Positions 1-64,000 of a DNA stretch of 64,000 bases are shown in pieces (the stretch's first letter is position 1; every line of letters begins with the position of its first letter). The notes beneath the pieces were generated by a model that made no database searches, was not told the origin of the DNA, and saw nothing but the letters and a program-made list of their open reading frames with translations. Source of the DNA: Octopus vulgaris (lineage: Eukaryota); NCBI GenBank assembly GCA_951406725.2, contig OX597814.1:33852001-33916000 (forward strand), written 5' to 3'. The translations under genes and the position numbers were made by a program.

Positions 1-921
1 GTTGAACCGTCCAACCCATGCTAGCATGGAAAATGGACGTTAAACGATGATGATGATGATGATGAATTGCCCCAGGCCAGCCAAAACTCTATGGGTGAAT
101 CTGGTAGACAGACACTGAAAGAAGCTTGTTATCAATATGTATATGTATGTGTATGTGTGTTTGTGACTGCTTGCCATGACATTGCATGAAAATAAGTAAA
201 TAAATGTCACTGTTGTATAAGCAGTGTCCTTCATTTCCAATCTTCTGTGAAAAGAAGGGTTGGAATGACAGAAATGGCCTCTGGATGTAGAAAATCTGCC
301 TCAATAAACTCTGTCTGACCCATGCAAGTATGGAAAAGTGGATGTTAAAATGACAACCACCACCACTACCCATTTCTTTACTACCTACAAGGCGCTAAAC
401 ACAGAAGGGACAAACAAGGACAGACAAATGGATTAAATCGATTATATCAACCCAACTGCGTAATCGGTACTTTATTTATCGACCCCAAAAGGATGAAAGG
501 CAAAGTCGACCTCGGTGGAATTTGAACTCAGAACATAATGGCAGACGAAATACCGCTAAGCATTTCGCCTGGCGTGTTAACATTTCTGCCAGCTCGCCAG
601 CAACAGCAACAATGAGGAGGACTTTAACTGGTTAATCTCCTTGCTAGAAGTAGTAACCATGACTCCCTCATAGCACACCCATCTTAAAATTGATTATACG
701 ATTGATTAATACAGCCCAATTACACAATATTTAAAAGGGTAGGGACAATTATGGTAAGAAAGTATTTGAAATTCTGTCTGCTTGACCAAAGTTGGCTTGG
801 AGCTAAACAGCAATCCTATTTTTGAGTCTATGAGAGAACACTTTATGTGGTTGCTAGGCCTGTTGGAAACAGCAGCTAAATCTCCTTAAAATTACAAACT
901 ACTTCTTCAAAAATAAGGACA

Positions 922-1313
922 TCTCTCTATATATAAAGCTGCAGTTGTCTGTGTATGGCAGGTTTGGTAGCCTTCAACTAACACTATCTCCTCCAAGACC
1001 TTGCGGCGCAAGTTGACCAAAATTGAGAGTATGATAGAAGGCTTGCTCTTCCTTCCATAGAAGATAAAATTCAAATCGGACCATGTTAACACCAATAATT
1101 ATTTACATCAAAAAGGTGCTTTTTTTTCTATGAAAATCCCTATTTTTTACGATTTTTTTTTACTGCTGTGTCACCATTTTTCGGTGTATTTCAACCAGAA
1201 AAATGTTCACTTAAAGAGAATAACAAGCTACATAATGCAAAATTTTTACTTTTCAAATAATCCAATTCTAAAGGGTCGAAACAAACCCGAGCGACGCCGG
1301 GCAATACTGCTAG
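922..1313 (+). mobile_element. Non-autonomous Helitron
   Basis: A|TCTCTCTATATATAAAG 5' end; 3' hairpin CCCGAGCGACGCCGGG then CTAG|T; no TSD. Confidence 0.8.
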
Positions 1314-2625
1314 TATTAGATAATATAATCCTAGATATACAATGTTTGAGAACATAAAATAAATGGGAACTATAGAACTAGAATGATTTTGATCAGAGAT
1401 CCACTTCATTAGGACTCACATGAACTCAGCATTCTTGTTTTTCCAGTAGTCTTGTATTTATGGTATGATTTGTCTCTAGTGTGAGATCTCACAGGAACTA
1501 TAATGAAGGAAGATATAAAAATACTGTATTTACAAATAAATAAGGTTTGTACATGATGTGAAGCATGAAAGAGAAAAAAAATAGAAGCATCCCTTTTTTC
1601 TACTGCTAAACTGTTAATCTAGGATGAAGAAAATGTAAAATGAGGAAATGTCTTTTAAACTATGAACCATCTTCTATTCTCTCTTTTCTTTATGAAACTT
1701 CATAGAATGTGGAATTTAGCTTAATTAATTTGTGTTTCGAGTTAAGCTGCATCAACAATTCCAAAGAAGGATTTTTAAAAAATGAATAAATAAATAAAAG
1801 GACTTGGTTTTATTTTTATTTTGTATAAGAAAAAAGAAATAAAAAATTTTTAAATTAAAAATTAAATATGCTGGTTAGACTTTGTCTAATCAAGAAGAAA
1901 TTCTCTCCCCTTTAATGACAAGTTCACCACCAGAGGGAAAACGTATGTATAAAATTTAATCTCACCCACTTAATCCATGTCAACAAGGAGATACAGAGGT
2001 AGTTTGTTGATTTATAATTGTTATTATTATTTTCCTTTTTAATGATGATCTGCATGGGATTCAATATAAACAATTTAGTAGATAAATAACCAATCTTTTG
2101 GTAATTTCTCTTTAAAAAAATACAGATGAATGAATTCTCTTATTCCAAGAAACATAGCTGTTGTTGTCGTACAGGCTAAGATTATTAGCCAATGAATGAA
2201 TATATATATATATGTGTGAATGTGTATATGTCCTTGTCTTGACATTGTGTGGAGGCTGTAAATGAGTGTCACTTTATATTTCCTATCTCCCATGAAAAAC
2301 AAGTCTGGCCATGGAGAAATATTACCTTGATTGGAAACAAGTGAGAGTTGGTGACAGGAAGGGCATCCAGTTGTAGACAATCTGCCTCAACAAATTTCAT
2401 CTCACCCATGAAAGCACAGAAAAGTGGATATTAAAATGATGATTATAATGACATATTCATACACACACACACACATTTTCATATACACATCTGTGCACAT
2501 ACATGCATGCATGTATGTACATTCACATATACACACACACGCATTCTAGAAATAATGAAACTGTGGAACAAAATTTCCCCCATACCAATAAATAAATATA
2601 TACAAATATAAAATAAAGAGTTCTG

Positions 2626-5600
2626 TTATTGTATAGCATTGACATCTGTTCCTGAAGAGGAATCTTTGTTTCTCTTTTGGTGTTCCAGTTTTAAGTGCCT
2701 GGCTAAAGAATCTGATCTTGCAAATCGGTAGTAACAGAAGTGACAGCTGTATGGCTTATACCCCGTATGTGTTCTGATATGGTGACGAAGACCAGTGACC
2801 TGGCTGAAGGCTCGTGAACAATAATCACATTCATAAGGCCTTTCACCAGTGTGTGTCCGAGTGTGAATCACAAGGGCGGAAGAACTAGCAAAACTTTTAC
2901 TGCAGTACTTACAAATGTGCCTTTTGTGACCGAGTTTAAATCTAGTACCGTCTTTGATGATTAAAAGAGAGTTGTTATTGGTTTTACTGCAAGTAATATT
3001 GTCTCGTGTACCTGTCGAGACCACATTAGTGTGGTGGGGCAGGAGATTTGGGGAAATCATATTAGAAAGAACACTGGTTGTTGTGTTAGTGTCTTCTGTT
3101 TCTGTAACCAACTGGTAATTATCAGCATTTTTCTCAATACCAATCTGGGTTTGACTATCATCATCTATCAGGTTCGTCAATGAAGAGGAGGCTATTTTTG
3201 GATCAGTTCTTGAATTGAATTCTTGTATTTCAGTTACATTCTTGTTTTCCATGCATTTTTCTTTGGTTATATTTGAGAGTAAATCAGATTCCATTAGATC
3301 AATGTCTAATTCACTTTGTGTTTTTTGTTCTAAGCTCTCATCACTGAGGTCTATAAGATAACAAGTAGGAACAGGACCAGAGATGGTCTTATCTGGATTG
3401 GTTGCAGTTTCTTTGCTAGCATTTATATGATCTTTTAGGTGCTTTATTAACAGGTGTGAATTAGAGAATTCTTTGCAGCAAATATCACAGGTAAGATCAT
3501 TTTCATATTTTATTGTTGTATTTTGTTCAGGTGAATTACATTCAGAATCACTTATATTTATTGCCATCTCTTCCAAAACAATTGTGTCAGATGAATTGCC
3601 TGGTGTGTTACCAGAAGACTGTAGTAGGCTAGTATTAGGAATAGAATAAGAACTATTCTGCTTTCTTTCTTCAATTTGGTCACACATAGTCTTCCTATCA
3701 ATGTGATTATCATCATTCAATCGAGAGTAACTAATGTATTCTTGGAAGCATTCATTCAGATTATTCTTAACATGGTTGTCTGATGGCTCCAATACAAATA
3801 AATCTCCAAATGAATTTGGAGTCATCATTACAAAATCCGTTTGATTAGGATTTTTACTAGAAGAATGTTCCGGTGACTCAATGAAATTCGATTCCAGTTG
3901 ATTGGAATTTCCTCCATTCATCTCCCTTTTTCTAGCTGCTTCTTGGTTTGCATCTGATTCTAAGGACAAAGGAGATACAAGGCTTTTCTGATAGTTATTC
4001 ACAGAATTCAAATCCTTGGCTGTTTTTAAATGCTTGTGTCTTATGTGCCGACCCAAAGAATCTGACCGAGCAAACTTCTGAATGCAGTATTTACACTGAT
4101 ATGGCCGCTCGCCTGTATGAGTTCGGACGTGATGCTGGAGTCCGACTTTCTGTGTGAATGCTCTGTCACAGGTTGGACACTTATATGGACGCAGGCCGGT
4201 ATGTGTGCGTTGGTGCACTTTTAATGCCGACTGAGTAGGAAAACTTTTGCCACAAAACCTACAAGAATTGCTTCGGTTAGACTGTTCCGTTATTTCCCTT
4301 GCACTCATGTTGTCATTATCTGTGAGAGATATGTAAGAGGCTTCATAACTTTTCTCTTCAGTTACATGAAAATCTTCAGCAAAACCCTTCAAAGAATTCA
4401 TCTGAAAACTTGAAGGGAAATTCTCAGGTGTGATGCATATAACATCATCATCGTCATCATCATCATCATCATCATTATTGTTGTTGTTATTATCTTCAAC
4501 ATTGCCAACATCTACATCTTTGAGATTTCTTTCTTCACTAGTGTTAAGATCTTTCTCTATGATTTCATCAACACTTGTTTCTTTCAAATCAAAGTCCGTT
4601 TCTGTAATATCTATGATATTTTGAAAAGAATTTTGACTTCGGTCCATTTCTTGACCATCTCCATTTTGCTCTAACCTGTCTAAAGGAATAGTTTCAACAT
4701 TTTCTATATATTTGAGATCAACATTGAAATTAGGGTTGCTTTCATCTCTATTCAAAGTTGAATTATCTTCTGTCACCATACCAAGATCATACTCTTTTAA
4801 AAGATGCAAAATGCTATCCCTTTGCAGATAATTTTCAGGGAATGATGAAACATTACTAGAATGAAATGTTAAAGTTTCTTTGGACTCAGAAATACTAAGG
4901 GAATCTTGAGATGAATTCTTATTTTGCTCAGGCCCAGATTTTAGCAAGATATCTGTTTTAATATCATTTAAAATAATTTCATTGCTATGACTTAACATTA
5001 GATGTTGCAATAAAACATCAGAATTTGGAAACAGACTCCCACAAAATTTACAATCAAAAGTTTTTATCTGCTTGGCAGAAATATCTTTTGAAGGAGGCAA
5101 AGACAAGTCTAACATGTTGCAATTTTTAATATCCTTATCGAAATCAACTTCCTTGTGGATATCTTTCAAAGTAATATGATCCTCAGAATTTGAAGCAACA
5201 TTTTTCTTTGAGTCAGGTTCCTTCACTTGAGATGAAAGAAGCAAAGGATATTCCGATAAGTTAATCAAGTTTTTATCTTGTAACATTGGTTCAATCATTG
5301 TACAATCGTTTTGCATATCTGTCTCCATGTCTAACATATCTGTACTATATGCATTCCTTAAGTCCCTTACTAAACTTTGGTTATTGGAGAGGGTTGAAGC
5401 TTTCTTGGGCTCCTCTTTCGAACCATTTTCTCTTGCACATTCTGAATGTTTTAACCTGGTATGTCGAACCAATGAATCAGATCGAGCGAATCTGAAATGA
5501 CAAATTTGACACTCGAATGGTCTCTCACCAGTATGTGTGAGAATATGATGTTGAACACCAGATAACTGACTGAAACCACGGCCACAGTGCCCACATTCGT

Positions 5601-8600
5601 ATGGCTTTTCACCAGTATGGGATCTGCGGTGAATAATCAAAGCCCATTTGCTATTAAATGATTTCTTACAGAATTCACATTGGCGCTGTTTGTTTCTAGT
5701 TTGCTTAGAATCTTTGTTTAATGGAGCAGTGTTGCTGTCGTTATCTTCTGTCTTACACTGGTTCAGATCCAACAATGGTATGGATATACCAGCATCGCTG
5801 CTATTATCTACAAAATTAGAAACCTCAGAATTAATTCCATTTGTCTGTGTACCAAGAGGGTTAGTATTTGGTTCAAGGACATTGCGAAATTCTTGCTCCT
5901 GGTTAGTCAAGCAGAAAGACTCAAAGCTACTATTGTTCTGGCTGACGAGATCTGATATTTCCTGTTGATCCTGCTCAAGTTTAATTTGCAAAATATCTTC
6001 AGAACTGTCCTTGTGGTTATTTATAGTGCCTGCATTGTAATTAGATTGGCAGAAAATGTTGGCTTTAGAATCAAAATCATCTGGAGAGTTTTGAGTAACT
6101 TCAAGTTTTCTATTCTCTGTAGATTCCCAAATATCAGAAAGGTTTTGATTGATTTTCTCATCCATGTTCATTTCTATGGTTTGGGTATTTTCAGAAAAGT
6201 CACTAAGATAAATACGACAAACATCTCTGTCATTATTATGGGTGATTACCATTTCTACAAGAGAACCAAATTCATCCTCGAAGGAAAATTGTGACAGCTC
6301 ACCTTCTCTTTTACAGTTTTGTTTCAAATTATGCTGCTCACTCATATGTTCAGCCAGTAATATGGTATTGTTAAAGTTCATATCACAAAGAAAACATTGA
6401 TATTCTGTATTTACCTCACACACATGAGAAGATAACAGAGTTTTGTCGTTAAACACTTTTTTGCATGAAGAACATTTCAACTGTAGGTTTGGTTCATTGG
6501 AAGGACTAAATGCATTTCGAACTGGTTCAAAGGTTTCAATTTCAATATTGCTGAAATTTCCATCATCTCTATAACTACTGCCACTTTTCCATGTTGGACT
6601 GAGATCATCAGTTCCCAGTTTATCAGCAGTGCCAGCATCCTCTTTAGAAGAAGTATCACAGATAACAGCAGGAACAGGTTCATCGTTAGAAACTTCAGAT
6701 TTTATAACGACTGATGCAAAATTTACCTGATCTAAACTTGAAGTATTGTCACTTATTTCTTGTACATTATTTGTTTCAGATTCAGAAAGCCTGACATCCT
6801 TTGCTGAAATGCTTAAATTTTCATCAGTGCTGCTTGAACTAACATGGTCTTTCTTAGTTCTATTTATCTGTTTCAAATGATTACCTTTTGTGTTAGAGTG
6901 TTTTAAATGCTGCTGTTTCCAGTGACGAGCCAAGGAATCGGATCTGGAAAATTGGGCATTGCAGTTCCCACAAGAGTAGGGTTTTTCTCCAGTGTGAGTA
7001 CGCAGATGGTGGGTAAGACCAGTCTGTTGAGTAAAGGAACGGCCACAAAACTTACACCGATAAGGTCTAACACCAGTGTGGATTCTTCTATGAACTTTCA
7101 GCACCGAGAAACTAGAGAAAGTCTTGTGACAGAAATTACAAGGAAGGTTTCGTTTTTTCCCATATTTTCCTGTGGTATTTTTAGAATTGGTGGAGGGCTT
7201 CAAGCAGGATTTAACAGCAGGTACATCTTCATTTTTTTCTGGGAATGAAATGACATCAAATTCTTCTTCATCATCAGTTATGTAGATAGGAGAATTTGTG
7301 TGAGTGATTTCAGGTCTCTCGATATTCAATACTACCCCAGAACTCAAATTACTGTTGCTAAAGTCTGTAGACTGTACGTGATGCCTACCATAATTGATTT
7401 CATCAGAAACTGTTATTAATGGATCGAGTAACAGAGTGGAATCAACAACTGAAACATGGTTGGAATTGTTATTATTTCTAATAGAATATTCATGAATGTC
7501 AAGATCATTAACATTTTTTGCAACCAGACGATCATTTTCAAATAAATTATTACTTTCATTTTGAAGTACCACTTGCTTAAAACTACCAGATTTTTCAAAA
7601 AAATGCTCTGAATTAGGATAGCATTCAGGTGGTTTTCTTAATTGCTTGTTATAAACAGGGGCTTTTTTCTTCAGCTTCTTGTGTCGAAGTTTTGTGTGCC
7701 GCAAAAGAGAATCAGATCTAGCGAATGCATAGAAGCAAATGCTACATTTGTAAGGTCTTTCTTGTGTGTGAGTCCTATAATGGTGCCGCAAACCAGTTTT
7801 TTGGGTAAATGAACGACCACACATTTTGCAGACATAGGGACGAATGCCAGTATGAATTCTTTTATGAATGTTCAATGCAGACTTACTCGCAAAACACTTG
7901 AAACAGAAGAAACACTTGTGATATTTACCACCACTCTTTGTATCAAGATTTCTTCTGTTGGCATGTTGGTAATTATCTAGTTTATTGTGAAGCTTAGATT
8001 CTAGTTCTGAGGAAATACTTATATCACTGACATTTTTAAAGTGTATATTGTCCAAATTATTAGTATAACTTATATTTGGGTTATAATTACATCTTTTATT
8101 CACTTTAGACTGCAGCAAAGATGTCTCTTCAGTTCTTTTGTAATTTTTCCTAGAATTTTCAGATATTTCATTTTGAGGAACTGAAATTCTTTGGTGTGCT
8201 GCTTCAGAATACCTGAATTCAGGTAAATTACAATTTGAAAACGAATATTTTTTATCCATGGATTTAGTTCTCAATCTTGGAGATTGTATTCTAGAATGTG
8301 TATATTTTTTATCTCTGATGAAAGAATCAGTTACTTTATTATGAGAATACATTTCATCTGGAAACTTAAGACGTGAATTTTTAGAAGAATCATCAGTAAT
8401 ATGTACATCTGAATTAATTCCTAAATTTGAAGACTGAAATTCTGTGGGTGCATCAAGAAAGCCATTGAGTATAAAACTAGAGTCTGTTAGCTGAGAAGTA
8501 GTAGGATCTGAGTGGGAATTATTATAATAGCTAAGCAGTAGCTGCTTCTTTGATATTTCTGAAGTCTTCTTTTTTCTCTTTACCAATCCATTTTGAACGC

Positions 8601-9264
8601 TTGAATGCCGCTTCTTTATATGTCTGGCTAAAGAATCTGAGCGAGAAAACTTAAAATGGCAGATGTTGCAAACGTATGGCCTCTCCCCGGTGTGAGTACG
8701 AATATGATGCTGGATTCCAGTCATTTGAGAGAATGCTCGACTGCAGAATGGACATTTGTAAGGACGCAAGCCGGTGTGTGAGCGTCTATGAATAACCAAC
8801 GCAGAACTGCTCATGAATTCTTTGTTGCAGAACTCACAGCGATGCTTTTTGATGGATTTTCTTGATTTAAGAGAAGAATGTTTATCTGTGGACATTTTGT
8901 TGCTGTGACTGCTTATTGAAATGTCAATTACAAGTTCATGGACAGGATTAGATATAAAAAATAAATGCTCTGAATTTGGTTTATTCGCAATGAAAAATAT
9001 CACAAACTGAATTGATACCCTGGTACTGTGCAACTTGTCTGCATTTTTTAGCAGAGGAATTATTGCTAAGTTGTTTTCAAAAGCAATGACCAGGTAGAGA
9101 GAAGTTAAATTCCAACCATTTCTCTTTGATTCAAAACTCAACTGGAATAACAAGATAACTGTTTCTTGTAACAATATTTGCTGACAGGATTTTCCAGAAG
9201 TTACCTGATGATGGAGATGAATTGACAATTTGAATTTAGGCAAATATTCAACTATTTTGTGCAT
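2626..9264 (-). CDS. Large single-coding-exon C2H2 zinc-finger protein (six 3-finger clusters plus ~4 isolated fingers); probable start at ATG 8895 (MSTDKHSS) or 9264
   Basis: Uninterrupted 2212-codon ORF with repeated CxxC-x12-HxxxH motifs and TG(E/L/I/V)(R/K)PY linkers; the first ~123 codons lack any domain and may be 5'UTR. Confidence 0.95.
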   Translation of the reverse strand: MHKIVEYLPKFKLSIHLHHQVTSGKSCQQILLQETVILLFQLSFESKRNGWNLTSLYLVIAFENNLAIIPLLKNADKLHSTRVSIQFVIFFIANKPNSEHLFFISNPVHELVIDISISSHSNKMSTDKHSSLKSRKSIKKHRCEFCNKEFMSSSALVIHRRSHTGLRPYKCPFCSRAFSQMTGIQHHIRTHTGERPYVCNICHFKFSRSDSLARHIKKRHSSVQNGLVKRKKKTSEISKKQLLLSYYNNSHSDPTTSQLTDSSFILNGFLDAPTEFQSSNLGINSDVHITDDSSKNSRLKFPDEMYSHNKVTDSFIRDKKYTHSRIQSPRLRTKSMDKKYSFSNCNLPEFRYSEAAHQRISVPQNEISENSRKNYKRTEETSLLQSKVNKRCNYNPNISYTNNLDNIHFKNVSDISISSELESKLHNKLDNYQHANRRNLDTKSGGKYHKCFFCFKCFASKSALNIHKRIHTGIRPYVCKMCGRSFTQKTGLRHHYRTHTQERPYKCSICFYAFARSDSLLRHTKLRHKKLKKKAPVYNKQLRKPPECYPNSEHFFEKSGSFKQVVLQNESNNLFENDRLVAKNVNDLDIHEYSIRNNNNSNHVSVVDSTLLLDPLITVSDEINYGRHHVQSTDFSNSNLSSGVVLNIERPEITHTNSPIYITDDEEEFDVISFPEKNEDVPAVKSCLKPSTNSKNTTGKYGKKRNLPCNFCHKTFSSFSVLKVHRRIHTGVRPYRCKFCGRSFTQQTGLTHHLRTHTGEKPYSCGNCNAQFSRSDSLARHWKQQHLKHSNTKGNHLKQINRTKKDHVSSSSTDENLSISAKDVRLSESETNNVQEISDNTSSLDQVNFASVVIKSEVSNDEPVPAVICDTSSKEDAGTADKLGTDDLSPTWKSGSSYRDDGNFSNIEIETFEPVRNAFSPSNEPNLQLKCSSCKKVFNDKTLLSSHVCEVNTEYQCFLCDMNFNNTILLAEHMSEQHNLKQNCKREGELSQFSFEDEFGSLVEMVITHNNDRDVCRIYLSDFSENTQTIEMNMDEKINQNLSDIWESTENRKLEVTQNSPDDFDSKANIFCQSNYNAGTINNHKDSSEDILQIKLEQDQQEISDLVSQNNSSFESFCLTNQEQEFRNVLEPNTNPLGTQTNGINSEVSNFVDNSSDAGISIPLLDLNQCKTEDNDSNTAPLNKDSKQTRNKQRQCEFCKKSFNSKWALIIHRRSHTGEKPYECGHCGRGFSQLSGVQHHILTHTGERPFECQICHFRFARSDSLVRHTRLKHSECARENGSKEEPKKASTLSNNQSLVRDLRNAYSTDMLDMETDMQNDCTMIEPMLQDKNLINLSEYPLLLSSQVKEPDSKKNVASNSEDHITLKDIHKEVDFDKDIKNCNMLDLSLPPSKDISAKQIKTFDCKFCGSLFPNSDVLLQHLMLSHSNEIILNDIKTDILLKSGPEQNKNSSQDSLSISESKETLTFHSSNVSSFPENYLQRDSILHLLKEYDLGMVTEDNSTLNRDESNPNFNVDLKYIENVETIPLDRLEQNGDGQEMDRSQNSFQNIIDITETDFDLKETSVDEIIEKDLNTSEERNLKDVDVGNVEDNNNNNNDDDDDDDDDDVICITPENFPSSFQMNSLKGFAEDFHVTEEKSYEASYISLTDNDNMSAREITEQSNRSNSCRFCGKSFPTQSALKVHQRTHTGLRPYKCPTCDRAFTQKVGLQHHVRTHTGERPYQCKYCIQKFARSDSLGRHIRHKHLKTAKDLNSVNNYQKSLVSPLSLESDANQEAARKREMNGGNSNQLESNFIESPEHSSSKNPNQTDFVMMTPNSFGDLFVLEPSDNHVKNNLNECFQEYISYSRLNDDNHIDRKTMCDQIEERKQNSSYSIPNTSLLQSSGNTPGNSSDTIVLEEMAINISDSECNSPEQNTTIKYENDLTCDICCKEFSNSHLLIKHLKDHINASKETATNPDKTISGPVPTCYLIDLSDESLEQKTQSELDIDLMESDLLSNITKEKCMENKNVTEIQEFNSRTDPKIASSSLTNLIDDDSQTQIGIEKNADNYQLVTETEDTNTTTSVLSNMISPNLLPHHTNVVSTGTRDNITCSKTNNNSLLIIKDGTRFKLGHKRHICKYCSKSFASSSALVIHTRTHTGERPYECDYCSRAFSQVTGLRHHIRTHTGYKPYSCHFCYYRFARSDSLARHLKLEHQKRNKDSSSGTDVNAIQ

Positions 9265-11567
9265 GGTTCTTTTCTTAATGATAAAGTCATATTGGGAAAA
9301 TCCAATGCAATTTCTAATAGATGCATCAGTAGTGTTTCAGTTGCACAGTAAATACACTAAGTTTTGTATAGAAGATATCTAAGCAGCAGCAAATTTTTAA
9401 GATTTTTCAACACAAAGGTAAATGATTTTTGTCCACAATCAGTTTTGGAAATTTTCTGGCAAAAATTTTATTTCATGTAGATTTTTTTAAAACAAATTTC
9501 AGTGTTTTAATTGTCAAAATCTTCTATTTTTAAAAATATTTATTTAAAATATGAATGAAATTCCATGAAAGATATAGTTGTAAATCCTCAAGAATTTATA
9601 TTTTTTGATATTCTTTGCACATGTTTTTCTTTGAGGTTTCGTTTGCTGTCTTTTTGATGATATGTTTTCTGCCTTTCAGATGATAATTCGATATAAACTT
9701 CTTATATTTTCTTGAAGACACAATCTTCAATTCATGCCACGTTTTCTAATAACACAATTTATGCATCTGTAGAAAAATAAAACAAACATCAATATAAATA
9801 TACTACAAAGGAGGTCATAGAAAATTTTAATTACATCCCCAATAATTGACATTGAAACAGTATGAAAACATTTTGAACTTAGTCTATCTTATTAATAGTT
9901 TAAAACTGCCTTTCCTTGTTACATACACACATTGATTTTTTTATAAGTTGTATTGTTTTGGCTTTAAAAAAATATTTAAAACATTTATATATTTTACCAG
10001 ACAATGCTTCAAGAAAACTATACAACTCCAATAAATAAATAAAAAATATACATATATCATCATCATCATTTAATGTCTGTGTTCCATGCTAGCATGGCTG
10101 GGATGGTACCACAAGAGCTGGCAAGTCTGAAGCCTGCACTGGACTTCTGTGACTGTTTTGGCAGGATTTTTACAGCTGGCTGCCCTTCGTAACACCAACC
10201 AGTGGATGTGTGGTAAGGAGTTTGCCTCCTCGCCACATGGTTCTGGGTTCAGTCCCACTGGAAGCCACCTTGGGGAAGAGTTTAGTAGACTACAACCTTG
10301 GGCCAACCAAAGCTTTGTGTGTGGATCTGGCAGACAGAAACCGAAAGATGCCTAATGAATACAAGCAAAAAAGACACATACACATCTGTGTGTGTGTGTG
10401 TGTGTATATGTGTATGTATTTGTGTTTGAGTCAGTTCCCACCACCACCACTAGTGTTAGTTTGTTTATATTCCTTTAACTTAGTAGATTGGCAAAAGAGA
10501 CTGATAGAATAAGTACCAGACATTTGAACTCAGGTACTGGGGTTGATTCATTTGATTAAAAACTCCTCAAAGCAGTGCCTCAGCATGGCCACAGTTCAAT
10601 AACTGTAACAAGTAAGAGATAAAAGATAAACACACATACACACACACACAAACATATACACACAGGCGGCTAGCTGGCAGAAACGTTAGCACGCCGGGCG
10701 AAATGCTTAGCGGTATTTCATCTGTCTTTACGTTCTGAGTTCAAATTCCGCTGAGGTCAACTTTGCCTTTCATCCTTTCGGGGTCGATAAATTAAATACC
10801 AGTTGCGTACTGGGGTCGATCAAATCAACTTAATCCCTTTGTCTGTCCCTGTTTGTCCCCTCTGTGTGTAGCCCCTTGTGAGCAGTAAAGAAGTAACACA
10901 CATATACACACATGTATAAATCAAGCTTCGCCACTATGTTTATCTCTCATCAACACCAGCGCAACCAACACTAACATCAAAACCACTACAACCACTGGCA
11001 TTACCAAACCAAGCTGGTGCAATCCCATCAAAAATATAAAATAACAATCACACGAAATAATAAAATACATCATCATCATCATCATCATCCTTTAATGTCC
11101 ATTTTCCATGCTGGCATGGGTTGGTCCTGTGGTCTATTTTAAATGTTGAATGAAATGTGATTGATCCTAGCTCAATGTAGATTGACTTGAGACTAAGCAA
11201 CCACAATGTAATTGATTTCAAGTTTAGGCACAAGGCCAGCAATTTCTGGGGAGGGAATAAGTCGATTAAATTAACCTCAGGGCCCAACTGATACTTATTT
11301 TATCAACAACAAAAGGATGAAAGGCAAAGTTGACCTCACTGACATTTGAACTCAGAACGTAAGGACAGATGAAATGCTGGCCAGGCAAAATGCTTAGTAA
11401 CAACAATGTAATTAACAAGAACAACATGATGACTGCTGCCACTAAAATTAGAACTACCGACTTTTGAATAACCAGCTTGCAACAACAAGCTGTTGCCACT
11501 TTAAATAAAGAAACTATAAAGAGTGGAATTGCTCCTCATGGACAGACTGTAGAACATAGCCTCTTAA

Positions 11568-11788
11568 CCCTTTAGCATTTAAACCAGCCATATCCAGCCA
11601 AAAGTATTCTGCCTGTTTTATGTTCAGACTGGCCAGATCTGATCTCTCACACCAACCCTACAATATCGTTTTAAAAATTAACAGCTACCTCATCAAAATC
11701 TCATAACTACAAGATAATGCATGATTAGTTCAAAGCAAAGTGGATAAAAAAGCATTCATTTTGGCAGAATAATGCGAACACTAAAGGG
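11568..11788. mobile_element. piggyBac-like MITE (related copies ~36665-36875, ~50258-50833)
   Basis: TTAA|CCCTTTAG ... CTAAAGGG|TTAA. Confidence 0.75.
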
Positions 11789-12819
11789 TTAAACTCACGC
11801 TTACAAGATGTTTTGTCTGGCCTTGAAGTAAATGTGCCCGATGCACAAAATGAAAAAATTGAAGAAGGAGATGAGATACAAGTAAGTGAAATTAGCTCTG
11901 ATGTGAATTATGGTCAAGCAACAAATGAAGATATTCGTGACATTTAACTTGAAACTATTCAGTTATTATTCTACTATAAATGTCCAAGGACATTATTTGT
12001 TCATGAGGCTTCTATTCATGTTATCAACAGTTTAATTTTCAATATTTCCTAATAGATCCATTGTTAACTCCAGAATATATTTTAATATGCTACTTCTTCA
12101 GACTGTTTCAGTTTCTTTATGTCTATATATCTGATAACTAAAACGATAGAAGTTCAATGGAATTGTATAAAATAAATATGGTTTTTTTTTTTATACCTAT
12201 ATTACCGCCCGTGGGCGCTTATTATAGGCAGGTGGTTATTTAAGCCATAAAAAAGGTTTGTAAAATAGAATTTTCAATTTAACAGCCCTGGGCGAATTTT
12301 CAGAAAACCCCGGTACATCCATAGCAATGAAGTAACAATTGTTTTTTGTTTTCACAAAAACAATTCTTTCCCAAAGCCATGATTTTTTACTACATATTCG
12401 TCATCATTATTATCATCATCGTTTAACACCCGCCTTCAATGCTGGCATGGGTGGGATGGTTTGCCAGGAGCTGGCCATGCAGGAGCCTGCGCCAGACTTC
12501 TGTAATTGTTTTGGCAGGATTTTTACAGCTGGATGCCCTGCCTAACATCAACCACTCAGCAGAGTGGACTTAGTGCTTTTTATGTGGTACAAGCACAGAC
12601 AAGGTCAGTTTTGGCAAGGTTTTTACAGCTAGATGCCCTTCCTAACACCAACCACTTTACAGTGTGGACTGGATGCTTTTTAAGCAGCACTTGTTTTGGC
12701 AGGGACACCAAGACAAAAATCATTTGCAAGGAGAGGGGACATTGGAGGAGGTGATCTTGTGTCAGATGATGATCGCCATAGCTGTTGGATTTGCCAACAA
12801 TTCAACATATCTGGAGAGA

Positions 12820-15800
12820 GGCCAACAAATGGAACTGAAGGCAGTAGTGTGAAAAGGAACTGTAAAAGAATTACACTTGATGATAAATTTGATTTTAAAA
12901 AAAAGCCTGATGCAGGTGGGTGAGGGTGGTGAGGTAGGAATCAACAACTTCGCCAAAACATTAAAGCTTGCAACGTCTACAGTGAGAGCAATACAAGGCA
13001 ATAAAGAGAAAATTAAGTGTACAAGAAGTTACTCTCTTAAATGCTTGGATCCTACTTTGCCTTAGATCTAATGTCATGTGATGCTTACAATGGAATGGCC
13101 CTTGGGAATATAAATCAAGGATCATACTTGATGCGTTGTGCAATAAAAAAAAAAAGGGGGCGGGTTATGATGATTTGCAGAAAAAGGAAAGTGAAACTTC
13201 AAATGGAAAAGCTTTTCTGATTAGTAAAATCTGGTTTGAAAGGCTTAAGAAGTGTTTGAATAAACATAAAATAAAAATGACTGATAGAGCTACCTGTGCT
13301 GAAACAAAGACTGCTGCCAATTATCTTTTACATGTTTCACTCATTAATTAGACTGTGGTCATGCTGGGGCACTGTCTAAAAGGATTTTAATAGAGCAAAT
13401 TGACACCGGTAGTTATTTTCTTTTTTTAAAGATGGGTACTTATTCTATCGGCATCTTTTGTTGAACTGCTAAGTTACAGGGGGTATAAATATACCAGCAC
13501 TGGTTGTCAAGCAGTGGTGGTAAAGACATACACACCCACACATACACATGGTGGGCTTCTTTCAGTTTCCTTCTACCAGTTCCACCCACAAAGCTTTGGT
13601 TGGCCTGAGGCTATAGCAGAAGACACTTGCCCAAGACGCCACACAAGGTGGCAAGCTGGCAGAGATGTTAGCACGCCGGACAAAATGCTTAGAGGTATTT
13701 CATCTGTCTTTACGTTCTGAGTTCAAATTCCGCCGAGGTCGACTTTGCCTTTCATCCTTTCTGGGTCGATAAATTAAGTACCAGTTACGTACTGGGGTCG
13801 ATATAATCGACTTAATCCCTTTGTGCCCTCTATGTTTAGCCCCTTGTGGGTAATAAAGAAATAAGATGCCACCACAACTGTGCCTATGTAATTATCCAGA
13901 GCAGGATTATAGGCGCAGGAGTGGCTGTGTGGTAAGTAGCTTGTTTACCAACCACATGGTTCCGGGTTCAGTCCCACTGCATGGCATCTTGGGCAAGTGT
14001 CTTCTACTATAGCCTCGGGCCGACCAAAGCCTTGTGAGTGGATTTGGTAGACGGAAACTGAAAGAAGCCCGTCGTATATATGTATATATATATCTATGCG
14101 TGTGTGTGTTTGTGTGTCTGTGTTTGTCCCCCTAGCATTGCTTGACAACCGATGCTGGTGTGTTTACGTCCCCGTTACTTAGCGGTTCGGCAAAAAGAGA
14201 CCGATAGAATAAGTACTGGGCTTACAAAAAAAGAATAAGTCCCGGGGTCGAGTTGCTCGATTAAAGGCGGTGCTCCAGCATGGCTGCAGTCAAATGACTG
14301 AGACAAGAATAAAGAGTAAAAGAGTTGTAAAAAATGATTGCTGGAGGGAGCTATGCACCAGAGCAAGTATACAATATTGATGACATTGCACTTTTCTAGA
14401 AGCTCATGCCTGCTAGAATTTTTGTTCCTTGAATAGAAAAGTCAACACCAGAATTTAAAGCTTCCAAAAATTGTCTGACACATCTTCTGGGAGGAAATGC
14501 CACTGATGCAAAATTAAAGCCCCTACTCATGTATCGCTCTCAAAAATCCAAGGGCTTTCAAGGGTTATGCAAGATTTAATTTGCTTTTGATTTGGTATTC
14601 AAATAAGAAGGTATGGATGACTAAGAGCCTTTTTTGAAGAATAGTTTTTGTCCTACTGTAGAAAGGTACAGAGCCAGACATATTTCCAGCAAAACATTGC
14701 TTTTTTAAAACAATGCAACCAAGAACCCCCGAGTAAACTTAATTAAGTTTTCTAATAATGCGAGAACAGAATATATCCCCAAGTGTACAACTTCTTTGCT
14801 GCAGCAAATGGATAGTTAACTTCAATATTATCCCAGAAGAACTTTCAAACATCATCATCATCATTTAGCGTCCGCTTTCCATGCTAGCATGGGTTGGACG
14901 GTTCAACTGGGGTCTGTGAAGCCAGAAGGCTGCATCAGGCCCAGTCTGATCTGGCAGTGTTTCTACGGTTGGATGCCCTTCCTAACGCCAACCACTCCGT
15001 GAGTGTAGTGGGTGCTTTTTACGTGCCACCCGCACAGGTGCCAGACGGAGCTGGCAAACAGCCATGGACGGATGGTGCTTTTTATGTGCCAGCGGCACAG
15101 GGGCCAGGCGAGGCTGGCAACGGCCACAATCAGATGGTGCTTTTTACGTGCCACTGGCACGGGGGCCAGGCGAGGCTGGCAACGGCCACGAACGGATGGT
15201 GCTTTTACGTGCCACAACTTATGAAAACATTGACAAGGAGGATAAACCTAGTTAGAGACTCTTGGAAGATGTTTCCCCATAATGGATGCTGTGCGTAACA
15301 TTACTGAGTTATGGGATGAAGTGGAAACCTCAACTCTGAATGGTGATTAGCAAAATACATGGTCAGACTGTAACTGTAACTTTACAAGTTTCCCATAAGC
15401 AGGATGTCTACATCAAATTCAGAAACATATTTGTGACCCTTGCAAATAATGTAGGGTTTGAAGAAGTCATCATCACTGTTCAACTGTGGTCGAGACAATG
15501 GAATTTACTATGTTACGCCAGACTTCACGGTCCATCATAGCATTACGAAGGTCCTGTTGCTGGATGCCTGTATCCCCGGAGATTATATCAGGGTAGGAGA
15601 GTGTGCGCCCTTTGGTATAGCGAGCAGATGGCTTCGAGAGGAGAAGAGTAGAAATTACCTCCTTTTCATCTCTACAACAATGTCCAGCAAACTGGACTCC
15701 ACAGAGAATGTTGTGATTATTAAATTATTAAGAGTTCCATGACGAACATTTATCTAATGAGGAATTGAAGCAGTGAGAACAAGAGCAAGCTGAAAAATAC

Positions 15801-16650
15801 AGAAATTCCACCAATTCTATTTGAATTGACTCAAAGAGTTGGCATTTATAGAGGAAGGTCTGCATGTCAAGTTTTTTTTAGAAAAAGACTAACTGTGAAT
15901 GCAACATAACAATTATAAGAGGAGTTTACAATGAGTTCAGTTCTTATATTGAGCAGTGCATGATACACCATAATCACCAAACAATTTTGCATAAACTCTT
16001 AACCTGTCAGGCAAATATTGATGAACTTATAAGACAGATGATAGTGTCCCTCATTCTCCCATTATCCTTCACACAGTAGCCAATATCTTCTGTGTTAAGA
16101 ATGTATCCTATTATTATAATTCTTATCTATCTCTTAATATACTCTTCCAAATGTTTTTATGAATACATATTGTACTGAGTATTTTTTAGACATCATCATC
16201 ATCATTTAATATCCACTTTCCATGCTAGCATGGGTTGGATGATCTGACTGAGGTCTAGCGAACCAGACTCCAATCTGCTCTTCCTAACGCCAACCACTCC
16301 GAGAGTGTAGTGGGTGCTTTTACGTGCCACCAGGACGAGGGCCAGTTTGGAGGTACTGCAAAGGCCATGCCCAAATGGTGCTTTTTATGTGCCACCTGCA
16401 CAGGAGCCAGTCCAGCGGCACTGGCGACGACCTCGCTCGAATGTTTCACGTGCCACCAGCACAAGTGCTAGTAAGGCGATGCGGTCGACATTTGTTATAT
16501 CCATGCAAAAAAAGTGAGAGTGTTGTTGATTTTTCAAAAAAATCCACCAGATCACATTATCACATTATAAGATGAAATTGTTTTACAGGATTTCATATTA
16601 CAAGTTTTACAGGAATGCATCACTTCCTGTAATATGGGAGATACTTGTAT
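12820..16650 (+). mobile_element. Decayed Tigger/pogo (CENP-B-like) DNA transposon broken by SINE insertions
   Basis: Fragments KRITLDDK, LATSTVRAI...KEKIK (psq HTH), F.ISKIWFERLKK (CENP-B HTH), EQVYNIDD.ALF, LLGGNA, KLKPLLMY, WYSNKKVWMT (DDE_1); stops and frameshifts; boundaries approximate. Confidence 0.75.
13912..14325 (+). mobile_element. tRNA-derived SINE family B (GGCGCAGGAGTGGCTGTGTGGTAAG head, GGTTCAGTCCC B-box-like, TAAAAGAG tail)
   Basis: Copies 22700-23078-, 25005-25412-, 30229-30628+, 32435-32850-, 35478-35745+, 47798-48190-, 52105-52463-, 52980-53350-, 54197-54586+ (approximate). Confidence 0.85.
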
Positions 16651-16773
16651 ATAAAATGTGTGTGTGTGTGTATTTTCAACAGTTTACAGACAAAACTAAA
16701 CCCATAGATATAGTGTAGACAAAATACATAAATAAAGAAGCAGACAAAAGAAAAGGGTCAGGTTGACTATAAA

Positions 16774-16830
16774 TGACCATTCTGTCTTAATGGTCAGATT
16801 TTGACCATTCTGTCTTAATGGTCAGATTTT
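16774..16830. repeat. 28-bp tandem duplication
   Basis: TGACCATTCTGTCTTAATGGTCAGATTT x2. Confidence 0.85.
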
Positions 16831-18129
16831 AAGGAAGAAAGTTCTAAACAGACTGAAGAATAAAATTTAAGCATTTAGAGATAATAAAGGGACAGTTGTG
16901 AAGACTGACCCTTTCTGTAATTTTAAGGGCCTAAATTACTCTGTTTCTCATGACAAAACAACTGGCTCCAATCTAAACTTGAACAAACATTCATTAAAAG
17001 TTAATTTATTTCTGTCTAGTTTTTATATGCTTTTTTTTTTAATCAATTAGAAAAAGAATAATTTAATAGGTGCTCTTGCCTGCCCTATATACATATTGTT
17101 TTATATATATATGGTGCTTTTTATGTGCCACCGGCACGGGGGCCAGGCGAGGCTGGCAACGGCCATCCGTTCGTGGCCGTTGCCAGCTTCACCTGGCCCC
17201 CGTGCTGGTGGCACGTAAAAGCACCATCCGTTCGTGGCCGTTGCCAGCCTCGCCTGGCTCCCGTGCCGGTGGCACATAAAAAGCACCATCCGATAGTGGC
17301 AGTTTGCCAACTTATCTGGCACCTGTACCAGTGGCACGTAAAAAGCACCCACTACACTCATGGAGTAGTTGGCGTTAGGAAGGGCATCCAGCTGTAGAAA
17401 CATTGCCAGATCAAACTGGGCCTTGTGCAGCCTTCTGGCTTCCCAGACCCTAGTTGAACCGTCCAACCCATGCTAGCATGGAAAGCGGACACTAAACGGT
17501 GATGATGATGATGGAAAAGAGAGGTGGTTGCAAAGAATCATGTCAGAAGGCTAAAAGGGAGGTTAAATGTTAGGTTTATTTAGCTAGAGTAGACACAGAA
17601 AAGAATTTTTGCCGATGTCCTACAGCATGAAGACCTGAGGCTTGAAGTTTTCTGGATTGCTAGGGAGTGTCTCAATGAGAATTGAGATGTTGTAGGAAGG
17701 AAGTGCGTACGGATGGATAAAGGTGGTGAGCTGGCAGAAACATTAGCACGCCGGGCGAAATGCTTTGCGGTATTTCGTCTGCGTTACGTTGTGAGTTCAA
17801 ATTCTGCCGAGGTCGACTTTGCTTTTCATCCTTTCGGGGTTGATAAATTAAGTAGCAGTTACGAACTGGGGTCGATGTAATCGACTTAATACCTATGTCT
17901 GTCTTTGTTTGTTCCCTCTGTGTTTAGCCCCTTGTGGGTAATAAAGAAATAGGATGGATAATGGTCTGCTTGCACTTAGTGATGTGAACAAGAAAGACGG
18001 ATGGAAGATTTACTATGTGGGTCTGTTGAATGTAGAGAATGAATGGGATAAAGGGAGTCTCCCCCATGTGAACCCTACAAAGGGGACCGGCTATCCTAGT
18101 GGATATGGTAGATAAGGTAATTAAAAACA

Positions 18130-19600
18130 TGATCCAGAATCACAGTTGAGATGTTTGAAATATCCAGTAAAGTAGGATACAGGCTAGCCACCCACATAGT
18201 TAACTAGGTCATTCAGGAAGGTGTAACACCCAGTGACTGGTGTAGTAACATAACTGTTAGTTATTACAAGGGTAAGGAGCCTTTTAACAGACAGCAAAGG
18301 CATATTCTTTGCAGCACTTTGAAGGCTTTATAGAAGTAGTTGATAGCTTCTGTTGGTTAGATAACTAGAAAGCTGTAGAAGAGAATACTCTGAAAGTATT
18401 GCAGTCAGATCAAGAACAGGATACAAAAAGTTTAAGGAGATATTACTTCTGTTGGCAACAAAGAAATATAATATAATGTAAATATGATATTCACACACAC
18501 ACATAATATGGCATGACATGACATATTTTATTCATTTATTTTCAAAGCTAAGCCATTGCTATCCTTGAAGAACATGATAACATTAGAAACTCAGAATAGT
18601 AATAGAGTAAAGGACTAGCTTCTTCCAGGCCTTAACTGAAGAATTCAAGACTGGTTGTCTCTGGGAGCTCTTCTATGCTGATGACTTTGTTCTTATAGCT
18701 GAATCTAGGACCTGACAAAAAGAAGAAATTTCAGGTGTGGAAACAAGGTCTGGAATCTAAGGGCCTTACAGTTAATTTAGCAAAAATTAAAGTCCTAGTA
18801 AATAGAAAAACAGACAAACCACAAGACCCTTCTGAGAGATGGCCCTGCTTGTTATATAAGTTGGTAAAAACTCCATGCATTGTACCCAGTGCATAAGAGG
18901 TGTGGTACTATCAAAGAAAGGTTAACAGAGAATATAGTCTTAGTATATGGCAAAAGTACAGGTACAATAAGCACTAAAAACACACAGACAACAGGGCTCC
19001 CTCAAATGCTTGGGTAGATCATTAGAAGTAGTAAATAGCTTCTGTTACCTTGGGGACCAAGTTAGCAGTTGAGGAAAGAGTTCTGAAAGTATAGTTGCTA
19101 GGATAAGAATGGGCTGGGCAGAGTTCAGAGAGCTTCTAGTTTTGTTGGTAGCTGAGAGCCTCTCCCTTAGAGTGAAAGGCAGATTGTAGGATGCCTGTGT
19201 ACATACAGCTATGCTACATGGCAGTGAAACATTGCTTATGGTCACAGAGGATTTGCTAAGGCTTGAAAAAAATGGAGCTAGCATGTTCTGCTGGGTGGAT
19301 GATATAGTTGTACATGTGACAGAGTGTAAGTGACTTAAGAGTATAACTGGGTATAAGAAGCATCAGATGTAGTGAGCAAGAGAGAAGGCTGCACTGGTTT
19401 GGTTATGTGATGCATATGGATGAGGACAGCTGCATAAACAAGTGCCAAGCTCTAATTGTGGAGGGAACCTGTCAAAGAGGTAGACACAGGAAGATGTGGA
19501 ATGAAGTGGTGAGAAAGGATCTTCAGCTGTTAGGCCACACTGAGGTAAATGACAATGGACTGAGAGTTGTGGCGATTTGCTGTACTTGAAAAGATGCATC
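18130..19600 (+). mobile_element. Degenerate RTE-clade LINE reverse transcriptase 3' part
   Basis: ALTEEFKTGCLWELFYADD, FCYLGD, LRVKGRLY.ACV.TAMLHGSE, RLHWFG, RGRHRKMWNEVVRKD; many stops. Confidence 0.8.
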
Positions 19601-19607
19601 AAGCCAA

Positions 19608-20327
19608 ATTTCCATCATTTTCGATATAGGAGGTGTAGTGTTTGTGGAGAGGATTGCAGATGAGGTTAACGGAAGTGAAGACAGCAGGGGCTGGTGGAAG
19701 AGCCACGGGTGCATGCATGGACAAAAAGAATGTGCAGGCAGTTCGATGAGAGGCAGCAACGTGCAAGGACGTGTTTTTTCTCGACAGATGATCGCTCATC
19801 CTGCCAAGGACAACAGACGTTTTTTAAATTCTTGGGTTACCTAGGTGGGATGAGCAATCACTGTCAAGAAAAAACACGTCCTTACATGCTGCTGTCTTTT
19901 ATCGAACTGCCCGCATGTGCTTTTTGCCTACGCATGCACCCATGGCTCTTCCACCAGCCCCTGCAGTCTTCACTTCCGTTTGCCTCATCTGCAATCCTCT
20001 CCACCAACACCACATAGCTCATCACAGCCCATAACACCACAGGAAGACAAACTTTAAAAAATTCTATGAAAATGGAGAATACATACATAGAGTAATCAAT
20101 ATTACCATCATCATCATTTAGTATCCGTTTTCCATGGGTAGTCCAGTCAAATTAATAAGTTCTTTCATATTGCCTACAGCAATCAGCCGAAATGCAGCAT
20201 AGGCAATATGAATGAACTTATTAATTTGACTGGACTATGGTAATAAATTGATTACTCTATGTATGTATTCTCCACTTTCATTGAATTAAAAAAAATTTTT
20301 CTCCTATATATAGAAAATGATGGAAAT
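19608..20327. mobile_element. TIR-bounded foldback element (MITE-like) containing two internal hairpins
   Basis: Termini ATTTCCATCATTTTCGATATAGGAG / CTCCTATATATAGAAAATGATGGAAAT; inner inverted repeats 19633-20015 and 20060-20287. Confidence 0.7.
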
Positions 20328-21036
20328 ATATAAATATATATACATATATCATCATCATCATCATCATCGTTTAACGTCCGTTTTCCGCGCTAGCACGGGT
20401 TGGACGGTTTCGACCGGGGTCTGGGGAGCTCGGGACTGCCCCAGGCTCCAGTCTAGTCTGGCAGTGTTTCTACAGCTGGATGCCCTTCCTAACGCCAACC
20501 ACTCCGCGAGTGTAGTGGGTGTTTTTTACGTGCCACACAAGGATTGGTTTTATATATATATATATAACATGGATTGGTTATTTTCTTCATTACTGTGTGT
20601 GACAGATAACAAAGGATCACAGTAGGTCGTGTGAGCTACTGTAAAACTCGTCCAACCCATGCAAGCAAGGTCAAACGGACGTGTGATGATGATATTTTTA
20701 ATCTGTTGACTTACATTGTTTCATGTTGTCGTAGAAAGAAATGTATTTGTATTTTATGTAAAATTTGTACACCTGTCCATAGTTAAGTCGAGATGTTTAG
20801 GTGATAAAAAATTTCCCCACTGTACTTTCACAACAATACTAATTTCAAAACACGAAACAAATCAATGAGGTTGCTTCTACAATCTTTGCTTAATCTGTTA
20901 GAAATAGCAAGTAAATCACCCCCATTAACTTTATATGAAAAAGAAATCCAAGTCAAAGCCCCTAAACTAGAAAGAACAAAGAGAAACCAGATTCCAGAAT
21001 TCAAACACAAACCTTATTAAATAGTAATTCCTGAAA

Positions 21037-21047
21037 ATATATATATA

Positions 21048-21101
<54 letters not shown>
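21037..21101. repeat. (TA)n microsatellite
   Basis: Direct reading. Confidence 0.95.
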
Positions 21102-21103
<2 letters not shown>

Positions 21104-21202
21104 GTAATGGTTTTTAAGTATAGAATATATGTTCAACAAGCATAGTATTGTTTAACGAGTCCATCGTATTGTTGCTTAGGCGACGAAACACGAAAACCTT
21201 AC

Positions 21203-21500
21203 TTTAACTCAAAGAGAATCTGAAGTACCGTTCACAACTAATGAAACAATATTCTATCTTTTGAATATATATTTTGTAAAATTACATTTTCTTATACACA
21301 AAAAAAAATCAAGATTACAGTAACATATTTGAAGCACTAGAAAATTTAATGACGCTCGTGTTTATGTGTTTGCATATATTTTTTGAAGTTTACGGCTGAA
21401 TAAGAAAAATTGGATGAAAAAGAAAAAAAAAATGTTGTACAGGTGGAACAATAATCATGCGTAGACGTGAACCAGGTAGAATAAGAAAATCGTCTAGGAG
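21203..21500 (-). other. Putative non-coding first exon of the zinc-finger gene, spliced to an acceptor at 9766
   Basis: Donor AAA|GTAAGG at 21202 (minus) in repeat-free, CpG-containing sequence; polypyrimidine acceptor TTATTTTTCTACAG| ending at 9767. Upstream boundary approximate; no transcript evidence. Confidence 0.35.
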
Positions 21501-24500
21501 ACGAGCCTCTAATGTTATTATTCCTGTGCCCTATTAAGCCACACACCCTTTCTCTGTCTCAAATGGCTTATAAGTGGAAGGACAATGGCTACAAACAATC
21601 CCAGGGGTTCTGTGACTGGCAGGAAAGAAGTTTATATTCAGATCAGTTTGTGATGTTAAACCGGGTGGCGGAATAAGTATATACCCAAATTGTAATTTTA
21701 ATATCCTAGGTCTCTATTAACCTGCCAGGAATCCCTCTGTATGTTTTGTGTACTCAGCGCTTTCCTTTTGAACAGAAGGCTACATTATATTATACAAATG
21801 AGGGAGCATTTACGCTGTCGTTCGATCAGCTAGAACGGGCAACCAACTTTCACTCAAAACACACCGTTTTCGATCTGAAATTAGGAAAGACAAATCGGAT
21901 TTGACAAAACAATGCTTGATTCATAAAAAAAGACGAGATGTCGTGGCTGGAACGTCTACAATTATAACAAGTCTGCTTGATCAGAGGTAACATGGAGCTA
22001 AGCAGCAATAATGTATTCGAAAAAGCAAAACAAAACAAGAGAAAAGTTTCATAGACATCGTCAAATAATTTTCGTGTACCGATCGATCACATCAAATATC
22101 TGTTATATATCATAGACAGTGTATCAATATCTGATACAGATCGATAATCAGTTCATTAATATTAATGAAACGTGCAAGCAAAAAAACATTTGTACCTTTT
22201 TTTTCCCAGCCGTGTGAATATAATGTCGATCTGAGTGAAATAATGATTTATATTTTCAAACTTTTGCCAACTATAAAGCTCCTTGAGCAAATTTGTTGTT
22301 ATATATATATATTTTTTATAAATACTTAGAGTGGATTGAAATATTTATATAAGAAATAAGTTATGTCTTAATACGATTCATCACAAACTTAGAAGCAAGA
22401 CCTGCCCTCAATAAAGGGTTGGGTCGAGATACCTTAACTTGTCGCATAGGACCGTAAATAACGGAAGTGAAGTGGTGAACGGTGTTCAGTGAAATACAGT
22501 CAACTATGAAAACTTAGCTCTTAGCTTCTGCTAGCGAAGTTGTTGTTTAGCCCTAGGATAATTCTGATCGAGCGAGCGTATGATCAAAAGATTTCCAGTC
22601 ATTGCCACACCATTTTGATTTTAGGAATTATGTATCGTGAATAATTGTGCACATTATTTAGGATGTCCTTCCAATTTTTTATGGGTGGGTGAGTGTGACC
22701 TACTCTTTACTCTTTTACTTGTTTCAGTCATTTGACTGTGGCCATGCTGGAGCACCGCCTTTTTTTTCGAGCAAATCGATCCCAGGACTTATTCATTTTA
22801 AGTCTAGTACTTATTCTATCGGTCCCTTTTGCCAAACCGCTAAGTTACAGAGATGTAAACACACCAGCATCGGTTGTCAAGCAATGTTGAGGGGACAAAC
22901 ACACACACATATATATATACATATACATATATACGACAGGCCTCTTTCAGTTTCCGTCTACCAAATCCACTCACAAGGCTTTGGTCGGCCCGAGGCTATA
23001 GAAGACACTTGCCCAAGGTGCCATGCAGTGGGACTGAACCCAGAACCATGTGGTTGGTAAGCAAGCTACTTACCACACTTAAGCAAGATTTAGTTGATAT
23101 TTCAAGCAGACATGCTACTGTGAGTGGCGGCTTCGCGCAGTGGCTCTACCACCTAAGGCTTAGGTCCTAAGCTGTTTAACTGTAAGTAAGCTGTGACCAA
23201 ACAGACCTATAATAAAAGCATTCCATTTATGACTATCGTATTTTATATTCAGATAACGTATTCTAGACTTTTTTTTATCTAACGTATCCCTCCTTAGTTC
23301 ATAGAGTAAAGGTAGATTTGATGGGTATTTGGATGCTAACAGGTCGAGTAGTTACTCTGTGGTCGGCTTGTGCTCTCAAAGTTTGATGCATACATACAAA
23401 GAAACAAATACACTTTTTATATGAAAGTGTGTGGACGAGCATTATCCGTCTATCTCTCTCTTTCTCTTCTCTGTTTGTCTCTTTTTCTCTTCTCTGTCTG
23501 TCTCTCTTTCTCTCTCTGCTTTGAAAAAAACAATTACTTAGGTATTTCTCAATCTGAAAAATTATTCTGACTTTCCCCCTCCCGCGTCTCACTATTATTT
23601 TGTTGTGTGATGAACATTGTGAAACTTAAGATGGCTTATTAAAACCATTCAAAGTTGTTCTAAGAGTAGCAACAACAAACTTCAAGTAATCTTGTCTTGG
23701 GAATAACCAACTCTAACAGAGAAAGGGTGGGGATACTTTTTTTTTAAGAAGTTAAAAGCAAATCTGTCAATGTTTACCTGCCTCATGGAAAGTTTTATTG
23801 ATATTTGCAGGTCACTAAATTAGCTGTTATTGAGAAAACTTTTGATCAAAATTATTCCAGCTGTGACAATCACTTATCTGATGATACAGTAAGATGTAAT
23901 TTGAGGAATATTTGACTGTAATTCTAACATGTTGAACAACCATATAGAAGGTCCTGTATTTGCTCATTAAAGTGTAGTTGCTACAATAAGAAAGTCAGAA
24001 GATATTTCCTCTGTTGTCAACAAAGTATTTCTTTCTCTGGATAAAAGGCAGAGAATAGGAAGTATGAGTAAGGTGTGTGATAATGTTTGGTAGTGAAACA
24101 TGGGTATCAAATATGAAGACAAGAACACGTATTTTGCTGAAGAGGAGGTATCAGTAGATAAAATTTATCTCTCTGTTGAGAATGGCAGCCTTACATTAAC
24201 AAACCAGAAAGATGCTTTCCTCTGTCTAGCTGTGCAATAGTTCTTTTAAAATAATAATAATCATCATCATCATCATCATTTAGCGTCCGTTTTCCATGCT
24301 AGCATGGGTTGGACGGTTCAACTGGGGTCTGTGAAGCTGGAAGGCTTCATCAGGCCCAGTCAGATCTGGCAGTGTTTCTACGGCTGGATGCCCTTCCTAA
24401 CGCCAACCACTCCGTGAGTGTAGTGGGTGCTTTTTACATGCCACCCGCACAGGTGCCAGACAGAGTTGGCAAACGGCCACGAACGGATGGTGCTTTTACG

Positions 24501-27500
24501 TGTCACCGGCACGGGGGCCAGGCGAGGCTGGCAATGGACACGGATAATAATAATAATGAAATTATTGTATACAATGCTCAGGTGCACCACAACTTGTCAA
24601 AAGTGTGTATAAAGAATATGCAGTAATGTACAAATGTCTGGAAAGTGAGCAGTGTATGAGTCAGATACATGCTTGCTTGTGTATGGAGGGGAGAAAATCA
24701 GGTGTAGTGTTGGCGAATCTCAGGAAGCATTGAAGTTTTGAAGGATGCAGTTTTTGAGATTAACAGGCATTAGCCTGTGCCTAAGTACAGACATGAGAAT
24801 AAACATAAAGAAACCCTTCCAGCAACAAAAAAAGATAGACTCTCACTTATAGCAGGAATGATGATATAAATTATAGTAATTTAGCCCAAGCTTGGCTGAA
24901 GTTATCAAGGTAGACATAACTTCTATGCATATTAAGAATTTGAACTTTATACCAGTAGCCTTGAAAAATGTTTGAGGCTCAGGAAACTTGTAACTAGTAA
25001 ATATTTCTCTTTCTCTCTTTTACTTGTTTCAGTCATTTGACTGCGGCCATGCTGGAGCACCGCATTTTTAGTCGAGCAAATCGACCCCAGGGCTTATTCT
25101 TTGTAAGCCTAGTACTTATCCTATCGGTCTCTTTTGCCGAACTGCTAAGTAATGGGGACGTAAACATACCAGCATTGGTTGTCAAGCGATGTTGGGGAGA
25201 CAAACATAGACACACAAACACATATATATATACATATATATATATATACGACGGGCTTCTTTCAGTTTCCGTCTACCAAATCCACTCACAAGGCTTTGGT
25301 CGGCCCGAGGCTATAGTAGAAGACACTTGCCCAAGGTGCCACGCAGTGGGACTGAACCCGGAACTGTGTGGTTGGTAAGCAAGCTACTTACCACACAGCC
25401 ACTCCTGCACCTATTTAACTTTAATAAATTAATAAACTCTGCTAAATGAATTAAGAGTGGAAGTGAATGGTCCAGTGGTTTGGGCAATGTACTCATAGCT
25501 GTAACATTGTGATTTCAATTTCCGGATTCCTCCTGAGCAAAATGTTTCATTTCATGTTGCTCCAGTTCGTTGTTGTCGTCGTCGTCATCGTTTAACGTTC
25601 ATTTTCCATGCTAGCATGGGTTGGACGGTTCGACCGGGGTCTGAGAGGTCAGGAGGCTGCTCCAGGCTCCAGTCTAATCTGGCAGTGTTTCTACAGCTGG
25701 ATGCCAACCACTCCGTGAGTGTAGTGGTGCTTCTTACGTACCACTGGCACAGGGGCCAGAGCAGGCTGGCAAATGACCGCAATCGGTTGGTGCTTTTTAC
25801 GTGTCACCGACATGGATGCCAGTTAGGCAGCGCTGGTATCAGACACATTCGGATGGTGCTTGAATTTCAGCAATAGCTGGGAAGTTAACCCCACAGTGGA
25901 CTGGCTTCCTGTTCAGAGGAGTTCCTTGCACATTATGGAAACTGAGTTGAACTCTGGCTGAGTTCTAGGGAACATAAAAATATATATATATGCTTTAAGT
26001 ACTTATCTTTTTTTTTTATACCTCAATATTCCTTAGAAAACATAGCAAAGAATTATATTTATAGATTCAGAAATTTATCTTTAAGTTTAAAATAACAATC
26101 TCTGAAGTATTTTTGCATAAAGTAATGTGACAAGCTGGCAAAATTGTTACCGTGCTAGAAAAAATGCTCAGTAGCTATATTTCCAACTTCGTGTTCTGAG
26201 TTCAAATGCCAGTGGGTCGACTTAGCCTTTTATTGTAATCAACTTATCTCCTGCTCCAAAGTTGCTGGCCTTGTGACAAAATTTGAAACCAATATTATGT
26301 CTTTCTTATATTCTTTTCCATTCTAGACACAAGACATGAAATTTTGAGGGGAGGGGACCAGTCGATTAGATCGACCCCAGTACGCAGCTGGTACTTAATT
26401 TATCAAGGATGAACGGCAAAGTCGACCTCGGTGAAATTTGAACTCAGAACATTAAGACAGATGAAATACCTATTTCTTTACTACCCACAAAGGGTTAAAC
26501 ATAGAGCAAACAAACGAGGACAGACAAACGGATTAAGTCGATTACATCGACCCCAGTGCGTAACTGGTACTTACTTTATCGACCCCGAAAGGATGAAAGG
26601 CAAAGTTGAACTCGGTGGAATTTGAACTCAGAACGTAAAGACAGACAAAATACCGCTAAGCATTTCACCCAGCGTGCTAACATTTCTGCCAGCTTGCTGC
26701 CTTATGTCTCTCTTATATTGAAAAACAGCATTATAAACACATTGTATATTCTCAAATATAGAAGATATTGGGCATTCCTTCGATATAACTCGACAAAATT
26801 GAAACATCTGACATTTGACTTCAGGTATTTCCGTGATAGTTGTCTGTGTGTGTGTGCTTGTTCTTGTCTGTGTCTGTTCTGTTTTTATGTGTTGTGAAAT
26901 ATAGATATAATGAAATTATGCCAGCAATGTCTCATTTTAAACTTGAAGAAAAAAAATCCATACAGCGACATGCAACCAAGAGAAAATCCCTCCATCAGGC
27001 ATTTGCCATATTCTGAACCTTACATATTTGTTCTTACCTGCTTCATGCGTGTATGTAAAATCCGCAAGTTACCAAGCAGAAAACAGAATCAAAGTTTATG
27101 CATCAACAAGAATAAGCACGCACACACAACCCATTAGCTTTCGTCTTCCTCCCATTTCAGCAACTGTCATGGAAATACCCGAAGTCAAGTTATATCGAAG
27201 GAATGCCAGATATTATTCCATCAGAACCTCTATACTGTCACTGGACAAGCAGCAATTGCAGCTGATCCGCACCCTCTATTGTTGTTTGTTCCTTCTGAAG
27301 CCATAAGGGCCAGTTTCCCGGTTTCATTGGCATATAGGTTCTCCACCTGGATGGGACACTGGTCTGTCACAGGTGAGCTGCTAGATGTAAGAGGAAAGTT
27401 TGAGAAAGTTATGGTGAAAGAGTCAGCAGAAGTTTGCCATTACCTTCTGTTTTTGTCTTATTCGATCCTTATCAACAAAGAATAATTTTTACAATGTTAG

Positions 27501-28043
27501 CTGATGTAATGAATTCATCTCAAAGTAAATATACAAGATTGTACATTTACTGGAGAAGGAATATAAAATTTCTTTAGAGATTAAATAGTTTTTCGCCATT
27601 CTTTTTTTTAAGACAATAGGATGTAATTTTGAAGAAATTTGATTATTTCTGGCAAGTCAAATGATAGCCTAGAGTCAACTCCTGTTTAGCTCAAGTTATT
27701 GTTTCATCCCAAATCAGCTTGATCCAGATTAAAGTCATTCCAGTTGTGGCCATCCCATTTTTTAAAGGCATATTGTATTCAGGACTACACAATCTATCGT
27801 GACCTAATTATTTTCTGATTTTCTGAGACAGTAAGATGTGATTTGTGGGTGATTCAGTAGCTGTTTCTAGCTGATCAAAAAACAACATAAAGACATTCTT
27901 ATTGGCAAGGTTTTTAATTTAAAATAACGGATTCTGGTCAAGCTGGAACAAGAAACAAAGGAGCCAAACAACATTATCATAATCATCATCAGAAATAAAA
28001 ACAAAACATAGTTTATATAACTAGTTTATAGAAAAAATCAAAC

Positions 28044-28049
28044 TTTATT
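28044..28049 (-). terminator. Likely polyadenylation signal of TUFM
   Basis: AATAAA on minus strand ~130 nt after the stop codon, followed by T/GT-rich sequence. Confidence 0.55.
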
Positions 28050-28179
28050 GTAATGTTTAATGAATTTGGTGTACACTACACTGAAAAATGATATCCTAAA
28101 CAGTTGTTATTTGAGTTGTCATCCATCTCCCCTCTTTGTATTTTGTAATGATTATCATCCACATTTGATCTTATAATGT

Positions 28180-28311
28180 TCATTTGTCTTTCTGCCGTAC
28201 TTTCTTGTCCATTTCTGCTGGGTCATAATCAGCCAGAACATCACTGATTACGCCAAATCCCAGTGTCACTCCAGATGCTCTCAATGTGAAGCGTTGTCCT
28301 TTCTCAAGTGC
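28180..28311 (-). CDS. TUFM: TUFM exon 12 (last coding exon)
   Basis: [43 protein letters not shown]. Confidence 0.92.
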   Translation of the reverse strand, partial: ALEKGQRFTLRASGVTLGFGVISDVLADYDPAEMDKKVRQKDK

Positions 28312-31300
28312 CTAAAATAACAGCAAACAGGGATAGGGTGATGAGAAGAACAAGACGGAGTAGAAAAAGAAAAGGAGGAAATAGTATTAGTACATTATAC
28401 AAAAGAAAATGTAAAAAAAGAGTAAATAACACATACATACATAAATAAACTATTTTCTCTTTTCCATTTCAAATTAATGGTAAGATTGATATAATGCTTA
28501 TCATTTATATTAAAATTGTAACAATTTATTTTACACATATGAGATACGTAAAAAGCACTATCCGAATCGTGGCCGATGCCAGCGCCGCCTCGACTGGCTT
28601 CCGTGTCGGTGGCACGTAAAAAGCACCATCTGAATCGTGGCCGAAGCCAGTGCCGCCTCGACTGGCTTCCGTGCAGGTGGCACGTAAAATGCACCAATCC
28701 GACCGTGGCTGATGCCAGCCTTGCCTGGCACCAGTGCAGGTGGCACGTAAAAAGCACCCACTACACTCACGGAGTGGTTGGCGTTAGGAAGGGCATCCAG
28801 CTGTAGAAACATTGCCAGATAAAACCGGAGTCTGGTGCAGCCTTCTGGCTTCCCAGATCCCCGGTCGAACCGTCCAACCCATGCTAGCATGGAGAACGGA
28901 CGTTAAACGATGATGATGATGACATGCACATAACGATCATTTTTATTTTGTAAGTCCATTCTTTTAAGTCAGATGGAATTCGTTGAACCAAATATTCTAT
29001 GGACAGATACCCTTCTTGCTGTCAACTCTCATTTGTTTCCAAATTAAGTAATATTTCTCCATGGCTGGACATGTTTTTATAGAAAACTGTAAACAAATAA
29101 CATGGCTTGTATGAGAGTAACACTCATGAAGAACTTTCTTCCAAATCCACTCATATAGCTTTGGTCAGCCTGGAGATACAGTAGAGGACAATTGTCCAGG
29201 GTACTACACAATGGGAATGAACCCCAAACCATGAGGTTATGTGATTAGGAAGTAAACTTCTCAACCACAAACTCATCTCTACCTATTTGATACACACACA
29301 AATATATTGAAGTAAATGGATCTCAGTGAATTTTGGTTCACTGAGAGGTATTCAGCTGTATTGCCCTTGAGGCAAATTTAATGAAATAGAGAAATATTCA
29401 GTTGTTTGGTCAACAGGACAACCTGCTCATGGAATTAGTAATCCACAAATATGTATTTTGTAATGTAATTCTTCTCAGAGACATGTGGTAAAAACGGTAC
29501 ATGTGCATTCCTCTGTGTTTTGAGAAGTGTTCATTGTTGGAGTCCATCTCTTTGCCACTTTTCAGCAGAGTGTTAAGGTTGGAAAAGGATACAAATAACT
29601 CCTTTGTAGTGAACTTCCATACTTTCTCCTCACTTTGCTTGTTTGCCCATTCACATTCTTACTATATTTACAAGCCTCATATGTATATATATATGCAACT
29701 GGACAATTTTTCTGTGGAATTTGTTGAGGTAAATTTTCTATGGTCAGATGCCCTTCTTGTTGCCAGCCCTGTTAATCTTGATATGAGATCACCATGTTGC
29801 ACACAGATGGTTGTGATGCATGTGCCTGGTGTACCCTCATCAGACGAGTAGTCATGGGTATACTGGGATTTATATATTTTACCCCAGTGTCACTTTGGTG
29901 GCATGCACTGCTCTCTCACTCAATAATAATAATCTTTTCTACTATGGGCATAGTGCCTGAAATTTTGGGGGAGGGGACTCATTGATTACATCAACTCCAG
30001 TACTCAACTGATACTTTATCGACCTGGAGTGGACGAAAGGTAAACTCAACCTCTGCAGAATTTGAACTCAGCATGTAAAGATGGATGAAATGCCGTTAAG
30101 CATTTTGCCCAGCATGCAAACAATTCTGCCAGTTTGTTGCCTTTAATAATAATCAGGCGACCTAGGTACAGCTTGTATAAATTAAAGCAAAGCCAAAACA
30201 TAATAATAATAATAATAATAATAACAATAGGCGCAGGAGTGGCTGTGTGGTAAGTAGCTTGTTTACCAACCACATGGTTCCGGGTTCAGTCCCACTGTGT
30301 GGCACCTTGGGCAAGTGTCTTCTACTATGGCCTCGGGCCGACCAATGCCTTGTGAGTGGATTTGGTAGACGGAAACTGAAAGAAGCCCGTCGTATATGTA
30401 TGTATGTGTGTGTTTGTGCGTCTGTGTTTGTACCCCTAGCATTGCTTGACAACCGATGCTGGTGTGTTTATGTCCCCGTTACTTAGCGGTTCGGCAAAAG
30501 AGACCGATAGAATAAGTACTGGGCTTACAAAAGAATAAGTCCCTGGGTCAAATTGCTCAATTAAAGGTGGTGCTCCAGCATGGCCGCAGTCAAAATGACT
30601 GAAACAAGTAAAAGAGAGTAAAGAGTAATAAAAATAAAATAATAATAATTTACCATTTTTTTGAAGAGGTTGAAAACAACTTTCCCATCTTCACCAGGCA
30701 TCATCATGTCTTTACCTTGGTCTAACAACATAAAACTTGGACAGTCCCAAGTTCGGCTGAAGATCTGTGTTTGGAAATAGTTTGTAAATGGTTTGGAACG
30801 CCCTCCTTCATCTTTTGTCAATAAATAGACCTAGAATGATAAATTTAAATAATAATAATAATAATAATAATAAATATTTACATAAAAGTACAGTATGCTA
30901 GATGATACACCACAAGGTTATAAATTTAACCCTTACTACAATCATTGTGTAATTAGCTATCAAAGAATTGCCACTCCAACAAGTAAACCATCACCTTTTT
31001 GGAAACAAATATATACGGTGCCACATAAAAGCACATGTGCCTGTGCATCGTAAAAGCATCGATGCCAGTGCTCTGTAAAAAGCACCCAGTACACTCTGTG
31101 GAGTGGCTGGTGTTAGGAAGGGCATCTGGTCATAGAATCCAAATCAAAACAGACAACTGGAACTGGGGAAGTTCCTCAGTTGGCCAGCTCCGGTCAAACC
31201 ATCCAGCCTACGTCAGCATGGAAAGCGGATGCTAAATGATGATGATGATGATGGATAAGGAAGAGCGGTTGGCATGAAAAATTACAACACTTTGGTTATC

Positions 31301-34300
31301 TACCAAGTCTCTTAATTTCAGAACCTATCTTTTTATAATAATAATAAGAATAAGGAAAAGAAGAAGTAGTAGTGTGAAGGTGCATGGCTTAGTGGTTAGG
31401 GCATTTGTTTCATGATCGTAAGGTCATGAGTTCAATTCCCAGTGACATATTGTGTCCTTGAGCGAGACACATTATTTCATGTTGCTCCAGTCTACTCATC
31501 TGGCAAAAATGAGTTGTACCTGTATTTCAAAGGGCCAGCCTTGTCACGTTCTGTGTCACACTGAATCTCCAAGCATTATCTTAAGGGTATGCATGTCCGT
31601 GGAGTGCTCAGCCACTTGCACATTAATTTCACGAGCAGGCTGTTCCCTCGATAGGATCAAACGTAACCCTCATTGTCATAACAAACAGAGTGCCAAGCAA
31701 GCACCTGTTGCTGATACAGACTCACACATAAGGAACCCATTCATTCTGCATTTGACAACAACAGCAATAATTATTGTTTTTAATTTAGGCAAAAGGCCAG
31801 TAATTTTGAGAGTAGGTTGGGGTTAGACAATTATATCAACTCTAATACTTCACTGGTATCTGATAAGATAAAAAGCAAAAGTGACCTCAGCAGGATTTGA
31901 ACTCAGAATGTAAAGAGTTGTAACTAAATACAGCAATGCATTTTGTCTGATGCTCTAATGATTCTGTTAATCCACAGCAGTAACAACACAAAAAAAAAAG
32001 ACAAACAAAATAATCTCTCTTTTGAAAAATGATGTGTATTTTTATAATTTTTACCTGGGCTTCAATTTTATTGTGCATGTTAACAGTATTAGGTTTGCAG
32101 AGACACATGCCACGTCGAACATCATGACGCTTCACTCCACGAATTAATGCACCAAGCTGATCTCCAGCTTCACTTTTACCAAGAGTTTGATGGAACATCT
32201 CAATACCTGTGGAATATAAAGTAAAGAACATCATCAAAATGAAGTACATAGTGAACACTGTAGTCCTGAACGCCTTTGACTATAACGAACATTTGTGAAA
32301 ATAGCATTATTGGTTGGAAACCTGTAAAACAAGTAAGAGCTAGCAAAAGGAAAAGCACCTCAGACATGTTAGGATGGGAAAGATTACAGTGAAGTTTACT
32401 ACCATCAATTCACTGCAAAAATATATCCATAGTATACTCTCTTTTCTCTCTCTTTTACTCTTTTACTTGTTTCAGTCATTTGACTGCGGCCATGCTGGAG
32501 CACCACCTTTAGTCGAGCAAATCGACCCCGGGACTTATTCTTTGTAAGCCCAGTACTTATTCTATCGGTCTCTTTTGCCGAACCACTAAGTGACGGGGAC
32601 GTAAACACACCAGCATCGGTTGTCAAGCAATGCTAGGGGGACAAACACAGACACACAAACACACACATATATATATATATACATATATACGACAGGCTTC
32701 TTTCAGTTTCCGTCTACCAAATCCACTCACAAGGCATTGGTCGACCCGGGGCTATAGCAGAAGACACTTGCCCAAGATGCCACGCAGTGGGACTGAATCC
32801 GGAACCATGTGGTTGGTTAGCAAGCTACTTACCACACAGCCACTCCTGAAAAAAATACAATAAACGGTGAATTGATGGACATGAATGGGAATATGGAGTT
32901 AATTAAATAAATAGATTAATACTGCTGAACAAAAAGGGGAAAAAAACACTTTGTAAATTTGAGCAGAAGACACTTGCCCAAGATGCCACGCAGTGGGACT
33001 GAATCCGGAACCATGTGGTTGGTTAGCAAGCTACTTACCACACAGCCACTCCTGAAAAAAATACAATAAACGGTGAATTGATGGACATGAATGGGAATAT
33101 GGAGTTAATTAAATAAATAGATTAATACTGCTGAACAAAAAGGGGAAAAAAACACTTTGTAAATTTGCTGTTAAAATGTAGGATATATTGCATTTTAAAT
33201 AGGTTATTTGCACAAAATGCATCAGTGTCACCTTACTGGCACTTGTGCTGGTGGCACATTAAAAAACATTCGAGTGAGGTCGTTGCCAGCACCATTGGAC
33301 TGGCTCCTGTGCAGGTGGCATGTAAAAAAAACCATTGGAGCATGGCTGTTGCCAGTACTGCCTGACTGGCCCTCGTGCTGGTGGCACGTAAAAACACCCA
33401 CTACACTCTTGGAGTGGTTGGCGTTAGGAAGGGCATCCAGCTGTAGAAACTCTGCCAGATCAAATTGGAGCCTGGTGCAGCCATCTGGTTCGCCAGTCCT
33501 CAGTCAAATCGTCCAACCCATGCTAGCATGGAAAGCGGATGTTTAAATGATGATGATGAAGATTTCTTCCACATGCTCTTAACGACATTGAAAAAAGAGA
33601 AAATTGTGCTTTTCAAAGCTGCATATAAAATTTTATGAAGGAAAATGGAATCCTAAAAAAAATTTCCAGATATCCATCTTTCAGCCAGTATCTCAGATAA
33701 GACAGATGAAATTAAAATTGTATAGAATTTAGAAATATAGAATATGGATGGCAAATTTATTATGACTTTTTCTTCATTCTAAAAAGTTTGAAAAAGGATT
33801 CAAACTGTCAAGATGTATATTTAAATGGCGATGTACAAGAAGCTTTTTAAAGCTTACAAAGTTGTGCGTAAATATTTTACTTTTGTATTTGGGTTGCAAG
33901 ATTCTTACTGTGAACTTGTGTTGAAACAGGTTTTATTTTCTCTTGAGATGATCATGATGTCAATAATAAACACATGCACTGGTTCTATTTCACTATATTA
34001 TTATAATAACGCGAGTTCATGGCGGTTTCCTGCACCAGCTTCACATAGCAGCCCCAGCCCATCCAAAGCACCTTGGATCGCAGGACGGCCCGCTGTGCTT
34101 ACCTTGGATCGTATGGCAACCTGCTGTGCTTGAGGAGACCTATTGAGTCAAGTACATCAACATCAAAATAAAAATCAAATGGAAACTGTAGTTGTGATAC
34201 CCATGCCAGTGGCAAATAAGCACCGTCCAAACGTGGCCGATGCCAGTGCCACTTTGACCGGCTTCCGTGCTGGTGGCACGTAAAAAGTACCAACCGATCA

Positions 34301-37300
34301 TGGCCGTTGCCAGCCTTCCCTGGCCCCTGTGCCGGTGGCACGTAAAAAGCACCCACTACACTCATGGTGTGGTTGGTGTTGTGAAGGGCATCTTGCTGTA
34401 GAAACGCTGCCAGATCAGACTGGAGCCTGGTGTAGCCTCCTGGTTTCCAAAAACCCTGGTCGAACCGTCCAACCCATGCTAGCATGGAAAACGGACGTTA
34501 AACGATGATGATGATGATGATGATGATGATGACATTAAGGCGGCGAGCAGGAAGAATCCTTAGCATGCTGGACAAAATGCTTAGCTGTAATTTGGCTGTT
34601 GCTATGTTCTGAGTTCAAATTCCACCGAGGTAGACTTTGCCTTTCGTCCTTTCGAGGTCAATAAATTAAGTACCAGTTGAGTAGTCGGGTCAATGTAATC
34701 GACTATCACCCTTGCCCCAAATTTAAGACCTTGTGCCTTTAGTAGAAAGGATTATTATTATTATTATTAGTTGTGTAATTTGAGGGTACATTATTATTAG
34801 TGAATGCAGTGGAGAGGGAATATCACTGGTAAGGTCTTGAGCGGTAATGTAAGGCCTCTGACAAATCTAGCTGATTGACCAAACAATTAATCAATTGATT
34901 ATTTAATTGGTTAAATTTTAATGAATTGATTAATAAAGGAAGTGAAATAGAAACAGTACATGTATTTATTATTAGCACATTGACCATCACAATATACAGT
35001 AAAATGGTTGCACATATCAAAATTAAACCATGGATAATCAGATTAGATAATATAGTTTCTATGTTAACATGGATATTAAAAATTAATTTTGTCACATTTG
35101 ACAAAGCAGGTACAACATATTCTGAAATCCACAAGCTACTAGAGAACATACCAAGGATGTGGCAAACCTATCCTAAAGACTAAAGTTCTACACTTTTAGA
35201 AAATTGGTTCTGCTGCAAATTCCTGGAGCTATAAGTAAAAGACACTTGCCCAAGGTACCATGCAGTGGGACTGAACCCATAACCATGTAGTCAGGAAGTA
35301 AACTTCTAAATGACATAGCCAGTCTGTGCCTCTGTCAAGCCTACCTCTAAGTAAAAAAAATAAACTGCTTACTCTAGCAACCCATTACCAACAAAAACTT
35401 GATGTTTCCCTTCTATAGACTCCTGGTTTGAATTATATATGTAGTTGTTAAAAAAATTGTTTAAAGAAATCTACACTAGGCATAGGAGTGGCTGTGTGGT
35501 AAGTAGCTTGCTTACCAACCACAAGGTTCTGGGTTCAGTCCGCTGCATGGGCAAGTGTCTTCTACTATAGCCTCAGGCCGACCAAAGCCTTGTGAGTGGA
35601 TTTGGTAGACGGAAACTGAAAGAAGCCTGTCGTATATATGTATATGTGTGTGAGTATGTTTGTGTGTCCGTGAAAAAAAAGGCGGTGCTCCAGCATGGCC
35701 ACAGTCAAATGACTGAAACAAGTAAAAGAGAGTAAAAAGAGAGAGACTACTATTGTAAATATGGAAAATTGGATATGTAAAAACCGCTGAGAAAAAAAAA
35801 CAACAAAACAATGTCTTATGGCATTTGAAAAGGATTTACTTTTCCTTACAGTAAAATGGACACTACTATATGTAATAAACAGAAACCACACCCTTAGTAA
35901 TGAGATCAAAGATTATGTCAGCGCCGCCTCGACTGGCTTCTGTGCCGGTGGCACGTAAAAAGCACCATCCGATTGTGGCCATTGCCAGCCTGGCCTGGCC
36001 TCCGAGCCGGTGGCACGTTAAAAGCACCAACCGATCGTGGCCGATGCCAGACCCCCCTGGCACCTGTGCAGGTGGCACGTAAAAAGCACCCACTACACTC
36101 GCAGAGTGGTTGGCGTTAGGAAGGGCATCCAGCTGTAGAAACACTGCCAGATCAGACTGGAGCCTGGTGCAGCCCCTGGCTTCCCAGACCCCGGTCGAAC
36201 CGTCCAATCCGTGCTAGCGTGGAAAACGGACGTTAAATGATGATGATGATGATGATTGAATATGGTAGCAAAAGAAAAAAAAAAGAAAAAGAAAAAGAAA
36301 AAAAAAGTGCAGTGGGGACAACCTGAGATCTAAATTAAACCTTGAGTTCAGACTGAATTCACATTCTCACAGCATTCTGTAATTAAAATTTGGGGGCTGT
36401 CCTTCCTGCAACCAAGCTTTATTTTATCAGGCTTAATTATGTAAATAAGGACTGATGTCATCACACAGTGTATAATTTCAAATAATTAAAAAAATTTCTT
36501 GATTTACTACATCAAATATGCTAACATTCACTTTACTATTAAGTTTTCATGCAGCAAGCATCCCTAGGAAATTTTGCTCCATCATTCTTTAATAAGTTAG
36601 CTTTCCAAAACAGAAAAAAATTGGTCAAAACTATTGTAATGGTCATAATTTATTTTTACTTTTACATCATCCTTTAGCATTTAAACTGACCATATCCAGC
36701 CCAAATATTTCTGCTACTGAAAGTGGTCAGATCTAGCCACCCACACCCACCCTATTCTAAAAAGAAACAATCACATCATAGAAGTCTTGATGCTATGAGA
36801 TAATGCATGATTAATTCAAACCAACAGGAAGAAATAAGCATTACATTTGACAAAGTAATCTGAAAGCTAAAGGTTAAAAAATTAAGTGAAATCGTTTCTG
36901 TCCAACATTAAAACGAGGAACCTGTGAGACTTGAATCAAAAAGAACTTAAATCTTGAATTTTTAATTGGAAACTTACCTGTGACAGTTGATTTGATTTTC
37001 TTATCATAGCCAACAATTTCACACTCATCTCCTTTCTTCAACACACCTCTTTCCAATCGACCACTGACAACAGTACCACGACCTTGGAGACAAGTGAATA
37101 AATCAGATAAAATTCAAGTCTTAAATATTAAATTAACAATAATGAATTTATAGAATACTAGCAGTATCGCCCGGCGTTGCTCGGGTTTGTAAGGGAAATA
37201 ACTATATAAGCATTTTTAGAGTTATAGCCAAAAAATAGCAAAAAAATGCATTAAAAATGGAAAAAATATGATGGTAAATTTTTTTTAAATCGTTGACTCA

Positions 37301-40300
37301 TCGTAGACATTTTTAGAGAGTTACTTCCCTTATATAATAGCGAAAAAAATGCATTAAAATGGAAAAAAATTATGGTAAATTTTTTTTTAAATCGTAGACT
37401 CATCGTAGACGTGCGCTAATACCCAAAAGGGCTCGATATGAATCACGACTATAAGATACCCAGTTTTGGTTAAACTGCACCACAAAATGTGGGAGTAGTT
37501 AGGAATCTAAATCGTAGGAAACAGACACACAACTTCACTTTTATATATAAAGATAGTGTTTAGGTGCCTTGCATATCATCAGATAAGGGTAAAAGACAGA
37601 AAACAGCATTAACCCATCAGCATAAAAACCAGCTATATCTGACCTCTCACACCTACCCTACAATTGTGGAGGGTACCTGTGGAAGGGGTAGACCCAGGAA
37701 GATATGGAATGAAGTAGTGAAAAAGGATCTTTGGATGCTGGGCCTCACTGAGGAAAATGACAAGGGGACAGGAGATGTCGTGATTTGCTGTACTTGATAA
37801 GATGCATCATGCAGGTTTGTCATTCAGGTGTATTAGCGCGCGTCTACGATGAGTCTACGATAAAAAAAAAAAATTTACCATCAATTTTTCCCATTTTTAA
37901 TGCATTTTTGGCATATATAAGGGAAGTAACTCTCTAAAAATTTATTAAATCTCAGAACGTAAATAGCTACAGTAACACCCCACCCTTTGTGGTTAGCCAT
38001 ATTGAGATGGCTATTATACTTTACATCTCTAAAAATGCTTATATAGTAATTTCCCTTATTAACCCGAGCAACGCCGGGCGATACTGCTAGTATCTGATAA
38101 AAATGTTATACTGGTTATTATAACACATTCAAAAACTTGACAAAGCAGAAAGCCTTAGAGGCTCTTTCAATATAATTACAGAAATGTCATTCCAGTCCTT
38201 ATAACCAGTTTGAAGATAATGCTTCTTTAATAGTCCTAGCATTACCTTCAAAATCAGCAAGTTTCACTGCTGAGCAGAAGTTGCTACTTGTATTCATATA
38301 TCGCCAACCCTACCTGGCTGGCATCTGCTCAAGCACAACTAACTTATGCCACAGCGATAAATTAGTTCTGCCATGTCTCAGGTGTATGCAGAGAACACAG
38401 GTTAAAACAGAAAAAAGGAACAAGCAAAAAATCAAAAACATAAAGCGAAAAAGAATATAAGGTGGGTTAAGAGTAATAGTGGTGGATTGTGGGAAGTGTC
38501 AACTTTTTGAAGGATAGTGTCTTGATAGTTAACGACTGATCGGAGTAGTTCCAGGTTTCAACAATTCCAAATATAAAAAGACGTTTCCGAAAGTCAAGCA
38601 TTGTGCTGCTTTTTGATTTTATAAGCATGGCTGTGGGATGTAGTGACACTAAATTCAAAATAAGGCAGCAAGCTGGCAGAAACGTTAGCATGCCGGGCGA
38701 AATGCTTTGCGGTATTTCGTCCGCCCGTGTTGCGTTCTGAGTTCAAATTCCGCCGAGGTCGACTTTGCTTTTCATCCTTTCGGGGTCGATAAATTAAATA
38801 CCAGTTACGCACTGGGGTCGATGTAATCGACTTAATCCGTTTGTTTGTCCCCTCTGTGTTTAGCCCCTTGTGGGTAGTAAAGAAATATAAATTCAAAATG
38901 ATAGTGAAAAAAAAAAAGATTAAGTTTCTCTTCTCAAGTCATGCCAACTAATAAGGGCTGGTTTCCAGGGCGGATATATTCCCCACCTGGATGGGACGCC
39001 AGTCCATCGCAGAATACTCATTTTTGCCAACTGAGTGGACTGGAGCAACGTGAAATGAAGTGTTTTGCTCAAGAACACAGCATGTCACCAGGCCCAGGAA
39101 TTGAAACCACAATCTTACGATCATGAGTTCAACACCCTATAACCACTAAGCCAGGCACCTATGATGGTAGAAAGATGGTATATACACTTGTGGGTCTCTA
39201 CCCAGTGAATTGCAAGCTGCTAAAAAAACTTCAGTTTGTCAAAGCTCAGAAAGGCAAGATATACAAGATATCCGAAGTGGCTGACAGACTGTTTGTTTGG
39301 TTGCAAATTTCCGGATAGTTGTTTGAGAGTTTTAGTAGAATCTGATGCATGTAAAGAATTTTAATGTTATCAAATACTAAGTGGGGAACCTAGAGGTACT
39401 CTAACTCAATTATGTCCACCTTCAGTCTTCTTTGATACCTCATTGTACATTTTGTCATACATTGTGATTCTATGCTATGCAGCTGCTATCATAGATCTTA
39501 CTAACTGCACAAAGGGTGCTCCACTTTCTTGCCGGATTTTCTACCCACAAAAAAAAAAGCAAAAAAACAAAGCAAAGAACTTTACACAGTACATACCTAG
39601 AATGGAGTATGTCCCTTCAATGGACATGTTGAAGGGTTTATCAAGATCTCTCTCAGGTGTTGGTAAATAAGAATCAACGGCATCAAGTAGTTCTTTAACT
39701 TTATTAGCTCCAATTTCAGGAGATTTGCCCTATAATAAGACAAACTCAGTTTAAAACATTACAATAAATAATGAATCAATGAGAGAGCCTGTATATGGCC
39801 ATTCAACTTGCTAGAAACAGCAACCAAATATCTCTTAAATGATCCCTTCCTGCTACCACCATCCACTTTTCTATGCTTGCTTGCATGGATCAGATGGAAT
39901 TAAATGAGAGATTTTCTACAGCTAAATTCTCTACCTGTCATCCACCTTCACCTGTTTCCATATCGGGTATTTCCCTATAGCCAGTCATGTTTCATACAAG
40001 ACTGGAAATGAAGGACACTTGTCTGAAACGAATGTATGATGTCGAGACAAGGTGACATGAACACGCACACATACATATTTCTGTTTCATATCATCAACAA
40101 CATTTAACACCTGTTTTCTATGCTGGTATGGGTTAGATGACTTGACAGAAGCTGGTAAGGCCAGAGGCTGCACCAGGCTCCATTGTCTGTTTTGACATGG
40201 TTTCTCAAGCTGGATGCCCTTCCTAATGTCAACCATTTTACCGAGTGTACTGGGTGCTTTTTACACAGCACCAGCACTGACAGGGTCACCAACACACACA

Positions 40301-41855
40301 CACAACAGGCCTCTTTCAGTTTTTGCTTACCAGAACAACTCACAAAGCTTCAGTCAGCCCAGAGATATAACATAAAAGACATGCCCCAAGTGCAATGCAG
40401 AAGGGTACTGAGGCTGAAGCCACAATGTTGGGAAGTAAACTTCTTTTATTCATTATATTGGCTATAAAGGCCTTACGCAGAAGGGAAGCTACGGGCTGGA
40501 CATAGACATAATGTTATGAAATGACAAATGAAAATGATGATAAATGAGGGCAACAAGCAATGCCTGCCGATCGCTGCTTACCCGAGGACATTGCTCTTTT
40601 ATATTACATTCACGAGGCTACAAACCTCTTACATTTTTCACAATTCAATACAAAATTCATTTACGAGGCAACAAGTAAAATTCTTTACCATGCAGCAATG
40701 ACTGCCTGCAACATACAGCCACTACAGCTGTCACTCAGAACTGAGTATGATTTGATAGTATGTACCATGCTTTTGCTAACTGCTTTAGGTGCTCATGTAG
40801 CTACTGGGCAGAGACACAACCTTTCAGCCCTCCTACTCTTGACCCTGTGGAACATTGAAGATGTGACAGCTAGAGGGTGGAAAAGTTTTTATGGTACTTC
40901 GTTGATCTACATTTCAACATGAGCAATGTGAAACAAAGTGTCTTATAATCATCATCATCATTTAATGTCCGCTTTCCATGCTGGCACAGGTTGGATGGTT
41001 TGACAGGAACTGTCTAGGCAGAAGATGGCACCAGGTGTCAGTGTCTGTTTTGGCACGGCTTTTTACAGCTGGATGCCTTTCCAAACACCAACCACCCTGC
41101 AGAATGGACTGAGTGCTTTTTTACACACCAGTACAGGTGAGGTCAGTTTTGGCATGGCTTTTTACAGCTGGATGCCCTTCCAAACACCAACCACCCTGGA
41201 GAATGGACTGAGTGCTTTTTTACACACCAGTACAGGTGAGGTCAGTTTTGGCATGGCTTTTTACAGCTGGATGCCCTTCCAAACACCAACCACCCTGGAG
41301 AATGGACTGAGTGCTTTTTTACACACCAGTACAGGTGAGGTCAGTTTTGGCATGGCTTTTTACAGCTGGATGCCCTTCCAAACACCAACCACCCTGCAGA
41401 ATGGACTGAATGCTTTTTTATGCACCAGCACAGGTGAAGTCAGTTTCAGCATGGTTTTTACAGCTGGATGCCCTTCCAAATGCCAACCACTATAATAATA
41501 TAATAAAATCCATATAAAAAATGATACAAAAATGCTATCCTGTTTGATATACCCACAATGTAATATAAAATAGAGAGCAGATAGAAACTGAAGGTACACA
41601 GGAATGTTATGAATACAAACCTACCTCAATGGTAGAAAGAGCAGAACCAGTTATTACGGGAGTTTCATCACCATCAAATCCGAATTCACTCAGTAATTCA
41701 CGAACTTCCATCTCTACCTACAGGTGTAGAAGGAAAACAACTACATAAATAAAAAAAAAACTAAAGAATCATGGTGACAGAAATTACTGGATAATCTTTT
41801 GACAGGTGTTGAACAGCAAATTAAACAAATATCAAAGGGTTAAATATTGACAGAG

Positions 41856-41887
<32 letters not shown>

Positions 41888-44800
41888 CATGCATGAAAGA
41901 AATAATAATAATAATAATAATAATAATTGTGTACAGTGCTCAGGTGCACTACAACTCATCTAAAGTGTATATATAATCAGGTGAAGTTTCGGCGGATTTC
42001 GGAAAGCATGAGGGCCTTAAAAGATGCAGTGTCATGGCAGTCAACAACTGACGCAGGCAGTTTATTCCATGCTTCAGCAACTCTGAGCGTGAAAAATGTT
42101 TCCGAAAGTCATGGGAGCTGTATTGTTTTCTGACTTTGTAGGCATGTCCACGTGTGTTAGACACATGGAGATCAAAAAGGTGTTCAGTGTTGTTGTTGGT
42201 GAGGTGGTTGATAACTTTGTGGGTGTTTACCAAGTCCGTCGCCAAACGCCGGAGCTTCAGTGAATCCATGCCCAGGGAAACAAGGCGCTCAGAATAGAGG
42301 AGAGACTGAGCTGGAGATTTGACTGCTATTTCTTGTAGGTTGAGCAACAGTTTCCCCTGACAGGCTTGATCGTGAGCATGTTTACCTGAATGATTAAATG
42401 TCTTTCTTATCATAGACAGCTGAGATGGGTTAGACGACTTGAAAGAAGCTGGTAAGGCCAGAGGCTGCACCAGGCTCCATTATCTGTTTTGGCATGGTTT
42501 CTCTGGTTGGATGCCCTTCCTAATGTCAACCACTCTACAGAGTGTGCTGGGTGCATTTACGTGGCACCAGCACTGAGAGGGCCACCAACATATACACACA
42601 CAAACAGGCAGATAAGACACATGAATATACCTTAACACTCACAAAGCTTTAGTTGGCCTAGCACTATAGAAGATAATTGCTCAAGGTGCAGTGCAATGGG
42701 ACTGAAACGAAGACCACATGGTTGAGAAGCAAGCTTCTTAACCACAAGCCCATGCCTGCCTACTAACACACCTGATTTTCTTTTTCTTATTACTTCTATC
42801 AGAATATTATGGCATCAGTTGATAGGATGCTAGGTAACAAGTGGGAGGTTAGCAGATCATAGCTTGTCTCTCATACTGTGCCACATAAACAAAATACTTA
42901 ATTTTTGACTGACTCAGTCACTGAGTCAATCAGATGTTGTTACCCATCACTGGTCACAATGCACTTTTGCATAGTTTTAGCCTTCAAATAACACCACCCT
43001 GCTGGCTAAGTGAGCAGGCCATCAATCCCCATTGATCAAAAGGGGGACTGGAGCAATGTGAAATGAAGTGTTTTGCTCAAAAACACAATGCATTGCCCAG
43101 TCAGGGAACTGAACCCAGGATCTAGTGATTGTGAGTGCAATAGCCTAACCACTGGGCCATGCGCTTTGCATGTAGGGCTGTTAAACCAAAGCTGATTTGC
43201 ATATAACAACACAACCAACAAGAGGGAGTCTCTATGCAGTTGAAAAACCTGCTTGAAATAGCAGCCAAATTTTACTCCCACCCCCACAAAATATATTAGT
43301 AAATATAATATTAGAAATACAAAGAAATGGGGTGGTTTCATCCAGAATGGCTTTGGTCAAGGCTGATTAAGAGCAAAACCACAAAAGCAACATGAATATA
43401 TTTCAAAAAAATACTTACTAATTCCAACATTTCTTCATCTGCGGCATCAGCTTTGTTGATGAAGACAACCAGTTTGGTAATGCCAATCTGAAAGATTTAA
43501 GATAATTTTATCATTAAACTAAGATCATCACTAGTTAAAATGTTTTAAACAACACACACACACACAATTCTCATTGTCGTTGCTGTCATCATCATTTTTA
43601 TCATGCTGTCATGGGTTAGATGAGACTTCTTAAGGAAGATGGATGCTCCTTCTGATGCAGATCCTTATTTGTTTTCAAGTAAAAGTAAATTATTCCAAGT
43701 TGAGAAGAGGAGGATGAAAGAGAGTATAGAACTGTGAAGAAATAGTCAGGACAGAGTGCCGAGGAAAGAAGTGAAAGAATATATTTAAATAAAAAACTGG
43801 ATTAATCCCACCCCCACAAAAAACCCCAATTGATTATGTCTAATAGGTGTCTCTTATAATAATCTTTATAGTTTTAATAGATTGGTGTAATGGAAAAGCA
43901 GAATTAAATTAATGGAAAAACAGAATAAAATATAAAAATTGCTACAAAAGATACATGCACACACAAACACAAACCTGAGCTACTAACCTGTTTGGCCAAA
44001 AGCAAATGTTCCCGTGTCTGCGGCATAGTACCATCTGTGGCAGCGACTACAAGGATAGCACCATCCATCTGAGCTGTGCCAGTTATCATGTTCTGTGGAA
44101 GAGGATTAGAAAAAAAAATGAACCAAACATTTGTGAGATATATGGCAATATGTAGGATTATACAATATGGCAATTATATACAAAATATAGCTACAACAAC
44201 ATAATCATTTAACGTCCGCCTTCCATGCTAGCATGGGTGGGACGGTTTCACAAGAGCCTGCACCAGGCGGTGAGCTGGCAGAAACGTTAGCACGCTGGGC
44301 GAAATGCTTAGCGGTATTTTGTCTGCTGCTACGTTCTGAGTTCAAATTCTGCTGAGGTCGACTTTGCCTTTCATCCTTTCGGGGGTTGATTAAATAAGTA
44401 CCAGTTATGCACTGGGGTCAATATAATTGATTTAATCCATTTGTCTGTCCTTGTTTGTCCCCTCTGTATTGAGCCCCTTGTGGGTAGTAAAGAAATAGGT
44501 ATTTCGTCTGTCTTCATGTTCTGAGTTCAAATTCCGCCAAGGTCGACTTTGCCTTTCATCCTTTCGGGGACGATAAATTAAGTACCAGTTACGCACTAGG
44601 GTCGATGTAATCAACTTAATCCCTTTGTTTGTCTCCTCTATGTTTAGCCCCTTGTGGGCAACAAAGAAATAAGAAGCCTGTACCAGACTTCTGTGACTGT
44701 TTTGGCAGGTTCTTTACAGCTGGATGCCCTTCCTAACACAGACCATTCAGTAGAGTGGACTTCGTGCTTTTTACATGGCACAAGCACAGGCGATGTCAGT

Positions 44801-47800
44801 TTTGGCAAGTTTTTGGATGCCTTTTTGAACACAAACCACTTTACAGTGTGAACTGAGTGCATTTAAGTGGCACCTGCATTGATAGGGTCATCAAGTACTT
44901 GCAAGACAAAAAAAAAGTTTATTAATTTAACTATTTAAAAAATTTCATCTTTTATTTTTATTAAAGTTATTCAATTTTCTTTGACATAATTAGGCAAAGA
45001 GTTGTGCCCATAACATTTTTCAAGGCAGGAGTCCTGACTCAGTTGCTAGCAACAGTTTGAACAATGCAAAAGGCAACCAAAGGCCAGGTGGTAGTGTTAA
45101 ACAGAGTGATAGATCAAGAACAGTAAAAGTTTCAAATGGACTTCTATATTAAACATTAAATGCAGTAGATTTGGCTTTAGGTCTGTACATGCAGGACTGA
45201 TCTGGCGCCCGAAGTTATAATCCTCACCAAGCTACATAACTCTGCTAGCTATAGCTTGGCAGACATGACAAAAACAAACTCTATCCATAATTCATACAGG
45301 ACAACAATTACATCATCATCGTTTAACGTCCATTTTCCGCGCTAGCACGGGTTGGACGGTTCGACCGAGGTCTGGGAAGCCAGGGCTGCTCCAGGCTCCA
45401 GTCTGATCTGGCAGTGTTTCTACAGCTGGATGCCCTTCCTAACGCCAACCACTCCGCGAGTGTAGTGGGTGCTTTTTACGTGCCACCTGCACAGGTGCCA
45501 GGGGTGTCTGGCATCGGCCACGATCGGTTGGTGCTTTTAACATGCCACCAGCACGGAAGCCAGCCAAGGCAGCGCTGGCATCGGCCACGTTCGGATGGTG
45601 CTTTTTATGTGTCACTGGCACAGAAGCCATTCGAGGCGGAATAATAAAAAAAAAATGATAAGTTGATTTGTAACAGCTGTCATAGAGTAAACTATATGCT
45701 TACCTTGATATAATCTGCATGGCCAGGACAATCAACATGACCGTAGTGACGGTTTTCTGTTTGGTATTCTATACAGGCTGCGTTAATGGTGATTCCTCGA
45801 GACTTCTCTTCAGGTGCATTATCAATTTCCTCATATTTCTTGAAAATAGCATTTTTGTCAACGGAAAGAACTAGAATATATTAAAAAAAGAAAAGAAAAT
45901 ACAGTTGTTTTTGATATGTGATAATGTTTATCATTTAAGAAAAATTAGGGTTCAGTGTACAGGACCCAAGATATCACTTTTTTCTTATACTGGGGGGAAG
46001 CACTCCGTCGGTTACGACGATGAGGGTTCCGGTCGATCCGATCAATGGAACAGCCTGCTCGTGAAATTAACGTGTAAGTGGCTGAGCACTCCACAGACAC
46101 GTGTACCCTTAACGTAGTTCTCGGGGATATTCAGCGTGACACAGAGAGTGACAAGGCCGGCCCTTTGAAATACAGGTACAACAGAAACAGGAAGTAAGAG
46201 TGAGAGAAAGTTGTGGTGAAAGAGTACAGCAGGGATCACCACCATCCCTGCCAGAGCCTCGTGGAGCTTTTTAGGTGTTTTCGCTCAATAAACACTCACA
46301 ACGCCCGGTCTGGGAATCGAAACCGCAATCCTACGACCGCGAGTCCGCTGCCCTAACCACTGGGCCATTGCGCCTCCACATTCTTATACTAAAGCAACTG
46401 AAACTACTACTGTTTTTAAAATACATAGCTGCCTGTTTCAAAGAGTTCATATTTAAGTTAAAACCCCATCATCATAATTTTATTTGAGGAATTTTTAAAC
46501 AAGAGTGCTTATCTGCACCAAAACCCAATAGCAGAATTTCTCTCATGGTGACAACTGCAGTATTGTGTGTTCTAGCATAACATAACTTTTTTAAGTGAGG
46601 ATAAACATTACACAATGATAAAGCTATTTAACTAAATCCCTCCAAACGCTTGATTATTTTCAAAATTAATTGAAGCATAAAGATAGTGTATTTGGCATAT
46701 GGCTACAAAAAGGTTAGGTTAGCAATCAAAGCAGATGTAGTTGTATTGTTCTTTGTGGTCCTCCTGAGGTCCAGTGAACTGGTGCCCATCTTTGTATACA
46801 ACATGAATGACAAGCCACAAACCAGTGGTTTCTTACTGTCTGTAAATCACACGTGGCTGTTGCCAGTGCCACCCTGACTGGCTTCCGTCCCGGTGGCACG
46901 TAAAAAGCACCATCCGATCGTGGCCGTTGCCAGCCTCGCCTGGCCTCCGTGCCGGTGGCACGTAAAAAGCACCATCCGACCGTGGCCGTTTGCCAGACTT
47001 GTCTGGCACCTGTGCAGGTGGCACGTAAAAAGCACCCACTACACTCATGGAGTGGTTGGCGTTAGGAAGGGCATCCAGCCGTAGAAACATTGCCAGATCA
47101 GACTGGGCCTGGTGCAGCCTTCTGGCTTCCCAGACCCCAGTTGCACCGTCCAACCCATGCCAGCATGGAAAGCGGATGCTAAACGATGATGATGATGATA
47201 TCATTAAATACTTCAATCATGTCTGACACAAGAACCTCCCAGCTACATTACTTGTTAAATGAATTCCATCCATCTAACAAAGTGGATATTTCCCATCAGG
47301 TCCTGCCTTCCATTACAATATATGTTGATAGATTATACAGTCATCATAATCTAATGTCCATATTTCCATGCTTGCATGGGTCAGACGGAATTTATTGAGA
47401 CAGATTTTTTTACAGCTGGATGCCTTTTCTGTCACCAGCCCTTACCTACTCCCAAGTAAGGTAATATTTACCCCTGGCCAGATATGTTCTTCACAGAAGA
47501 GTGGAAACAGATAACATTGATTGTATAATGGTGATGCTCATTTACAAACAATATGTAAGGTCAAGACAAAGGCACACAAAAAAACACACACGATGGGCTT
47601 GTTTCAATGTCTGTCAACCAAATTCACGCATGAGGTTTTAGCCAGCTCTGGGCTACAGTAGAGAACACTTGCTCAAGGCTCTGTACAGCAGGACTGAACT
47701 CAAAACCACATTGTTAAGCAAGCTTACCAAAATCTTACAACTTAAAATATAATATTTGCTATATACATTATATGAAAAAAAAGAATGAGACCAGTGCTCT

Positions 47801-50800
47801 TTTACTTGTTTCAGTCATTTGACTGCGGCCATGCCAGAGCACCGCCTTTAGTCAAGCAAATCGACCCTGGGACTTATTCTTCGTAAGCCTACTACTTATT
47901 CTATTGGTCTCTTTTGCCGAACCGCTAAGTTACGGGGGACATAAACACACCAGCATTGGTTGTCAAGCAATGCCGGGACAGGGACAAACAGACACACACA
48001 TATATATATATATATATATACATATATACGACGGGCTTCTTTGTTTCTGTCTACCAAATCCACTCACAAGGCTTTGGTTGGCCCGAGGCTATAGTAGAAG
48101 ACACTCGCCCAAGGTGCCATGCAGTGGGATTGAACCTGGAACCAAGTGGTTGTTAGGCAAGCTACTTACCACACAGCCATACCTGTACCTGTGCAGAAAA
48201 AAAAAAGAGAATGAATATAGAAATTTTTGGTTTATCTTACCTTTAGTAATGGCTGCAGTAAGAGTAGTTTTCCCATGATCAACATGACCAATTGTGCCAA
48301 TATTCATGTGAGGTTTTGATCGAACAAATGTTTTTTTCTGACTCACAGGTTGAGCAAAGAAGCGAGCCGTCTGAGAGAACCATCGTTCATTCTGAAACAG
48401 AACAGAAACAAATTAAAAAACGAACAGGCATCAAAGTATGCATAGAGTTTGTAGAGCACAGACAAAATACCTTGCAGTATTGACACATCATTTTAAAAAT
48501 TCTGAGTTAAAATCCTGTTGGACATCAATTTTTATCCCTCTGAGCCTATTGCTACTGTTTAACTCCAGGTCAAATTCGACTGATCAGAAGCTATGATCAA
48601 AATTATTCCCACCAGCCATAACCATCTCTTTATAAGGAATCATTCATTATCATTTTGAAATCCACTTTTCCATGCTCGCATGATTGAATGGGGTTTGTTG
48701 AGATGAATTTGCTACAGCTGCATGCCCTTCCTGTTGCCATCCTTCACTTGTTTCCAAAAAATATAATAATTCCCCATGACCAGACACGTTCTCATTATCT
48801 CATAGCTTTGAGATTTTGAAGATGTGATTGTATACTTTTAAAATGATGTTGTAGGGTAGTTGTGAGAAGTCAGATCTGGCCAGTTTGAACACAGAACAGG
48901 TAAAATATCTGGACAGTTTGAACATAGAACTGGTCAAATATTGGGTTGTCAGGAAAGTTCGTGCCAATTTATAGTAGCTTACCTTTCGACTTATTTTAGA
49001 ACATAGTTGAGTCCATAAAATAGGATTTGACTACATCTCGATTTAGAGTACAGTTTAAGCTATCTTTTTTTGGAAGTAGGTTTATGTTCCTATAACCTGT
49101 GTTAATTCTGTAACCCTTTAAAATGGAAGATAAGAAAGTTCATTTTCAGCACTTGATGCTTTGGGAACCAGACAAAAATTGCTGCAGCTCGGCTGGGATG
49201 TGTTACCCCACCCTCCATATTCACTAGATATTGCTCCTTCGGATTTCCACTTATTCAGGTCTCTGCAGAATAGTCTTAATGGTAAAAATTTCAATTCCTT
49301 GGATGACATAAAAAGATACCTTAAGGAATTTTTTGCCATGAAACCACCTCAATTCTGGGAAGAGGGCATTTTCACATGAAAGGAAAAATGGAGACGCATT
49401 GTGCAACAAAATAGTTCATATTTGGTTGATTAAAAATGTAATGGCAAGTATTTATTGATCATTTTCTTTCCTTTAAAAATCAGCACAACCTTTCCGGACA
49501 ACCTAATATTTGGGCCAGATGGCTGGTTTAAATGCCAAAGGGTTGAGACAGTAAGGTGTGATTTGAGGGAGATTTGGCAGCCCAGTTGTTTTATATGTGG
49601 TGAAATGTAAAAATGTGATACAGTGCACCATATACAATAAAAATATCACACGTAAACAAATAATAAATTGTGTTGTGCAGTGCTTGGTGTAGGGTGGTGA
49701 AAAATCATCATCATTTAATGTCCATTTTCCATGCTGGCATGGGTTGAACAGTTTGTCAGGATCTGATGAGACCAAGGACTACATAATGCTCCAGTGTCTA
49801 CTTTGGCATGGTTTCTATGGCTGGATGCTTTTCTTTTGTATCACCAGCACCAGTGAGGATGACATATTGTATGGTGTAATGTGGAGAAATTACTACATGT
49901 AACCAATTGTATTAAATAGTATACAGGGTTAGGATTGTATATTTAAAATATTTTTTACTAATATTAATTAGAATTATCAAAATTATTTATAAAAGATACT
50001 GACCTGAGATTGTGCAGTAAAGCATTTTGCTGAGGGAAGATAGGTAGACTTAAAGGAGCCTAAAATATATAAAATAAAATTAAATATGAATAAACAAAGT
50101 TTGTTTAAATATAGGATCTTAAATATACAACTGTTAAATACAAAAACAAAACAGTATAACTGTTCTTTTCTTTCACTTGGTAGCTATTCAAAGATGACAT
50201 CATTCTCATATTTGAAATCTGTCTTAGAATTTATTCTCATTCATCATTATTTGATTAATCCTATACCATTTAAACTGGCCCTATCCAGCCAAAATATCCT
50301 AGCTGTTTTATGTTCAAACGACCCAGATCTGGTATCACACACCAACCCTACAATGTCATTCTAAAAATTAAGTTACCCCATCAAAAGCTAAAAGCTAGAA
50401 GATAATGCATAATTAATTCAAAACAGTGTAAATAAATAAGCATTACAGTTGACAAGTGAAGGCGCGTGGCTTAGTGGTTAGGGCATTCAACTGACGATTG
50501 TAAGGTCGTGAGTTTGATTCCCGGCGATGCGTTGTGTCCTTGAGCAAGACACTTTATTTCACGTTGCTCCAGTTCACTCAGCTGGCAAAAATGAGTTGTA
50601 CCTGTATTTCAAAGGGCCGGCCTTGTCACACTCTGTGTCATGCTGAATCTCCCTGAGAATTACGTTAGGGGTACGCGTGTCTGTGGATTGCTCAGTCACT
50701 TGCACGTTAATTTCACGAGCAAGCTGTTCCGTTGATCGTATCAGCTGGGACCCTCATCGTCGTAACCGACGGAGTGCTCCTATCCTATCCTATCCTATCC

Positions 50801-53800
50801 TACAGTTGACAGAATAATCTGAATGCTAAAGGGTTAAATAAGTGGTTCATAGATGATATTAAATCTTGAAGCCAAGTCTGTTTTGTCTTTTTTAGTTCAC
50901 ATTTTCATCTCATGTTCTTTTAACCATCCTGGCGTGTGTGCCTCATAAATCATAAAAAAATATGTTGGAATGAAATTGGTGCAGTTAATATGGTATCTAA
51001 GAGTAAAACGGCAAGCTGGCAGAATCATTATTGTACTGGACAAAAATGCTTAGCGGCATTTCTCCTGACTTTACATCCTGAGTTCAAATTCTTCCAGGGT
51101 CGACTTTGCCTTTTATTCTTTTGCAATCTACAAAATAAGTAACAATTAAATACTTGTGTCAATTTAATCAACTTAGACCCTTCCTCAAACCTGCTGGGCT
51201 TGTGTCAAAATGTGAAACCAGTATGGTACTTAACAGTGTTTCAGGTTGATAGATGGTTTTGCACTGCAAAAAATGCCTAGTTTTGAAGGAAACCTTTAGC
51301 TTCATCCCCAATAACAATACACCCATAAACAGAGATGTCGTCCTTTTCCAGTCCTACATGAAAAAATATCTGGCTATGGGGAAATATTACCTTGCCTGGA
51401 AACTATATCCACTAACACCAAACTCTCTGGTATTCCAAGCCAGTTAACTGACCAGAGCTACTCTAGTTCTATGCTGAATATTTTCATCAGTTAATGTGCT
51501 TCACCTCTGATCCAACCAAACAGTTAGATGGATGACTGGTCACCCACATTAGGCATATCCCTCACATAATTAAAATCTAAAATTAACTCACAAACTTCCA
51601 AGTGGTTCACTCATAGCTGCACAATCAAAGAATCCTGCTTACAACAAAGGTGGAAGTCACTCAGTTAACCCCTTTCATACCAACGCACTTGAGATCACCC
51701 TGTTTCTGTAACACAAACTTCATATTTTAAAGCGAGCTAAATTAAAACTTTCCAACCAAATTCCATGTCAATTTACGGCCTAAACTCTATCTTAATAACA
51801 ACAAAAGTTATTTTACTGAATTCTTTATTATTTTAAAAGTTAATTGAAACAAAGCATGTTTTTAGCTGAAATATGGTAACAAAAGGGTTAACAGCTGAGA
51901 TGCATTTACTCGTACACTACAACATTTGCTAAGTGAATATCTGAAGAGTAAAGGAGGTTTCCATTTGTTGCATGGTTAACAAATTAGTGCTGTGCCCTCT
52001 GCTTCCTAAGTGACTCCTTCAACTTTGCAGAACACTCCTACCTGTTGCCCCACAAACAAAAGGGCCCTTTAAAAAGTACTCCTGCAAACAAATACACTAT
52101 ATTTACTCTTTTACTTGTTTCAGTCATTTGACTGCGGCCATGCTGGAGCACCGCCTTTAGTCGAGCAAATCGACCCCAGGACTTATTCTATCGGTCTCTT
52201 TTGCCGAACCGCTAGGTGACGGGGACGTAAACACACCAGCATCAGTTGTCAAGCAATGCTAGGGGGACAAACACAGACACACAAACACATACATATATAC
52301 GACAGGCTTCTTTCAGTTTCCGTCTACCAAATCCACTCACAAGGCATTGGTCGGCCCGGGGCTATAGCAGAAGACACTTGCCCAAGATGCCACGCAGTGG
52401 GACTGAACCCGGAACCATGTGGCTGGTTAGCAAGCTACTTACCACACAGCCAATCCTGCGCCTATTTGCTGCTCTTTTTTTTTTAATTTCACATTACATG
52501 CATAAAAACCTTCTGCTGCCCTCTCTCTGTTGTGATAGAACACTTCTTCAATAGTTTTGAAGCCCCACCTCTTACAGACTTTTAAAATGCCAGTACTTAA
52601 ATCTGGTGACATGGAGTAAAAGGATTGATGGCAAAGCATATCAAATAGATATTACTAAGTCAAGTGGGCTGAGACTATGTGGAACAAAGTGTTCTGCTCA
52701 GAAAAACAAAATCTCTGTAGTGAATTTGAACCCAGGACATATAAATAAATAAGAATATATTATTTACTTTTTCATTTGTTGAGGCAGATTTTCTATAGCC
52801 AGATGCCCTTTCTGTTGACAGCCCACACCTATTTCCAGGCAAGGTAATATTTCCCCATCACTAAGTATGCTTTTCACAGAAAACTGGAAATGGACATCGT
52901 TTTGTGTGATAGTGTTGCTCTTTTACAACCATGATATGATGTCAAGACAAGGATACACAAAACACACATACACATGTATACTCTTTTACTTGTTTCAGCC
53001 ATGGGGCTGTCGCCATGCTGGAGCACCACCTTTAGTCCAGCAAATCGACCCCAAGACTTATTCTATCAATCTCTTTTGCTGAACAGCTAAGTTACGGAGA
53101 CGTAAAAACACCAGCATCGGTTGTCAAGCGATGTTGGGGGTAAAAACACAGACACACAAACATATATATATATATATACATATATACGACGGGCTTCTTT
53201 CAGTTTCTGTCTACCAAATCCACTCACAAGGCTTTGGTTGACCCAAGGCTATAGTAGAAGACACTTGCCCAAGGTGCCATGCAGTGGGACTGAACCCGGA
53301 ACCATTTGGTTGGTAAGCAAGCTACTTACCACACAGCTACTCCTACGCCTATTTATATATATAAGCTTCCAGTTTTTGACTACCAAGTCCACTCACAAGG
53401 CTTTAGTTGGCACAAGGCTATAATAAAAGATACACAGTAAGATTGAACTTGAGACTAAATGATTAGGAAGCAAGTGTTTTAAGCACACACACTTGGAGTT
53501 ATATAACAAATTTTGCCAACCCTTCCTGTACAGTAACTTTTAAACCCAGGAATTCTCTTGTTGACCATACGTCCAACTCATTTGCAAGTGTTTAACTTAA
53601 ACATTCTCATCTCCTAGTTTAGGAGGGTTTAAAAACAGCAATGCATTAAGGCAGTGAAATGGCAGTCATTAAGCAGTGGATAGAATACTTTGCATTATAT
53701 ATTTCCACTCTTTGCATTTTGAGTTCAAATCCCATTGAAATTAACTTTGCCTTTTTATCCTTTTGGAGTTTGATAAAAGTACCAACCCAAGGCAATGAAT

Positions 53801-56800
53801 CTAAGGAACTGTGAGAATGTTGAACCAGCTGCATGGCAGTATTTGTTGTGAATTTTTGCAGTGGCCTACTTAGATCATAGACTTAATGTACCACCCAGTA
53901 TAACACTAGCAACTTAGATGCCTTTAGCAGAGGACACTCTGTTGCAAGCATCCAGTTTCAGGATACTTTCCACCCTCTCACCATTCTCTGAAACCCCGTA
54001 AGAGGATCATGTACACTGCTTCTCTTGACAAGATAAACAAATTTTCTTTTCTGATCAATATTTAAGATTTATGTAGATTAACCAAGCAATAAATTTATGT
54101 GATGGGCTATTTCAACAAAAGATATAAGTATTTTACTGAAGGAAAAAATCCTTTTGGAGTAAATAAGAAAAAGGTACACTAGCTATATATATATATAGGC
54201 GCAGGAGTGGCTGTGTGGTAAGTAGCTTGCTTACCAACCACATGGTTCCGGATTCAGTCCCACTGCGTGGCATCTTGGGCAAGTGTCTTCTGCTATAGCC
54301 TCGGGCCAACCAAAACCTTGTGAGTGGATTTGGTAGACAGAAACTGAAAGAAGCCCGTCGTATATATGTATGTATATATATATATGTGTGTGTGTATGTT
54401 TGTCCCCCTAGCATTGCTTGACAACCAATGCTGGTGTGTTTACGTCCCGTCACTTAGCGGTTTGGCAAAAGAGACCGATAGAATAAGTACTGGGCTTACA
54501 AAAAATAAGTCCTGGGGTCGATTTGCTCGACTAAAGGCGGTGCTCCAGCATGGCCGCAGTCAAATGACTGAAACAAGTAAAAGAGTATATGGCTTAGTGG
54601 TTAGGGTGTCAGCATCATGATTGTAAGATTGTGGTTTCGATTCCTGGGCCGGGCGACGCATTGTATTCTTGAGCAAAACACATTATTTCATGTTGCTCCA
54701 GTCCACTCAGCTGGCAAAAATGAGTAACGCTGTGATGGACTGGCGTCCCATCCAGCTGGGGAACACATACACCATAGAAACCGGGCCCATGAGCCTGGCT
54801 AGGCTTTAACAGGGCACATTTATATATATATATATATATACTTTATTTAAAAGCAGCAGAAATTCAACAAAACCTGTTACTTGGAGTTTCACGTTCCCGT
54901 TCGTCGGACTGTTTTGTTAAAATTTTAACAAAACTGTCCGACGAATGGGAACATGAAGCTCCGAGTAACAGGTTTTGTTGAATTTCTGCTGCTTTTAAAT
55001 AAAGCATATTACTCTACCCCTGGTATTTGAGTACTCTTTTTTCCACCTTGTTTCACATTTATGTGTTTACTCCAGTATATATATATATTTATATACATGT
55101 ATAGACAATATGGCCTAAGATATTGTTTTGTTTTTATATTGGCACAAGGTCACTTATTTATAGGGTAAGGGATCAAGTTTCAGTATATAATACTTATATA
55201 ATCGATTGGAAATCAAATTTGATCCTAATGGTATGTGAACTTACATACCATTAGCTGTGAGCTGGCAGAAACGTTAGCGCGCCGGGCGAAATGCGTAGCC
55301 GTATTTCATCTGTCGTTACGTTCCGAGTTCAAATTCCGCCGAGGTCGACTTTGCCTTTCATCCTTTCAGGGTCGATAAATTAAGCACCAGTTATGCACTG
55401 GGGTCGATGTAATCGACCTAATCCGTTTGTCGGTCCTTGTTTGTCCCCTCTGTGTTTAGCTCCTTGTGGGTAGGAAAGAAATATATATTTCAGAGAAAAA
55501 AAAAAAAAGGCGGCGAGCTGGCAGAAACGTTAGCACGCCGGGCGAAATGCGCATTTGTATTTCGACTGTCGCTACGTTCTGAGTTCAAATTCCGCCGAGG
55601 TCGACTTTGCCTTTCATCCTTTCGGGGTCGATTAAATAAGTACCAGTTGCACACTGGGGTCGATATAATCGACTTAATCCGTTTGTCTGTCCTTGTTTGT
55701 CCTCTCTGTGTTTAGCCCCTTGTGGGTAGTAAAGAAATAGGTATGTGAACTTAGAGGATGCAGCAACATATCACAAGGTATTTATATGGTACGCTAATGA
55801 TAAACTATATCGTTCAGTAACGTGTATTTTTCGTTATATTTCCGTTCCGGTTTTTTATACTTTAATTTCCTATTTTTTTTAATTACTCAAAAACTACTGC
55901 GTAATTTTTATTAATACGCTCTGCCTTTAATTTACTGCATACTAATTGAGTCTTGTTACCGAAAACTGCGTTTTTGAATTTAACAGTCTAATACTTCAGT
56001 TAATTTTCTATCAGTATTCCGGTAGCACTAGTTTGACTTCGTAAGGTAACAAGTAAAATCAAAACACGAAATAACTAATACCTCGATAAGAAATATGTGG
56101 GATTTTTGGCGATCTTTCGTCTCTAGTAGAACTTTCCGTCGATTTCCGTAAAAATTTTTTTTTTTTTTACATATGGGCTTGCGGGAACTTTTGAAGTAAT
56201 ATACATACATATACACATACACCGAGTAAAAAATTTCAGTTATCTCTTTCTTTCACACATTACTCTGTCTCTTTACACACACTAACAGAAGCACTTCACT
56301 TACACAACATACTGTCTGTCTCCCACACCCCATCAAACACACACATGTACATTAATGCTTCACATGCACGGTAACTTCAAAAGAACTTCCCTCGTCATAC
56401 AATCGCTTTCTCTTAGTCTCTTTCGCTCTCGGTACTTCTCTATTGTCGTGGTCCCGGTTTCGCACACGCGAATTCGCGCGTGCGCGCGCGCCAGACGTAG
56501 GTACTCGATACTCGAGATCCTACGAGGTGACTTGCGCATGCGCAGTGCAGAATTCGCGCATGCGCGTTAAACCCCCCCCTAAAAAAAAGGTGTTGGATTT
56601 CACTAAAAATATATATGTGTGTGTGTGTGTGTGTGTATATATAACATTTTCAATTTTACACAAAAAAATTACATAGTCGCTTTCCTCGCGGATTTACAGA
56701 GAAATGAATTAATTACTATTTTACAGAATAAAATTAATGAATTAATTATATAAATTAAATAATTCTTGAAAATTAATTAATATTAATAATATTTTTTGAA

Positions 56801-58433
56801 CAAAGTAAATAATTTATAAAACTTGGTTAATAATTTTTTTTACACAAACGCGAACGTATATAATTTGTGAAACTTTTTTTTTTTTACAGACGTATATAAT
56901 TTGGTAAACTTAATGAATTAATTTCTTCTCATCATCATCATCGTTTAACGTCCGTTCTCCATGCCAGCATGGGTTGGACGGTTCGACCGGGGATCTGGGA
57001 AGCCAGAAGGCTGCACCAGACTCCAGTCTTATCTGGCAATGTTTCTACAGCTGGATGCCCTTCCTAACGCCAACCACTCCGAGAGTGTAGTGGGTGCTTT
57101 TTACATGCCACCCGCACAGGTGCCAGGCGAGGCTGGCAACGGCCACGGTCGGATTGGTGCCAGTCGAGGCGGCTCTGGCATCGGCCACGATTCGGATAGT
57201 GCTTTTTACGTACCACCAGTCCAGGGGTCCTGGCATTTGCCGGGTGCCACACTTGCCCCAACATGTCTTCGCAAGCAAAGGGGTGCCTGTCGTGGGATGA
57301 GGTTCGATATCAACTTCGCTTGCCTCAACAGGTCTTTGTGTATAAATGTATAAATTTTTCGCACTAAATTCTTTCCGTAGAATTTATCAAAAAACGCGCA
57401 AAATTATTCCGTAGACTTTATCAAATTAAAAAACGCAAAATTAATATATTTTTTGAAATTGCAAATTATTTAGAATATAAAACAAATTAAGTTAAATTTT
57501 AAAAATAAATGTCATATACTTATACTCTGTAAGGTGCTGTGTTCACACTTCAATTTACTATTTTCTAGAAATGTTGCTTTTCTAATTGAAACAATTTTTC
57601 TCAATCTCCATTTTCGCGTGTGCGAAACCGGGACCACGACAATAGACAAGTACCTCGCTCTCATTACTTCAAAAGTTCCCGCAAGCCAATATGTAAAAAA
57701 AAAAAATTTTTTATGGAAATCGACGGAAAGGTCTACTAGAGACGAAAGATCGCCGGATTTTTTTTATTTGTAAAAGCGACTAAAATGCATCAATTACCTC
57801 AAAGTTTAATTAAAAAGGAATAGTATTATATAAGTAGAAGGTAGAAATGATAAATAAAGTGTAATATATCAGTGATATTTTTAAGTGTATAAATGAATTC
57901 TTTTTCAGTGACATTTAATGACAAGTAACTAATATCTGTCTATTTAGCTGGAACACTCTGTCACAATACCCCTGGGATGGAGAAAAAGTCGAAGGCTGTC
58001 CCACAGGCAACCTTCGCCTTTTTTTAATCGGGCCATGCGCAGGAAACTGAAATGAAAAAGTTAATAACTAAATCATTATATATTTCATAATTTAAATATT
58101 AACTAAATGTATATATAAAGTCTGCAATTGTAAGGGGTCCTCCAACTAAATCCATACACTGTCGATGATTATTATTATTTCTTTATTATTAAAAGCAATG
58201 AATGTCCTGTATGAAGGTCAACCGGTGGGGAACAAGTGATAAAGAGGAGAAAAATACAGCACCGAATTAATAAGGATATCTGATTATAACAGAGAACATC
58301 ACATGTCTCACATAATTCAGGATAAAGAAAACAAAGTGATAATTTATTTTAGATTAGAAAATGTAGAAAAATAAATGAAAAAGTTACCAGCAGAAGTTAA
58401 GGCAGAGCGAAGAACACGCACAGAAGCCGCCAT
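28180..58433 (-). CDS. TUFM: Mitochondrial elongation factor Tu, 12 coding exons, 461 aa: join(58388-58433,50004-50059,48241-48391,45704-45870,43988-44092,43419-43487,41625-41717,39597-39729,36978-37082,32055-32206,30654-30830,28180-28311)
   Basis: All introns GT-AG with consistent phases; total 1386 nt; motifs [61 protein letters not shown]; N-terminal Arg/Ser/Ala-rich targeting peptide. Confidence 0.95.
28543..28922 (+). mobile_element. SINE-like family A (GTTGGCGTTAGGAAGGGCATCCAGC core, ~60-bp internal tandem units, (GAT)n tail)
   Basis: Many copies: 1-65+, 14849-15215-, 16190-16490-, 17111-17512+, 20349-20537-, 24260-24540-, 25583-25862-, 33225-33558+, 34020-34532+, 35920-36255+, 45311-45640-, 46850-47198+, 56930-57335- (approximate). 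Confidence 0.85.
30654..30830 (-). CDS. TUFM: TUFM exon 11
   Basis: [15 protein letters not shown]...FSRTWD...MMMPGED. Confidence 0.95.
32055..32206 (-). CDS. TUFM: TUFM exon 10
   Basis: [39 protein letters not shown]. Confidence 0.95.
32756..33167. repeat. 206-bp direct tandem duplication
   Basis: 32756-32961 repeated at 32962-33167. Confidence 0.9.
36978..37082 (-). CDS. TUFM: TUFM exon 9
   Basis: [34 protein letters not shown]. Confidence 0.95.
37158..37553 (-). mobile_element. Non-autonomous Helitron (complete)
   Basis: Minus strand A|TCTTTATATATAAAAG ... CCCGAGCAACGCCGGGCGATACTGCTAG|T. Confidence 0.85.
37830..38090 (+). mobile_element. 5'-truncated Helitron, same family, opposite orientation
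   Basis: Same 3' end CCCGAGCAACGCCGGGCGATACTGCTAG|T and internal blocks shared with 37158-37420. Confidence 0.8.
39597..39729 (-). CDS. TUFM: TUFM exon 8
   Basis: [44 protein letters not shown]. Confidence 0.93.
41048..41490. repeat. 99-bp tandem repeat x ~4.5, amplified SINE core
   Basis: Units start at 41048, 41147, 41246, 41345 and 41444. Confidence 0.9.
41625..41717 (-). CDS. TUFM: TUFM exon 7
   Basis: [31 protein letters not shown]. Confidence 0.93.
41905..42300 (-). mobile_element. CR1/L2-type LINE 3' fragment (second copy ~24545-24755)
   Basis: [22 protein letters not shown]...TRGHAYKV..., ending in a (TTA)n tail. Confidence 0.75.
43419..43487 (-). CDS. TUFM: TUFM exon 6 (NKxD)
   Basis: [23 protein letters not shown]. 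Confidence 0.93.
43988..44092 (-). CDS. TUFM: TUFM exon 5
   Basis: [35 protein letters not shown]. Confidence 0.95.
45704..45870 (-). CDS. TUFM: TUFM exon 4 (switch I/II)
   Basis: [44 protein letters not shown]. Confidence 0.95.
48241..48391 (-). CDS. TUFM: TUFM exon 3 (P-loop GHVDHGKTT)
   Basis: [25 protein letters not shown]; AG/GT boundaries. Confidence 0.95.
48941..49506 (+). mobile_element. Internally deleted mariner element
   Basis: TA|TTGGGTTGTCAGGAAAG ... CTTTCCGGACAACCTAA|TA; transposase C-terminus [24 protein letters not shown]. Confidence 0.9.
50004..50059 (-). CDS. TUFM: TUFM exon 2 ([19 protein letters not shown])
   Basis: ATTTTAG| acceptor, CAG|GTCAGT donor; 56 nt bridges phase 1 to phase 0 exactly. 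Confidence 0.75.
50455..50800 (+). mobile_element. tRNA-derived SINE family D with 11-bp TSD, nested in a piggyBac-like MITE
   Basis: TSD TACAGTTGACA (50444-50454 / 50801-50811); A-box TGGCTTAGTGG; (TCCTA)n tail; relatives 31374-31700+, 45998-46380-, 54588-54820+, ~60870-61017-. Confidence 0.85.
51669..51887. mobile_element. Second piggyBac-like MITE family
   Basis: TTAA|CCCCTTTCATACCA ... TGGTAACAAAAGGG|TTAA. Confidence 0.6.
54841..55075. mobile_element. Penelope-like element remnant: inverted pseudo-LTR pair with hammerhead-like motifs, inserted in (TA)n
   Basis: 82-bp-arm palindrome centred at 54922/54923; each arm has CCGACGA-stemII(GGAA loop)-GAAR-short stemIII-GTA; flanked by TA repeats. 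Confidence 0.65.
54927..54979 (+). ncRNA. Minimal type I hammerhead ribozyme-like motif (antisense copy 54866-54918)
   Basis: AACAAAA-CTGT | CCGACGA | ATG-GGAA-CAT | GAAG | CTCCGAG | TA | ACAG-G-TTTTGTT; core deviates from consensus (U4C in both copies; A15.1G in this copy). Confidence 0.5.
55509..55742 (+). mobile_element. tRNA-derived SINE family C (GGCGGCGAGCTGGCAGAAACG head, GAGTTCAAATTCC B-box, CTTTCATCCTTTCGGGGTCGAT core)
   Basis: Copies 373-600-, 10665-10895+, 13647-13865+, 17721-17952+, 26350-26700- (dimer), 38665-38887+, 44267-44672+ (dimer), 55253-55485+, 61923-62155+ (approximate). Confidence 0.85.
56533..56566. promoter_or_regulatory. Two adjacent NRF1-type palindromes in TUFM intron 1
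   Basis: TGCGCATGCGCA (56533-56544) and CGCGCATGCGCG (56555-56566) in a local CpG-rich patch. Confidence 0.45.
58388..58433 (-). CDS. TUFM: TUFM exon 1 ([15 protein letters not shown], mitochondrial presequence)
   Basis: AAAATGGCGGC start context, donor G|GTAACT, phase 1 matches exon 2. Confidence 0.85.
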
Positions 58434-58560
58434 TTTGCCAATCGCGTGGTGAGAGTAAGTTGTCTGCTACCGGTGTAAATTAGGAACTTAACGTCATCTA
58501 TTTTCAGTCCGGTCCTGCTTGGACTTCCGGCTCAAGGTGGAGTTTTAAAAATAAATACTT
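58425..58560 (-). promoter_or_regulatory. TUFM core promoter region (housekeeping type)
   Basis: YY1-like AAAATGGCGGC over the ATG, ETS-type CCGGAAGT at 58523-58530 (minus), CRE-like half site ACGTCA near 58491. Confidence 0.55.
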
Positions 58561-58594
58561 AACTTTTTTTCACGATGCCACTATTGGAAAGATG

Positions 58595-59003
58595 GGATCT
58601 TTTCGGTTTGAACGGCAGTTTTTTTCTAGCGGTGTCATATGAAATTGTCACCCATAATTATGATCCTAGTATCGATCTATTGCATTTCAATCTATTTTAG
58701 GGTTAGGGGTGGGGAAGGGTATCTTTTTTTCTTCAGAAATGTAAATAAACCCAATCTGTTTCTTAAACGAGGGACATTTTCATACGGCACAGAATGTTGT
58801 TTACCTCAGTGGACGTCATTGATTGGTTGAAATTGCAGAAATTGAAGAAAAAAACAACAAATATCTTACAAACTATAGAATTTTCTCAATAAAGCCAAGA
58901 GAAAAAGATGTTTTATAAACACATTCTACCAGTATACGAAGTTAAAAATTTTTTAGTTACCTAGAAATTATGTTAAAAACTGCCGGTCAAACCGAAAATA
59001 TCC
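58595..59003. mobile_element. MITE with ~29-bp TIRs and 8-bp TSD (Merlin-like), in the TUFM promoter
   Basis: GAAAGATG|GGATCTTTTCGGTTTGAACGGCAGTTTTT ... AAAAACTGCCGGTCAAACCGAAAATATCC|GAAAGATG. Confidence 0.8.
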
Positions 59004-61389
59004 GAAAGATGATAGAAGGTAATACTTATTCATTCTTAAAGTTATACATACCTACATCCACGCACGCACGCGCGCGCACACACATACATTCTATCTAACT
59101 CATTCCCTCCTCACCCGTCTCTGTTTCTGTCTGTCTGTCTCTCTCTCTCTCTCACACACACACAATCTCAACTTAAAATAGAAGAGAACAGCACACTTGC
59201 AACCTGTATTGAGAAACTGATAGAATATGCTCTTTTACCATGTTACCCTTGTTAAGTAGCTCACCTTTTCAACATTTTCTAGTCATTTTGATTTTAACAT
59301 GAAATAAATATTTCGAAGAGTGATGTTTGCAAATGCAGAAGAATTAATGAACACATTTCCCTGTTTTATTATTATTTATCTTCCATTACAATGGAAATAA
59401 AAATAAAAGCCACCAGTAATAAAAAAAAAGACTATCAGGGGAGATAACCTTCATAACGTATTTAAGAGTTATCTACCTTGAAATCAACAGTTTTTTTTTT
59501 ACCGTTCAGTATCTGGTATATGTCTGTCGTGTGTGATTGGTAAAAAATCATAGCCCTTTGTAATTTAAATGTCAGCTGGAGATAACCGATGTAGATAGTA
59601 AGGATATTTAGATGTTCTTTATGAATCTGTTTAAAGAGATAAAAGATCTCGTTGTATAAATGACTGAAGTTCATTTTGACGCTGTTAATTGTCTAGGTCC
59701 GAGTTGGCTTCGACAGAGCAAACCTATAATTACTAAAAGTTTTGAAACCATGAATTCATTTTTTTAACGTCAGATATTACATATCCCAGACAGCACAATC
59801 CAAAGCTATGCGCTTTTGTAGACGTTGTTTGAAGAAGATTTGTTGATTGAGTAACCATTTAAAGACACTTCCGTTGTCCCGATGGAAATATAGTTGTCAA
59901 GGGGGCATTTAATAACTTATTTCTGATTTGGTTTTCAATGAGGTTTTCATTTATATATATTAAAAAAAAAAAAAAATACTATATTGCATTCGAGTAAATA
60001 TGTTGTTTAGTTCTAAGGTGATGATAGAAATAGCGTTAAAATTATCTTTATAATATTTGAAATATTGAAACTTTTGGAAAGCTACCAAGGAAATAAAATT
60101 TTATATCCATGTGATGTACTGGGATAGCTAACAATTTGAATGGACGACCATTGCTCAGAGGAATTACTGTAAAAATAACCAATTTATGCTAGATGGTTGT
60201 TATAATTAGCGTTGGAAGTTTAGTGAGATGGGTGGATTGAAAAAGTTTCTAGACGTTTTTTATTTGCTAGTTTAAACAGTATCAAAACTCTTACTCCTCC
60301 TACTGGTAATAAAAATGTTCCTCTGCAAATGAAAGCTAATCAGTATTAGAGCTGTGTAAAAAAGTGTGATGCTGCTTGGCAGTAGAAAAAAAAAAAGAGA
60401 AGTATATGAGACGTATAAAGTTACGTATGGATGTATAAGTCGTAGAGGAAATTGATGTGTAATGTTATCATGTAGGAATCTCTGAGAAAATGTGGGTTGA
60501 AAATCGAACAAGATAATTCTTCTTTTCATGAGTTTAGGTTTGATGGCCGAGCATAAGCAGTACACCTGGTTTATCATCAGAACCAGTGGCATGATTCAAT
60601 GACTGGTCGTCGGATCTTCGAAAACGGGTATCTCTGTCTGAGCTGAGTACTTCAGCAATTTCTCTTACCTTCCACATCTCTGAGACCCCCTTTGGTCACA
60701 AATGACCATGGGATTGCACCTAGAAAATTACCCTCCGAGGCACAAGTCCGGTCAAAGTTGTTTATGGAAGACCAGCAGTCGCCCAAGCATATCGGCCTCC
60801 TCTCTCCACACCACCGATGTCATCCAAGAGAAAGGCAAAGGCTAATGCAGCTTGGCACCTGTGACGTTGCAACTCATTTCTACAGCGGAATGAACTGTAG
60901 CAATGTGAAATAAAGTGTCTTGCTCAAGAACACAACATGCAGCCCGGACCGGGATTTGAACTTACAACCTCACGGTCGTAAGTTTGATGCTCTAACCACT
61001 GAGCCATGCGCCTTCACGAATTTGTCAAAGTTCTTAATTATAAACATCACTGGCGATGTTTAATGCTAAACATACAAATCAATTATAGACCAGCAACATC
61101 TTGTTGTAAATCTATTTCCTTGATTTTATTGACTTTTCATTCATGTCACTATATTAGTGTGCCTCAGTGGAAAGCACCTCACTGACTAATTCAAATTGAC
61201 AGGTAATCTTTCGTTCAGAAATCAACATGAAACTTGGTCTTTTAATTTGTTTGGTAACAAATGACTTCTTTATGTAGAAACATTTGTCCGTTTAATTCAT
61301 TTCCTCAAACAAATCAGATAAAAGCATTCGTTGTTCTTTCATGCTGGTGGGTGTGACACCATATTTTTTTATGATTTTGTCTCAAAGAA

Positions 61390-61900
61390 GGCATGATGCT
61401 AATGGGATATAAAGGATACTACTGTGGAATAAATTTAAAAGATGTTGGTTGACAGAATGCTTATAGAACAATATCATAGCCCAGAGGAAAACAAAATGAT
61501 GGCAGTGGGTTCCAGAGAGCAGCGGTTCGGGGAAAGAAGCTATTAGCATAAAAGGACTTGTGATTAACAGGAAGTTCAACAAAGCCACAATGCCCCCTGG
61601 GATACATTTAAAGGTTTTGTCAGAGGTAAATAGACCAGAAAGTTCATCAGAACAAAGATCACAGATATACTTATAGAAAAAATATGACAAAGATACATTT
61701 TGATGATTAGCCGAATACTCCAACCCAGTAGAAAGAAAAGAACTCGATTCTGAATTTGGTCAAGCACTGGTTTTCATCAGTGTGGACGTAAAGTACAGTT
61801 GGAGTATATTCTGACACCATGCATGACATCTCTGGCAAAGTGTACATAGCAGCAAAACTGAATCTAGAACATATTTGGCATTGGAATAAAACAGTAATAC
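61390..61900 (-). mobile_element. Old LINE (CR1/L2-like) 3' remnant
   Basis: Degenerate LDQIQNR / SLSYFFYKY C-terminal ORF2-like fragments. Confidence 0.4.
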
Positions 61901-62559
61901 AAACATCGTTAAGAGAGTGAGAAGGCGGTGACCTGGCAGAAACGTTAGCATGTTGGGCAAAATGTTTAGGGGTGTTACGTCTGCTGTTATGTTCAGATTT
62001 CAAATTTTGCCGAGGTCAACTTTGCCTTTCATCCTTTCGGGGTTGATAAATCAAGTACCAGTTACGCACTGGGGTCAATGTAATCGACTTTATCCGTTTG
62101 TCTGTCCTTGTTGTCCCCTCTATGTTTAGCCCCTTGTGGACAATAAAGAAATAAGAGAGTGAGAAAGGAGAAAGCAGAAATTTAAGTAAAGCCAAGGTAC
62201 AAACAACGGATGGTGCTATAGATAGCAAATTGACAGTCATTAGAGCCTTGCAATATTTGATCCGGTTTTCAGATCTGTGTTAAAAACTGCTGAGGTCAAT
62301 TTTGCTTTACGTCCTTTCCAGATTGGGAAAAATAAAGTAACTGATTGTGAATTGGTGGATTAGTGGAATTGTTAGAGTGCCGGATAAAATGTTTTGTGGT
62401 ATTTGTTCTGGTGCTTTGCATTTTGATTTCTTGTATGGTAGTTTTATTTCATCACTTGTTGCTCAGTTTAACACTATCATTTGGTTTTTGGGGGACAGCT
62501 TTTAGTAGGGGGTCATTCTATAGCAAACTGTTGAATGAAATCTCTGGATTGAGAATAAT

Positions 62560-62606
62560 TTCCTTCCTTCCTTCCTTCATTCCATCCTTCCTTCCTTCCT
62601 TCCTTC
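62560..62606. repeat. (TTCC)n microsatellite
   Basis: Direct reading. Confidence 0.85.
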
Positions 62607-63181
62607 ATTTCTTCTTTCCTTCTACCATTCATGGGGGCCTGAAGAAAACATGAAGTGGCATGAGCGCTATCTTTTCCTCCTTCATTAAGGTGTTTGGCAA
62701 TACGAGTGCTCTTTCGAAATCCACTTGAAAGGTACAGGTGAGTTTGTAAGAAGCACTCGTATTCCCAAACCATATTCTAATACCAAATCCATGACCTTAT
62801 AGCATGATCTAAATCTGACTCCCAACATGGTCCCTGAGGCCCACCGGTGCTCCCCAGAGAATTCGTAAAAAAATTGAAGCTATTAAAGATCTACACAATA
62901 TTGTTCGATAATAAAGACACTGTTAGTTAATAATAATTTATATGAAGACAGAATAATAATAAGAAAACAAAATTCAATAATTATTCCTTAAGAATCAATC
63001 ATATATAATCAATAATATATTACAATCAAGAATTTAAATTTTATAATTACAACAGTTTCATAATAAATTTGATATTTTTAATAGATCACTACACAATATC
63101 GTTTAATAATAAATTTAATAGATTTAATTTATCGAAATAAAGTATTTATTATTATTATTTTTTTAAAGATCATTTGTAACA

Positions 63182-64000
63182 ATGTCTGAACCATCTGCTA
63201 AAAAGGCAAAAACTGTGGAACTACAAAGATTTTATCATATTTGGTTTTGTATCTGTAAACTCAAAACCTATGTGTCTTGAATGCAATGCCATCATGACTA
63301 ATCATTCCATGAAGAAAGTTAAGCTGGAACAGCACCAGAAATTAAGGCATCCATCATCTGTTGGTAAAGATAGGGAATATTTTGAGATTAAAAAGAAAAT
63401 ACAGCCAATCAAACTACCTGACTTTGTAAAGAAGATAAATACTGAAAAAACAAAGACACTCAAACCAAATTATTTGGTCTCTGAAATTATTGCCAAGGTT
63501 GCAGCACCTCAGATTTATGGTGAGAAACTTGTCAAGCCCGCCATGATAGCTTGTGCAATGAAGTTCTGAGAAAAGATGCTACATATACTCTGAGTACAAT
63601 TCCACTTTCAAATAACACAATTACAAGAAGAATGGATGAAATGTTTAATTTTGTTGAGGAGAAGATTGTGGAAATTCTCCAAAAGACAAATTTTTCTATC
63701 CAGATTGATGATAGCACAATTCATAACCAAGCTATCCTTCTGGTCTATGTCAGATTCATCCATGAAGATGATATAAGGGATGAGATGTTATTCATTAAAA
63801 GTTTGTCTGAAACTACTAATGGAGAAGATATAGTCAATGAAGTAATGCAGTATTTTAATGATAAAAGTACTCCATTGACTAATTTGATCAACATTGCATC
63901 AGATGGAGCTGCAGCCATGACTGGAAAAGTGAAAGACTTTGTTTCTAGAATGAAATTGGTTGCTCCTCACATTTTTTATATACATTGCATTATCTACAGA
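63182..64000 (+). pseudogene. hAT (Buster/Charlie, ZBED5/SCAND3-like) transposase, frameshifted, runs off the window
   Basis: PMCLEC...MKKVKLEQHQKLRH (BED finger), GEKLVKP, IPLSNNTITRR, FSIQIDDST, LLVYVRFI, SDGAAAMTG, HCIIYR; frameshifts near 63220 and 63555. Confidence 0.85.

Follow-up and report, generated by a model that had tools for sequence, protein, structure and literature searches.

A six-module C2H2 zinc-finger protein of Octopus vulgaris, likely a many-handed version of known two-handed regulators

Dispersed finger clusters in described proteins

Most C2H2 arrays diversify their contact residues and read one long site. The Octopus vulgaris protein described here appears to do the opposite, with one short predicted specificity retained six times across tens of millions of years. 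Two-handed factors of the ZEB type are reportedly treated in Remacle 1999, and Ma 2024 reportedly describes a split-finger mechanism for ZNF512/ZNF512B. SALL proteins carry an RRKQ motif.

ZEB1/ZEB2 (deltaEF1/SIP1) resemble the Octopus protein in having separated finger clusters on one chain and cofactor motifs outside the clusters, and the two clusters of ZEB2 bind a separated CACCT(G) repeat (both from excerpts of PMC3795639). Unlike ZEB, with its two hands, CACCT(G) site and homeodomain, the Octopus protein has six hands, other helices and no Pfam homeodomain (none among the 9 Pfam families matched by its 2,089 residues). SALL/spalt proteins likewise bear several homologous clusters on long linkers, the SALL clusters preferring the same DNA (excerpts of PMC9672407), and the SALL first-finger pattern S-x-S-A-L-x-I occurs in 3 of the 6 Octopus modules, relative to 2 of 7,763 background fingers. 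The SALL residues Ser at -1, Ser at +2 and Ile at +6 are matched exactly in modules 1, 2 and 6 and nearly so in modules 5 and 3, while module 4 has Trp at +2. SALL clusters, however, are mostly pairs with a T-K-G-N finger 2 and an AATA site, whereas all six Octopus modules have a Q-x-T/S/V-G finger 2, no adenine-reading Asn and a G-reading third finger. The RRKQ motif, assigned to NuRD in an excerpt of PMC11602157, is absent from the Octopus protein.

Hagfish ZNF236 is similar in having repeated four-finger clusters, kept helices and long linkers, but its helices (KPSDLVR, VKSTLTA, TQGSLRV, TSGHRKS and related) are unmatched and its cluster size and order differ, hagfish ZNF236 being the only one compared. 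The automatic database label ZNF236 does not denote orthology. ZNF512/ZNF512B also have spaced fingers, localize to pericentric heterochromatin and aggregate chromatin in a manner that scales with finger number (excerpts of PMC11602157). They differ in their eight fingers handled as pairs, a NuRD motif and unrelated helices, and function has been demonstrated for them alone.

Two other, uncharacterised cephalopod genes have dispersed modules. Octopus LOC115211127 has nine triplets and shares the SxSALxI finger 1, and the Argonauta LOC115211753-like gene, together with Sepia CAE1309225, has five to six modules that are kept from Argonauta to cuttlefish. Contact identity in both is 0.65-0.73, compared with 0.27-0.34 elsewhere; their linkers are unlike, and lone fingers also lie between their modules, although their fingers 2 and 3 differ from those of the six-module protein. 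LOC115211127 forms a separate clade with an unsupported sister relation in a tree built without the LOC115211753-like gene. Three further cases of the design are hagfish ZNF236, one gene of a frog and one protein that carries no name. As to the match with a characterised family that the first-pass annotation had considered, the design is not unique, recurring in cephalopod and vertebrate genes with ZEB, SALL and ZNF512B as characterised precedents of lower valency, but the protein itself is neither ZNF236, SALL nor ZEB. At least three cephalopod genes of this design suggest that the much-discussed cephalopod zinc-finger repertoire includes a class that has been overlooked. From its sequence, the Octopus protein is likely a many-handed form of the two-handed regulators already described, and other cephalopod genes show this form again.

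An octopod gene with six triplet modules

The gene lies in a 64-kb window (the whole stretch of DNA analysed, 64,000 nucleotides), where a single open frame on the minus strand (8895-2626, within a stop-to-stop frame of 9336-2626) encodes 2,089 residues with six C2H2 triplets.

2626..8895, minus strand: coding frame, 2,089 aa, intron-free
8896..9766, minus strand: 5' part of the large exon, an AT-rich leader in which several ATGs precede the start, that at 9264 being in frame
9767..22195, minus strand: intron, 12,429 bp, GT...AG
22196..22466, minus strand: upstream exon, 5' end estimated from the length of one contig
8605..8844, minus strand: module 1, SSSALVI / QMTGIQH / RSDSLAR
7681..7920, minus strand: module 2, SKSALNI / QKTGLRH / RSDSLLR
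6907..7146, minus strand: module 3, SFSVLKV / QQTGLTH / RSDSLAR
5446..5685, minus strand: module 4, SKWALII / QLSGVQH / RSDSLVR
4030..4269, minus strand: module 5, TQSALKV / QKVGLQH / RSDSLGR
2680..2919, minus strand: module 6, SSSALVI / QVTGLRH / RSDSLAR

The start at 8895 corresponds to that of the Argonauta orthologue; Octopus database models start at 9264, 123 codons further upstream. Contigs from three runs of three studies end at an identical splice site, which a fourth run reads through; the RNA nature of the runs is guessed, none being on record as RNA, and the support for splicing is the junction itself. The coding frame is spliced to the upstream exon in these three RNA-type runs, and the gene is an expressed, conserved octopod zinc-finger protein. 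The 2,089 residues scanned, from the 8895 start onward, match Pfam zf-C2H2 (E 3.8e-76) and no KRAB, SCAN, BTB or ZAD effector domain, and CtBP, eh1, WRPW, PxVxL and LxxLL motifs are absent from the protein. No further C2H2 fingers occur in the six frames of the window, which extends only 2.6 kb on the downstream side, so the neighbouring C2H2 genes and continuous array of a tandem cluster are not seen in these 64 kb. A literature search with six accession numbers found no paper.

The 18 fingers are classical C2H2 fingers (C-x2-C-x12-H-x3/4-H) grouped in triplets, with canonical 7-residue joints of the TGE(K/R)P type inside the modules. Six triplets in one frame and their helices had been read exactly in the first-pass annotation, with agreeing coordinates, but its view that the scaffold had "diverged completely" was too strong, given that the modules are 51-66% identical to one another and 35 of 80 columns are invariant. 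Its near-constant helices hold for finger 2 (85% contact identity) and finger 3 (100%, RSDSLxR in all six) but not for finger 1, at only 62%; module 3, for example, has SFSVLKV and module 4 has SKWALII. The proposed selection on contact residues is supported: mean pairwise identity is 82% over the 12 contact columns, compared with 30% for the 38 other free columns, and 100,000 random draws of 12 columns never gave so high a value. Neither RSDSLxR nor QxxG[LIV]xH is present in any of 7,763 background fingers from other proteins.

That the modules are alike as a result of recent duplication or gene conversion, a threat named in the first-pass annotation itself, deserves next to no credence. Proteins of this kind do exist: one from a wrasse and one from a lungfish have repeated clusters whose linkers are alike in every pair (15 of 15 and 28 of 28, respectively). 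In the Octopus protein, by contrast, four-fold synonymous sites between modules are saturated (78 of 233 identical, compared with 30-33% expected from composition), no linker pair of 10 is alike at E<1e-5, and each of the six modules groups, on a starred branch, with its Argonauta counterpart of the same number. On these grounds the recent origin, by duplication or by gene conversion, is rejected. Argonauta keeps 72 of 72 contact residues, compared with 166 of 204 residues elsewhere in the modules and 732 of 1,538 in the linkers, and conservation is nearly uniform across modules (70-73 of 80 residues). These sequence comparisons support an old duplication of the six modules with selection keeping the contact residues.

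Close matches in a whole-protein search were Argonauta and LOC115211127 only, among 17 listed of 3,528 candidates. A triplet profile returned no six-module orthologue beyond octopods in the best 120 of 7,442 or the best 150 of 225,487, lists swamped by long finger arrays in which a six-module orthologue would rank but a relative with one to three modules would not. A profile built from two lone-finger regions was run against 387 candidates of 178-2,000 aa and picked out a single protein, from a damselfly, that is unrelated.

Linkers, lone fingers and SIM-like motifs

The linkers measure 228, 178, 407, 392 and 370 aa with an S/N/D/E content of 37-44%, in keeping with the long spacers of this composition first noted, and are predicted to be disordered, FoldIndex being below 0 in 73-94% of linker windows. 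Their contour lengths are 64-147 nm each, for an estimated coil reach between neighbouring modules of about 10-17 nm. Linkers 3-5 are strongly acidic (charges of -34, -48 and -24), which could equally conceivably mean activation or auto-inhibition. They also contain four lone fingers (three C2H2 by pattern and one C2HC) and conserved short islands; these, and a SIM-like linker motif repeated in 7 copies where about 1 is expected, had been missed in the first-pass annotation.

6106..6477, minus strand: pair of lone fingers within linker 3 (C2HC, 6418-6477; C2H2, 6331-6396), then conserved islands (aa 864-928)
4987..5052, minus strand: lone C2H2 finger within linker 4, its helix (NSDVLLQ) hydrophobic
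3427..3489, minus strand: lone C2H2 finger in linker 5, NSHLLIK, within a 34-aa stretch identical in Argonauta
7273..7287, minus strand: SIM-like motif IYITD(DEEE), within a conserved island
3340..3354, minus strand: SIM-like motif IDLSD(ES), identical in Argonauta
8392, 7402, 6199, 4318 and 3547, minus strand: further SIM-like copies of the linker motif pattern

An AlphaFold model of aa 800-930, made without an alignment, was of low confidence (mean pLDDT 46), and the weak Pfam ZNF451 matches of this region fall far below the cut-off. The pattern hydrophobic-x-hydrophobic-S/T-D, chosen post hoc after inspection of the data, occurs 7 times in the Octopus linkers compared with 1.1 expected and 7 times compared with 1.0 in Argonauta (0 of 1,000 shuffles; 0 of 200 after correction for 180 similar patterns); five further modular proteins, examined in the same way, show no enrichment. 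General SIM patterns fixed beforehand were marginal (21 of 500 shuffles for Octopus and 76 of 500 for Argonauta), with no enrichment for the reversed type. Multi-SIM SUMO binders have several hydrophobic cores with acidic flanks (PMC12751084), and we infer that the linker motifs may bind SUMO.

Predicted site and competing explanations

The recognition code, taken for R, H and Q from PMC12264921 and error-prone according to the same paper, predicts DNA binding to a module site of about 5'-GTG-GNA-T: finger 3 (R/S/R) would read G-T-G, finger 2 (H/G/Q) would read G-N-A, and finger 1, a weak SALL-type finger, would make backbone contacts and read one thymine. Of 6 RSDS helices tabulated in excerpts of PMC1920264 and PMC2634973, 5 had been selected on N-T-G, and roles for Ser881, Ser883 and Ile887 of SALL4 are given in excerpts of PMC9672407. 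A PDB sequence search gave generic finger matches only, Zif268/EGR1-type structures included and a SALL4 structure absent from the best 60; ESM Atlas matches were also generic (ZNF646, Ikaros-like), with low recognition. The notion of six copies of one specificity stands insofar as a protein that binds related motifs multivalently is what one would naturally read from an old duplication with selected contact residues and predicted disordered linkers; identical specificity is doubtful because finger 1 differs between modules, whose sites may differ.

Judging from sequence, we lean modestly towards a protein that works by avidity. Each module would bind a related short site, and one molecule, which likely grips several motif copies given its similarly kept contact residues, would hold clusters of sites with several hands simultaneously while linker motifs and lone fingers would recruit chromatin cofactors. 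With a low-information site and six hands, occupancy would follow motif density rather than one long site, and neighbouring modules would reach ~10-17 nm, that is, 30-50 bp or a neighbouring chromatin stretch. Such a protein would be a natural deletion series showing how, through valency, a weak motif can come to give specific occupancy or DNA bridging; work on this question has until now relied on two-handed factors or on over-expression. Should the modules bind singly, the protein is a transcription factor of the ordinary kind, though an odd one.

Long-range bridging by this putative cross-linker is possible. That the hands chiefly join distant loci or repeat copies, producing chromatin bundling or condensates, as the first-pass annotation proposed, is fairly unlikely, although this activity may coexist with avidity: valency six and the contour length of each linker would permit it, chromatin compaction by over-expressed ZNF512B is proportional to the number of fingers (excerpts of PMC11602157), KLF4 fingers bridge duplexes (PMC8458463), and transposon binding has been predicted for the zinc-finger genes of octopus as a class (PMC10547256). 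However, the coil reach is short, the contact residues have not changed since the split from Argonauta, which suits a stable target more than repeats that change rapidly, and no target repeat was found in the 64-kb window. The suggested clustering of a SINE or repeat family gained nothing from GTGGNAT, which is not enriched there (37 compared with 35.0 expected, rank 1,453 of 4,096), a weak test whose outcome also counts against the avidity reading; GTGGNA occurs 151 times compared with 123.6 expected (rank 139 of 1,024). An extension to coleoids, whose many-handed proteins (six, nine, and five to six modules) would form a class of site-specific architectural proteins with valency encoded in one polypeptide, reading motif density, linking distant loci and here nucleating SUMO-dependent chromatin compartments, is less probable again.

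It is also rather unlikely that the modules are specialised, sharing a G-T-G core but acting singly on different flanks as in an ordinary transcription factor whose motif range has widened, or that only one or two of them matter, as in SALL4, where ZFC4 is essential and ZFC1 a weaker binder (excerpts of PMC9672407). Finger 1 and position +2 of finger 2 do vary between modules, and Argonauta retains each of the seven variant contact residues, but this is unremarkable given an 81% background (~0.23 by hand calculation), and the near-equal conservation of all six modules argues against five spare ones. Much less probable than avidity on plain DNA is that the modules target RNA, a repeated protein surface or methylated CpG, with G-mC-G replacing G-T-G. 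The small +3 residue leaves room for a methyl group, thymine and 5-methylcytosine being read alike (PMC12264921). GCGGNAT occurs 18 times in the window compared with 8.0 expected (rank 258 of 4,096), a weak excess. Against these targets, the RSDxLxR helix together with canonical joints is the form that textbooks give for reading DNA, as in the Zif268/EGR1-type structures matched.

Coding frame, transcript and contact residues

The six-module gene occupies a single open frame of 2,089 codons on the minus strand, running from 8895 to a stop at 2626, and its 18 fingers form six triplets (modules 1 to 6), with lone fingers besides; no other finger was found anywhere in the 64 kb. The triplet coordinates and recognition helices reported in the first-pass annotation agree with the re-analysed sequence. 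Identity of the encoded protein is 99% with Octopus sinensis XP_029635960 ("zinc finger protein 236-like"), 96% with O. bimaculoides XP_014771470, and, counted over aligned positions, 62% with Argonauta hians GAB1598165, whose starting methionine matches 8895; the Octopus models begin 123 codons further upstream.

At least 65% of sampled words were present in 20 of 24 listed runs (six studies), none of which is recorded as RNA. When four runs were aligned to 7600-9900, contigs of three ended at one site with a loose end, and the fourth continued through. Since the loose end has a single map position, 22205, and a GT-AG intron accounts for the shared contig end, the gene is transcribed and spliced.

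Intron of the six-module gene
9767-22195, minus strand: 12,429 bp, GT-AG, from the mapped loose end

The entire coding frame thus lies within one large exon. The leader (~1.15 kb; 8896-9766 plus 22196-22466) carries 13 upstream ATGs, one of them in frame and open (9264), and these may limit translation. GGAAGT sites that we take to be of the ETS type lie at 22455-22475, around the point where the upstream exon is estimated to begin. An extra T within a T run in module 2 (7796), seen in one contig of one run (X1), is likely an error.

Modules are 51 to 66% identical, with 35 of 80 alignment columns invariant. Contact positions (helix -1, 2, 3, and 6) are alike across modules in 62% of comparisons for finger 1 (F1), 85% for F2, and 100% for F3, whereas the remaining surface positions reach 34% and helix positions 1 and 5 reach 30%; none of 100,000 random picks of 12 from the 50 free columns matched the contact-column mean identity. 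The F2 and F3 helix patterns were absent from 7,763 fingers in other proteins fetched, a background without the five records of this gene and the five of LOC115211127, another cephalopod dispersed-module gene.

Age of the modules and character of the linkers

Recent duplication or gene conversion, which the first-pass annotation had named among the outcomes that would count against its proposal of six maintained copies, is ruled out, and we give recent duplication virtually no credence: when shared codons are compared between modules, four-fold sites match in 78 of 233 comparisons (33%), where composition predicts 30 to 33%; none of 10 linker pairs is alike at E<1e-5; and modules pair one-to-one between species. 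Each Argonauta module is nearest the same-numbered Octopus module (70 to 73 of 80 residues, versus 41 to 55 for others), and all six pairs were starred in a 31-row tree whose remaining rows were nine LOC115211127 modules and the 10 top background triplets. The duplications therefore predate the Octopus-Argonauta split, which nodes dated 46 and 101 Ma (PMC7104719) would bracket. Since that split, 72 of 72 contacts have been retained, along with 166 of the 204 remaining positions in the modules and 732 of 1,538 in the linkers. The six-module protein is real, old, and conserved. Linkers 4 and 5 share a faint likeness around their lone fingers (E 0.006), which hints that the duplicated unit there was a lone finger plus a triplet.

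The tethers between modules are predicted to be disordered, with FoldIndex below 0 in 73 to 94% of linker windows. Coil scaling would place adjacent modules 10 to 17 nm apart (contour length, 64 to 147 nm). Hydrophobic helices in all four lone fingers suggest that these contact proteins. Outside the triplets, 21 islands are retained in Argonauta. The motif hydrophobic-x-hydrophobic-S/T-D occurs seven times each in Octopus and Argonauta (~1 expected each; the species are not independent), an enrichment that still holds after correction for 180 similar patterns, and it was not enriched in five other modular proteins tested. It fits a description of SUMO-interaction motifs (SIMs) (PMC12751084); for SIM patterns of the general kind the enrichment is borderline (21 of 500 shuffles in Octopus, 76 of 500 in Argonauta). 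Three psiKxE sites lie at matching places in both species. A conserved non-finger stretch after a lone finger pair (6106-6330; aa 864-928), for which a low-confidence model gives strands, could form a small uncharacterised domain.

Predicted site and mode of action

A published code assigns helix position +6 to the 5' base, +3 to the middle base, and -1 to the 3' base, with G read by R and H and A by Q (PMC12264921). In published selections of engineered helices, the RSDS type came from GTG and TTG in two cases each and from ATG and ACG in one each (PMC1920264, PMC2634973); the sections of PMC7293014 covered gave no target for them. F1 is similar to the finger that opens the ZFC4 cluster of SALL4, in which Ser881 and Ser883 grip the backbone and Ile887 contacts a thymine methyl (PMC9672407). 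The predicted module site is about GTG-GNA-T, of low information. Counts of this motif in the 58 kb of non-frame sequence showed no enrichment, so the proposed clustering of SINEs or other repeats lacks support in the window; the test is weak, given a guessed motif and a short stretch of DNA. Octopus finger genes collectively have been predicted to bind transposons (PMC10547256).

We lean toward a role, the most likely of those weighed, in which the six modules would read clusters of short sites by avidity and the same chain would serve as a cofactor scaffold. This mode would resemble that of ZEB, whose two clusters bind a separated repeat (PMC3795639), and of SALL, whose homologous clusters share a DNA preference, and possibly that of ZNF512B (PMC11602157) or KLF4 (PMC8458463). 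Membership of ZEB, SALL, or ZNF236 was rejected on testing, the last by comparison with the hagfish protein. A chromatin cross-linker is a lesser possibility, and specialisation of the six modules is almost as likely as that; binding of some other ligand is highly unlikely.

Searches that left most subscription journals outside coverage returned nothing under six accession numbers and, for multivalent or bridging C2H2 clusters, the KLF4 paper only; the main text of a 2025 cephalopod C2H2 survey (PMC12513265) lacks the terms "linker," "architecture," and "ZNF236."

Recurrence of the design and other window features

Among 275 fetched proteins with at least six fingers (a sample weighted toward long arrays, duplicates included), 58 have at least three equal-sized finger clusters, and the in-register contact identity of the six-module gene (0.82) is the highest of these. 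Judged by unlike linkers and contact identity far above that of remaining positions, the dispersed-module design recurs in other genes.

Genes with dispersed modules
Octopus LOC115211127, 2,780 aa: nine triplets SxSALxI / QxAHLxV / QxxNxxR plus many lone fingers; same design, different specificity
Argonauta LOC115211753-like and cuttlefish (Sepia) orthologue CAE1309225: six and five modules around xxRNLxx / QxSALxx, 40% identical
Unnamed protein, 2,650 aa: seven modules, NPSNLTR middle finger nearly invariant
Frog Xfin-like gene: unlike linkers, contacts far above the rest

Dispersed modules in the second gene are common to octopod and cuttlefish; its Argonauta copy has eight psiKxE sites versus 1.7 expected. 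Hagfish ZNF236 repeats two cluster types, and a wrasse and a lungfish protein are recent repeats with linkers alike. Orthologues of the six-module gene outside octopods were not found in searches that were narrow or swamped by other finger proteins.

Other features of the window
41949-42479, minus strand: frame presumably from the end of a LINE ORF2, without a confirming Pfam match
63524-64000, plus strand: frame that we take to be a hAT-type transposase piece, without a confirming Pfam match
15011, 17163, 28546, 35926, 46867: 62-68-bp tandem units, dispersed family
41043-41490: 99-bp array, 4.5 copies
32756-33167 and 55259-55739: SINE-like sequence doubled in tandem, 206 and 256 bp
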